Shown here in pieces: positions 1-64,000 of a DNA stretch of 64,000 nucleotides. The notes beneath the pieces were generated by a model, which saw only the letters and a program-made list of their open reading frames with translations, searched no databases and was not told where the DNA came from. This DNA comes from a virus (taxonomy: Duplodnaviria > Heunggongvirae > Uroviricota > Caudoviricetes). The stretch's first letter is position 1. Every line of letters begins with the position of its first letter. Position numbers and translations under genes: made by a program. The stretch is from IMG/VR virus record IMGVR_UViG_3300001528_000136, positions 58,906-122,905 of that record; one strand, given 5' to 3'.

Positions 1-2
1 AT

Positions 3-893
3 ATAAAAAGTAATATTGTTACCCTTAGAAGTGTTTATGGTAAGGTTGGATAGAAATATTTTATTCAACCACAAGCAGACCCAAAAACTGGAAGATTTCC
101 TGATTGTGTCAAAAGAGTAGATTCTCATGGTGATATTATTTTAACCGAAGCTGAAAGAGAAGATGAAGCTAATGGTGTAAGAGCTTTTGTCAGAGAGGAT
201 AGAGTATTTGAAATCACAGATGGAAAGACTTATAATCTAGATGACATTTATCAGAGAGCTGAATGGGAAGCTATTAAAAACTGTGACCTTATTGCTCCAG
301 ATAGATATGCAAAGAATGATAAAGGAGATTATTTAATTGATGGTACTGTTGATTTAAAATCTACTAAACCTAGATATGGTGTAGCAGAACTTTATATAGA
401 TAGACCAGGATTTGAATCTACACGTAGAGTAACTAGAAAGAAACAAATACTTCAAGCATCTAATTTTATTATGAATGATGAGAGGGGATATGAAGGAAGG
501 GTTCTTATAGCTAGAGTTCTTGGTAGAAATATGAATAATCAACCTAATTCAGTTGTTGAAGATTATTTATTGTCTGTAGCAGAAAAGACTCCAGAAAAGA
601 TTATAGACTGTTATACAGGTGGCGATTTGAATTTACGTATGTTGTTTATTCAAGCACGTGAAAACAAGGTCATTACTAAGAGAAATGGTCTGTATATGTA
701 TGGTGAATCTACCATTTTAGGAGCTACAGATGATGCCGTTATTGATTGGATGAAACAAGCCAGAAATGCTAAGACATTAGCCTTAATTCGAAGAGAATCA
801 TTCCCTGAAATGTATGAAGATGATGAATTTGATGAAACTCCTAGTTAGGAACCATTAGATTCTAAATCTAATGACAAGAAGGGTAAAAAATAA
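3..893 (+). CDS. Conserved crAss-like virion/morphogenesis protein, 5'-partial (>296 aa, TAG=Gln)
   Basis: The frame is open from base 3 to TAA 891-893 with only TAG at 51 and 846. It contains track ORF 471..848. Assignment to the capsid gene block is inferred from position. Confidence 0.7.
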
Positions 894-911
894 GCTTAAT
901 TTGATAATACT

Positions 912-2069
912 GTGACCAGCAGACAAGTTTTTGAAGCGACTTTGATTGAATTGAGTAAGATGTAGATGCCAGCTCTTAAATTACATGAGTTTAATTACCT
1001 ATTTAATAAAGCTATTAACTAGTATATTAATAAGGTATATAATATTTATGACATTAATTAGCAAACTACTGATGATTTAAGAGTACTAAAATCTACTGCT
1101 TATATGAAGCCACATAAAGTCACTTATGGAAATTTACCTTATAGAAATTATAAGGGTAATGATACTGATAAGGACTCTATGAATAATGATAAAGTTACTC
1201 CTACTACTAATTCCTATAATGGTGTAAGTCCAAATAAGGTAAATTATAGTAATGCCAGTTCTTATCTAAGTTCAACTCATTCTTAGATTCAATCTTTGAA
1301 TGGTGCTACTTATGAGGTATTCATGCCTATTGATTATTTACATATGCTTAACTGTGTATGTATTTATTATGTAGCTAAGCAGAAAGATTGTTATGATGCA
1401 GGTTCTTATATTTAGATTCCTGCAACTCGTCTTACTGCGGATTCTTGGAGTTAGATTGTGACAGATATTTACAATCGCCCTACTCCAATGCATCCTTATT
1501 ACTATATACATAATTAGAATACAAACATTACATTACCTACAGCACCTGTAATAGCTGCAGATGGTGGAGTATCTGATGAAAATCCAGCAGGATATTCAGG
1601 CACTGATTTAGCAGGTACTTATAGTGTATCAGATTCTGATGATAAAGTGGCTACAGATAGTGTAGAGGGTTCTAACTTCCAAAGAACATTTAAATTAAAT
1701 AATAATAAAGAGATTTCTTTGGTAGAAAGACCAACTGCTACTCGTATAGCTAATCCTAGTAACGTTAGATGTGAAATCCGTTATGGTAAAGATGATTCTT
1801 TATTCTAGTTAGTAGAAGTATAGATTGATTATGTGAAGAGTCCTCAGTTTATTCGTCTTACATAGGAATAGATTGATTTGACAGAAGATACTTCACAGAT
1901 TATGGAGTTTCCAGATTATGTAAACCAAGAGATTATTAATGAGTTGGTACATTTAGTTATGGTTCATTCTAATGACCCACGACTTGCTAATGATATTTAG
2001 ATGACTAATACTATTGCTCGACCAACTGGACAGTAGTAGCAAGCTCCTCAATAGTAGGCAGCACAATAA
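912..2069 (+). CDS. Putative tail ring / head-tail connector protein (385 aa, TAG=Gln)
   Basis: GTG start and TAA stop. It reads MTSRQVFEATLIELSK..FNYLFNKAINQYINKVYNIYDINQQTTDDLRVLK, resembling crAss ring/tubular proteins. It ends in a Gln-rich tail GQQQQAPQQQAAQ written with CAG, TAG and CAA. Confidence 0.65.
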
Positions 2070-2091
2070 TTTTAATTATTTATAATTAATT

Positions 2092-3105
2092 ATGGCAGGT
2101 TTAAATTTTCAAACACAGACTATTATTAATAGTAATCTGGACCCAGATTCTGGTAAAGGTGTGGTTCTCTTTGAATCTAAGAAAGAGAAAGTTGACGGTG
2201 TTTAGAAAGACATCGTAAGAATTAAAAGAGATTTTCTTTTTGTAAAGGATAATGTTGATTGCATTCGTAGACGCAAGGGTTATGAAGCAGAGTTATGTAA
2301 AACAACTATTGATTTTACTAAGTTAATAAATGACTTAGTACCTACTGAGGGAGTAAACTATTGTCGTCTTGACATTTATATTGGTGTTGAGGGTGCAGAA
2401 CCTTACATTTACTCTACACCTTGGTATCACAAAGGTAAACCTTTCTGGGTAGAATTTATTGTAAAGAAGGGTGATAAAGCGCAGAATATTGCAGACCGTG
2501 TAGAAAAGACCATTAAGTCCAATCATATTTTTCAAGTTGATAAAGACCTTATTAATGTAACTAATGATAAAGATGGTAAGCTTACTCTTGAAGGGGCTAC
2601 TGAGTATCAGAGATTTAGAAAGATTGAAATTAATATCTTTGAAGCTGATGCTGATTATGCTGATTTAGTTACAGAATTAGACCCTAATAAAGTAGTATCT
2701 GATGCGGCTATAGCTCTTGTAGCTAAGGGTAAAAATGCTTTTGGTACTTATTCTCAGGTTATTAAGGATTTGAGACTTCCTACTGCTGCAAATTATCAGT
2801 GGCAAGCTATTAGACAGGTAGAGGTTCCTATTGTAGGTGCTATTTATGACCAATATATAATTGAGTATCATGCTCCTGCTAATAGTCATCCATTGTCAGT
2901 AGTTGGTGGTCGTCTTGACTCTTATACAACTCATGTATTCTGGGTTAAGAATGATTCTGCACTTATTACCGCATGGGAAACAGCTCTCAAGACATTAGGA
3001 ACTATTACTGACTCTGATACTAATTCAGCTGTAGAAACTGCTGTATCTGGTTAGGCTATAAATACACAGTCAGAACTCAACAAGGGAGTTAAAGTAAGTA
3101 AGTAA
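2092..3105 (+). CDS. Putative auxiliary capsid / major structural protein (337 aa, TAG=Gln)
   Basis: ATG 2092 to TAA 3103-3105, which overlaps the next ATG (TAATG). Only 2 TAG. Contains track ORF 2770..3054. The product is inferred from size and position. Confidence 0.55.
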
Positions 3106-3539
3106 TGGAACAATCAATAATTGAATGGCTTCTCGCAATTATAGGTAGTGGTGGTATAGGTGCTGCCATTACCTACATTTGCACTTTTAAAAGTAAAAAG
3201 AAGCAAGTAGAAGCAGAAGCTGAATCAACAGTTATTGATGTAGCTCATAAAAAAGAAGACCTTAAATAGGATTAGTATGATTTCTTGCAAAAAACATGTG
3301 ATAAATATATAAAAGATTATCATGAATTAGAGAGTGATTTTAGAAAGCAACTACAAGATTTAAGAGAAGAAATAGACAAAATATCTCTTGAAAAATCTAG
3401 AGCAATAGCTGACAAATGTACTGAGATTGCTGAACTAAAATCGAAAGTTACATATTTAAAAGGAATCAGATGTTATAATTTCACATGTTAGCATAGAATC
3501 AAAGAAAATCCTGATAGAAGAAATAATAATGTACATTGA
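3105..3539 (+). CDS. Membrane protein, holin-like (N-terminal TM helix, coiled coil, C-terminal CxxxxC) (144 aa, TAG=Gln)
   Basis: N-terminus MEQSIIEWLLAIIGSGGIGAAITYICTFKSKKK is hydrophobic then basic. A heptad-rich middle is followed by RCYNFTCQHR. 3 internal TAG, TGA stop. Confidence 0.5.
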
Positions 3540-4224
3540 GAAGTTAGCAAGTCAAATTAGAAATGATGTAACTAGTGGTTTGAGAGGTTATCATCAGAAT
3601 CTATCCATGAATATGGAATAGCTTCAAGATGAGATAGTTGCCTGTCGATTGGCTATTCTTAATGAATATTTTTTAAAGGGAATCTTTCCTATCAAAGACT
3701 TATTAATTGCTATAAATTGTATTGATGTAGATTGTGAATCTTTAGAGAGATGCTCTTGTGGTAAAACTAGTTAGGGACAACCCATAAAGCATTTTGAAAT
3801 ACCACAAATTGTCACATAGTATGGAAAGCAAGCTATAGATTATATAGGTTCTTCTGATAGACAAAATAAATTTACTGTTATATCTTCATTGTCGGAATTA
3901 AAAACAAGACAATATAAAAGAAGAGGATTATCTAAACCTTATGTTTGGATAGATTATTCACCTAATGCAAATGGTATGTTAGATTGTTTCCTTTTTAATG
4001 CACCATTTGTTAAATAGGTATCAATAGTAGCAGTATTTAAAGACCCTAGATAGTTAAATAGGTATAGTTGTTGCAATACAGATGAAATTAATGGTCCTGA
4101 TGTGAATAATAGCTTTATTGACCAGTTAATTAAAGATAAACTAACTAAAGAAAAGCTTTATTATTACCGTCAAGCTGTTGCACCTCGATTACCTAATGAC
4201 CAACAATATACAACAGGTAACTAA
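3529..4224 (+). CDS. Putative tail ring protein (231 aa, TAG=Gln)
   Basis: ATG 3529 to TAA 4222-4224. It is absent from the track because TAG breaks it. It reads MYIEKLASQIRNDV..FEIPQI..VAVFKDPRQL, crAss ring-protein-like in size and motifs. Confidence 0.6.
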
Positions 4225-4228
4225 TTAT

Positions 4229-4915
4229 ATGAACTTTAATTATGCCATTAGTCAAGCCTAGACATTATATGATGTTGATGGAGATTTAGAAGATTTATAG
4301 GAAATTGGTTTAATTGCTTATAATAAAATAGGTAATAAGAATACACAACTCCATTAGATATAGTTAAAGGTTGATTGTACTACTGGTACAGCTTAGTTAC
4401 CATGTGGAGTTGATATTATTGAAGCAGTTACTTATTGTGGTGAAGACTTTAACTATACAAGTAATATACATGATAATGGTGAGCCGTATACTGCTTATGT
4501 AGAGAATTATATAGAAAGTAGAAAAGCTTTCTTAAATCCTTATTATATGAGCGGTAAATTTGTAAAGTATAAGAAAGTTGGCAATACTCTCTATATAAAT
4601 AGAGGACTTCCTATGATTAATGTTTTATATCATGGAGAATTACTTGACGAAGATGGTTTACCAGATATAAATGATAAAGAAGCTGATGCAATAGCAGCTT
4701 ATATAGCATATACAATTAAATATAAAGAAGCTCTTAAAACTCATAATTAGATAATTATGTAGGAAGCTAAGGATTTAAAACAATAGTGGTTATTTAATTG
4801 CGATGCAGCCAGAGTTCCTATGTATATGTCACAAAATGAACTCAATGATATGCTTGATGCTAGATATTCTCACAATAGAAAAGTATATAATAAATCTTAT
4901 AAACCAATTATGTAA
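4229..4915 (+). CDS. Putative tail ring protein (228 aa, TAG=Gln)
   Basis: ATG 4229 to TAA 4913-4915. Contains track ORF 4547..4750. C-terminus is ARVPMYMSQNELNDMLDARYSHNRKVYNKSYKPIM. Confidence 0.6.
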
Positions 4916-4950
4916 TAGGGAGGCAATTATGTCTCCCTATTTTTGTTTTT
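4915..4950 (+). terminator. Intrinsic terminator
   Basis: Stem ATAGGGAGGC / GTCTCCCTAT (10 bp, one G.U), loop AATTAT, then TTTTGTTTTT, directly after a stop codon. Confidence 0.85.
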
Positions 4951-4958
4951 GAATGTAA

Positions 4959-5417
4959 ATGAATATGATTAAAAAACGATTAGCAACTGGGCATTCTTTT
5001 AACAGTCATGATATATTTATGAACCTTAAAGTGAATAAATTAAAAATGACTCCAGAGCTATGTAAAAAATATTATTCAGATGGTAGTAAAAGAGATTTTG
5101 CTGCATCTATCTTTATGTATAGTGTGAGATTAGTAATGTAGGATATTATAGATAATGGTACTTAGTTTAAATTGCCGGGAATGGGCAGAACTCAGTCTTA
5201 TATTGAAATGCAAAGGACACAAGGGGAAGACTTCAAAAGAGCATTTAAACATGGTAAATGGCGCGATGTTGATTTTATTACTTCTAATTTTAGTGGATAT
5301 TAGTTAAGTTTTAGAATGGAAAGTAAAAAGAGAACATAGCGTATTAAACCTATCTATATTAGTTCTAAATACAGAGATTAGATAACTGAATACACTAACT
5401 AGGGAAAACAATATTGA
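4959..5417 (+). CDS. IHF/HU-like DNA-binding protein (152 aa, TAG=Gln)
   Basis: Extends track ORF 4959..5141 through TAGs to TGA 5415-5417. Contains FKLPGMGRTQSYIEM..VDFITSNFSGYQL. Basic. Resembles the IHF-like genes of the crAss late module. Confidence 0.5.
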
Positions 5418-6019
5418 TATAGAAAACTATTTAGGACTATTATGAACAGATATATGAGAAATATCCAGATATACCTAAAGCAGATATTAAAAGAATACTT
5501 TAGTTTGGTTGGAAATCTTTTTATTTACATAATAGTTATGGAGGTGATGTACTTATTAATTAGGGAGATTTGTGGTTTTACTCTGGAAGACTAATGAAGG
5601 ACTCTCTAAAATGGTTTGACTATTATAAAAGAAAAATGAAAGTCAAATTAAGAATAATGTATAAAAGAAAACAGATTAAATGGGATGGTTATTATTACTT
5701 TGCTTTAACTAGGAACTAGTATGAGAAATATTTAGCACAAACACATACTGGTAGAGGAAGACCTAAAAAGAACTTTATATTTGAAAAAGTATATATGTAT
5801 AAAATCTTTGATGAATGTAGTATAATGGATTCTAATCAGGTAGCAATATTTAAATATCCTTCTACTTGGGATAGAGGGTTTGCATTTTATTATCCTAAAT
5901 TAAAAACTGACAAAGCATAGTTAGTATTAACTAGAGAACCATTAAAATTTAAAGATATATTATTGTCTGAATATAATTATGAGTTTATTTCAGATGATTT
6001 ACGTAAATATAAAAAATAA
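5414..6019 (+). CDS. Second IHF-like / basic DNA-binding protein (201 aa, TAG=Gln)
   Basis: The TTG start overlaps the upstream TGA (TTGA). Open to TAA 6017-6019. Contains YPDIPKADIKRILQFGWKSFYLHNSYGGDVLI. Lys/Tyr-rich. Confidence 0.45.
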
Positions 6020-6022
6020 TGT

Positions 6023-9000
6023 ATGACAAATACAATAATGACAGCCAAGAATACCTTTTAGGATGCCTTGGTAATGGATTTAGCTCCAGATAATACACAA
6101 GCTACTTGCCTAACTAATGCTTTAAATGCCACTCTAGTTACTATGAATGGTAATGAGTTATCTCTTTAGAATGATATGGGTAATGGTAGAGTAGAAACAG
6201 CATATTTACCAGAAGGATATGTACCAGTTGGAACTTGTGAATTTGGAGATATAATTTATATAGTATCTTATAATCCATTAACTAATAAGAGTTAGATAGG
6301 ATGTTTTCCTTCTCCTGAAAGAAATATCAGTAGTGATGAAATAGGTGATGAAGAACAATCTATTAATTCTAATGAATTTTTTAAGGGCGAGGTTGTAATT
6401 AATAATTCTGTTAAAAAAATATTATCCTATAAAGACTTAAATCCAGGTGATAAATTTATTGTTTATTCCAATAATTTAAACAATACTGATAGTATAATTA
6501 CAGATTATGGTAATCAGTCTGAAAGTTTATATACATTTCCTAAAGAAGTTAGAATTAGTTTAGTAGCTATAGAAGATAGTGGTAAAATTAACTATTTAAA
6601 TAACACATTAAAATGGTATGGTAATGACACTGATAGATACTATATAAATAGATGTGCCAATAATGCTAATAACAAACCAGACATAGATAATTACAGAGAT
6701 TTACTAAATTCAGGTTATTCAGTATTTTAGTCTAAAGTTTCAGGTAAATTAGCTATATTAGCTGAATTGGAAAGAATAGATGGATTTAATTGTACCTATG
6801 ATGTATATAAAGTAGGAGAAGAAACCTAGGATAATATAGATTTTACTAAATATAGTGTTTATTTAAATTGTAATTGGAATACTTCTAATAATGATGTTAA
6901 TCCTATCAATATGTATATTTCTAATGTAAATTGGGCAGATATTGATGGTATGGGTGGAAAATATCAATTATTAAAGTACAATGCAGATGGGGGAAAAGAA
7001 GAAGGTAGTTATGAAGACTTAGATTTAAATATAGAAAATAATACAATTGAATTTACTTTTCCAGATGGATATATGCATTAGAATAAACGTATATCCTATC
7101 AAGAATTTAAAGAACATAATTTTGAACGCTACACAAAGGGTTTATCCATATAGAAAATAACACAAGCAAGAGAAGATGGTATTCCATTATCAGGAAATTA
7201 TTATATAGATTTAGCTAAAATTGTAGGAGGTAAGTATTATAATACTGAAAATAAGGAACTTGAGAAACCGTAGTGCATAAATGATTTATTAGTAAATAAT
7301 TTTTATAAAGGTTCTATATATAAATAGTTAATTAATGAAATTAATATTCCAAGTTATCAAATTATTCCAGAAATAAATTAGAGATTTAGTATTGATAAAA
7401 AGAACTTAATTCTCAAATTTGATATTACTCCTAAAATGACTTATGGATTACTATAGGACTTAACTAATACTCTTTATATAGATTTTAGCAAAGTAGGAAC
7501 TGGGTATATAGATTTAAAAGGCTATAAATATTATATAGGAACTAATTTATGTACATTGTCATTAAATACAGAAATTTATCCAGAGGAAAATAAGGGAGTT
7601 TCAGAAATATTGTTAGAGTTCTATGATAATCAAGGATTATGCGCCACATATCATATAAATGATAGACAATCTTATTCTGGAAATATTACTGAATATATAC
7701 CTTTAAATGACGAGTCTATTAATTATAAGTTATCTGCTTTAAAAGATGATGGAACCTAGATAATACATGCTGGAATTAAAGATAATGAAGGTTCAGTGCA
7801 GTTAGATAGTAATGGTATACCAAAGGAAGCTCCTAAAGAAAAAACAGAAAACCAAGAATATTACTAGAATGATGCTGGCATTTTGTACAGTAATATGTTA
7901 TATGCTGTTAAAATAACTATTAAATATAGGTCTAAAAATGTACTAGGAGATTATGAAACATCTGGTAATGATACAGTGAAATGGAGATGGTTATGGACTA
8001 ATACAATGTTTAATGATTAGTATTATACTGTGACTGACTTTAAAGATAATCAATTTAATTTGGATTTAGACATAATAGCTAATTATTATCCTAGATATAT
8101 AACTAATAAAAGACTTATTTATGAATCTGGTTCTAAAAATTTAGAATCTAATGAAATTACTAAGGGTTTAGGAACTAGTATACAATAGTTAAAAGGAAAT
8201 ATTGATTATCAAATAGATTTAGGCTTGTAGAATGCATACAATATGTTTAGTTTAAATGGTTCTAAAGGTATTGGAGTATTTGAAAATAGTACAATAAATG
8301 TATATTTAGGAAATACTTATATATCTTATACAGATAAAAAATTAAGTCAAATGACAGTTGACAAATATGATACTTCTTCCATAGAACCTTCTTATTAGGA
8401 GTATGATAGTACCTTAGTAACTAAATACGAAAGTATCGTAAATAATAAAAATTTATAGGATGTAAAAGGCATTTGGGAAGATTCCAATTCATATAAAGAT
8501 ATGATTTAGATGACTATTCCAAAAGCTACTACTAATGAAATTGACTATGTAGGCTATGATTAGGAAATGCATAGGACAAAAAATGGAAAAAGTATATCTT
8601 TAAATAATACTCATATTAGTTAGACTAATAAGGAACAATTGAATCTTGATTTATGGGCATTCAATAGATATTTAAAGTTATATCAATCTACTACAACTGA
8701 AACTCCTATTATTGAATCTTTACTTTTATCAGATTCTAATAAATGGGGACTAATATTTGATTCTGATGGAACAGTACGTTTTAAAAATATCTATTCTTTC
8801 AGTACAATTACTCTAGGTGATGATACGAAAGATCCTGGTGAGGTAGTAACTATAGTTAATAAATGGTTTGACAATGTAAATTTATCAAATATAAAAGATT
8901 TAATGAATAATAGAGCATTTTATAATAGAAAGAATGGCAAATTTAATTAGGATGTATTTAACGCACATGCTAAGTATTCTTCTGTGCGATTAGCATATAA

Positions 9001-10075
9001 TATAAAAGGTGATGGTACTATAGATTTTTCTCCTTATAAAGATGGAAATTTTAAATACTTTTTACACTCACAAGTAAATGAACAATCTACTTTATATTCT
9101 CTTGAAGAAAATTAGTTCTTTTTAAATATTGTATATATAAATAATGGTTATGCTTCTGACTAGAAACGATTTGGTTTTTCACAAGGAGATAGAAGTTGGA
9201 ACACTCAATGCTTTACGAAAGATGCTTAGGTATCTAAATATGATTTTAATAATTAGGTCATGGCTTAGCTGGGATTTATGAGCAATAAAGGTATCTATCT
9301 TTTAAATGATTATATAATGATGCCTTCTTCAAGTAATGAAACCATATATAAATGTACTTCAAATCTGGCGAGATATTTAGCTAGCTTATTGGCAGATTCT
9401 TATATTCTTAGTACATCTAATGGAACAATAAGTGTAAATACCTTATTAGAATTTATACATTATAATTATAATACATAGTTTACATAGGATGTGGTGTTTA
9501 AAGCTTCTGTAGCATCTGTTAATGATACCTTAAATATACATGGAATATAGTATAAAGAATATTTAAGTAAAATCTTGACTAATTTAGAATCAACGACTTT
9601 AAAAGATACAGATACTAATGTAAAAATAGAATACAATTCAATAACAAAGAATATTCCTATTTAGTTATCAATTAGTTCTATAGCCCCTATTTAGTAGAAT
9701 ACTTCTAATTACATTTGGAACTCAGTCTCTAATAATGAAGATGTTGTAACTTCCGATGTAGGATATAATTAGATATATTATATATCTAAAGACAGATAGT
9801 TATTACCAATTGCAGATAATTAGATATTTTCCATATTTAAATTTAATACTATAAACGGAATTACTGGTACTAAAGAAAACTACGATTTAGCTCAACTATA
9901 TACAGCATTTTCTTATAATAATGGCTTACAAATTAAACCTAGTTCTACTACTTATAGTCAAGTAGGAGGAACAGTACATGGAGTTACCTTGGATAATCCC
10001 GTACTAAGAGAATTACCTTTAGACAGTAAAGTATTTAAATCTAGTAATGCCGATTTCTATCATGTCAAGTTTTAA
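6023..10075 (+). CDS. Large tail protein, tail-stabilisation-protein-like N-terminus (1350 aa, TAG=Gln)
   Basis: Track fragments 7556, 8639 and 9278 share this frame. I read most of it and found only TAG interruptions. N-terminus ..MDLAPDNTQATCLTNALNATLVTMNGNELSLQNDMGNGRVE..SQIGCFPSPERN is typical of crAss tail proteins. Confidence 0.7.
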
Positions 10076-13000
10076 TTATTCATTTCAAATACAAACTAAA
10101 GTAACTCCTACTAAAGGGCATTTGGTATACGAATATAATCCATTTAGAAATTATAGATGTACACAAAGAATGTTTGAATATAAAGGAGACTACTATACAT
10201 TAGATTAGTTAAAAGAGCAATTTAATATAGAACCAGGTGAAGACAACAAGATTTGGTTATAGAATGGTTTAGAGAATGCTTAGTTAAGCAATGATATTAC
10301 TCTATATGAAAGAGGATAGTTAATGGATTTTATAACTGATGAACTTAAATTTGATTTAGAACATCCAGTAAATATTATTCCTCAATACAGTTATGATGGT
10401 TCTGTTAATCTAATAATTAATGATGGGTTTAATTAGCCCAGATTAATTAATAGCAGATTTAGTGCCACAGGTATGAATACTTATGAAGTCATAGATAGAA
10501 AAGGCAATAATGATACTAATATTTATGACCAAGGAGAACAATTTGATATAGATACATCTCTTTATAAAAGAGTAGTTAGTATTCCTAAATTAGAATATAA
10601 TGGTACTTCTTCTGGTGGTAATTTATCTATTGGCAATTATCATTTTTATATTAAATTATCTGATGCTGATGGTAATGAGACTGACTTTGTGGCAGAATCT
10701 GGATTAGTAAGTATATTTATAGGATTTGGATTAGCAGACAGTTTAACTACTGGAGTTAAAAATGAAAATAGCTATAAAGGAGTTGATTTTACTTTATCTA
10801 ATATAGATCCCTCTTATGATTATTTATATGTATATTATTCTAGATATACCGCAGAATAGGATGAAAATATAAATATAGAGTATAAAAAGATTAATAAGAA
10901 ATTTATAGTTAATAATGCTGGTATAAGTAATATTCATATTACAGGATTTGAGCAAACAATCAACCTAACTAGTTAGGATATTAATCTTAATTATAATGTT
11001 GTTGATGCCGTAAAAGCTCAAACTCAATGTTAGAATATGTTGTTTTTAGGTAATGTTCATAAACCAGAAATACCTTATAAAGAATTATCTGATTTAGCTT
11101 TACATTTTTGTCCTTATCTGAAAGATAAAAAATATGAGTGTTTATAGAATTAGAATTATATTACTTAGACCTCATCAATGGGCTATTTAGATACCAAGTA
11201 TATTTATAATTATGTAGGTTATTGGGATAAAGAATTTTACAGACTAGGTGTTGTATTTATATTGAATAATGGTGAATTATCACCTGTTTTTAATATTAGA
11301 GGTTGTACTAATATGGTTGAATATAATAATTAGCAATACTCTAGTATACCTGTTTATAACGAAAAAACCAAAGAAAGAAATTATATCCCTTATAATGAAT
11401 CTACTAATTTAATTATATCTCAAGAAACTATAAATGCTTAGAATTAGAATGTAAAAGGTGTAATTAAGTTTAAGGCTATGAATGATACTAACTAGATACA
11501 TAGCTTAGACATTAGAATTGACACTGAAGCTATTAATGAGTTAAAGAAATATATTAGTGGTTTCTTTTTTGTACGTCAAGCACGTATCCCTACTATATTA
11601 GCCTAGGGTATTACATTGGGAATTGATTAGACTTCTTACACTCCGACTATACCAACGGCAGGAGGGGACTTAGATAAATTAAGGGATTCTTTAGATAAAA
11701 CTTATGTAACTACAGAAGATATTAATGATGTTAATTATGTTTCCGAGGGATTTTTATCTAGATATACCTTTAAATTTAAAAAGAAATCATCTAGTTTATG
11801 GAGTAAAATAGGCAAAGTAGGGTTAATTACCGCTGGAGTAGTAGCATTAGCAGCTGCTACAGTATTTACGGCAGGAGCAGTAGGTGCTGCAATTGGAGGT
11901 GCTACATTAGCTGGTTCTATATTTGCTGGTTCTACTGCCATTGGTAGTATTTTAGTAGCAGCAGGAGCTGCAACTACTGGATTAGGACTTGCTACAGGAA
12001 TTGCTGGTTCTACAGCAATAATAGCTACTGGAGCAGGAGTTATAGCGGGCGGAATAACTGCTGCTATAGCAACAATTAACACAGCTAAATATAATATTTA
12101 GTCTTGGACCAAAAAGAAAATAGATGGGCGAAATACTAAGTGTCCTAAAGAATATAAAATTGTAGAAGTTGAGGATTCTCGTAAATTAACTCAATCATTT
12201 ATTGATAGATTAATTATTAAAGATAGTACTAAAAATAAGATTTAGGCAATTATATGTCCTGATTATGAAGTAAATCAAGCTTATTTTAATTAGATATTCA
12301 CAGGAAATGAACATTTAATAGAGACTACTAATTCACAAGGTAGTAATTTATTAATGGGACATAGTTCAAACTATTTTTCACAAGATAATAGACATTATTA
12401 TATTCCAGACTATTATGATATGAATTTAAATACTAATGGTTTATATAAAATAGTTGCTGTTCCTGATAATGTTAAATGTGTAGGTCTTGATAATATCAAA
12501 TTTAGAAGTAGAGCAGGTGATGCTGAGGAAGCTTGGAAATATGAATGTATTGGAGACGATTATAAAAGTGAATATTCAAAGAATAATTCAGATGAAGATT
12601 CTGAAACTATATCTAATAAGAAAATAAATTCAGATATAATTAGAGGTAGTTATGGTGCTTATTTAGGATTTAATAATACAGGAAATAAATTAGGGGCTGC
12701 AACTACAGTAAACATTTATATACCAGATTATTCTATAGCTAATTTAAGTAATTACATGTAGATAAGAATGGATGATAATTCTACATACAATGCAATTACA
12801 GATAGAATTAGTATAAATGATTTGGATAATTATTTAGTAACTTCTAAATCAGCATTACAAGGAGTTGATTATTATAAAGATGGATATTAGTTTAATGCTT
12901 TTAGAGGAGATTGTTACATATGTCAATTTACACATAGGATAAACAGGAACTTTCAAGACCCTTCTGCACCGTATAATGATGAAATAGTTGATGACAATAC

Positions 13001-15965
13001 TTGGAAAGACCACTATAATCCTGAAAAATCAGAAGATTATGAGAGCATAAATCTAGGAGATGTTAATGCAGTTTAGTTAGGAATGTGGGTAACATTTAGA
13101 GTTCGTTCATCTTATAATTTAAATATTAGAACATTAGATAGTTCAAATATTGATGAAAAATAGATGACAGGACATGCTAGAGGTTATTTTCCATATTATC
13201 CTATGAGTGTTGAAGGTACTTATAAAATATCAGAATCTTAGATATATAATAAAGGATTTAGTAAATCTCTTAGTGAACGATGGAATAATTTATTACCAGA
13301 TGTTCCATATATTAAGAATTGGTTTGGTACAAGAATAATGTATTCTGACATTCACATCAATGATGCTTATAAGAATGGTTATAGAGTATTTCAAGGAACA
13401 CATTATAGAGATTATACTAGAGAATATGGTGAAATAGTTAAACTAGTTTCTTTAGAGTCTAACTTATTGGTTGTTTTTGAGCATGGAATAGGATTGCTTG
13501 AAGTCAATTAGTAGATACTTACATAGTAGAATGGATAGTATATAAACACTTCTAATGTACTCCCAGAAAAGCCTAAAATTATTTCTGATATGTTTGGCAG
13601 TCAGTGGGCTGATAGTGTCTTAAAAACTCCAGGAAAAAGTGGAGATTCTATTTAGTATGTTTATGGAGTTGATACTGTTGCTAAGAAGATATGGCGTACT
13701 GATGGTAATTAGTTAGAATGCATTTCAGATTTTAAGGTTCAAGAATTTCTAAATAATAATATATCTCTTGGCGAAAGAGAACTTACACCTAAATTAGGAG
13801 TTCGTAATGTTAAGACTTGCTACAATGCTTATAAAAAAGATGTGTTATTTACATTCTATGACAATACTTATGGATTTTAGGAGAAAGTATGGAACTTATG
13901 CTGGAATGAGATACTCTAGAAATTTATAACTTTCTATAGTTGGGTTCCTAGTTTTATGGAAAATATAAATAATATTCCATTCTCATTTAATAGAGATACA
14001 TCTAAGTGGATTGCTAAATTAGGAGTTTCACATTCTAATAACTCATTTGCAGATGGTATTACTTTAACTAATACCGTATTTGACTCTCTTAATGGTACTA
14101 GAATGGTATCTAACTATGAGGTGCCTATTACTTATACTAATAAATAGGGAATAGAAAAAACTATAATTAAAACTGTAGTTAATAAGGATAATTATATAGG
14201 AGCTTTATCCCTATCTAATAGAACTCTACCTACTGAATAGTTATATTATGAAATTAGTTATAAATTAATGAGAGATAATTATAAGAATTATAAATTATTC
14301 TATATAGCTAAATTAGAGTTTGAAGATTCTGATACTTGTAAAGGCAATTAGTATCCAACTGATGCTAGATATTATGGTAAAGAGTTAATTAGATATGGTT
14401 TATTCCTAAATAATAATATTTAGGCAAAAGAAGTATTCTATGTAAAGAATAATAGTATGGAGCATGTTTAGTTAATTGATGGTAGTTATATTCATACTCA
14501 AGAAGCTATAACCGAAGAGGTGTTATCGGAAATGTATTATAGAAATAGTGCAGGACATGCTTACTCTGATTATGATACTAATAAAGTAGCTCCTGGTTCC
14601 TATTCTATAACAGATAAAGATGGCAATATAATTACTTATGAAGAAACTATTCATACCAATTTACCTATTTATAAAAATATAGCTGGAAAAAGAGAAGTAC
14701 TTCCTGAAAAGCAACAAATTAATTCTGATAAAATAGTTAGACTGTTAAATATTAAAGCTACAATTAGTATAGAAACTCCTAATGAAGCTAATGTTACAGA
14801 TGCTTTTTATAATTATAAAGCTGGATATAATCCCGATACTACTCTAGTTAATTTTGGATAGTATGAATCTACTATAGCAGTAACTCCCAAATGGAATATG
14901 TAGTTTTTATCTACAGACTTCTGGAAACATGGACAAGCTGGTATTATAGATATAGCAGATGATATATATCCTACTTATTGGTATGGTAAATAGCATCAAT
15001 TTGAGTTTGAGGTAATAGTAGTTAATGACCCAGCTGTTCATAAGATATTTACTAATCTCGAACTTATAGCTAATAAAGCAAAACCTGAATCTTTTCATTA
15101 CGAAGTAATAGGTGAATCTTATGATTTTGCAAAGGACAAAGCAAATATGTATTTTAGATAGGAAGCTTTAAAAGCACTCTGGTAGTATAATGGTTGTGAT
15201 ATTGAATATAATAATAACTTTTTAAAGATTCAACCAAGACAAAATGCTAAGTCTGCTGATTTACCTCATGTTTATTATGCTAGATAGGATAAAATAAATG
15301 AGGTTGAAGATAGTTATGTTTATGCCACTGCTCCATCAGGTGCTGATTATAGACATTTATCAGGTGCTGAAATAGTGTATTATCCACTTAGGTAGGAATA
15401 CAGAGTATGGAATCATGCTATGGCTGTTGACTTAGATAATTAGGTAGATACAACTGATTCTGCATTTGGTGGAAGAGGATTAATATCTTCTAATATGAGA
15501 TACTAGGAAGATAGATGGAGAATATAGATAAATCCTCTATTAGTTACTTATAAGAATGAATATAAGAGACCAGAAGGTTCTACATCAGGACCATTAATAA
15601 CTCCAAATAATTCCACATGGGCTTTTGCTAGTGATAATAAAACTAGATTACCTAAATTATCTATTTATAATTCTCCTATTCCTGATGATGTAATTAGTAA
15701 GGGAGTTATAGATATGCCTAATGAAGAAACAGGTGATGGTGTTGACAATGCTTTATATGGTTTATATGCTAAGAATAAATCTTATCTAGACAATTCTGAT
15801 TGGTTGAATGATTCTAATATATATAATACTAATTTTGGTGTTGCTTAGAATCGTAAAGAGGCAGATATGAGAGACAAGTTCATAAAGATTAGAATTAGAT
15901 ATAGTGGAAGAGAATTGGCGGTTATTGACTATTTAAATACAATATATCAAGTTAGCTATATTTAA
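10062..15965 (+). CDS. Large tail (muzzle/stabilisation-like) protein (1967 aa, TAG=Gln)
   Basis: Track fragments 10473, 12354, 13956 and 14520 share this frame. N-terminus LVYEYNPFRNYR. C-terminus RDKFIKIRIRYSGRELAVIDYLNTIYQVSYI ends at TAA 15963-15965. Confidence 0.7.
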
Positions 15966-15966
15966 T

Positions 15967-17574
15967 ATGAGTAAATATACAAAAATAAGAAAAATATAGA
16001 AAGGACAATTAGGGTTTTAGTTTGGGGTTACTGATACTAGTAACTCCACACTTACCCAAACAGCTTAGGATGCTGTAAATAATTAGATTAATTAGAGCAC
16101 TTAGGGAATCCGTAACTAGATATAGCTTAAATAGTTTGGTAATTAGTTATTAAACGGGTATCAATAGTATTCACCTTATATCTATGGAGGATTAACTAAT
16201 TTTGGTATTATGTCTGGTAATTCTACTATGGCTAATATAGGCTAGTTAGGTAACACTATAAATGGTGGTATTTAGTTAGCTTAGAATTGGAAAGGACTGT
16301 CTGGTGCTGATAAAGCCACTGGTGTTGCAGGATTAGCTGGACAGGCTGTAGATACATTAGATAATGCTTTATTTAGTAAACAACATGCTAATGACTCTGC
16401 TTTAACTAAAGGACTTAATTCAGGATATGATGCTGTATCTAATGCAGCCATGATGTTCTCGCCTGTTGGGACTGTCGTTGGAGGTGCTATGAAAGTAGGA
16501 AAACTCTTAGGTGATGGACTTACAGCTATAGGAGTTGGAACTGACCAAATGACTAAAACAGATTAGGTTCTTGATAGTAGCTTTATGAAACTTACTCCAG
16601 TTGGTTTAATTAATGGTATTGGTGCTAAAAGAACACAAGATTTTTCAGCTAACGAAGATACTATTGAAAAAGTAGGAGGTTCTTATGGTGGTTCTGTAAA
16701 TACTATAAATGATGCAGTATCTAAAGCTGGCAAAAAATATGGTCTATTTAGTAGCGGTGCTAGAAAGAAAGCTAACCGACTTATTGATTCTGCTAGATAG
16801 CAATAGAATATAATGACCAATATATCTAATGAATATCAAGATTAGCTGGCTAATAAATCAGATTTAGCTTATACTAGATATAATATGGATATTAATGGAG
16901 GCTATCAACAATAGTATATTAGAGCTGCCAAGAATGGTACTATTCTTAAACGTATTTAGTTAAGAAAACATAGAGAAGGGGGTACATTATCTAATTAGTT
17001 ACATAATGTCATAAATTTAGAGACCAAAGAAGTTGAATGGAAACCAATAATTAATACAGATATTAATTAGGAAACTCTAAAATTTAAAGAAGGTGGAGAA
17101 TTAACTAATTAGTCTAATAATTAGGAAGAAATTAAATAGTGGCAACCTAATATAACTATTAATTAGTCTATTTAGACTATGGCAGAAGGAGGTAAATCTA
17201 AAGAATCTAATCCAGATACTGAATAGGAAACTAATCAAAAGAATGTGATACCAGAAGGTGCTTTACATGCTCATAAGCATCATATGGAACATGCTGAGGA
17301 TTTAACTAAGAAAGGCATTCCTGTAGTTGATAATAAAGGCGAACAACAAGCTGAGGTAGAAAAAAATGAAATCATCTTCTCATTAGAAGTAACTAAATAG
17401 TTAGAAGAACTACATAAGAAATATTAGAGTGAAGAAACTACTTAGAAAGAGAAAGATGAAGTAGCTATTGAAGCTGGTAAATTATTAGTTTATGAAATTC
17501 TTCATAACACTGAGGATAGAACAGGATTAATTAAAGAGTGTAAGAAAGGAGGAACTTTAGATGAACATAAATGA
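15967..17574 (+). CDS. Putative virion cargo/ejection protein (535 aa, TAG=Gln)
   Basis: ATG 15967 to TGA 17572-17574. Gln/Gly/Asn-rich N-terminal half with Gly-rich amphipathic segments and several xx-GG motifs. Late part is NVIPEGALHAHKHHM..GIPVVDNKGEQQAEVEKNEII. Confidence 0.6.
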
Positions 17575-18238
17575 TTTATTGGTATCCTATAATTAGGTAC
17601 AAGTTCCCCAATTCATGCAAGACACTAATATTAATTATGAACCTATAGGAGAAGAACTGACTAATAAAGATCTAATTAATTAGGAAAACTTAGAAAGAAT
17701 CTAGAATAGAAGAAGGGAAGGATTCGCAGGATGGAAACCTCTGGAACAATTAGATAATTCTCAACAATATTCAAATAATACAACAAATATGACACCAAGT
17801 AAAGGAAATGCAACTTTTGAGAAGGCTATGGATTCTTACCTAGCTAAACATCCCGAAGATGCTCAATATAGATAGACATTAACTAAAATAGCTGAGAAAG
17901 AATCAAGTTTTAGACCTACAGTAACTAGTAAATATTCTACTGCTTGTGGTTATTTTGGATTTATAAATAGTACTCGTAAATAGTATGCTCCTAATTTAAC
18001 TAGAGAATAGTTCTTAAATAACCCAGAAGAACAAATAGCTGCTGCTACAAGATTACTTAAAGCTAATAGGAAGACTTCTAGTAAATATACTAATTTAAGA
18101 GGTCTTAGTTAGTTACAAGTAGATTACGGTATGTGGTTTAGTCCTGGTGAATTTGCTAAATATTTAAAAACAGGTAAATCTGATTTTAAAGATGCACAAG
18201 GTACTAGTTTAATGACTATATTAAAGAAAATGGCATAA
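17561..18238 (+). CDS. Lytic transglycosylase (SLT-like), probably virion-associated (225 aa, TAG=Gln)
   Basis: Not in the track. It reads TLTKIAEKESSFRPTVTSKYSTACGYFGFINSTRKQY..PEEQIAAATRLL, giving the catalytic ES motif and the AxGxxxF motif of SLT domains. Confidence 0.7.
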
Positions 18239-18861
18239 TGGATAAAAAGAAAATAATTATAGGAGATAAAGAATATACTGTAGAAGTAGCTAAGACAGAA
18301 GAAGATAGAAAAAAAGGACTTCAGGGTAGAGAATATTTATAGCCTGACGAAGGAATGTTATTTGTTTTTAGTGAGTAGCAACCAGTAGTTGAATTTTGGA
18401 TGAAAGATACTAAAATTCCTCTCGACTAGATAGCTATTAATGATGATAATGAAGTAACTACAATATATAAAGCTCAACCAGAAGATGAGACATTACATCC
18501 TTTTCCTAATGTCAAGTATCTATTAGAAGTTAATTAGGACTCAGGTATTGAAGAAGGTGATGATTTTGAGTTTGATGAATCTGATGACCCTAATAAGTAT
18601 GTAATGAAAGTATTGGCTCCAGATGGTTCAACTTAGATGAGCTTATAGGGTGGAGAACGTATATTTAGTAGAATTTCTACCAAATAGATGATTACTTGGG
18701 CTAAAAAAGCAGAAGCTAATAAAAATAATAAAGAGCTATTTACTAAATACTGTAAAAGATTAGGTAAAAGAATGTTTAAGGAGATATATGCACAAGACCA
18801 TAGAGAGCCAGAATATGTGTAGTCTCCTGAATCTAAAGAAAATTAGAACGATAAAAATTAA
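18238..18861 (+). CDS. DUF192-family protein with C-terminal extension (207 aa, TAG=Gln)
   Basis: VEVAKTEEDRKKGLQGREYLQPDEGMLFVF..FWMKDTKIPLDQI..YLLEVNQ is the DUF192 signature. TAATG overlap with the upstream gene. Confidence 0.8.
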
Positions 18862-18887
18862 ATAATTATATAAGTCATCAAAATTAT

Positions 18888-18916
18888 TTGCATAATAGAT
18901 TAAAAGTATATATGAT
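18888..18916 (+). promoter_or_regulatory. Candidate promoter, sigma70-like TTGCAT-N17-TATGAT
   Basis: Lies in the only sizeable intergenic gap of the late region (18862-18971). 17-nt spacing. Chance matches are plausible in AT-rich DNA. Confidence 0.4.
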
Positions 18917-18971
18917 TACATATATAAGAATTAGATAATTAACTAGTTAATTAAAAAGTTTATAACAAATT

Positions 18972-19265
18972 ATGGAATTTATTAAAAAGTTTCAAGAAGG
19001 TGGTGCAATGCCACAAGATGCTGGGGCTGCTCAGGCTGCTCCACAAGGAGGTGAAGACCCAACAGCAATGTTAATGTAGGGTGCTTAGCAGGCAGTTCAG
19101 AATCAAGATTGTCAAATTGCAATTCAAGTATGTCAAATGGTGATTGAAATGCTTGGTGGAGGTGGTGCCCCTGCTGAGGGTGCTGGTCCAGAGGCTGCTG
19201 CGCCTGACCAAGGAGAGCCAGTTTATCGTGCAGGCGGAAGATTGATTCGTAGAATTAAAAAGTAA
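18972..19265 (+). CDS. Small Ala/Gly/Gln-rich internal virion protein (97 aa, TAG=Gln)
   Basis: MEFIKKFQEGGAMPQDAGAAQAAPQGGEDPTAMLMQGAQQAVQNQDCQIAIQVCQMVIEML..VYRAGGRLIRRIKK. GC-richer than its neighbours. Flanked by a candidate promoter and a terminator. Confidence 0.7.
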
Positions 19266-19278
19266 TTAAATTAAAACG

Positions 19279-19325
19279 TAGGGATGTATCTAGATATATG
19301 TTTAGGTATATCCCTAATTTTTATT
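19279..19325 (+). terminator. Intrinsic terminator
   Basis: 16-bp stem TAGGGATGTATCTAGA / TTTAGGTATATCCCTA (3 G.U pairs on the + strand), loop TATATG, then ATTTTTATT. Confidence 0.8.
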
Positions 19326-22300
19326 ATGGCAGAAACTAAAAAGAAATCACAATATAACTTTGGAGGACATAATTTTGATACAGCTTTATATCTTTAGAAT
19401 TTACGAGATAATGCTGAATCATTTCTTAATTCAAAGACGGATTGGACTCCAGAACAAAAAGAAGAGTGGAAGCATTCTTATACTAATTTTACTAATGCTT
19501 TATAGGATTAGATAAATAATAATACAGACAGATTTAGTACAGATGAATTTGGTACTATAACTGATAAAAATGGAGAGTTTTCTAACACTGATTCTGACAA
19601 TTTCTATTATAATAATAAGGGATAGCAAATTAGTTAGGAAGACTATGATAAGTTAAAAGCTAGAAAACAGGGTAAGTATCAGACTTTTGAAGCCAATAGA
19701 CAATTTGCCAGTTACGCTAATTAGATAGGTAAGGGTCTAAGAGATGCTTTGGAGGCGAAAAAAGCGACTTCCAGTGACGGATTTGACTATGCTAAGAATG
19801 GCTTTGCTTCATTCTGGAATAATAAATATAATCCAAGTGGAGAGTAGGTGGATAGAAAATTGTACTGGGCTTTAGATAAAGATGGTCAATATACTAATAG
19901 AGTAGCTCAAACTCTTACTGACATTGATGAGTATCTAAAACGTGATGATTTACCTGATGATGTAAGAGCTAATGTTGAAGCATATAGAAATAAACTTCAA
20001 GAATATTCTACAGATAATAAAGATTTTGATGTAGAAGGATGGAAAAACGGAGTTTAGCTTGCAGCATCTAGAGCAGGTCTTGGTACTTGGAATAATGGAT
20101 TCTTTAATATGGGTTCACAAGATTCTGCAACTCCTGAATCTAATTAGTAGAAACCATTTGATATAAATAATGACTAGGATGTTATTGATAGATATAAGTT
20201 AGCTGATTAGATTGCAGCACATCCTGAGTAGAGAGAACATATTATTGATTTAGCTAGAAGACAATATAATTAGGAATCTTAGGATTATACTGATTAGTAT
20301 AATGCTGCTATTAAATAGGAGTAGGATGCTAAAAATAATAAAATATGGCAAACTTATTTAGCTAATAATCCTTATGTAGCCGATGTAAATAAGAGAATTG
20401 GAAGAAGTGGTACTACTTCATTTTGGTCTGGTGCTAGAAGTACTAAAAAAGCATAGGATTATGTTAGTCAAACAATTATGTCTTAGGAAGAGCAAGATAA
20501 AGTACATAATACTACGGGATATATTGGAAAATTAAGACCTGAGTTACAAGCTGCTTTAACTGGGGCACATTGGAATACTGATGATAATCCACTGTTAAAA
20601 TAGTTAAATGTGTCTACAACTAACGGTCTAAATCTTAAAAATCTAGGTAACTGGTATCAATACAACTGGGACTAGTTAATGGCAAGAAGAGATACTTCAA
20701 TGAAGGGATGGACTGCGGTTAAAGATAGTAAAGGTAACGAAGTGTGGAAAAGAAATGATAGTTTGAGAAGTAAAGATGGTACTTATTTCTACATGTTCAT
20801 GGGTAGAGACGGTAAACTACATACTTATCGTTCTAAACCTTACTCCACATTAAAATCTGAAGCTATTTCTAAAGGATAGTTAGGAATGTCTATTTATACG
20901 AAGCAAGGAGCTGAAAATGCTAAAAAATAGCAATAGGCAAAAGCTGCTATATCTAAATAGACTGCTTAGGATAAAGGACGTACTACTCAATAGCAGAAGA
21001 ATATGGAGCAAACTGGCTTTACAGGAACTGATATAGCTAGATTAGCTAGTATAGGTATGGATATGGGTTCTTTAGCTGCAGCTTATACAGGTCCTGAAAC
21101 GATGGGAGTAGGAACATTAGTTAGTGCAGGATTGGGAGTAGGTTCTACATTAACTAACTTAGGTGCGGATTTAATTGATGGTGAAAATACTTGGGAAGCT
21201 TTAAAAACTGCTGGTTATGGACTAGGTATGGATACTTTAGGATTAATTCCAGGAGCAGGAACTGCTGGAAAACTAGGTAAAATAGGATAGACTGCAGTTA
21301 AGTATGTTCCTAGAATCTTAGCTTACTTAGGCACCTTACAAGGAGTCTAGAACATGCCTTATATAGTAAATTCATTCAAGAAGCTAGGTACAAATTAGAA
21401 ACTTACTGTAGATGATTATCGTAATATGGCTTAGGGAATAGGTCTTATTACTGGAATTGGAGCTGCTGGAAGTAGAAAAATAAGAAATAATAAAACCACT
21501 GAGTAGTTAGGTAAACAAAAGGTAGATTTTAGTAAATCAAGAAATAAAAGTATTTAGGTTAAACAGAGTGATTAGGTAGCTCTCAAATTTAAAGATAAAT
21601 AGGGTAATACTAAGTCATTTGTATTTAAGGGTGAAGATGCTAATGCTATAAGAAATGCTAAAAATGCTGAAGAGATTAAAGCAATAACTTCTAAGTATAG
21701 TAAGTTAAGAAACTATGAATTAGTTAATTCAAAAGCATTAAGACCTCATTTATAGTGGATTAGAAAAGATGGCAATTGGTAGAATCCTTTTCACAGAGTG
21801 AATAATCCTATACGTAAATATGATGTTTACGAAAATGCAGGAGGAATGTATACTAACTAGCAAGGAATTAGAGGGTGGCTTATGCCTTATGGAGGTGATA
21901 GGATAAGTAAGTCAGATATACTTGGAATTCCTAGAAAAGCTAAATAGGTAACAGCAGATAATGATATTATTAAATAGCAAGTGTAGAATGCTGTTAATGA
22001 AAGAGCTGCTAACGAAAACCTACTAAAAGACTTTCAAGCAGCTAGTGATATGCGTAGACAAGCTAAGAACAGTGGAAACATTCAAGATTATCACGATGCT
22101 ACTACTTTATAGAAGGAAACTTGGGATAAACTACAAGGAGCTAGAACTGAATATAACAAATTAAGAAACATGGTTAAAAATGGTTCTATAACATTTGGCA
22201 GTGGACGGAATAAAGTCCAAGCTGATTGGAAAGACATTCTAGCTAAATATAAAATAGCTTATAAAAAAGGTGGTTCTATTTAGAAACTAGCTAATGGTGA

Positions 22301-23999
22301 CAGTATAAATGGAAATCCTGCTAAATAGAACAGTGTAGGATATTCAAATGACTATAATTGGAATACTGATGTCTTCTCTAAGAACTTAGACCATATCTTA
22401 GGCAGCCTTAAATAGTACAAAGATGGGTATGCAAACTGGTTAAATAGTATGTAGGATTTACACTATAATGATTATAGTAATGCTTCTAAATAGGACTATT
22501 TAAATACTAATGCATATAACAATTCAACTGTTGGACAATATTAGGATAAATACAAAGCTGGATATTAGGATGAATGGAATGTAAGTCCTGAAGGAAATGA
22601 CCCAGATGGTTTAGGTTATAATACTCTAGGTATTAAATCTGCTCAAGATGCCGGAAAGTTCGGTATAGTATCTGGAAATGCCAACTCAGGAGATTGGTTA
22701 GGCAATGGTAATATGTATAAAACTGATAATTCATTCGGAGGCATTACCGATGCCAGAAGATTATTAGGACGCGAAGGAGATTTTAACGAAAATTAGTTAA
22801 AAGAATATTAGTAGAAATTTAAAAAACAAGGATATGATTTTTATTTAGACCCAAATACTAAATATTATAAATTAAAACCGTACACAGATCCTTCAAGAAC
22901 AACTGTAGCAGATGATAAAAAGCCTTAGCAATCTAATAACTTTAGTGTTAAAGACTTGCTAAATAAGCTTGATGTTACTGATAAGTGGGGTATTCCTAGA
23001 GCTATGTATGCTGATATAACTAATAGAAAAGTTACAGATTTACTTAAAAAGCAACCACTCTTATTAGACCCTCAAGAAGACCATCGTTATATTCAGTCTG
23101 ATTTAGATGCAGAAATAAATGGTTAGGCTGCTGCAGCTTAGTTAAGTAGATTAGCTAGTTAGCCATTAACTTCTGATGGAAATTTACAAACAGCAGCCTA
23201 GTTAGATGCAGTAGCTAAGGGCAATGAAGCTATTACTTAGGGAAGACAATAGAGTAATTAGCGATTAAGAGAAATGGCAGAGTAGGCTTGGCAATAGGAA
23301 GTAGTTAATCATACTAATAGACATAATACTGCTATGTAGAATAGATAGTCTATATATAACACTAAGAATGAGAATAACTCTCTGGAAGCTGCTTATCTTA
23401 ACTAGAAATTTACTGTTTGGGATGCTTTGGCACAGGAAAAAGAGTTTAAGGCAAAATCTGATTATGAACAGATGAGAGCTAGAGCTGATTAGTTTGCACA
23501 AGGAGATATAAATAATGCTATTAAATATGGATTGGCTAATTATGCTGATAAATATGGTTTAACTCCAGAAGATGTATCTCTGTGGAATAAAGTGTACGTA
23601 GATGGTTCTATGAAGCTTGATGATGTTTAGAAAGACCCTAATAAATTAAAACAGTGGAATAAGGTATTATCTGCTACCAGACAGATTTAGCAAGACTTAC
23701 TTGGAGAATACTATGGTATTCCTAAATCTAAATATTGGACTATCAGACAATCTTCTTATTCGCCAACTATAACTACTTAGACCACTAAATAGAAGAAAGG
23801 TGGTCATATAAACCTAAAAAAGGTAAGAGAAGCAGCTAAAGGTGAAAAACTTGCAGCAGCTTAGTTAAAAGCCCAAACAGCAGATGCTGATAGATTTTAT
23901 AAAACAACTAAAGACCATATAGATAGAATGTATGATGCTATAAACAGACTAACTAATTATAGTAGTACTAAAAAGAAACGTAAAAAGAAGTCTAATTAA
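19326..23999 (+). CDS. Large virion cargo/ejection protein (1557 aa, TAG=Gln)
   Basis: Track fragments 19848, 20679 and 21003 share this frame. TAA 23997-23999. Contains a glycine-zipper-like hydrophobic segment at 21003-21290. Confidence 0.7.
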
Positions 24000-24001
24000 C
24001 A

Positions 24002-25873
24002 ATGATATTTAAGTTTCAATAGGGAGGAACAACTCCTCCCTTTGTTGCTTATTAGCCAGTAATTGTGTCTGATAAGCGAACAACCGCCACTTAGGAAGAG
24101 GCTCTGGCTGCAAAAGCTACTAAAGATTCAGAGAGTGGTAAGTTGACTAGTAAAGATTTATATACAATGCTTAAAGAAAAGCTTAAGGGTCTTCCAAGTG
24201 ATGTAAATATAGCTATGAGTTAGTTATAGTAGCTTGAATAGCTTACTTAGATGGATTTTGATGGTTCTTTTACTTAGAATATAGAATCTAAATATTTATC
24301 TACTCTTTAGACCATGAATAATCTCTCTTTTAGTCGAGATTAGTATGATAAAGCTATGGAAACTGTAAAGTCCAATGGAGGATTAAATGAAGCGGCTATT
24401 GATTAGTATGGGCAAGTATATGTAACAAACGGAAAAGATTTTAAATTAATGTCTCCTGATTAGGCTAAATAGTCTGGCTGGACTGTAGTAACTAATTAGG
24501 ACTTATTATATATGAGAGCTAATGACGCCAGTTTAGCAGGCAATGATAAGATACTAAATGTTGTTAATAATGGTATCGGAATTGATAAAGTAACTGATTA
24601 TATTTAGAAATGTATTTAGGGACTTGGTGCTTCTAAATCCGAGGAGACTTTATATGCTAATGTTACTGCTGGTTCAATATTAAAAGGTTTGAATGATTTT
24701 AAATAGGCAGTTGCTTAGTCTGGAAACTATGATGCTACTGTACAAGATTTGTATAGTGGTAAATTAATGACAAAAGATTCAGCAGAATAGGCTCAATAGG
24801 CATTAGCTTATATATATAGAAGTTTGCCTGCTAATATGAAATCTCTTTTAAAAACAAGAACTCAAAATGGTACAGATGAAGAAGCTTTAACTATGGTAGG
24901 ACAATTAGTTAGTTCTAAAACATCCCCAGAAAAATCCTTTGAACTCAAATTAGAAGATACAGCACTAGACCATCAAGAAAAAGCAGCCAAAGGTAGTAAA
25001 GACCCTCACTCTGTTAGTGGTTTAGATATGAATCCAGTAGATATGCTTTAGGCTGGTTATGGATAGAAAAATTAGTTTACTATCTAGACTGCTGCTGGAG
25101 TTTCAAATGGTATTTAGATTCCTACTGTTCAAATGCCAATAACTAAAGAAGGTCATAGTATTGGCATGTCTACACTTATGGACGTGGCATCTAGTGATTA
25201 TGCTGGCTATCTTGATTTCAGTAATGCTTTTATGGGAGATGTATAGATACCGCAAGCAGGAATGCAGAATATTGCAATAGACGGGACAGCCTTATACACT
25301 GCTTACTTACCATTGGATATGACTTATTTTAATGAAACAGGCTAGAAAAGACCAGATATAGGTATGCTTGGGAGATATAAACAAGCGTAGGATGAAATTA
25401 AAAAATCTGGAACTAAAGACCCTAATAAGATTAACACAATCTATAGAAATCATAACTTACCTGTGATGTATAGCCCAAGTGGCGATATTTTAACTAATTA
25501 TGTTAAGTTTGGTATAGTTAATGGCACTGCTTTAGATAGTGCATTTGGTGATGGAGCTAAAATGGCAGATTACTTAACTGAGACAACTGATAAAAATACG
25601 ATAGCTAATACTCTCAATATCCTAAATAAAGGTAGAGGAGAGAAGAACCAAATAGAGTATGATGCAAAAAGTTGGTGGGATTCAGTATCTCCAGTATTTA
25701 ATGATTATACTCATGTTTACAAAGGAACTATATTTATGCCTATTAATGATGACTATTTTACATATTCCGCAGCAGCAGGTTCTAAACCTACTACAGCATA
25801 GGCTGAGATGATAGAAGCTAGATAGTAGGCATCTGCTAAGACTCGTGGTTACATAAATCCAGGACAACTTTAA
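24002..25873 (+). CDS. Virion cargo protein (623 aa, TAG=Gln)
   Basis: Starts MIFKFQQGG. Track fragments 24824 and 25463 are in frame. TAA 25871-25873 overlaps the next ATG. Confidence 0.7.
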
Positions 25874-28800
25874 TGAAAGAGAATGATATTATATTAAATA
25901 TGTTAGCTAACCCTAAATTTACTCTTGAAGATTTTCAAGCAGTAGGTTTAAATAGTGATAACACTGGGTTACAATCTGAAGATAAATATCTAGAAAGTGA
26001 TAAGATAAAATCTATTAGTGCATTTCAAGATTCTAATGGATAGTTTAATAAAAATAAATTTCATAATTTTTATTAGAATGCTGGATAGTTCTATAACTAG
26101 ATGTCTAATGATGATTATGAAAAAGCAATTCTTAAATAGGCTTAGTTTAGTAAGGATAATATATGGGTAAATCCACAACAAAGAACTGTTGATTATAGAC
26201 CTACTTTAGTTAAAAGAGCTAATCCTACTTTAGTAACTAATAGTTTGGAATAGATGGGATAGATGGGTAAAAGAACCTTATCTACATCTGAAATAGCCTA
26301 GACACAAGCAGTAATTGACCCTTTTACAGGTAAAAAATCAGCCAGCCCTAATGATTCTTTCTTTTCTAACCTATTCAATACCTTAGTACTTGCTTCTTAT
26401 GATAATGATGTTGTTGACCCTAAAACTGGTGAGATACTTCATAAAAAGGGCGATTTAAAATATAATGAGGATGGACTTCCTTATTACGAAACACTGTCAG
26501 GACGTGATGTACATGATAAGCAAGTACTTAATAAAATGAATGTACTTACTACTGATGGTTCAGTATGGAATAAATTTGATTTCTTTGATTCTGATGGTTT
26601 AGAATAGAAAGGAGTAGGTTCTACTCTTCTTAGAAATGCTGCATTAGTAGGAAGTATGTTTATTCCTTATGTAGGACCTGTAATTACTGGATTAAGTGTA
26701 GCTACTTAGACAGCAGGATTGTTAGCTACATTAGGTAAACTTGTAGCTGGAAATGATAGTCCTACTTTAAATAATATTCAAGGATGGGCTAAATCTGTAA
26801 ATAGACAAGCTTCAACTGAATATGCTCAACAACATACATGGTGTGCTGAGAATTTTATTAATATGATAGGCGACACTGTAGGTTAGTTAGCAGAATAGCG
26901 TTGGATATTTAAAGCTGCTCCTATGTTATTTGAAGGGAAGAATGCCTGGAAAGCTATGTCTATTGAAGGATAGGAAGCTCTTAAAAAAGAAAAGTTTGCT
27001 GAATTAACTAAAACTAGTAGTTTAACTACTGATAAATTGATACAAGATGCTTCAAGTGAGAAAAATATTCCGTTATTGGAGAAGTATATGACAGAACTTA
27101 AAGCTATTAACGAGACTAAGGCAGCTAAATATGTAGATGACTTAATTAAAAGGGTTAATTAGATAGGTAGTCCTATTTCTAAAGCATACATGACAGGTAT
27201 CACAGTACAAGATACTTATGGTGATGCTAAGTCTGCAGGGGCTTCAGATTTAGAAGCTGCATTACTTACTCTAGGATATGCTGGAGGTGAAGCATGGATT
27301 CTTAATACAGGACTAGGTGAATGGATATTACCTGAATTACATATTGATAAATTTAAAAATAAGGCAATAGCAGAAGCCTTAGTTAGACCAGTTAAAGAAG
27401 CTCAAAAAGTGCTTGAATAGACTGGAGATAAATAGGGATTTGTTAAGAAAATGCTTAACATTGGTAGAAATATAGCTACTAATGTATATGCAGAGAAGGC
27501 TATGGCTAAAAAAACTGCAGGAGTTATTGGAGCACATGCACTAGGAGAAGCATTTGAAGAAACCTCTGAAGAGTTATTGGCGGATGCATCTAAAGCCATT
27601 TTTAATATAACTAGATGGTTAAGAGGTAAAGATTAGCTTAATTTTTGGGAAGGTGATAATGCCTTAGATAGATATGCTATGTCAGCTTTAGGAGGTTTAG
27701 TAGGTGGAGGATTAACATCTGCTGCTACTAACTTTAAATAGGTATATAGTTTAGCAGGAATGGATAATTCTGCTGCTATGTAGTAGCTTCTATACATGGC
27801 TAATAATAATTAGTTAGGAGACTTTTTAAAACAAGTGGATAAAATGACACTTGGTGATAAAAATAAATCAGCCACTAAAACTATTTATGATTCCGACCAA
27901 GGTGTAATATTTGCAGAAGGAACTAAAGATGATAATCAAGATTTAGCAGCTAAATAGGCTATACATAATTAGGTAAAGTTTATTGATAATATATTAACTA
28001 CAAATGGAGCTAAAATAAGTACAGACTCTTTGCTTAGTAAACTATCTATGGAAGATTAGCAAGATGTCTTGAAAAATCTTAAAATAGGTAATTTAAGAAA
28101 TACTAATGTAATAGGTATGTATGCTTAGGATTATCAGAATCTTTAGTCAGATTTAATTAAAGCATCAGCAGAATTAAAGAAAATTGATGATGAAATAGGT
28201 GATGTAAAGAGCAAAGCAACTCCAGAGTAGTAGAAAGCCAGAACAGATAAGGCTGCAGAAATTGATGGAATTAGAGGGAGGTTATAGGAATATTTAAATG
28301 GTACAATTGCTCCAGATTTTATTAGAGATGCTGTATTTGAAATAAATCCATTAATTAATGATAGTTTTATTATTAGCTCTCTGGAACAATATACTAAAGC
28401 TAAAACAGGTAAATTACCTAATTAGTTATCCGATGAAGAGTTAAATAAGTTAGCAGAGGAATTTAAAGCCTATATGAACACTGATGGCAAAAGAGATACT
28501 CATATAGCAGCTGCTGCTTATTAGAATATGATGGAACTTGGTTCTCCTATAATTCAATAGTTTTAGGAATTAGTTAAACAAGCTAACACAAATAATAATG
28601 CTTAGATTGTTAAAGACTTTAATTAGTTTGTAAGTGGCTATTTAGTTGCTTTAGATAATATTGATACTACTGATTAGGAGGGTTATTAGTCTAGAGCTTA
28701 GGCACTTTATAATTCTATAGCTTTAGGAGGAATTAGGACTTTAGCAGAACCATATTTAACATAGGATTAGAAAAATAGGTTATAGGAAATATCTAATAGT

Positions 28801-31800
28801 GCTGAAACAAATCCTGTAACACTTGCAGCATTACAGGGTGAGTCCAATGACATAATAACTGGAGCAGTAGTTAATAATGTTAATGCTTTAATAGACCCTG
28901 TTATAAAATAGGGATATATTAACCCAGAAGTTAGAAAAGCTTTGCTAGAAAGCCTTGGTAAATTAAAAACCCTCAATTCTGACCGTACTACTAGGTTGCA
29001 AAGTAAGATTGAAAAATCTGATATAGCAGGAATGAAAAAACTCAATAAGTAGATGGTTGAAAACAGAAAGCAAATTGAGAATTTACAGGAACAAATAGAG
29101 AATTTACCAACAACACCTGCCCTTGAATTTATAGATAAGTTTAAAATAGGAGCCACTAACTCATAGTTAAATTTCTCAGAACATTGGAAACAAACTATAG
29201 ATAAACTCGCAGATAATAAAAGTGACTTATCTGAGTTTAGTACAGATGATGTGTGGGAAGCTAATAATCAAGAAGCCATTCGATTAGTTAAAGCATTTAG
29301 AGCGGTGCTTGAAGGAATGAAAGTAGATAATGCTGATTTAGGTAATCCTACGGGATATTCTAAAATGCTTAACTTAGTATATTAGAAATCAGCATAGAAA
29401 AACTACGTTCCATTAGCTGAAATAAGTACATAGGAAGCTAATATGATGCTTGAAGATGTTAGTTAGATTCTAGCTAGATTAGAGTTTGCTGACACTTTAA
29501 CTAAGATGAATAGAGGTCAAAAGCTTAAAGAACAAAATAAAGTTGCAGCCAGAAAGAATTAGTTAGTATACAATGGAACTAAAAGACTTATTGATACTTT
29601 ATCTGATTCAGATTGGAAAGATGATAGTATTACTAATTTAAAAAATACATTTAATAATATTACTACAGATGTTAAAGAAGCTTTAGAAAGTGATAATGTT
29701 AAACAAAGTAAGGAGATTAGGGCTGCTGTAGAAAAATATATGATGTAGTTAGATAATGCTATTTATGATTTCTTTCAAGCTAATAAAGATTCTAAGGGTG
29801 AAATAAGTACTGAAAAAATAGGTAAGTTATTAAAGAAATTTGCAGGTGATGCAGGATTCTTTTAGAAAACTAACGCTATACTTAATGAATCTACTAAATC
29901 TCTAAGTGATAATTCTTACATTTGGTATTTAGCTTCTAGAGCAGCCGTAAAAGCCTCTGACTTTTATGGTTCATACAAGAAAGCAGTAAATGACAAAGTA
30001 GCACCAATAGCTAGTTAGGAATTAGCTACCTATCTTGGAGTTGCAGCTATAGCTAATATGAATATGCTTAATAAATTTGTAGATGCTTATAGAAATACTG
30101 TAATCCAAAACTTTAATAAATTATCTGAAAAAGAGAGAACTGATTTATTAAAGTAGTTTGACGGAAGTGGAGAAGCTTATTCTAAAGATTTATTAAAATA
30201 TTTTGGAGCACACGATGTTCTTCCACAATATAAGAATGTAATATTTATTGAAGGTATTGCAGGAAGTGGTAAGAGTAAAGCGGTGTTTAGAAACGTAATT
30301 AACACTATAAATAATATTGACCCAGATTATTTAAAGAACGCTTATTATGTGCATGAGACAGCTGATTCTGCATAGAAAGCAGCAGAGGATTTGGAATTAA
30401 AAGGTTAGACATTTGGTAGGGTCGATTTCTTAAAACACTTATCTCCAGAGTGGAAGGATATTAGAGATAATAATAAAGATGGTAAGAATTATTTATATAA
30501 AGGCTCATTTAAGTTTGACCCAATTACAGGTAAATTAGAGAATACCTGGAAATTAAATAAAATAGCAGATGTCCCAAAGGTTATATTTATAGATGAGGTA
30601 TCCCACTACAATTAGCAAGAAATGAGTATGATAGAACAATGGGCTAAAGAACATGGAACTATTGTACTTACTGCCGGAGACTTTGATTAGGATACTTCTA
30701 TTGCTTTTACTGATGAAATTAAATATAAAGGAGACCCAATAAGTGTTACATTAAATAGAAATAATTTTATTAGAAGTCCTAAGCTAGGTGTATCATTACG
30801 TACTTTAAACAAGCAAATGACTTATTGTACTAAAATGATACAAGCTGCTATTTAGAGACTTAATGAGGGTAAGGGTGATATAGACTTAACATTTAACTAC
30901 TTAGACAATGATTCTGACCATTTAGGACTATTTGGAGTTAAGATAGCCACACCTAATAATCTAGCTAAAGGTCTCGATAAAGCAGAACTTGAACGTATTA
31001 TCCCTACTATTGATTTAATGGTTTCTACATCAGGTGATGAGAAAATAGGATATATTTATCATAGTACTGATACAGAATTATATAAGTTATTAACTACTAA
31101 ATATAAAGATAAGATAGTAGCTTATAAAGATTCAGATGCACAAGGTCTTGAGGGCAAGTATTACATAATAGAGAACAACATCAATCCTAACGTATCTGAT
31201 TCTGTTTTATTAAGGTCTTTGTATACAGGTATAACTAGAGCTTCTTAGGGTGTACTAGCTATAACTCCTGGTACTACTAAGAATATTAAGTCAGTGGGAA
31301 TGTAGCAGGATAATAAATTCTAGTTAGAAACTATTGGACCAGAAGCTATTAAACATGCTTCAAAAGAGAGGCTAGAGTAGTTAGAAGATATGGTAGATGA
31401 GGATGATGGAATATCTAAGTTAGAATCACCAAAAAATACTCCAACACCTGCCAAAGCTCCTGCATCAGGCGGATTACCTCCTGTTCCCCCTCCAGCTAAT
31501 ACTCCTACAGTAAGTACTAAAACTAGTTAGGCAGATGCTGATATAGAAGTAGAAAAATTTAAACAACTTATATATAATCCTGATGGTACTACTAATTCTA
31601 TAGCTAAAAAGTTAGACTAGGAGTTTGATATAATGGGTGTGGAAGCCAAAGAAGATAGTGGTAATTGGATTCCTACTGTTAATTTAAAAAATGGTGATGA
31701 TGAATTTAGTATCCCATTAACTGAATTTAATAAGGAGTATACTCTATAGAAGAAGGATGATAAGTCTACTATTCCTATCTATAATGTAGGGCAATCATTT

Positions 31801-34794
31801 ATAATTAATGATGGAACTTCTGACAAGCATATAACTGTGGATGAGATTTTATCAGGAGACCCTTTGACATACAAAGTATTTGACAAAGATGGTAATACAT
31901 TTGAAATAACACAGGAAGACTTACAGAGATAGTACAAAGGAGAAATCCCAGAAGAACCTGTTATTCCAGAAACTAATACAGTAACCACTGGAATGGAAAA
32001 CGCTTCAACAGAAGAATACGAAGCCGCTATTACATAGTCTAATACGGAGGAGACTACAGAAACTCCTAAATAGGTAGATACTTTATACAGTATGAATACT
32101 TATTTACCAGGAATGAAAAATGATAATGGTAAAGCAGTATTTGATGATGATTCTCCAGAAGGTCAAGCTCGATATAATGCTCGTATAGATGGATTTATAG
32201 GATTATCTAAGTTACTGGGAACTGACGATTGGAATACCTTGGATAGAAACTTTGCATATTGTAGAAATGCTTTATTTGCTAATGACAACAATTCTAAATT
32301 GGCTAAGGATTTAGCTTATGTACTTAATTTAAAAGGTGATGTTAATATTAGGTATGCTTTAAAGAGTTCTGCAGGTAGATATGATTCTAAAGACTCTCGT
32401 TACTATAGATATGACTAGGGAGAAAATGAGGAATGCAGTTATTTACATTCTGATGATGAATCTGCTAAATAGGCTCCTAGAAAGAAAGTAGTAGCTTTGA
32501 TATTTAATGATGGTAAACCTGTTTTAGAAATACCTATAGTTTCACTTAATTCTCCTATATCATTAGTATTCTATACAGATGGAGAAGGTAATTTACTACA
32601 TCCAGAATTAAATAAAGCTTATACAGAAGCACTGAATAAATATAGTGGCGAAAAGAATTAGAGTGATTTAGCAGTACAGGAGGTAATTAACTAGTTTGAT
32701 AAAAGTGGTATAGACTAGGATATAATTGATTTGTTTAAGGTGTATAGATTTACTGGAAATGGTATTTTCTTTTTTGATAAATCATTTAATTTAGCTAAAT
32801 AGTCTCCTACAGGTATTTTACTTACTGGCGAAAAAGGTAATCTACAACAAAATGGTTAGTTTTAGACTTCTAACTAGTTTATAGACTTATCAGAATTAGC
32901 ACAGAATCCTCAGTTTAGAATATCTAGTGTTATGACTTCTAGAGATGGTTTAGTTAATGGCATACATGCAGTAAATCCAGGTCATTCATTTATACTTGTT
33001 GGAAATTCTAATGAGTTTACTAATACAGATGATTTAGTTAAATAGTATGAGAAACAAATTTCTGACAAAAATGAACCTAAGAAAGTATCATTATACTATG
33101 TAATGCCTCCTAAAACTACAGTATCTAAGTGGCTTGATAATTAGCATAATTTATATTTAAATACCTTGGGTTAGAACAAATAGGTGTATAATATAGGTAA
33201 TGATTTTACAGGATATAGAGTTTTAGATTGTCTAGATAAAGCAGGAGTATTAGATTCTATTTAGTCTATTGGAAGTACTGCATAGGGATATAAATCAGGA
33301 TAGGATGTCTTAAATTCTGTTAAAGATATACTAAATAATGTCCGAAATATTGAAAATAAGTGGAGAGGAGAATTAGCTTTAGATAACTCTAACTAGATAG
33401 AAGGAAGAGGAGAGGAAGAGTATTATTAGTTATTAATTAACTAGGGAATGACTGAGCAGGATGCTCGAAGAGTAATGTCTATTAAAGAGATTAATTAGTA
33501 TCTTAAATAGCCTAGTTAGTTAATGTTCTAGGAAGGTCGTACAAATAATTAGGTACTTAATGCTTATTTAACTTGTATGATTTGGAACAGAACAAAAGCA
33601 CCTGGTCAAGCAGAAGTGATTACTTATCATCCTGAAATTAAAGACCAAATAGAGCAAGTATGTAATACTGCGGAAGAGCCTTTAACTGACGTATTTTACA
33701 AAACTCAATATACAGATAAGACACATGGTTCATTTATAGAGATATAGTAGCAAGATAATTGGTAGTTAGAAGGAATAGATGGCGATTCTGCATTTAGAAT
33801 CAATGCACGTATTGACACTACCAATTTTGTATCTGATGAACTTCCTATATCTAGAATAACCAATGAAATAGAACAACATACCTTTAACAGTAATGGCAAA
33901 TAGGTAACTGTATGGGGAATGACTGCTGATGCAAAATAGAGGTATGAATCAGTTTATTTGGATTAGAAGAAACTGGAAACTAAGCCAGACCCTATTGAAG
34001 AGTATGCTCCATATATGAATAGAATTGGTATATCAGAAACAGAACTGGCTAATATTGTATCTAGAGGAGACAAAACTCCTATACAGCAAGGAATAGTAGA
34101 ATGGTTTAATAGTAAAGATTCTCATAATTTCGGTTTTATATATAATGGAAATGTTTACTTATTTAATAATGGCGAATACAAATTAACTTCTAGACCAACT
34201 TCTCTAAATAATACTGATAATTTGACACTAGAAGGAGTAGATGGAAATGGAACTCACCCTATTACTATCACTTTTGAAGTAGATGGAAATGGTAATATTA
34301 CATCTATGTAGGGCAATGTAACTAATTTCACACAAGTAAATGTGGAATCTGCTGGAATCTCCATTTCAGAAGATGAATGGACTAAAGCTCAAGAGGGCAT
34401 TAGGGATTCTATTCCACCCCTACTAGCTAAAAATAGTGCATTTTTAAGAGACTACAGTAAATCCATATCTGCACAAGGTAAGAGGGATTTAAAACGTAGC
34501 CTTGGAACTGCTAAAAAGCTTTTAGCATAGGCAAGAAAGAAGAAAAATCAAACTTAGGAAGAGGCATGGGATAAAATGATTTCATATATAGAATCCTTAA
34601 CTTCTGAAACTAATCCTTCTATCTCACTAGAGGATGGTGATACAGTTATTCAAAATGGTGAAAGATATACTATAGTTAATAAAGAAACATTATTAGCAGA
34701 AAAAGAAGACACTGGAGAACCAGTGAATTTAACTACAGATAATTTGATTAAGGAGGAAACCTAGTGTATTCCTATTAAATTTAAAATGATTTAA
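25873..34794 (+). CDS. Giant virion cargo protein with internal superfamily-1 helicase domain (2973 aa, TAG=Gln)
   Basis: Seven track fragments share this frame. Walker A IEGIAGSGKS (30247-30276), Walker B VIFIDEV (30580-30600), motif III GDFDQ (30676-30690), motif V AQGLE and motif VI YTGITRA (about 31138-31245). Confidence 0.75.
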
Positions 34795-34795
34795 A

Positions 34796-37700
34796 ATGGC
34801 AAAATGTTCACTTAAAAAATCACCTAATGGGGCTTTTGGTGGCTATAGTTAGGAATCTATCGAAGAATTAGAAGACTTTGCTACCACAGCTTTTAATGAA
34901 TCTCTTATGAATGCAGGAGATGGTTCAAATGGAGGCTTAATTAAAAAAGCTGTAAGAGAAGCACTTCATAAAATTGGTGACTAGTATTCTATGAATTAGT
35001 TAGATAAGGTAGCTGAAATTACATAGAACTTACTTGATAATTCTGAAGATTTAGTATTTTTAAATGATTATTTACCTATTGAAGGTATTAAGAATGCTAT
35101 AAATCCTAAATATAGATAGGCAACAAAGGAAAATCCTTCTCTTCTGGGAGAACCGGAGGAGGGGGAAACCCTTTCTAAGAAATCTCAATTCTTAGATGAT
35201 GTATGGGGTACAAATGTAAGATTAAAAAATGCTTATAAACAAGAAGTAACTAATTAGCTTATTAATAAATTTATAATTGATAGAGAACATGGTAAGATTG
35301 TAAAAAATGCTTTAGAAGCTAATTAGAACATCAGAGACTATAAAAACTAGTTATGGTCTGATATTAAACAATACCTAATAGATAGGGGTCTTATAGATGA
35401 ATATACTCCAGATATTTATGAGGATGGAGAATACACAAATGTCTTTGAAGACGAGGAAGTTAAAAAGGCTCTCAAAATATTTGGTTCTTGGGATGCTTAG
35501 AAGATTTAGTTAAACAGAGATACAGAAGACTATAAAATCTTTAAAAAGTGGTTTACATTAAAGAACTTTGATAACTTTACTAAAATGTTACTTGGTAAAG
35601 CTGTTATAATTAAACCAGGTACAGAAAATGTATTTAGTAATGAAGATAACTATTCTTTTGCAACTAAAAATGATGCTGTTATAACTAGTTGGAGAACTAG
35701 CGATGATGTAGTTCTTGAATAGGAGATTGGTGCTTTAGCTTAGTCTTTAATTAATTCTACTCCTTATTATCAATACAAAAATGATGCTGAGACTGGATAG
35801 TATATAAAGTTCTCAGATTTCTACTAGATAATGACTAAACTAAAAGAAGCAGTTTACAATCCAGAAACTTCTAATGTGGTATTTGATAGATTAGGTAGTA
35901 ATTTTAGACAATTATCTGAATCTGGATTACTTACACAACAAGAACTAAATATTATTGAGGGAAAATCTTTAAAAGATATAATTTGTAACATTAGAGAAAA
36001 TCCAGCTCTTTATAGTAAATTGTTATTTACTTCTATAATTAACGATGAGGCAACTTTACGTAAACTTAAATTTACAGACGAAGATTTAAATAAGCTATAT
36101 TCTTTATATAAAGGAATATTTGCTCCTGATGGAAACTCTATTTAGGCTATTCAAGCAAAAGAAGATTATAGAGCTTAGAATTATTATAATTTACTTACTC
36201 AAGTAGTTGATTCTATTAATTCAGTTTAGTTCCTATAGTATAATATTAAAGATGGAGTAGTAGAAACAAGACTTTTAAAAGATTATTCTGCTGAAAATGT
36301 TAGAAAGTCCATAGAGAATAATATAGCTTATACTAATTCTTCACATATCATATCATCGCTGTTTAAAGAGAGAGAATCTAAATTATATAAAATACACGAG
36401 ATAGCTAATTAGGCAGGTAATTTCTCAGGTATTACCTATGACATTCCAGGTACAGGAATAACTGTAAAAGTAGATGAACTTGGAAATGCTATTACCTACA
36501 GAGATAAATCTGGTAAATTATTATCTATCAATGAAATAGAAGGTATAATTAATGACCCCTAGACATCTGAGTCATTATGGCAATTAATTGATGATAATTT
36601 AGCAATTGGAGTATCTTATGATACTGACCTTAGAAAAGCTATTCAAATGTATACCAAGGGAAGAACTGTAATAGATTTAATGAACTTAACTTCTAATGTT
36701 CTTCTTAATAAGTATATTGCAAATGTAAAAGGTGAAAATAGTCATGGTAGAGCATAGTTAAATGCCTTATTTGAAAATATATATTAGGGATATAAAAATA
36801 AACCTACCTATAATTCTGAATTAATGGAGATGGGTTTATATGGAAACAATATGACCCCAATTCTTGATAATATAGCTAAAGCTAAAGCTCTTACTTCTGG
36901 AATTATGTAGTCTGCAATGGTTAAAGATGCAGATGGTAAGACTCTTTCTCAATAGACTCTCAGTCGTTTACTCGGCAATCTAATTCCTCAATATAACTGG
37001 ATTAAATCTTATAACTGGGTAAGTAATAGAAAAACCAATCCATTTGAAAAAATGTCTTTAATGTAGCCAGGAGTATTTAAAGGTATTTATACTACTAGAG
37101 AAGTTAAATCTCCTTATGGAAACAAAGCTTAGACACAGTTTACAGTAGCCGAGTTTAGTTAGAGTGCCTTTTTATATGATTTTGTAGATGGATTTACAAA
37201 GAAATCTGATGTAAGAGGTGATAGAGTAATTGGAAATGGAAAAGTTGGATTATTGCCATCTGTAAACTCTGATAAAAACACAATTAATAGAATGTGTATT
37301 GATTTAATGTAGAAAGTTATTTCAGAGCATCCAGATATTAATGGTAAATAGTTTATAGACCTTACATCCAAAGAAATACAATCATTAACTAGTGAGTAGT
37401 TAGGACATTATTTTAAAGCAGTTAATTAGAATGTTCAACAAGATTTCAACAAATTATTTAATTGGATAAGAACAAAAAAAGGTTTAAGTATTTGGAGTTT
37501 AGAAGACATTAATTAGCAATATAGTAATCCATCTGACTAGTTATATCATTGGGTAAAAGAGTATAATGACACCCATAACGATAATATTTAGTTAATTGAC
37601 TAGACTCATTATACAGTTGATAAAGTCACTAAAAAACTAAAACCTAATATGTTATTAAGAGGTTTGGAATCTAGATTTTCTGACCCTAGTAAACTAGCTA

Positions 37701-40700
37701 AGTTTATGAAGTGGAAAGAAACTGAAGTTCTTAAATCTCTACTTGATGATAATGTTGAGATAAGATTAGTAGATGGTACTAATTCTTCTGCAAAGACTTA
37801 TTTAAAAGACAATTATGGAGACTGGGTTCATAATGGTAAAATGGTGTTTGCTAAAATTAATGGTCACAATATATTAACTAAATAGGATATAACTAGACTT
37901 GGTTTAGATATGAATGACCCACACTCTTGGAATATAGAGTTACATCCCATGCTTAGTAAATATAATGCACTTGATTATTTATTTACCTCTTAGTATATGT
38001 ATGCAGGTGTGGGATGTCATACTAATCACCCTTCTAAAGCTAAATATGATGTCCCTGTAATCTATACTGGAACTACTGTAGGGGAAGGATTAGCACAATC
38101 GTATAATTATTACACTTAGAGAATAGGACAATCTTACGAAGATGCAAAACGTATTGCACAATGGAATAACCAGATATTAATAGTAACTAACGAACAAGAT
38201 GCCATTAAACATGCGGCTGAAATCTCTTAGGTAATAGATGATGGAAGTATTAATTAGGACATATTTAAAAACCCTGTTTTAAATAGTCGTAGGATTACTG
38301 ATACATCTAAGTTAGAGTCTCTGGAAGACAAGTTACTTCAAAATGAAACAGAGGACGAAGCTTCTAGATTTGCAGCATAGCATAAAAGAAATGTATCTTA
38401 CACAGCTGCAATGCATGAATTTTAGTTAAACTAGCTAGATGGTATTCCATCAATATATAATATGGCTATTATGTCAGATTTAAAGTCTGATGTATATACA
38501 GTATAGGCAGATGTAGATAAAGCTACTAACTTTGATGGTGCTACATTTGTAAATCCATTTATAGTTATTTGGGAAAACAATTCACTGAATGGTGATAAAG
38601 CTGGTTTAAATAAAAAGTAGTTTGTACATTTTTATGATAGAGCTACGGGAACAGGAGGTATCATTAAAACTGCAGGATTTGGTTTAACTAATGATAAAAT
38701 TAGATAGTATGATTTCTATCGAAATATGATGCACAATATGACTCAAAGACAATGGAAAAATGCTGATGGAACTCAATATATTATGAGAGAAGGAGGTATT
38801 CTAAAAGACTTTGAGGGAAATGATATTGATTATGGAGATTTCTATTATAGAAAAGGAGCTAAATTCTATAAGAGACGTATATAGTCTTACGATGGTAATA
38901 ATACCTATTCTATATTAGAATAGCAGGTTGATGAAAACGGTGAAGCTAAAGGAGAAGAAAAGACTATTTAGGTAACTACTAAGTCTAACTATGACGTATG
39001 GTAGATGTTCGGAGGTATGAACTCAGTAGACTTTTTAGATGGAACTCTATAGGGTTCAGAAAAGTCTATAGAAATGACTGCACATGCTGCTAATATATAT
39101 GGAATTAAAAAGGATGGAGTAGTTAGAGCGTAGACTGCAGAGGATGTAATCCAACCAATGAAACATTCAGACATTCATTATATGCCTACTATAGGAGCAG
39201 TTAAACATGGTGCTGCTAATATAAATCCTGTATCATCATTCTTCAATAAAAATGGACTTAGCTTTATGTAGGTTGAAATGAGACAAGCAGGGATTCAGTT
39301 GGATAAGGAGCATTAGGCAGATAATGAAGATTTATCTCTTATGACCTAGGTTATATCTGCAGCTTGTTCAATGGGTTATACCAAAATGCAAGCTACAAAC
39401 TTATATAATGCTCTATATAGTTTAACTAAGTAGGCTACTAAATCCTTTAGAGATGAAATGGGAGACCTCCTAGAAGGATTTACTCCAGAGTTTGATGCGG
39501 CTGTTACAGAGACTATTATGAAAGCTTTAGTTAATGCTTCTGCAACTGATGGGGATATGCTCTAGTTAGTAGCTAAAAATATTATTAAAAAAATCAATGC
39601 AGAAAAGTAGTTCTCAGTAAATAAAGAAAATTATGCTAGCATTGATGGTGAAATTCCTTATAGTGATGCTGCCGTATCTGCTAAGGTAGTAAGTTCACTT
39701 ACTTCATCTTTAACTAAAGCAGGTATTAAAACTAAAATGCCTGGACTTCTTGCAGTGCTAAATCCTGCAGAAGGAATTATTAAAATGTATAAAGTTCCAG
39801 CAAAAGATAAGGATGGTAATATATTAGTTAAAGAAGATGGTTCTACTATTTATAAGTATGTAACTATGGATGCTATTGAAAGAGAGTATGATACTGAAAA
39901 TGCTCTTGAAATAATGCAATAGTTATAGAATGAAACTCAACCAATTAGTTATAATACTGATGAAACAGGACTAATAACTAGTATGCCTGATGTTAAAATA
40001 GGACACAAATATTTAGTAGCCTTCGCAGATGGTTCTTAGAGAGTAGTAAGTGTAACATTACCACACCGAACTGAATCTAAAGTAGATACTGTATTTTATA
40101 ATGGAACTCCATATCAAGAATAGACTATGGGATATAGAAAGCTTATAGACTATTTAAATGGAGTAGTTGATGAAAATACAGGAGAAACAAGTCAAATTAC
40201 AGAAGTTAAAGAATTTTTACTAGGTGGTCAAGACCTTGATAGTTATGATGTGAAATTCTAGGATTCTTTAGGTAATAAATGGCAAATGTCTGATTTAGAT
40301 ATTGTTTAGGACTATTTTGAAGCTAGAGAATCTGAAGACCCACGAAATAAAGTATTAGAAATTCTATCTAAGTATGACAAGAATGAGGATTTAAAAAGAG
40401 AGTTAATTAAAGTATTTAATTAGTCATCTAATGGAAATAAAGTACAAATAGTTAATGCTCTAGCTAATGACTTTAATGGAACATTCCTAACTGATGCTCC
40501 AATGTACAAAGAGTTCTTTTAGAACTATGCTCTGAAATTCTTAAATAGAGAAATGTAGAAATAGTTGGCGGCTTTAAATCCTGAAAATACAGAACCTTTA
40601 AATGTATTAATTAATGGTAAAATAGTTACAGTATAGCCTTCTACTATTGATATAACTAGTTATGGTACAGTAATACCTAAAACTGCTGCGTCTGCATTTG

Positions 40701-41584
40701 GACTTAACTAGTATGATTAGGTTAGTGATATAGTTAATAATCCAGATTTCTTCCTAGATAGATTAGCTAAGAAACTTAATACTAAGGTTCAAGACTATTA
40801 TAAGGATGATTAGTTAGTTAATAATTTTCATTTAGAACTAAAACGAAATGACGGTAATCATATTTATATAAGAAGGGGCTTAGATGGTTCAGACTTTGCT
40901 AATGAAGTGTAGTGGTTTAAGTATATTGATAACGACGGCAAGGTCTTCAGAGTGGATAGTGATGGTAATATTATGCATCCTATGTATAGTAAAGATGATA
41001 AAATATTCACTGATTATGATGGAAACGAAGTAATAGTTACAGAGGCTAAGGATACTTGGAAAGATTCTTAGGGTAATATAGTTGAGAATCCAGATATAAA
41101 GGAAGTTAATGGAATAACTATAGATTAGAAAACAGGAGAATAGATACATATTGAATCTCCTTTTACTTTCTATCTAGACAATCTCAATTATAACTTTCTA
41201 AATATAAGTGCAAATTGTTCGGAAGCTGAGGTCCTTAATTTACTAGATGCTGCTAAGAATAGTAAATCCAAGAAAGCTAATAATTTTGCCAAAAGATTAA
41301 TTAAATTAGGTAATTATGATAAATAGATAGATTACTTAGAGTAGCTTATTAACTTCGAGAAACTAATTAAAGGAGATACCAAGAATCCAGCATATTTAGC
41401 TTTACAAAAAGAATCAAGATAGATATGGACTTCTTTTATGAAGTATCTTGAAAATGTAGCCGCTCGTATTCCTGCTTAGTCTTAGCAATCCTTTATGCCT
41501 CAGGCAACTGCTATGTTTGAGAATACAGATACTAATAATGCTTACGTAAGTAAATTTTAGTTCTTCTTGTAGGGAAGTGACCTT
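34796..41584 (+). CDS. Virion RNA polymerase (two-barrel, crAss-like), exon 1 of 2 (2263 codons, TAG=Gln)
   Basis: Starts MAKCSLKK. Track fragments 35831, 37649 and 39737 are in frame. Contains DGATFVNP, KAGIKTKMPGLLAVLNP and ARIPAQSQQSFM. Ends ..FFLQGSDL, the first half of the DxDxD catalytic loop. Confidence 0.8.
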
Positions 41585-41763
41585 AAACAATATTGAGGTC
41601 GTTAAATCTTGTGAATTGCGGGAAATGCCTTAGAGTTTAACATACTAAATTAATAAAGTGATTTATTAATGGCTAGAAGTAACTAATCTAGGTATAGTAA
41701 CAAATGTTAAAATTGGTTAATCCGCAACTAAAAATCTTTTATATAACTTTAATAAAATCAGAC

Positions 41764-41792
41764 TTGTCAATTGATGCAAAATTGAATATAGT
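41764..41792 (+). promoter_or_regulatory. Candidate intron-internal promoter for the endonuclease, TTGTCA-N17-TATAGT
   Basis: Sits in the loop and 3' arm of a perfect 15-bp stem (41734-41748 with 41790-41804), about 90 nt upstream of the endonuclease ATG. Confidence 0.45.
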
Positions 41793-41882
41793 TATATAAA
41801 AGATGAAAGCTCATCGACTATCCGAAAGGAGTAGGGATGAACTCTCATTAAAACAAATTATTAATGCTAAATAAAGTTTTAT

Positions 41883-42587
41883 ATGAGAAAAATTAGTAAA
41901 AAATTAAATTTAAATCAAAAAAGATTATTACTTGGTATGCTAATTGGAGATGGTACTATAACTAATCATCCTGATTATAAAATAGACCATTCTACTCCTC
42001 AATTAGAATACTTAAAATGGAAATTAAAATTGTTAAATGAAGCTGGTATTAAAAATACTGGATTAAAACTTTATAAAAGTTCCGCAGGATATAATAAAGG
42101 CAAAGATGTATATAGAGTAAGAGTATCTACAAATATGACTATAAAAGCAATACGTAGGAGTGTATATATACAAAAGAAAACTATAACTAAAAAATGGTTA
42201 GATTGGTTTACTCCCAGAGAAATTGCTATATGGTTCATGGATGATGGTTCTGTAAACGTAAATACTTCTAAACAACGTAGTTCTATAAAACATACTGTAT
42301 TAATAGCAACCTGTGTTGACAAATTAACTGCTAAAATGATAACAAAATATTTTAAGGAAAAATGGAATATTCAGTTTAGAGTATTTCCAGAACAAGGACA
42401 AAAAACCTTAACATATTCAATAGCTACAACTTCAGAAGAAGAATGTAGAAAATTTAATAATTTAGTTTATCCATATGTAAAAGAGGTTCCAAGCTTATTA
42501 TATAAGTTAAGAAATAATTTTACTAAAGAAGAATTTAAGAATTTACAAAAAGAAAATCCCGAAGTGCAAGACTTATTATTTTTATAA
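41883..42587 (+). CDS. LAGLIDADG homing endonuclease (two-motif, LAGLIDADG_2-like), intron-encoded (234 aa)
   Basis: Motifs LLLGMLIGDGTI and IAIWFMDDGSV, plus HSTPQLEYLKWK. Lies between the 5' and 3' strands of P7. No TAG codons. Confidence 0.9.
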   Translation: MRKISKKLNLNQKRLLLGMLIGDGTITNHPDYKIDHSTPQLEYLKWKLKLLNEAGIKNTGLKLYKSSAGYNKGKDVYRVRVSTNMTIKAIRRSVYIQKKTITKKWLDWFTPREIAIWFMDDGSVNVNTSKQRSSIKHTVLIATCVDKLTAKMITKYFKEKWNIQFRVFPEQGQKTLTYSIATTSEEECRKFNNLVYPYVKEVPSLLYKLRNNFTKEEFKNLQKENPEVQDLLFL

Positions 42588-42633
42588 TAAGAAGATATAG
42601 TCAACCTATATATGAAAATATATAGATTAAGTG

Positions 42634-45600
42634 GATATTGATGCAGTATCTATACAAACATTTGAAATAAATCGTAATGGTTTATATGAATCGTACTCTC
42701 CATATACTAGTTTGGATTCTCCTGAACTTTTAAGAGCTTCAGAAAAATATTTACCTTTTCCTACAGGAGAAAAAATGTTCCCAGATCCTGTTTACAATCC
42801 ATCTGAAACTACCATGCATGAGTTAATTGCTAAGTAGCATAATAATGGTAATAAAATATTTGGATTAGCACATAAACTTAATTAGTAGGATGCTCTGTTT
42901 TTAATAGACTTTGATAAAAAAGGCAACGTATCAGTTGAAGTAAATACTAGTAATGAACAGAATATAAAAGATTTAGCTGATATTATTAAGTAGGCTAATA
43001 AAGAAAATTTTGACGTTCTTGACGGTGATGATATACTAAATACTAGAGCTTTAGCATCTCTATTATCAGCTGATGGTAATATTGTATTAACTACAGATAT
43101 TTATAATAATATTGAAGGTGAAATAATTAAAGCTATCAATAGGCATAATTTATATTTGAAAACAAATTCTAAGGCTAAGAATGATAGAATTTTAAAGAAT
43201 TTTGCAGTAACTTCATTATTAAATATTATTAAAAACCCTATAAATTTGAGAGAGGCTTAGTCATCTGTAGATGTTATGACCTCTACAGCTAAGGGTTTAA
43301 CCAAGGCATCTCCTAAGAATGCTGTATAGAAAACATTTACTCCTGGTAACGTATTCAATAAAATATAGAGTATTAATGAAAATATGGTTGGAAAAGACGG
43401 TATTGCCATTTGTGCTACAGGTCTTAAATCATTTTTTGCGCTAACTCATATGTATAATACAATACTAAATGACGGAAATGTAAGTAATGAAGAGAAATCA
43501 GCTTTAATGTGTAATGTACCTATTGGCGGCAAAGTTTACAAAGGATTAGCTAACGTAAATGTTAATTAGAATATAATAGAAAGTTTGGTAGTAGCCGAGA
43601 ATGGCAATTTTGTTCCTTTACAAGAATATTTACTGTCTCAAGAGTGGGAATCTGACGCAGCCAATGAAGCATCTGCTTTCTTATCGTTAAGTACTGATAA
43701 TGCGAAGGAGTTAGCCCTCGCCAAATTAAATGCAGGAACATAGACACTTGGTATGTATCTTTATGGATTATCTTTAGGTGTTCCAGTATAGACTTTGTTC
43801 AAAGTTATGACTTCGCCATTTGCATTTAGATTAGTTGAGTTAGCTAAAGGTGATATATTTAATGGTAACTAGGGTTGTAGAACTGTTATTAAGGCTTTAA
43901 ATTATTTACACAAAGATCCTGAGGAGTAGTTAGCAAGATACAATACATTTGATTTAACTAATTATAATAAGGGAAAATCTCCAGAAAAAAGAATATTAGG
44001 TCCTGCAGACTTTGCTTGGAAAGTTTTAAAAGATAATTTAATGGATGAATCTTATGAAGAGAGGCAACCATTCCTCAGATAGTTAGCACATAGAAGTAAT
44101 GCCATTGAAGCTATTGAATCTCTACGAAACAAAGTTAATTAGATAAATAATATTATCTAGACTAAGAATGAATTTGACTTATATTCCACATTATATAACT
44201 AGGCATTAGATTTTATGGAGCAATATATTGATGATGTATAGTTAGAATTAAATAGTGGTACTTATGATACTGTTTATGGTAAAGCTGTAGTAGCAACTGA
44301 CCTTGAGACATTAGCATTAGGTGCAGAAGAATATAAAGCAATTGGACAGATATTAAGACTTAATTAGGAAGTAAAAACAAATGCTTTAGACCTTCAAAAA
44401 TAGGTATCTAATATAGAAGAGTTAATACCTAGAAGACTTTAGTAGATAGGATAGGCTTTGAATAGAGGAAGTTAGCAAAGTAGACTTGGCATATAGGTAA
44501 CATAGGATGAGATAAAGAAACCAGATAACTATAAAATTGATATATAGAGATTCTTGTATGATGAAATATATCAGAGAGAGAAAATAGAGTAGTATGATAG
44601 AATTAAACAATCTTATAATCCATTACGTATCTTAGTTACAGACCCTCAATATAGAGGTTATGTAGAAACCATGTACATAGCTCATCAAGGTTTATAGAAC
44701 AAATAGTTAAAGTATAAATTTACAATAAGCAAGATTGCTGATTTTATCTAGAAAAATAAAGTTTCAAATAATCTACAATAGCAGGTTCTTAAAAATGGTA
44801 ATAATTATGTTGACTATAAGCTAAGATAGAATTGGATGAGAGATAGTAATATGTAGATTACTATTCCAGGTAGTACTGAAAAGACTAAAACTTATGCTTT
44901 TATAGGAGATTTAAATAATTATAAATAGTTATACTTTGATAAAACTATCTAGTTAGGAACTGACATGGGTGATGCAAATTTTAAATTATGGATGGAAAGA
45001 ACTCTTATCCCAAAACTTAAAGCTGACCCTACTTTAAAAGACAATATATTTATACAACATTTAAGTCCTATAGTTAATTCTAGAACTAACTTAGGTATGA
45101 CTTCAGTTTATTACGGACTGAATGGGATAAATATGTTACCGTAGTCTGATACTGAAAGAGAAATGTTTGACATTCATAAAGATGCCTTTAATTAGTTAGC
45201 TTCTTATGACCTTATTACAGATGCTAAAGGTAAGAGTATGGCAGTAAAAGACTTATTCTATTTATACTCTTTAATATGTAATAATGGTAAGTTTGGTCCT
45301 ACATCTTTGCATAAAATATTTGAAGATTATTTGGATTCAGGTATTGCTTAGAGTTACAAACACTTTATAGCAGCTAAGGATAAGGATATTGATTTTTATC
45401 AGAAGTTGGTAGATGAATGCACTGATGAATGGCTTGCTCCTACAAGTTCTCCTTATGTAGGTGGTTCTAAAGTTCTTAAATACAAAGACTTAAATAGTGA
45501 ACAGATGTTGCTTTATAAGAAGAATAAGAGATAGTCTCGTTCTGATGAAGATTATTATGCTGATTATGATTTTATGAATGAAATGGGATTTGACCCAGAA

Positions 45601-45966
45601 TATGAGACAGATCATATGGCAAAAATTAATGGCTATGTTAAATAGGAATCTTCTGCATTATCTAAAAGAGATTATAGTTTCTTTTCAAATCCTGAAATTA
45701 GTTATGAAGGAGGTAGTCTACAAATGATGCCAGCTACTTTAGAATTAACTAAATAGTATCCTATAAAGTATGAAATCAGAAACAACAAACCAGTTCTAGT
45801 AGAGATAGGCGGAAATAAAGAAATTACAGATAAGTTTATGAAGTTAATGAAAGACCGTAAAGGTGTATTACCTACTAAATAGATTTTAGGAAATAATGGA
45901 TTTACTACTGTAATTAATGAAGAATAGATTGAATCAGAATTAAATAGTATAATAAATTGTGGCTAA
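42634..45966 (+). CDS. Virion RNA polymerase, exon 2 (1110 aa; spliced protein 3373 aa, TAG=Gln)
   Basis: Begins DIDAVS. Track fragments 42631 and 43384 are in frame (VGKDGIAICATGLKSFFALT; SAFLSLSTDNAKELALAKLNAG follows). Ends ..NSIINCG TAA. Confidence 0.8.
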
Positions 45967-47014
45967 TTGTTTAATTAAAGATTTGGAGTATCGGACTAAG
46001 TTATCTTAGTCTGGTATTCCAGAATCTATATTTTATCCATTTTGTAATGGATTTATGAGTAAATATGGAAGATTACCTAATCTTGATGAAATTCCTAATG
46101 TAGATTCTACTTAGCATATAACTAATAAACTTCATCTAGATAGTAATAATTCAACATCTATAGATAATATTATGTCTTCTACTAATACTGACAGTATTGA
46201 AAAAGCAAATGCAAGTTTAAATGATACTTATAAAGATAAAGATATAAATATAATCCCATTATATAAAGAAGCCTTAGTTAATATAAAATCTAGACCTTCT
46301 GAATATAAATTTATAGAATAGGAAAAACATAGAGTAGATAAAAATCCTAATATGTAGAGTGTATTTAATTAGTTATTTGACAAGTTAAATAAACAGTATG
46401 GGGTATAGATGCACACAATTTCTGATAAGGAATTAACTAAAGAAGAATGGCAAGGTATTCCAGAAATCCAGACAGCTAATGCCTTTATTTATAATGGTGA
46501 AGTATATATAAATACAGACCATGCAAAAGCTGATGCTCCTATACATGAAATGACCCATATGTTACTAGGTTCAATAAGATTTAAAAACCCTGACCTTTAT
46601 TATGGAATTGTTTAGTAGGCTTAGAATTTTCCAACATTTAACTAGTTTATAGAACAGAATCCAAATAGAGCTATGAATGACAATATGGAAGAACTTTTTG
46701 TAACAGAAATGTCTAAGTATCTAGCAGGAGGAACTAGTGTTATTGAACAACTAGATTAGTCTGTAGTCAATGAACTTCATTACAATATGAAAAGATTACT
46801 AGATACTGCTTTAATGGGTCAATATAGTGTAAAAAGTATTCCAGATTCTTAGTTATATAAAATGTCATTGTCTGATTTAGCAGACACAGTAAATTCAGCA
46901 ATGTTAGAATCCAATTTCTATGGAAGTTTAGATGATGCTTCTTTACATAGACTATTAGCTAATACCAAATCAGATTTAATGAAGAATGGTGATTTAAGAG
47001 AAGATTGTGTATGA
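45959..47014 (+). CDS. Zincin-like metallopeptidase cargo protein (351 aa, TAG=Gln)
   Basis: The GTG start overlaps the RNAP end (MANCLIKD). Contains NAFIYNGEVYINTDHAKADAPIHEMTHMLL (HExxH) and a downstream MEELFV as candidate third ligand. The TGA overlaps the next ATG. Confidence 0.7.
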
Positions 47015-50000
47015 AATGTAATTATAGTTATAAAGGAAAACAATTTGATTCTATTTAGTAGCTAGATGATTTCTTATTAGAGAAACAAATCTATGAAAGT
47101 AAATATGGAGATTTAGTGTTTTCTATGACAGAAAAGTAGCTATCTGCCTAGAATAGAATTGATAGTATTAATAAAGAATCTGAGGAACTAAATAAGAAAT
47201 ATGCAGAAGCTAAAAGAAATGCTTCATTCATTGATTCAGAAGAAATATTAAAAATGACTAGACCTTATGTAGGTGTAAGTGAGTTTCTAATGGATTAGAG
47301 GAATGATGAAGGAAATCTGTGGCTTCCAACATTCACTACTGAATATTGGGCTAAACAATATTTAAATTGGAGTTAGGGAATTTATTCAGATGATGAGAAA
47401 GAAGCTTTTTTTGATAATGATGATTCTAAAGTATAGCCAGTAGAACTTGGTAATTAGGGAGATTGGCGTAAATCTGATGGTTCCTTAAAGGATAATTTTG
47501 GTACAGATGAGCAAAATAACTTTCGAAAGATAATGGAAGATAAGTGGAAACATCAAGCTAAGTACGGTGATGATATTCATGCTATTATGTAGAGTTATTT
47601 TGCTAGGGTAGGAGTAGATTCTGATGGAAATCCTAAATATCGCTATGAGCTTTGGGAAGGTAAACAAGGGGCTATGTAGTTAGCTAAGAGTGTTAAGTAC
47701 ATGAGAAGTAAGGGTATTATTTCTGATGAAATGACTGACGATAAAATCAAAGGAATACTTGAAATAGCTAAAAATCTTAGATCCTAGTTATAGTCACAAT
47801 ATGGTGAAAAGTGTGTTTATTATCCTGAAATAACAGTAAGTGCTAAACTGAACCATGAGTATGAAGGTAGGGATGATTTAAGTGTTTTAGGTCGTCTTGA
47901 TTTATTAGTAATTGATGAGAATGGTATTCCTCATATTATGGATTATAAAACTTCTCCAAAGGATTATGACCATTTTGCAGAAGCCAAAAAACTTACATTT
48001 ACTTATTAGCTAAGTACTTATGAAAGAATGTTAAGAAGACATGGTTTTAATACTACAGCTACAAGTTTAAGCATTATACCTTTAAAACTAGATAACTTTC
48101 ATAAAGAAGGAGATAAGTGGACTTATGATAAAGTAGTTCCTGGAGGTAATTTACTAGAATCTATAACTGACAGAGCTAACAAAGATTACATAGCTAATAA
48201 TCTTGATGAATATATTGAAGCCCCTTTGTTACTAGATGGAGACTCTAGTCAGATTACTGAGAATGTAACTAATTTAATGAAGACTTGTTTCCCAGAACAT
48301 GGTAATGTTGCTACTGATGAGTAGATAAAGAAAATGATTGATGGTCAAGGTGGTTTTAAAGAAAATAAAGAAGCTGGAACTCTGGAATTTAAACCAAAAG
48401 GATGGACTAAAACAATCTCGGTAAAACAAAAAGAGGGGGCAGAGGCTGAATTATTTAATAAAGTAAAGAAATTCTTTACAGGTCAAAGAGAACGTAGTTT
48501 AAAAAGAACCCAAGAAATTAAAAGAGCTTTGAAATAGGCGTAGGCAGAGGATACTAGACAAATCTAGTTACCAAACTCAATGAGTGATTGGACTAAAACT
48601 CGATTATCTAAATATTGCAGTAAGTCATGGGAAGTAATGGAGGGTCATGCTTAGGATATAGCTGAATAGTTTGGTATGATATTCCTATATAATAAAGCAA
48701 ATGACCTTGTAGAAGTAGTAAAGATAAGCTCTGCTGATTTAGCATTTCAACACTCATGGGGTAAGGGTAGATAGAATATTATTGGAGCTAAAGAAGCTGA
48801 CTTGGGAGAAAACTCTAAATCAGATAGTTTGATTATTAAGGCAACTAATGGAAATATTGAATTGATGGAAGCCATGGCTGTTCTTAATAACATCCAATTT
48901 AATAAGTCTATCTAGTTAGGAAATATAAGTGTATTAAATCCAGTATTTGGGCAGGGTGCAGAAACTAACTCTAATAAAGAGTTATTATATAATTGGAGAA
49001 AGCTTAGGTAGTCATTTAATATAGAAGGAGAAGATTAGTTTAAATAGGATGGCAGTATTAAATTATTATCTCTCGCAGAGCGGGCATATTTAGAATATGC
49101 TGATATAATGGATAGAGTCAACGATAGATGGTAGGCTCAAGAGTTTAGTAAATTTAAACCAGCTATGACTGAATTATAGAGTTCCCTTGAGCCTAATAAT
49201 GTTGAGGAAAGTCTTGAAGCTCTTAACTAGTTAAAGACAAAGTTAGAAAGAGATTTTGGAATGAATAAAGATGTTCTAACTAGAGGTGAAAATAAAGGTA
49301 AGAGTATCTATTCAGAAATGTAGAACTATGACCAGCAATATACTAAGTAGATGTATCAAATGACTCTTAGAGCCATTGCAGAGCTTAGTGGATTTGATAT
49401 TAGATAGGAAACAAAAGCCCATAGTTCATTCTTAGATAGTTTAAATATTTTAGAGAATGGTATGTCGGGTAACATGATTGACAACCCGGGCAATTTTGGC
49501 AACAGATTACTTAATTAGGTAACTTAGCTAGCTCTAGATGGATACTAGAATACTAGAGATATGTCTATTAGAAGGCTTAATGAGTTATCTAACAAAGTGA
49601 GAGAATTAAAGAAAGCTGAGAATTATGGAGTTGTCAGTGAGTATGTAACTGGGAATCAAACATCATTATATAATGACATGACTTACTATGATAAAGATGG
49701 TGATTTTAGATTTAAAAATCCGTGGAAAGATACTTCACTTCCTGAACATAAAAGGGAGTTTTTAAAGTATGCACTTACTGAAATAGCTAAAAACAAACAT
49801 CCAGATTGGACTCCTGAGATTATTAAAGACAAAATAGAAGCAAATGACCCAGACTTTTTCCAAGTTCCTCTGATTAGGGCAAGTGCTGCTTCTAAAATTA
49901 ATGCAGATGGATGGTTAGGATGGCTAAAGAGTAAGTTAAGACCTTTAATTAGTAAAGATAATGGAGAAACATTTAAAGAACGTCTTAAAAATACATTAAA

Positions 50001-51855
50001 AGATGTGCAGTCTAAATACTTATCTGATGAAATTGACCAATAGCAGAGCATTGATGGTGAAATATTCAAAGCTATAAATACTATGGACTAGGGTAGTGGT
50101 CCTAATAGACTTGATTTGATCAAAAGATTATAGAGTAAACATGGATCTAACTGTTTTGAAACTGACGTTGAAAAGATTCTTGGTGCTCATATGATGGCTT
50201 ATGCTACTTAGTAGGCTATGGAAGATAGAATGCCTCTTATTAAAGCTGCCTATATATCACTTGCTGTAATGGGTAACAACTAGGGAGCGGATTATTCATC
50301 TGATGAAAAGTATATAAAAGAGTATGTATAGAATAAAATAAATAAGTTAGCTATAGATGACCCTTAGTTAAGACATCTAAGGGGACTTACAGGATTCTTA
50401 CAAAAGGGTGCTTCATGGATGGCTCTTGCATTTTCTCCACTTCAAATGACATATCAAAGTCTTGAAGGTATTTGGAAAGCAGGTAAATTAGTTATAACTA
50501 GACCAGATGGAAAGGAAACATTTAGTTTTGGTAATATGAGAAAAGCTATGGGTATTGTCTATAGGGATTTATTTCATTATAGTGCAAAACCATCAGTTAT
50601 AGAAGGGTGTAATGCTCTTTACGGAATAAACGATATGGATGCAGCTTCCTTTGCTCAAAACAATAGTACAAATAAGCACGGATTGTTCAACTTCTTTGAT
50701 AGAATAGCTTACCATTGGTCTTCTAGACCTGATTTCTATAATAGAATGTCTATATTTACCGCACAAATGTTAGCAGATGGTAGCTATGATGCACATTCTA
50801 TAGATAAAAATGGAAATTTAGTTTATGATATTAAAAAGGATAAAAGGTTTGAGGCTTTATTTAATAAACCTAAAGGTTCTGAAGGGTATAACAAGGCTAA
50901 AGCTTTATTTTTAGCAACCGCATAGTAGCTAGTTAGAGAAAATGCTAGAAATGTCGATGGAACACTATACACAATAGATTTGGATAAACCAAATTTACCT
51001 AAAGCCTATTCTAATAAGGAATCCGAGGCTATGAAAGCTATTGGTGACACTATGTATGGTTACTATGATAGTTCCAAGAAGTCTTTGTGGTAGTCAACTT
51101 TTCTAGGAGGTTTAATGATGCAAATGTAGACATATTGGTCAGGTAAGAAAAATCAATATCTTGCTCCAGGTGGCATTAAAGCATAGGGTAAATGGGTATA
51201 GATGACAAGTCCAAATGGTAAAAAATGCTTTTATTCAGTAAATGAAAATGGAGATATTGATAACTCATCTATGCCTGTGGAAGAAGGTGACCCTAGAGCC
51301 AGTGAAATACCATTTATGTAGTGGAAAGGTAGATTTGAAGAGGGGGCATTTTTAACTTTATATGATGTAATTAAAAGAACTGTAGGTCATAAAGGTAATC
51401 TAAAAGAAGCTTGGAAAGAAAAATTAGATGGAGCAGATGAAGATTTATAGAAACTATATAAATAGAATATGAAATTAATAACTACAGATTTATTGGGTAT
51501 GTTATTAATAGGCTCTATTTTAGGAGGATTACTAGGAGGATTAGCTGATGACGAAATTAAGAATGCTAAGAAATCAGGACACATGGAAGATGCTATGGCA
51601 GCAACTGCACTCAATTTGATGGCAAAAACAGTTAAAAATTCAGCATTAGATTTTAATATGATAGATTCTTTATTTGGATTTGTTGGAGATTGGAATCCTT
51701 TTTCTATAAGTTATGCCACTAATTAGTTAAGTAATGGATGGAGTTTTCTTACAGGGGATAAGAACTGGGGGTAGACTCTTTGTAGTTCTTTTTCTGCAGC
51801 AAGACAAATGAGACCAGTCCTTAATTGTATTAACTAGTCTTTACAAGAAGATTAA
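47011..51855 (+). CDS. Large cargo protein with PD-(D/E)xK nuclease domain and C-terminal hydrophobic segment (1614 aa, TAG=Gln)
   Basis: Starts MKCNYSY. Contains GDDIH..YPEITV..GRLDLLVIDENGIPHIMDYKTS (47890-47955)..TYQLSTY. Five track fragments are in frame. LLGMLLIGSILGGLLGGL lies near the C-terminus. TAA 51853-51855. Confidence 0.75.
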
Positions 51856-51856
51856 T

Positions 51857-51890
51857 AAAAAATAAGGGCAACTTCCCGAAGGAAATCGCC
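51857..51890 (-). terminator. Intrinsic terminator 3 of 3 for the - strand
   Basis: On the - strand GGCGATTTCC-TTCG-GGAAGTTGCC (C-UUCG-G loop, 2 G.U), then CTTATTTTTT. Confidence 0.8.
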
Positions 51891-51905
51891 ATAAACAAAT
51901 ATCTT

Positions 51906-52094
51906 ATGAGACCTAGAGACAATTTAAATAACAAATATCCTAGATACCACTTTAATAAACTTGGTAAAACTAAACTTACATTTGATACTGTAGATTTAGC
52001 TAACAAATATCTTAGAAAAATGAATTTACTTACTTATACTATCTATCAATGTAAATATTGTAATAAGTATCATATATCTAAATAGCAAAATTAA
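51906..52094 (+). CDS. Small zinc-binding protein (CxxC..H), 62 aa with TAG=Gln or 59 aa with TAG=stop
   Basis: MRPRDNLNNKYPRYHFNKLGKTKLTFDTVDLANKYLRKMNLLTYTIYQCKYCNKYHISK-tag-QN-TAA. Falls below the track length cutoff in code 11. Confidence 0.65.
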
Positions 52095-52137
52095 AAAAAT
52101 AAGGGCAAGCTAATGGATTATTCCATCAACCTGCCCT
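52093..52137 (-). terminator. Intrinsic terminator 2 of 3 for the - strand
   Basis: On the - strand a 16-bp stem AGGGCAGGTTGATGGA/TCCATTAGCTTGCCCT (3 G.U), loop ATAA, then TATTTTTTT. Confidence 0.85.
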
Positions 52138-52183
52138 AAAAAATAAGGGTATGCAGACTCCATTTCTGGAATCCACATACCCT
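52138..52183 (-). terminator. Intrinsic terminator 1 of 3 for the - strand
   Basis: On the - strand a 17-bp stem AGGGTATGTGGATTCCA/TGGAGTCTGCATACCCT (3 G.U), GAAA tetraloop, then TATTTTTT. Lies 18 nt after the last - strand stop codon. Confidence 0.85.
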
Positions 52184-52200
52184 TAAATTGTATATAATAT

Positions 52201-52515
52201 TTAATTATTCTGCAATTGCCTTATTCTCTCTTGACATATATGAATAATTTTCTGATAATCCTCTATTCTAGCTTCATCCTCAGTTTTACCTTGCAATACT
52301 TTAGTCCTATAAATACGCTTAACTATATCTGCATCCCAAGGATTTAATTTCCAATCTTGCCAAACTGACCAAGGTTGAATAACTGACTTAGAATAATTAC
52401 TTTCTCCTACATTATTATCTCTAACATTAGAATCATCTGGAAGTATTCCAATCTTCTGTAAGTATTTAAAAAGATTAAGATTAAGATTTATATAATCAGG
52501 AGTTATTAATTGCAT
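52201..52515 (-). CDS. DUF3310-like protein
   Basis: NVGESNYS..IQPWSVW..LNPWDADIVKRIYRTK..EDYQKIIH resembles the DUF3310/SaV-like pattern. Confidence 0.55.
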   Translation of the reverse strand: MQLITPDYINLNLNLFKYLQKIGILPDDSNVRDNNVGESNYSKSVIQPWSVWQDWKLNPWDADIVKRIYRTKVLQGKTEDEARIEDYQKIIHICQERIRQLQNN

Positions 52516-52814
52516 TAAATACTATCAGTATTGTTTAAAAACTCTACTATCTTAGACATTTTATTATCTAAATCACCAATTACTCCAACAAATTTTTGAC
52601 AACATTTTTCTTTCAAATCTGGAAACATGTAAGCTGGTATTTCTCCTCCTAGTTGTCTAGCACCTCCCCATTTACCATTCTTTAACTCTGGAGTGTCATA
52701 AAATACATGTAGCTTTCCATAATATTCTAACTCATCAGGATATTTAGGATACTGCTGACGTTCATCCCTAGCTACGTATACCCACCATAGTCTTTTCTTT
52801 CTAGATTGACCCAT
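52515..52814 (-). CDS. Hypothetical protein (99 aa)
   Basis: Complete ORF with 1-nt overlaps on both sides. Confidence 0.7.
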   Translation of the reverse strand: MGQSRKKRLWWVYVARDERQQYPKYPDELEYYGKLHVFYDTPELKNGKWGGARQLGGEIPAYMFPDLKEKCCQKFVGVIGDLDNKMSKIVEFLNNTDSI

Positions 52815-53392
52815 TATTTAATATGTATTTTATAATGAATTTTTTGTAATAAATCATACAAGTTTATAGGTGTAAAATTATTGTTATCCACACCAACATC
52901 GTATTGATTATCCAATCCTATCCAAGGTATGTCTGGTGTACTGTGTACATGACCATAAAGTTGAATAATAGGTCGATTACTTAGTGAATCTGGAAGTGAG
53001 CCGAAAGGAAAGTGGTTCATAATTATAGTTTTCTTTCCTACTCTAATTACTTCTTCCCAAGACACAGATTTGAGATAATTATTTTGTAATAAATTCTCCA
53101 TAATATTTAAATTATCATGATTTCCCATAATAAAGTTTATGTGTCCGTTTAGACATCTTAGAATTTCTGGGATGAGTAATTTATCACCTAAAGCAAAATC
53201 TCCCAAATGATAAACTGTATCACCCTGAGAAACCACTTCATTCCAATTATTTACAAGAGTTTCATTCATTTCTTCAACAGAGGAAAATGGACGATTACAG
53301 TACTTAATTATATTGGTATGATTAAAATGAGTATCTGATGTTACCCAAACATGTTTTGCTTCTTCTAATGTATATTTAACCGTTTTTTGCAT
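52814..53392 (-). CDS. Calcineurin-like metallophosphoesterase
   Basis: Motifs SDTHFNH, HLGDFA, MGNHD, NHFP and GHVH. Confidence 0.9.
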   Translation of the reverse strand: MQKTVKYTLEEAKHVWVTSDTHFNHTNIIKYCNRPFSSVEEMNETLVNNWNEVVSQGDTVYHLGDFALGDKLLIPEILRCLNGHINFIMGNHDNLNIMENLLQNNYLKSVSWEEVIRVGKKTIIMNHFPFGSLPDSLSNRPIIQLYGHVHSTPDIPWIGLDNQYDVGVDNNNFTPINLYDLLQKIHYKIHIK

Positions 53393-53519
53393 AATACATA
53401 ATTAATGTAAATAAATTAAATAACGTTATTATTGTCCAAAAGACGGTTGAATTATTCCAAAATTTAATTAAGGAAGCCGCAACCATAATTAATAAGATAG
53501 TTATTAATAAAGCACACAT
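53376..53519 (-). CDS. Small membrane protein (47 aa)
   Basis: MCALLITILLIMVAASLIKFWNNSTVFWTIITLFNLFTLIMYYAKNG. Fills the gap between two track ORFs. Confidence 0.55.
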   Translation of the reverse strand: MCALLITILLIMVAASLIKFWNNSTVFWTIITLFNLFTLIMYYAKNG

Positions 53520-53521
53520 AA

Positions 53522-54253
53522 TTATTTATTTAAATAATAAAAATAAATAGTAGGTTTATGGCACTTAAATAAATCATTAATTATACTGTAACTATATTTA
53601 GTTTTACCAGTTTGGGTATTAATGATGTTTAAATCAATACCATAACCCACTCCGTCTATACTAGCTTTTCTACGTCTGAATTTTTCAGACATTAAATCAG
53701 TAAATTCGTCATCTGATGAAGTATAATCCATATAAAAGGTAATTTCATCATTATGCATTATATAGGTACCTAGACATTGAGGAACATGAGTTTCACATAA
53801 CAGCTTAATTAGACTATATAAATCAAGTTTATTAAATCTATTTTGATTTATTTGATAGTCTAGAAGTCTTGTATTTCTATATTTAATAGGTTTCTTATAA
53901 TTAAGAATGCCATTAGTTAGATAAAATCCACCAAGCCATTTAGATATGTCTTCTTTCTTCTGAATCCATTTGTAAAACTCTTCTTTAGGATTAAATCTAC
54001 CTAACTTACTACACCTTTGTAAGAATTTAGAATATACCTTATCAATTGGTCTACCTAAATTATGTATTAGAAACTTTTTAATATTTCCATTAACATAAGT
54101 ATAGTCATCATCGTTCCAATTATGTTTACAATAACCCCATTCTTTTAAGTTTTTGGGAACAGTATTAATGTCTTTAAACTTATGTCTTGGAAATTTCTTT
54201 AAAGACCGTTTACTCTTAGTATTACTTCTTCTTAAACCAAATGTTAATGTCAT
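53522..54253 (-). CDS. Hypothetical basic protein (243 aa)
   Basis: Complete ORF with an Arg/Lys-rich N-terminus. No motif recognised. Confidence 0.7.
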   Translation of the reverse strand: MTLTFGLRRSNTKSKRSLKKFPRHKFKDINTVPKNLKEWGYCKHNWNDDDYTYVNGNIKKFLIHNLGRPIDKVYSKFLQRCSKLGRFNPKEEFYKWIQKKEDISKWLGGFYLTNGILNYKKPIKYRNTRLLDYQINQNRFNKLDLYSLIKLLCETHVPQCLGTYIMHNDEITFYMDYTSSDDEFTDLMSEKFRRRKASIDGVGYGIDLNIINTQTGKTKYSYSIINDLFKCHKPTIYFYYLNK

Positions 54254-54254
54254 A

Positions 54255-54581
54255 TTAATTAATACATAAACTAAGTTCTGTTATTTTGTCTTCTATGTCA
54301 GATATTTGCTTCTCTAAGTCAATTTTAGAGGCTTTATGTTTATTTATTTCTCTAATTGTATAAGCTAATTTTCCTTCTTTTACAGACTTTAAATATGATA
54401 AAGCTTCAAGTTCTGTATTAAAACAATATTTATTATATATTTTATATTCAACTTTATGATTACTACATGGACTATAATAAATAGTACATCCATCAATATT
54501 ACACCCTGTAATTCTAGCCTTAATTATTTCCTCTTTTTCAAGGACATATATTAAGTCACAATACTGCCATTGTTTTAACAT
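54255..54581 (-). CDS. Hypothetical protein (108 aa)
   Basis: Complete ORF with a C-terminal coiled coil. Confidence 0.7.
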   Translation of the reverse strand: MLKQWQYCDLIYVLEKEEIIKARITGCNIDGCTIYYSPCSNHKVEYKIYNKYCFNTELEALSYLKSVKEGKLAYTIREINKHKASKIDLEKQISDIEDKITELSLCIN

Positions 54582-54590
54582 AATTAAAAA

Positions 54591-54935
54591 TTAATCCCAT
54601 TCACTTAATACAAAGCAAGTCAATTTATCTCCTAATTCATAAAATACAAACTCATGTTCATTTAAATCAAATACTTGACCAAATACACTACTGTGATTTT
54701 TAGGATTTTCTTCCAGCCAACTTTCTAAGGTTTGTATAACATAACCACTCATACCAAATGGACCTCCAAAATGAAGACCATCTGGTGTGTCAAAAGTAAA
54801 TCCACCATCATGATATACTAATGAACTTTTTATTTGTTCAAGTAATTCTGTTTCAGACATAAACTTACTACCAAAATACATAGATAAAATAACTTTAGCT
54901 AGTTCTATATCTTCTACATATCCATATTTATTCAT
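54591..54935 (-). CDS. Hypothetical protein (114 aa)
   Basis: Complete acidic ORF within an operon-like array. Confidence 0.7.
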   Translation of the reverse strand: MNKYGYVEDIELAKVILSMYFGSKFMSETELLEQIKSSLVYHDGGFTFDTPDGLHFGGPFGMSGYVIQTLESWLEENPKNHSSVFGQVFDLNEHEFVFYELGDKLTCFVLSEWD

Positions 54936-55107
54936 TTTTCTTTGCTTCTTTACACAATACTTCCCAACAGTTATCTTCTAACCAATTCTTTGGATAAATA
55001 GTTATAAACTTTCTATCTGGATTTTCATCTATAATTTGCTGTATTAGATTTGTTAAATCTTTTGAACTACCTTTTAAAGAGTGAAAATTACAAGCTAAAT
55101 AATCCAT
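54928..55107 (-). CDS. Hypothetical protein (59 aa)
   Basis: MDYLACNFHSLKGSSKDLTNLIQQIIDENPDRKFITIYPKNWLEDNCWEVLCKEAKKNE. Fills the gap and overlaps both neighbours. Confidence 0.6.
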   Translation of the reverse strand: MDYLACNFHSLKGSSKDLTNLIQQIIDENPDRKFITIYPKNWLEDNCWEVLCKEAKKNE

Positions 55108-55555
55108 AACCAGCGCCTTCTAATGGTCTTAGACACTTCTCTTCTAAGTCTCTTTCTTTCATTTCAAAATCAGGTAGAACAAGTTGAACAATCTTATTAA
55201 AAATGTCAATAAATTCTTCAGTAGTGGAACAACTTTCAGCTAATGAATAAGCTTCTGTCGGATAATATCTTTCACTCTTATTTACATATTCTTCTTCAAT
55301 AATACCTTTATCTACTAATATCTTAGTATATTCAGGTTTTATATAAAATTGTTCATATTCAGTACAGCATTCTTGACAAAAATCAAAACTTAATTTATTA
55401 CAAGCTATTTTATAAGCTGTTTCAATTTGTTCAACTGGATAATTAGCTATCATGTGAAAGTCTTCACTATGCCCATGACCATCATTGGAATAATCACCTA
55501 ATGTGAAACAGATATTATGCCAATTAACTACAGTATCAGATAAATTATTATTCAT
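55088..55555 (-). CDS. Hypothetical protein (155 aa)
   Basis: Complete acidic ORF containing FTLGDYSNDGHGHSE. Confidence 0.7.
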   Translation of the reverse strand: MNNNLSDTVVNWHNICFTLGDYSNDGHGHSEDFHMIANYPVEQIETAYKIACNKLSFDFCQECCTEYEQFYIKPEYTKILVDKGIIEEEYVNKSERYYPTEAYSLAESCSTTEEFIDIFNKIVQLVLPDFEMKERDLEEKCLRPLEGAGYGLFSL

Positions 55556-55934
55556 TATTTAAATAATTTTTAATTATTTCTGCATCAGTCTTATCATCTA
55601 TTTCTCCATATTCTTTTTCATAGTCAGAAATAGAATCTCCATACCATTCCCAATTATCAACTCCACCTGCCTGTAGAGCATTTAAAGTATAAGAATCTCT
55701 AATTAACTTAGCTAACTTTTCAGCACTAACAAATATCTTGTTTAAATCAGTTACTTTGAAGTTTGAATTACCCCAAGGATAACTTAATTCATTAGATGAT
55801 ACTGGTAAAGGATTTATTGTATTTTCCCAAACACATGCTGGAAAAGAATTACAAATATCTAATACATCTTCAATAGAAGTAAATGAATCCTTATCCTCTA
55901 CTAAATATTTGAATGTTTCTTCTACTAAATACAT
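55548..55934 (-). CDS. Hypothetical phage protein (128 aa)
   Basis: Contains ALQAGGVDNWEWY, a motif I recognise from small phage proteins of unknown function. Confidence 0.7.
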   Translation of the reverse strand: MYLVEETFKYLVEDKDSFTSIEDVLDICNSFPACVWENTINPLPVSSNELSYPWGNSNFKVTDLNKIFVSAEKLAKLIRDSYTLNALQAGGVDNWEWYGDSISDYEKEYGEIDDKTDAEIIKNYLNNE

Positions 55935-55937
55935 AAT

Positions 55938-56375
55938 TTAAGCTATTTCACATTTAAATTCAACACCATATTTATCTATGTATACTATACTAATATCAAT
56001 TAATGTATTCCAAGCATAATTTACCTTTTTAGAAAATACATCCATATACTCAGCAACTGCATCTGATACTTCCTGTACAATATCTTTAGGAAAATTTTGT
56101 ACTAATTCTGCGTAGACACAAAAACCTGAACTATCTTTTTTAGATTGCATATAACGAGGTAAATGCCATGCATCATTTAAGCAAAATGTAAAATCAGGAA
56201 CTATATTTAGTAACTTTTTCCATAGTTTTACTAAATCTTCTGCTTCTTGTTCGGTATAATAACCAGTTTCACCAATGCGATAAAAATATTCATGTGGTTT
56301 GTCATCTATATCCACCAAAACCTTTAGTGTAAAATAAGGTTCATACATTGGTTCTTTTTCAATTATTTTTATCAT
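55938..56375 (-). CDS. Hypothetical protein (145 aa)
   Basis: Complete ORF with an ATGA overlap with the upstream gene. Confidence 0.7.
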   Translation of the reverse strand: MIKIIEKEPMYEPYFTLKVLVDIDDKPHEYFYRIGETGYYTEQEAEDLVKLWKKLLNIVPDFTFCLNDAWHLPRYMQSKKDSSGFCVYAELVQNFPKDIVQEVSDAVAEYMDVFSKKVNYAWNTLIDISIVYIDKYGVEFKCEIA

Positions 56376-56881
56376 AATTCTAAAAAGTCTCTAACATCTA
56401 TATAATCAATATCAAAATTCTCAGCACACTTCTTATCAGAATCTGAAAAATCTCCAGGTTTACCAGAAGCATCACCTATCATAATCATATCTGATTTAGC
56501 TACATTATAATTTGCACATGCTTGTTCTAGTAATCCAGTATTTGGTTTTCTGTTAGGATTATTTTTATCTATAGAAGCACAATAGTAACTTCCATAAAAA
56601 CATAAGTTTATTTTTCTTTTTAAATAATCACTACAGAATTGTTTTATACAAAATAATTTTAATTCAAAATCTTCCTTAGTAACAAATTTACCAATACCGC
56701 CTTGATTAGTAATTATACAAAATTGTTTTAAATTAGGTAATTTTTCTATAATCTTATCTAATACAGAAAATTGTATTCTAAAATCTGTAATATCTTCTGG
56801 AAAGGTCTTACCAGAAACTGTTTTAATTAAAGTGCCGTCCAAATCAATGAACAGCACTTTCTTATTTTCAAAATTAATCAT
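56372..56881 (-). CDS. HAD-family polynucleotide 3'-phosphatase (PNKP phosphatase-like)
   Basis: Motifs LFIDLDGTLI, ITNQGGI, RKPNTG and MIGDASG..SDSDKKCAEN. Confidence 0.85.
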   Translation of the reverse strand: MINFENKKVLFIDLDGTLIKTVSGKTFPEDITDFRIQFSVLDKIIEKLPNLKQFCIITNQGGIGKFVTKEDFELKLFCIKQFCSDYLKRKINLCFYGSYYCASIDKNNPNRKPNTGLLEQACANYNVAKSDMIMIGDASGKPGDFSDSDKKCAENFDIDYIDVRDFLEL

Positions 56882-57042
56882 TTATTAGCACTTTCTAAAA
56901 AACAATTACCAAGTACAGCCATAAATAATGTTGCTATTATACCAGCAATAAGATAACTTGAATCTTGATTGTATACACCTAGTACAATTAGTACTACTAT
57001 AGCTACTAAACATACTATATTATATATAAATATCTTAATCAT
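56878..57042 (-). CDS. Small two-TM membrane protein (54 aa)
   Basis: MIKIFIYNIVCLVAIVVLIVLGVYNQDSSYLIAGIIATLFMAVLGNCFLESANK. ATGA overlap downstream. Confidence 0.6.
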   Translation of the reverse strand: MIKIFIYNIVCLVAIVVLIVLGVYNQDSSYLIAGIIATLFMAVLGNCFLESANK

Positions 57043-57619
57043 ATCCTACGGTTAAATCATTTGAATGATATTTATAATATAAAGTATCTAGAATAGGTAC
57101 AATATCAGCTAATAGTGTGGTTTTATGATTAAATGCCCAATCATAATTAGATATATCAGAAATAGGAATCCATTTAACAGACTCTACTTCATCTTTTTCA
57201 CCACCCTCTTGTTTTGTCAGAATATCAACCCTCTTATTTAATATACATAAATGTCTAAGAGAAACATTACCATTGTTACATTTCTCAGGAGCAGTTTCTA
57301 CATTAATTAATTTAAATAATTTACTATTAATATAGACACCACACTCTTCAGCTGTTTCTCTTGCACAGGCAGCAGTAGCAGATTCTCCATTATTTAGAAA
57401 TCCACAAGGCATATTCCACTTACCTTGGTCATCGGGAGTACCCTTACCTCTTTGATTAGCTAATACATACCAGCATTCCTCATCCCCTATGTTCTCATGT
57501 GCTAATATTACACAACTTACTGCAACATATCTACCGCTCCATAGTGTTTTACCTGCATGTTCTCCCTCTATTACTTTGTAAGACCATGTAGGTTCCCATT
57601 GTCCTATTTTATTTGCCAT
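57035..57619 (-). CDS. Nudix hydrolase
   Basis: Nudix box GFLNNGESATAACARETAEECGV preceded by WNMPC. Confidence 0.9.
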   Translation of the reverse strand: MANKIGQWEPTWSYKVIEGEHAGKTLWSGRYVAVSCVILAHENIGDEECWYVLANQRGKGTPDDQGKWNMPCGFLNNGESATAACARETAEECGVYINSKLFKLINVETAPEKCNNGNVSLRHLCILNKRVDILTKQEGGEKDEVESVKWIPISDISNYDWAFNHKTTLLADIVPILDTLYYKYHSNDLTVGYD

Positions 57620-57627
57620 ATTTTTGA

Positions 57628-57714
57628 TTATTTATTCTTAAAATTAAATAATATAAATAGTATCATACCAATAGCTTCTAATGATATAATTATCATAAAT
57701 AATGTTGTACTCAT
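57628..57714 (-). CDS. Very small TM peptide (28 aa)
   Basis: MSTTLFMIIISLEAIGMILFILFNFKNK. The ATG overlaps the upstream TGA. Confidence 0.45.
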   Translation of the reverse strand: MSTTLFMIIISLEAIGMILFILFNFKNK

Positions 57715-58196
57715 TTATAATATTTATATAATGAAGTTACATTTGGATCATGTCCACCATCATAAATACAGATAGTTTGAATAATTCTAGCATTAGGATT
57801 ATACTTTTGTAAAGCTTTTTCTAATTTATCTCTAGTAGTTCCAGAATAAAATGAATCATCAAATAAAATAAATTCATCAGATTCTACATAATTTACTAAT
57901 AAGTTAGCCTCAACTCCCTTTTGTCTTAATCCACCAGGAGCTATAATTACTTCTCCAAAATCATCTGTTAAGAAGTCACAATTATTAATTACAGTTTGCC
58001 CAAAAGCTCCTGTTAGAATTAAACCTTCTCTCCAAAAGTATTCAAGATTATTATTAATATAATCTGTTAGTAAATTGTAACCTAAATTAATAATATCTTG
58101 ATTTTCTCTAATCACACTATCTAAATAATTAAAGAAATCTTCACCACATGGATGTTGTTTTAATATCTCCTCTATTTTTTTATCTAATACTGTCAT
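57711..58196 (-). CDS. Type I phosphoribosyltransferase-like protein
   Basis: PRPP-binding loop FILFDDSFYSGTT. Confidence 0.7.
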   Translation of the reverse strand: MTVLDKKIEEILKQHPCGEDFFNYLDSVIRENQDIINLGYNLLTDYINNNLEYFWREGLILTGAFGQTVINNCDFLTDDFGEVIIAPGGLRQKGVEANLLVNYVESDEFILFDDSFYSGTTRDKLEKALQKYNPNARIIQTICIYDGGHDPNVTSLYKYYK

Positions 58197-58417
58197 TATT
58201 TATATTTATATTTAATTAGTTTGTATAAAGCTTCATTTAAATTAGGAAAATACTTAGATATTATTATACAAATATATGCTATAGCTGTTAATGTATTTAA
58301 GAGAGGGCAGAAAGTGAATAATACCAAATGGTCAACATTAACACCATAATCATAATATCTTACACCAATAACAACTATAGCTATAGATATTATATAAATA
58401 ATTAATCCTATTAACAT
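58196..58417 (-). CDS. Membrane protein (73 aa)
   Basis: Two hydrophobic helices. Confidence 0.65.
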   Translation of the reverse strand: MLIGLIIYIISIAIVVIGVRYYDYGVNVDHLVLFTFCPLLNTLTAIAYICIIISKYFPNLNEALYKLIKYKYK

Positions 58418-59298
58418 TTAATTAACTTTAAATATTCTTCATACATTGGTTTAGCTATTTCTTGAGCCATAGGATGAGCATCAGAAGCACATCTTCTGGA
58501 AAAGAAATTATTCCATACATCTTCAAATCCACAAGATATAAGTTCAGATTTAATGCTCAATGGGAGTACGGAACGTGCTTGCTGAGGAGTCCAGCCTTTC
58601 TGCAACAGATTTTTATAAGCAATCTCTGCACAGTTTAAAGCATTTAGCCATATATATTTAGGAGTTTCATCATCAAAATCCTCACCAGAATAAATCTCTT
58701 TAGTATTCATACTATCTTGGGGTTCCATAGATAACCAACTAGGAATAATAAAAGTAACCTCATTACCAAATTTATCCTTAGAATAGTTGCAATAACGGGT
58801 GCTTTCAGCTAGATGAGATAATCCTACATGTGTTCTGAACTCGTCCATAACTCCCCTACTAAGAATCATATGTACTGTATATCTCTTAGGATAATATTCA
58901 GAATCAGATTCATCTAATAATTCTTCAATCCAAGGATGCTGTTTGATAATTTCTAGAAAATATCTGTAATTAGTAGTTACAAATATGTTATCATCACTAT
59001 CTATAATTTCTTCATTCCATCTTAGCCAGTAATCATTATAAATACCAATTCCAGTTAAAGTGTCTTGCAAGTCTATTAACTCCCCATAGTTCATTTTAAG
59101 ATGAACAGTACCAAACTCAAGAGGTCTATCATGTCCCCTATTTATGAGCATATTTACAAATTTCTCATAAGAATCCTCGGTAATTCTATTCTCGCTTTTA
59201 TAGGATACACGAGCACATCTTTCAATCTGTTTCTTAATTCCTACTAATGAGAAATCTGTTTGATTAATAAATTCGAAAGATTGTTTAACTAGCTTCAT
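58411..59298 (-). CDS. thyX: Flavin-dependent thymidylate synthase
   Basis: IERCARVSYKS, RGHDRPLEF, SRGVMDEFRTH..SHLAESTRY and ARSVLP. Confidence 0.9.
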   Translation of the reverse strand: MKLVKQSFEFINQTDFSLVGIKKQIERCARVSYKSENRITEDSYEKFVNMLINRGHDRPLEFGTVHLKMNYGELIDLQDTLTGIGIYNDYWLRWNEEIIDSDDNIFVTTNYRYFLEIIKQHPWIEELLDESDSEYYPKRYTVHMILSRGVMDEFRTHVGLSHLAESTRYCNYSKDKFGNEVTFIIPSWLSMEPQDSMNTKEIYSGEDFDDETPKYIWLNALNCAEIAYKNLLQKGWTPQQARSVLPLSIKSELISCGFEDVWNNFFSRRCASDAHPMAQEIAKPMYEEYLKLIKC

Positions 59299-59483
59299 TC
59301 GCTTACCTCCACTTCTATATCATATGGATTTCCTTCTATCATAATGTCTGGTTCCTCACTTATAACATCTCCGTTACCTTCTTTCATTAACTCAATAGCT
59401 TCTTCTTCAGATTCTGCTTCTACTACTGTTGTAACTGTATTTATACCACTACAATTATATGTTGCTGTTACTATATATTTCAT
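59295..59483 (-). CDS. Hypothetical acidic protein (62 aa)
   Basis: Complete ORF containing VEAESEEEAIE. Confidence 0.65.
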   Translation of the reverse strand: MKYIVTATYNCSGINTVTTVVEAESEEEAIELMKEGNGDVISEEPDIMIEGNPYDIEVEVSE

Positions 59484-59896
59484 TATTTATTATTTTGATA
59501 AAGTTTACTAACTAATTCAGAAATGGTCTTTTTATGTTTAGACAAATCTTCCTTAGTCTTATTTAAATCATTTTGTAACTTAATTATTTTAGCTTTAGCC
59601 TTAGCTAAGTCAAAATCACTTGGAAATTCTACTTCTTTAGTACATAAAAGTGCTTGTAATCCTGTTATAGTCTTTCTTTGATTTTTTATCTTATCTCTAA
59701 GTTTTCTTTCGGGGTCAATTTCATCCATTAAAGATTCTAATTCTCCAAGTCTAATTAAAGCATCTTTATAATAAGCTTTTCTCTCTTCATCATATTTCTT
59801 GAATGCCTCTATTTTACTTTTTAATTTACCTATTATGACTTCTTTAGGGTCTAATAGGTCAGGATTCATAGAAATACTTCTATCTAATTTTACCAT
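59483..59896 (-). CDS. Coiled-coil protein (137 aa)
   Basis: Heptad-rich, Lys/Glu-rich. Confidence 0.65.
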   Translation of the reverse strand: MVKLDRSISMNPDLLDPKEVIIGKLKSKIEAFKKYDEERKAYYKDALIRLGELESLMDEIDPERKLRDKIKNQRKTITGLQALLCTKEVEFPSDFDLAKAKAKIIKLQNDLNKTKEDLSKHKKTISELVSKLYQNNK

Positions 59897-60273
59897 AATC
59901 CTATTTTTTTACCAGCATCTTCTTCAATAAAACAGTATTTAGCATGGTCTCTGAGTTCTAAGATATATTTAGCTAAATGTTCAACTAAATCACTATCTTT
60001 ACGAACTGCTACTAATTGTCCTGTTCTATATGGATTATTAGGTTGAGATTTACTAGCATCTATACCTATAAAAAACACTGCATTATCTTTATACTTAGTA
60101 CATTCTCCACACACATGGTCAGCAAATCCAATAGCTTTACCATTTAACTCCTCTACAGCTTTAGCGTTCTTTTCAGTAAGTAGGGAGTTCATAATGATAC
60201 CTTCATCGGTCTCTTTGCCACATACAGGACATAAATATTTAACTAGAGAAACTCCTAACTTATTTTTTTCCAT
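59890..60273 (-). CDS. Zinc-finger protein (CxxC..CxxC)
   Basis: YLCPVCGK and HVCGEC. Confidence 0.65.
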   Translation of the reverse strand: MEKNKLGVSLVKYLCPVCGKETDEGIIMNSLLTEKNAKAVEELNGKAIGFADHVCGECTKYKDNAVFFIGIDASKSQPNNPYRTGQLVAVRKDSDLVEHLAKYILELRDHAKYCFIEEDAGKKIGLW

Positions 60274-60481
60274 ATTTATTATGTTTAAAACAAGGACAAT
60301 CTGGATTATGTACTACACCTCCCACTGAATTGTGAGAATTTCCAAATCTAAACATAATATATTGATGCTTATTATAAACAAATTCAGTACATCCTGTTGG
60401 ATTATAATAAGCATTAATAACACAAACTCCTCCTAATAATAGGATTAATACTAGTAAAAACTTTTTATTGAATATCTTCAT
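60260..60481 (-). CDS. Small membrane-anchored or secreted protein (73 aa)
   Basis: N-terminal hydrophobic helix and C-terminal VVHNPDCPC. Confidence 0.65.
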   Translation of the reverse strand: MKIFNKKFLLVLILLLGGVCVINAYYNPTGCTEFVYNKHQYIMFRFGNSHNSVGGVVHNPDCPCFKHNKYGKK

Positions 60482-61073
60482 AATATAATACGGTTGGATT
60501 ATCTTTATGTATATCTATATTGTCTAAACCTTTTATAGCTAGTTTCTGTTTGAACTGTTCTAAGTCAAACCCTTTAGTTATGGCATGATAACCATTAACT
60601 GTAGATAATATATTAAACAAAATATTACTACCAGAGTGTCTACAATTCTGAGCTATGTCAATATATTTATTAATTAATTCCATATCTTTAGTGTCAAAAT
60701 CAAGAATCCAGACTGATTTATAATTAGAGTTTCTTCTTTGACCTATAGCTTTAGATACGCACTTAAATAGTTTTCTAGAATTACACTCAATAGCTTCTGT
60801 AGCTTCTCTAATTATTTCAAATTGTACTTGCTTACAATTTCTAGGATTTACCCAAAAATATGCTCGTGCATTGAAAGTTTTACATAATGTAACTATTTCT
60901 TCTTTCTTTTCTAAAAATGTTTCTTTATCAAAGAAGTGATAATCTTTAATTACATTGTTATTACTTCCAATATTACACTCTTTCTTTCTTTGTATTACCT
61001 GAACAAAGAAAAAATCCCCTTGGTATATTAGATTATCAAACCAAGAGGATAAAGTATCAAAATTATCTACCAT
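60465..61073 (-). CDS. Conserved phage protein, possibly AEP (primase-polymerase)-like
   Basis: WILDFD (DxD) and TVNGYH (GxH) are spaced as in AEP folds. The functional call is weak. Confidence 0.4.
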   Translation of the reverse strand: MVDNFDTLSSWFDNLIYQGDFFFVQVIQRKKECNIGSNNNVIKDYHFFDKETFLEKKEEIVTLCKTFNARAYFWVNPRNCKQVQFEIIREATEAIECNSRKLFKCVSKAIGQRRNSNYKSVWILDFDTKDMELINKYIDIAQNCRHSGSNILFNILSTVNGYHAITKGFDLEQFKQKLAIKGLDNIDIHKDNPTVLYYEDIQ

Positions 61074-61306
61074 CTGAATGGATTTTCAGAATTATTAAAA
61101 TTAAACATTTCACCAAATCTACTAACTATATCTTCAACACATTTAGTTATAGTTAAAGATATAAAGGAATCACCATATTTTCTCTTTAAATAATCTTCAA
61201 GAGAACATTTAGCTATTAACTCATTCTCCTTATTCTTAACTCTAATTTGTTTATTAAATAGAGTTCCAGAAGTAAGTTGAACATTATAATCTATTATAAA
61301 TATCAT
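61067..61306 (-). CDS. Hypothetical protein (79 aa; 92 aa if TAG is read as Gln)
   Basis: The only - strand track ORF in this module ending in TAG. The next in-frame stop is TAA at 61028-61030. Confidence 0.65.
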   Translation of the reverse strand: MIFIIDYNVQLTSGTLFNKQIRVKNKENELIAKCSLEDYLKRKYGDSFISLTITKCVEDIVSRFGEMFNFNNSENPFRW

Positions 61307-61587
61307 TTTATGTAACCCTTTTCTTTAAGAAATTCTTGATAATGTTTCCATAATTTTTGAGTCATTTTGTGATAATTATGGTCAAGGGGAGCTATCTCTA
61401 TAATTTTATCGGCAGTATCTATTCTTTCACATGATATTATTTCAGTAGGAGAATCAGATAAAAATATAGAAGTACCTTTATTATTCAGATACTTTTGAAC
61501 ATAAATAATAGCATCCTGTAAATCTTTAGCCCCTATTAAATAATTATTTATAGCATCCGATTCTATTACTTTAACCTTGTAATACAT
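61303..61587 (-). CDS. Hypothetical protein (94 aa)
   Basis: Complete ORF with an ATGA overlap. Confidence 0.65.
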   Translation of the reverse strand: MYYKVKVIESDAINNYLIGAKDLQDAIIYVQKYLNNKGTSIFLSDSPTEIISCERIDTADKIIEIAPLDHNYHKMTQKLWKHYQEFLKEKGYIK

Positions 61588-61589
61588 AA

Positions 61590-61781
61590 TTATATTATAT
61601 GAATATTATCTAATAATTCTGTTTTTTCTATTTGGTATGTAACACCATCACCATATAGTTCTACTAAACTTTTATGAACCATATTTAAAGCCTGTCCTAT
61701 ATTAATAACATTTGTAATTATATAGTTACAATTAAAACCGTCTCTTCTATTGAATACATTAGATTTAACTAGGTATGTCAT
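61590..61781 (-). CDS. Hypothetical protein (63 aa)
   Basis: Complete ORF with 2-nt gaps to both neighbours. Confidence 0.6.
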   Translation of the reverse strand: MTYLVKSNVFNRRDGFNCNYIITNVINIGQALNMVHKSLVELYGDGVTYQIEKTELLDNIHII

Positions 61782-61783
61782 GA

Positions 61784-62233
61784 TTAATTACCATTTAAAG
61801 GATAAGTATCTTTATATCTTTCAAAGAATCCTCTAATTACTTTTTCAGTAACTTGAAGTTCTCTGCGTTTATCACGCTCTATACAAGTAGACAAAGGAGT
61901 ATCAAAGAAATCCTTAAATTCTATATCATAGTGTCTTTTGAAATCAGCACATGACAGGGTAACTAGAGTCTCTAATTGAGATACTGTTTTAGGATTTAAA
62001 TTAGTATTATCTATAACTATATCAAATCCATAACCAATAGCTCTAGATATAGCATTATCTTGTATGACTTTAACTAATTTCTCCCTCTCAGGAACCCAAT
62101 ACTTACCTAACATGAGTCGAATATCATCTTGATTTATTCTAACTCTATGTTCTGGATCTTCAAGAACCCATTGCTTAGCAAAAAAGGACTTCCCGCTTGC
62201 AGGAAGCCCTCTACATATAATAACTTTACTCAT
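61784..62233 (-). CDS. Polynucleotide kinase (AAA_33, T4 PNK kinase-domain-like)
   Basis: IICRGLPASGKS (Walker A), RINQDDIR, VIDNTNL and CIERDKRR. Confidence 0.85.
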   Translation of the reverse strand: MSKVIICRGLPASGKSFFAKQWVLEDPEHRVRINQDDIRLMLGKYWVPEREKLVKVIQDNAISRAIGYGFDIVIDNTNLNPKTVSQLETLVTLSCADFKRHYDIEFKDFFDTPLSTCIERDKRRELQVTEKVIRGFFERYKDTYPLNGN

Positions 62234-62335
62234 TTAATAAATATAACTTAATAATGAAGATACTATTATGAATGCTGTAATACCAATAACTATACACTCA
62301 CTAATTAATAATCTAGTTTCATAATCAAATGTCAT
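62234..62335 (-). CDS. Small TM peptide (33 aa)
   Basis: MTFDYETRLLISECIVIGITAFIIVSSLLSYIY. Abuts both neighbours. Confidence 0.5.
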   Translation of the reverse strand: MTFDYETRLLISECIVIGITAFIIVSSLLSYIY

Positions 62336-62598
62336 CAATCAATACTGTTTAAAAGTGATTTAACTAATTTCTTTAAGTCAGAAACAGCTTTATCTATTGA
62401 TTCTTCATCTAAATTGAAAGCTGGACAATCATTTTCTAATCTAATATTTAGACACTCAACTAAATGTTCTTTATCATGTTCAATTGAATCATCTCTGATA
62501 AAATCAGAGAATGCTAATAGCAAATCTGTATTATACATCTCATCATCAATTTCTGTATAACCTGTTATTTTCATAATTAAATAATTAAAAAGATTCAA
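62335..62598 (-). CDS. Hypothetical acidic protein (87 aa)
   Basis: Complete ORF. Confidence 0.6.
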   Translation of the reverse strand: MNLFNYLIMKITGYTEIDDEMYNTDLLLAFSDFIRDDSIEHDKEHLVECLNIRLENDCPAFNLDEESIDKAVSDLKKLVKSLLNSID

Positions 62599-62725
62599 TA
62601 TAACAATTTAGAAATGTCATATAAGCATCATCAAATGCAGCGTCTCTTTCACTTTCAATACTTTCATCATAATGATTAGAGTATTGTTCTCTACTACCAT
62701 CTGGATGGTGAATTATAAATGTCAT
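62585..62725 (-). CDS. Hypothetical protein (46 aa)
   Basis: MTFIIHHPDGSREQYSNHYDESIESERDAAFDDAYMTFLNCYIESF. Fills a gap. Confidence 0.55.
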   Translation of the reverse strand: MTFIIHHPDGSREQYSNHYDESIESERDAAFDDAYMTFLNCYIESF

Positions 62726-62753
62726 AATTAAATAGTTTTATGAGGATTATAAA

Positions 62754-62790
62754 TATCCCAATTACCTAAATTATTAGGTAATTGGGGATA
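62754..62790. repeat. Inverted repeat, 13-bp perfect stem
   Basis: CCCAATTACCTAA-ATTA-TTAGGTAATTGGG, extendable by TAT/ATA with one bulged G. About 80 nt downstream of the polA stop. Confidence 0.75.
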
Positions 62791-62866
62791 AACTCCATGT
62801 ACTTTACACACTATAAATAAGTCACATTTATTACAATATGTATTAGCTAATCTGTTGCATTTCATT

Positions 62867-64000
62867 TTAGTGAACCCAATGGTCATTTATATCTATGTCT
62901 GCTCCTAAATATACATTAGGACAAAATGGCTTAGCCCCTTCCACCATACAATTAATTAGAACTTCACCAACTTCATTTTTAAGGTCTTCTGGTGCTTCTA
63001 AATTAAACTCATCGTGAGCAGGTACACACATTTTTACTTTATCTTGGTAATTATGTGATACTATCCAATTAAATAGCTTAATAGAAGACAATTTGAAACA
63101 CATAGCACCTCTATTTTGGATTCTATAATTAATAGATTGCTTACTTATTTCAGCTTTCTTTTTCATATAGTGTCTAACTTGTACTACTATTTCATTTTCA
63201 GGGTCTTGTTTTTTAAGTTGTTGATAATATTCCCAAAAACCTGGCTCTTGTATTTGTTGGTGAATTTCTTGAAGTTCTTCTATATCCAGTAGATGACATC
63301 TATGTCCTGTTATAGGATTCATCAAAATATAACCATCTTTTAACCAAGCTACTCGACAATAATCTTGATATGCTTTGATACCAGGGAAACCCTTCATAAA
63401 ATCATCATAGATTTGCTTAGCTTCTTCTACAGGAATGCCTTTATTATTAGCTATAGTATTATAATCACCTCCATAATTTACAGCAAATTCAATTCCTTTA
63501 GCTTCTTGTCTAGCATTATGGTATAGTTTCTTAATATCTTCAATTCTAGTGTCTCTAGGAATTATTTTAGGATAACTCATATAGGCAACCAAAGAATGCA
63601 CATCCGCACAGCCATGTTCAAATAGGTCTATCATTGCCTTATCCTTAGATACAGACGCAATAATACGTGATTCTTGACTCTGATAATCTGCCGACAACCA
63701 TGCATACCCTTTTTCAGAAGTAAAACATGCTCTAGTCTCCTTATCATGTGGTAAATTCTGCATGTTTAGTTTCCAAACACCACCACCAGAACTAACTCTA
63801 GCTGTATCGGTACCTATAGAATGAAAATCTACATGTATTCTACCAGTGACAGGGTTAATTGCATTGAGCCAGTTTTGACCATAAGTAGATACGACTTTAG
63901 CGGCTTCTTGATATTTTAAGAATATTGGAATAATTGGAAAATCATTCTTTTGAGGTTTTAAGACATTAGCCTCTATTGATTTTTTCTTCTGTTTAGTCTT
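62867..64000 (-). CDS. polA: Family A DNA polymerase, C-terminal part (runs off the window)
   Basis: The frame is open from 64000 to TAA 62867. Contains TGRIH..TARVSS..NMQNLP, motif A ADYQSQESRI, motif B RQEAKGIEFAVNYG and motif C HDE. Confidence 0.95.
   Translation of the reverse strand, partial: KTKQKKKSIEANVLKPQKNDFPIIPIFLKYQEAAKVVSTYGQNWLNAINPVTGRIHVDFHSIGTDTARVSSGGGVWKLNMQNLPHDKETRACFTSEKGYAWLSADYQSQESRIIASVSKDKAMIDLFEHGCADVHSLVAYMSYPKIIPRDTRIEDIKKLYHNARQEAKGIEFAVNYGGDYNTIANNKGIPVEEAKQIYDDFMKGFPGIKAYQDYCRVAWLKDGYILMNPITGHRCHLLDIEELQEIHQQIQEPGFWEYYQQLKKQDPENEIVVQVRHYMKKKAEISKQSINYRIQNRGAMCFKLSSIKLFNWIVSHNYQDKVKMCVPAHDEFNLEAPEDLKNEVGEVLINCMVEGAKPFCPNVYLGADIDINDHWVH

Follow-up and report, generated by a model that had tools for sequence, protein, structure and literature searches.

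The locus examined here raises the question of why four consecutively encoded proteins that are poor in cysteine should each carry a cysteine wherever one of their termini faces a neighboring protein. The window, by which we mean the whole 64,000-nucleotide stretch of viral DNA that was analyzed, belongs to a giant, zeta-type crAss-like phage of the gut in which TAG is recoded to glutamine; reading with translation table 11 shatters the frames, and genes were therefore read with TAG as Gln. An earlier note on this DNA had proposed that the C-terminal cysteine of each protein bonds with the N-terminal cysteine of the next, and it had named conservation of these residues in relatives, together with their loss where genes are fused, as the test of the idea. 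On the sequence comparisons described below, the hypothesis survived that test and is supported.

Gene content of the cargo block

The four genes follow one another on the same strand and encode a helicase-like protein (A), an RNA polymerase (B), a putative zincin-like protease (C), and a PD-(D/E)XK nuclease (D) (Table 1). Their location downstream of crAss_MUZ, on its strand, places them in the late (virion) module, and the cargo block opens with the muzzle gene, as it does in crAss001. Cargo-block proteins have been found in virions by mass spectrometry for phi14:2 and crAss001 only; by synteny and homology to these two phages, proteins A to D are most likely packed in the virion and injected.

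Table 1. Positions of the cargo-block features in the window, with the codons of cysteines near protein termini
Feature	Positions	Strand	Size and ends	Cysteine codons	Evidence or remark
Muzzle (tail-tip gatekeeper) gene	10047..15965	+			Pfam crAss_MUZ PF25731, E 2.9e-23
Cysteine-free protein	19326..23999	+	1,557 aa		Sits between muzzle gene and chain genes
A, helicase-like P-loop protein, first link of the proposed chain	25873..34794	+	2,973 aa; ends ..TQCIPIKFKMI	Cys2965, 34765-34767	AAA_30
B, RNA polymerase, exon 1	34796..41584	+	2,263 codons; starts MAKC, ends in catalytic motif ..LQGSDL	Cys4, 34805-34807	
Probable group I intron in RNA polymerase gene	41585..42633	+	1,049 nt		Intron-less relatives; LAGLIDADG ORF at 41883-42587
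B, exon 2	42634..45966	+	1,110 codons plus stop; ends ..IINCG	Second from end, 45958-45960	
C, putative zincin-like metalloprotease	45959..47014	+	351 aa; GTG start at 45959, read V/M-ANC; ends ..REDCV	Cys4, 45968-45970; Cys350, 47006-47008	118 homologues
D, PD-(D/E)XK nuclease, last link of the proposed chain	47011..51855	+	1,614 aa; starts MKC, ends ..LNCINQSLQED	Cys3, 47017-47019; C-terminal Cys (9 residues from end), 51826-51828	PDDEXK_1, E 1.5e-7

The assignment of A comes from a Pfam match to AAA_30 at residues 1452-1611 (E 1.7e-6). The profile of D matches crAss001 gp47 (E 8e-11) and cr1_1 gp077 (E 9e-13). Protein C had no match in Pfam or PHROGs searches, and its AF2 model (pLDDT 84) had no clear match in the PDB; fold matches to zinc peptidases were weak (Foldseek E 0.08 or worse, VIA Z 4.3 or lower). 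In an alignment of 41 sequences, the invariant columns of C are C4, H196, E197, H200, E244, E245, and C350. The GTG start of C is common to close relatives, and the distant homologues begin with ATG and read M-x-x-C.

The cysteine-free protein encoded upstream of A may possibly be cargo as well, judging by its position. A mechanically called open reading frame from 19284 gives this protein a cysteine at codon 6, which is an artifact of a spurious N-terminal extension; it was removed by comparison with relatives, in which a stop codon lies directly upstream of MAE(T/Q)KKS, the true start.

A probable group I intron in the RNA polymerase gene

The earlier note had treated B as a single open frame and missed an intron that splits the gene within its catalytic motif, between GSDL and DID. 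The gene is uninterrupted in relatives L001-L008 (..GSDLDIDAV..), exon 1 ends in T (U in the transcript) and the intron in G, and the intron contains a homing-endonuclease open reading frame (LAGLIDADG_2, E 1.1e-23) without any TAG codon, a combination that points to a group I intron. The Rfam Intron_gpI match at the 3' end of the intron is below threshold, scoring 17 bits where the gathering cutoff is 50. Spliced B has 3,373 residues and carries the DxDxD motif of two-barrel RNA polymerases (..LQGSDLDIDAV..). A Pfam search with B gave no match; in a profile search its motif was weakly collinear with DFDID of phi14:2 gp66 and GFDFDID of DAC15 gp076, as was a segment about 200 aa downstream.

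Cysteines at the facing termini

The placement of a cysteine on both sides of three junctions in the earlier note was confirmed at every coordinate, the pairs being A(-9)/B(4), B(-2)/C(4), and C(-2)/D(3), with negative numbers counted from the C terminus. Its claim that cysteine is scarce in these proteins also held: cysteine makes up 0.27-0.85% of residues in A to D (8 of 2,973 in A, 12 of 3,373 in spliced B, 3 of 351 in C, and 9 of 1,614 in D), compared with 2.49% in the early genes of the same window. If a terminus is taken as the first 6 or last 10 residues and independence is assumed, the probability of a cysteine at all six junction-facing termini by chance is ~3e-9. Proteins A, B, and D retain 7-10 internal cysteines, unlike the proteins of phi14:2, and these could mispair, which weighs against the proposed linkage.

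The terminal cysteines were conserved, as the hypothesis had predicted. All four at the B/C and C/D junctions are present in 49 of 49 distinct relatives, a set that spans standard-code and TAG-recoded lineages and in which protease identity falls to 29% and protease length ranges from ~350 to 810 aa; the C-terminal cysteine of B stays at -1 to -3 throughout the set. At the A/B junction, the pair was found in each of the 12 distant loci that extend this far. Both terminal cysteines occur in every apparently full-length homologue of C among the 118 found, most of which have no other cysteine. Among relatives the N-terminal cysteine varies in position from 2 to 7, and the terminal cysteines as a whole lie 1-10 residues from the chain end. 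The outer ends of the chain behave differently: protein A has no N-terminal cysteine, and no conserved cysteine was found at the N terminus of the first protein or the C terminus of the last in any lineage compared, which fits pairing of C(i) with N(i+1) and not N-C cyclization of single proteins. The C-terminal cysteine of D, to which the earlier note had drawn attention, is indeed present in the window, but it is not part of a conserved rule, being confined to the clade nearest the window (8 of the 49 distinct relatives).

Other crassviruses and natural gene fusions

Outside the zeta group, comparison covered ~15 genomes chosen by collection content, which is not an exhaustive census, and the same topology of terminal cysteines was found in five family-level groups of Crassvirales. 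The cargo blocks associated with the RNA polymerase in this order include gp67-gp66-gp65 of phi14:2 and gp47-gp50-gp49 of crAss001 (10.1101/2020.03.07.982082; PMC10172136). The three phi14:2 proteins contain 4 cysteines in 5,398 residues, all of them at facing termini: the single cysteine of gp67 (1,797 aa) is its last residue, the RNA polymerase gp66 (2,180 aa) has two, at positions 3 and -2, and gp65 (1,421 aa) has one, at position 3. In crAss001, gp47 has a single cysteine at -3, gp50 has cysteines at 5 and -9, and gp49 has one, at 5. The same pattern was seen in DAC15, cr126_1, IAS virus, and cr116_1. According to the earlier note, all three junctions in the window are translationally coupled, and the geometry it gave stands (a 1-nt gap at A/B, an 8-nt overlap at B/C, and ATGA at C/D); however, coupling is not required, because the gene for crAss001 gp47 lies on the strand opposite to those for gp50 and gp49 and its product still has the C-terminal cysteine.

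The predicted loss of cysteines at fused genes was borne out by two reciprocal natural fusions, each of which lacks exactly the pair belonging to the fused junction. The first and second proteins are fused in cr108_1, where the fusion was mapped by homology, and in the Suoliviridae cr1_1, cr6_1, cr53_1, cr113_1, and cr115_1; these proteins have no cysteine at the N terminus or at the fusion point, and their C-terminal cysteine is kept together with the N-terminal cysteine of the next protein. The second and third proteins are fused in cr8_1 (Intestiviridae) and cr127_1 (Crevaviridae), where the upstream cysteine pair is retained and the C terminus is without a cysteine. These giant proteins (4,300-4,650 aa in the Suoliviridae and 4,100-4,400 aa in the Intestiviridae and Crevaviridae) contain the same modules as the window but in one polypeptide; their parts are linked by a peptide bond and lack the junction cysteines, which the window, with its separate genes, possesses. 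Conservation of the pairing thus does not depend on how the genes are arranged, and no pair is found where the two proteins are continuous as one polypeptide. One additional N-terminal cysteine, in cr8_1 gp90 (MTKKC), is unexplained by the rule.

A proposed head-to-tail chain

From these sequence patterns we favor, with moderate confidence, the reading that the terminal cysteines are dedicated sites of head-to-tail linkage from C(i) to N(i+1), likely through a disulfide. The near-C-terminal cysteine of each cargo protein would pair with the near-N-terminal cysteine of the next (A-B, B-C, and C-D), and four separately translated proteins would become one linear thread of ~8,300 residues. The cysteines are conserved on both partners and are missing together at fused junctions, as expected of a disulfide link.

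In the following scheme, the nature of the bond, the sequence of ejection, and release by reduction are inferred. The bond would most likely be a single interprotein disulfide at each junction, formed inside the particle after exit from the reducing cytoplasm. Such a thread would do the work of the giant fusion proteins found in other crassviruses and would hold the stoichiometry of the cargo constant. With every link placed no more than 10 residues from a terminus, all four proteins could travel down the narrow channel of the tail as a single, partly unfolded strand; on arrival, reduction of the links by the host cytoplasm would release each enzyme separately. A consideration against the scheme is the timing of disulfide formation, since the cytoplasm in which virions assemble is reducing and the gut in which the hosts live is anaerobic. 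Whether crassviruses in general stitch their cargo into such a "virtual polyprotein," with one terminal disulfide per junction setting stoichiometry and exit order and the reducing cytoplasm opening the links, we regard as an even call. If they do, fusing two genes, or splitting one and gaining a cysteine pair, would be evolutionary alternatives that could replace each other over time.

It is conceivable, though unlikely, that the paired cysteines jointly bind a metal ion such as zinc and so form a clasp, which would give the same chain topology by a different chemistry. The pairing, conservation, and fusion data apply equally to a clasp, which could form in the reducing cytoplasm during assembly, and an acidic residue often precedes the C-terminal cysteine, as in ..E-[DE]-C. 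However, each terminus offers a single cysteine with no conserved histidine or second cysteine near it, and a stable zinc site usually requires three or four ligands.

An improbable reading is that each terminal cysteine acts alone, as an anchor to the portal, the capsid interior, or other cargo or as a site of modification, with the pairing as a by-product. Many disulfides do occur between structural proteins of crAss001, and its cargo protein gp45 touches the portal and tail rings (PMC10172136). Independent cysteines would leave unexplained the cysteine-less outer chain ends, the equal numbers of N- and C-terminal cysteines, and the joint absence of both partners at a fused junction where the other pair is kept; moreover, the other cargo proteins offer few or no cysteines as partners.

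We likewise give little weight to noncovalent docking in which the cysteine is a well-packed contact, or to transient chemistry such as cleavage or true peptide ligation. The surroundings of the cysteines are conserved too, which suggests structured docking elements: M-x-C-x-Y-x-Y-K-G in D, in which Cys3 is invariant in 30 aligned sequences, C-L-I/N-K-N-S-x-Y in C, and, at the C terminus of A, C-P-I-x-I-K-I-K-F, a motif with a hydrophobic tail after Cys2965 that is kept in distant relatives. A putative zincin-like protease also belongs to the set. Still, that cysteine of all residues should be invariant, in proteins that elsewhere steer clear of it, speaks for thiol chemistry. Ligation would need cysteine as the first residue, whereas the N-terminal cysteines are at positions 2 to 7, and with the cysteines 1-10 residues from the chain end there is no room for intein or ligase modules. 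Chance, a gene-calling artifact, or a nucleotide-level coupling signal that encodes cysteine incidentally has a negligible probability: the three junctions of the window are closely coupled, and TGT shares the AT richness of the genome, but the result of the tests made here went against it, given the low chance probability in the window alone, the use of both TGT and TGC at the junctions across relatives, the varied junction geometries among lineages, and the cysteine of crAss001 gp47, which no gene follows on that strand.

Several known elements were considered separately and rejected. A zinc ribbon or CxxC site has two or more Cys/His per segment, and one cysteine per terminus was found. Split inteins and protein trans-splicing do not match cysteines 1-10 residues from the ends, and no Hint domain was found with Pfam. 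A bacterial lipoprotein signal has its lipobox cysteine at ~15-25, compared with 2-7 here, and the proteins have no hydrophobic leader.

Comparison with known systems

The cargo block of the window resembles those of phi14:2 and crAss001 in following the muzzle gene, in consisting of giant proteins of which one has a DxDxD motif, in containing a putative zincin-like protease module and a PD-(D/E)XK nuclease module, and in the topology of its terminal cysteines. It differs in having four proteins and three junctions, the protease being a separate 351-aa gene product with a cysteine at both ends, and in sequence, similarity being almost nil except for the match of the nuclease module to crAss001 gp47. 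That module is in the last protein in the window and cr1_1 and in the first in crAss001. The papers on the phi14:2 and crAss001 blocks do not mention terminal cysteines (10.1101/2020.03.07.982082; PMC10172136). The earlier note knew of no description of such a rule, and we likewise found no paper on it; the terminal pairs suggest an undescribed way to tie proteins end to end.

Cryo-electron microscopy of crAss001 revealed intersubunit disulfides in the tail hub, ring proteins, and gp57, and the same study argues that cargo must partly unfold for passage through the tail, and that the contacts cargo proteins make with one another govern the sequence in which they are extruded (PMC10172136). Reduced and nonreduced virion samples were used in that study, which reports nothing on cargo cysteines (PMC10172136). 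The disulfides of the tail and portal vertex resemble those proposed here in joining different proteins of a crassvirus particle, but they stabilize a static structure, whereas the proposed bonds would join mobile, ejected proteins end to end.

In two-chain AB toxins, such as diphtheria toxin and the clostridial neurotoxins, one interchain disulfide holds the catalytic chain to its partner; the catalytic chain crosses a narrow channel unfolded, and cytosolic reduction frees it. The proposed chain would share this working principle without homology; toxin chains arise by cleavage of one precursor, whereas here separately translated proteins would be linked, several in series, in a virus particle. 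The ejection proteins of podoviruses (N4 vRNAP, gp51, and gp52; T7 gp14-16; P22 gp7, gp16, and gp20) are packed in the capsid, are poor in cysteine, and exit by way of the tail, either before the DNA or together with it. In line with avoidance of cysteine by ejected proteins, which favors the proposed reading, the N4 vRNAP (3,500 aa), gp51, and gp52 contain no cysteine at all, like the 1,557-aa neighbor of the chain genes in the window and unlike A to D with their terminal pairs.

Terminal cysteines of four probable cargo proteins

Four consecutive late genes encode a helicase-like protein (A), the RNA polymerase (B), a putative zincin-like protease (C), and a PD-(D/E)XK nuclease (D), and at each of their three junctions a Cys near the C terminus of the upstream protein faces a Cys near the N terminus of the next (see the table). 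From these residues the earlier note had proposed a covalent head-to-tail chain of about 8,300 residues. Its coordinates were all correct when the DNA was reread with TAG as Gln, and the chain length was computed as 8,311 residues with spliced B (3,373 aa); its treatment of B as one open frame was mistaken, as it missed the insert within that gene. Cysteine content is 0.27% in A, 0.36% in spliced B, 0.85% in C, and 0.56% in D, compared with 2.49% in the early genes, and the probability that all six junction-facing termini would carry Cys by chance is ~3e-9. Past its Cys, A closes with an alternating hydrophobic tail (34765-34794; C-P-I-x-I-K-I-K-F in relatives) that is kept as far as distant lineages. 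This tail resembles a single beta strand and may be a docking element.

Features of the window and of the cargo sets of two cultured crassviruses
Feature	Positions	Strand	Description
Muzzle gene	10047-15965	+	Pfam crAss_MUZ
1,557-aa protein	19326-23999	+	True start by relatives; no Cys
A, helicase-like	25873-34794	+	2,973 aa; AAA_30 P-loop domain; ends ..TQCIPIKFKMI
B, RNA polymerase	34796-45966	+	Starts MAKC; ends ..IINCG; split by insert 41585-42633
Probable group I intron	41585-42633	+	1,049 nt; inside RNAP catalytic motif
LAGLIDADG homing-endonuclease ORF	41883-42587	+	Inside intron; no TAG codons
C, protease	45959-47014	+	GTG start (V/M-ANC); HExxH motif; ends ..REDCV
D, nuclease	47011-51855	+	Starts MKC; PD-(D/E)XK domain; ends ..LNCINQSLQED
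phi14:2 gp67, first protein			1,797 aa; single Cys is the final residue
phi14:2 gp66, RNAP			2,180 aa; two Cys, at 3 and -2
phi14:2 gp65, third protein			1,421 aa; single Cys at 3
crAss001 gp47, first protein			2,341 aa; single Cys at -3
crAss001 gp50, RNAP			Cys at 5 and -9 plus one internal
crAss001 gp49, third protein			1,349 aa; single Cys at 5

Conservation within the zeta group

With the protease as query, 118 homologs were recovered, at identities down to 34%. Every apparently full-length homolog starts M-x(0-4)-C and ends in C or C-x, and in most of them these two Cys are the only ones; C4, C350, and the HExxH residues were invariant across 41 aligned sequences. Viral contigs were retrieved with 10-kb flanks (80 contigs, 49 of them distinct sequences). 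All 49 had a polymerase Cys at -1 to -3, a protease Cys at both ends, and an M-x-C start of the nuclease. The conservation of terminal Cys in relatives, which the earlier note had named as a check, thus held at the B/C and C/D junctions in 49/49 zeta relatives, and it extended to other crassvirus families. The B/C and C/D pattern spans standard-code, TAG-recoded, and ~810-aa-protease lineages. In the 12 distant loci where the A/B junction was readable, the upstream protein closes with ..C-P-I-x-I-K-I-K-F (in one case ..GTCS), and M-x-(K)-C opens the polymerase. The nuclease had been described as carrying Cys near both termini; the N-terminal residue stood in 49/49 relatives, but the C-terminal one was present in 8/49 only, with acidic tails lacking Cys in the other lineages.

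Cultured phages and other crassvirus families

The phi14:2 cargo set contains 4 Cys in 5,398 residues, every one at facing termini. The crAss001 gene for gp47 lies on the strand opposite to those for gp50 and gp49, and so the rule is independent of adjacency or translational coupling. The same rule was found in DAC15, cr126_1, IAS virus, and cr116_1, within a non-zeta sample that is small and in which cr8_1 represents the Intestiviridae.

These proteins share little recognizable similarity. Pfam returned nothing for B, C, crAss001 gp47, gp49, and gp50, or phi14:2 gp65 and gp67; no clear structural match emerged from Foldseek and VIA-align searches with a model of the protease (pLDDT 84); and a zeta protease profile had no significant match among proteins of the other families. 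The sole BLASTP match of A to D against crAss001 gp44-gp50 was the nuclease module. The PD-(D/E)XK module lies in the last protein in the window (47011-51855) and in cr1_1 (locus L097, gp077) and in the first protein (gp47) in crAss001 (locus L090). Modules have been reshuffled along the chain with the terminal-Cys rule retained, and this variable position makes the linking rule a property of the cargo set rather than of one protein family. Another cr8_1 protein, gp90 (locus L126, 26439-29987, minus strand; 1,182 aa), starts MTKKC and follows a protein without a C-terminal Cys; its N-terminal Cys has no evident partner, and the rule does not account for it.

Absence of cysteine pairs in fused proteins

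The earlier note had also proposed looking for loss of the Cys where genes are fused, and the junction pair was absent in both types of fusion that we found. In cr108_1 one polypeptide combines the first two proteins, with residues 77-236 and 1477-1599 resembling crAss001 gp47 and residues 2361-2967 resembling polymerases. The only Cys of this protein are 1534 and 2406, none of them N-terminal or close to the fusion point, and the next junction, still split, retains its pair (..NLCK / MANVC). The same fusion (4,328 to 4,645 aa) occurs in five Suoliviridae (cr1_1, cr6_1, cr53_1, cr113_1, and cr115_1), where the fused protein lacks an N-terminal Cys and carries one at -2 to -4 and the following protein has a Cys at 3 to 5; the 4,551-aa protein of cr1_1 has 2 Cys in all. 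In the second type, polymerase and downstream protein form a single chain (Intestiviridae cr8_1, 4,422 aa; Crevaviridae cr127_1, 4,133 aa). The upstream proteins end ..ITCK and ..LKIC, the fused proteins start MANNC and MNYC, respectively, and both fused proteins lack a C-terminal Cys.

Terminal Cys pairs therefore equal gene junctions in number (3 in the window, 2 in Steigviridae, and 1 in fused forms), and each of the two different fusions is without exactly the pair of its fused junction. This correspondence identifies the partners as the C terminus of one protein and the N terminus of the next.

Proposed linkage and ejection mechanism

Each terminus offers one thiol, with neither a conserved His nor a second Cys nearby, and so the simplest bond suggested by the sequences would be an inter-protein disulfide. 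The main chemical rival is a metal clasp between the same paired Cys, for which those missing neighbors make a less simple case. The pair count and the fusion pattern argue against independent anchoring of the termini, and they bear equally on three further readings. A nucleotide-level coupling signal was rejected because TGT and TGC are both used at each junction Cys site in zeta relatives and because crAss001 gp47 lies on the opposite strand. Residual polyprotein cleavage sites do not fit because the Cys are missing from fused forms, and N-to-C cyclization of single proteins does not fit because the end proteins hold just one terminal Cys. Three known motif types were also rejected: split inteins, as the Cys lie 1 to 10 residues from the chain ends and Pfam detected no Hint domain; lipoprotein signals, as the N-terminal Cys stand at positions 2 to 7 without a hydrophobic leader; and zinc motifs, as each terminus contributes a single Cys.

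Two-chain toxins provide a model for the release of linked chains by cytoplasmic reduction. Under a disulfide linkage, bonds no more than 10 residues from the chain ends would make the thread topologically almost one polypeptide, which we propose as the reason for the extreme terminal positions of the Cys; with hardly any Cys elsewhere, wrong cross-links would be avoided, and reduction in the cytoplasm would free the linked cargo proteins. In the cryo-electron microscopy structure of crAss001, inter-subunit disulfides occur in the tail hub, ring proteins, and gp57; its authors conclude that polymerase-associated cargo is located in the capsid and has to unfold in part at constrictions of <50 Å, and that the order of extrusion is probably set by cargo packing and interactions (PMC10172136). 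A search of the phage for an Erv1/ALR sulfhydryl oxidase gave no matches, yet the controls likewise gave none, and the search was uninformative.

The ejected proteins of phage N4 (locus L127, 12524-25524; the 3,500-aa vRNAP, gp51, and gp52), which served as a control, contain no Cys. N4 thus shares with crassviruses the avoidance of Cys in ejected proteins, whereas terminal Cys pairs were seen in crassviruses only. In Tenacibaculum phage Gundel_1 (locus L089, 10068-17516), one stretch of a 2,482-aa structural protein resembles protease C of the window (28% identity over 146 aa). This phage was rejected as a comparable case, being no crassvirus and having this single protein, which, like its neighbors gp72-75, is free of Cys.

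Crassviruses are the most abundant phages in the human gut, and they pass at least ~700 kDa of polymerase-associated protein through a channel narrower than the folded proteins. A conserved end-to-end tether would be a concrete, directly testable delivery mechanism, accessible in two cultured systems and perhaps in existing reduced and nonreduced mass spectrometry data. It would account for the near-absence of Cys in the giant cargo proteins and for shifts between fused and split gene boundaries without loss of function. The cargo Cys are unmentioned in the preprint on the phi14:2 polymerase, in the crAss001 atlas, in the survey by Yutin (2021), and in the 2025 paper on the zeta group, and full-text literature searches on related terms returned no description of the rule.

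Genetic code, neighboring genes, and the polymerase intron

Under table 11, the plus strand from 1 to ~51.9 kb is almost without long frames; with TAG as Gln it becomes a dense row of large late genes. TAG is almost absent from the minus-strand genes past 52.2 kb (52201-64000), and TAG codons in the protease align to Gln of standard-code homologs (e.g., ..KLSQSG.. versus ..KLAQSG..). The alignments indicate that TAG is decoded as an amino acid, Gln, in the late genes (1-51855) only. The source record is a complete viral genome of 186,905 bp with terminal repeats, and it encodes a CUA-anticodon tRNA outside the window (genome C1:9028-9100). Its size, recoding, and introns are consistent with the crAss-like zeta group of Yutin et al. 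2021 (PMC7886860).

Directly after the muzzle gene, a 535-aa protein (15967-17574) has a lone Cys 11 residues before its end (..LIKECKKGG..). This Cys is conserved in relatives at 51 to 72% identity, and no partner for it was identified. Farther along, a mechanical ORF start at 19284 (MYLDIC..) is wrong, as relatives carry a stop just 5' of MAE(T/Q)KKS; a fifth link via its Cys6 was rejected because that residue lies upstream of the true start, 19326. The terminal-Cys rule is a practical annotation marker of where these difficult cargo genes truly begin and end in recoded, intron-rich genomes. In the early region outside the window lies a thioredoxin gene (genome C1:136354-136596; PF00085, E 2.9e-21), also carried by cr108_1 and cr8_1; such genes are common in phages, and its presence is uninformative about terminal-Cys linkage.

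The polymerase gene is cut exactly within the catalytic motif, exon 1 ending ..GSDL and exon 2 opening DIDAV.., and it is uninterrupted in 8 relatives at 80 to 86% identity. The last base is T in exon 1 and G in the insert, whose 3' end gave a sub-threshold group I match; the insert is probably a group I intron with a LAGLIDADG gene. Inserts occur at the same RNAP motif in other lineages (loci L024, L071, L073, and L083, cr108_1, and cr116_1).
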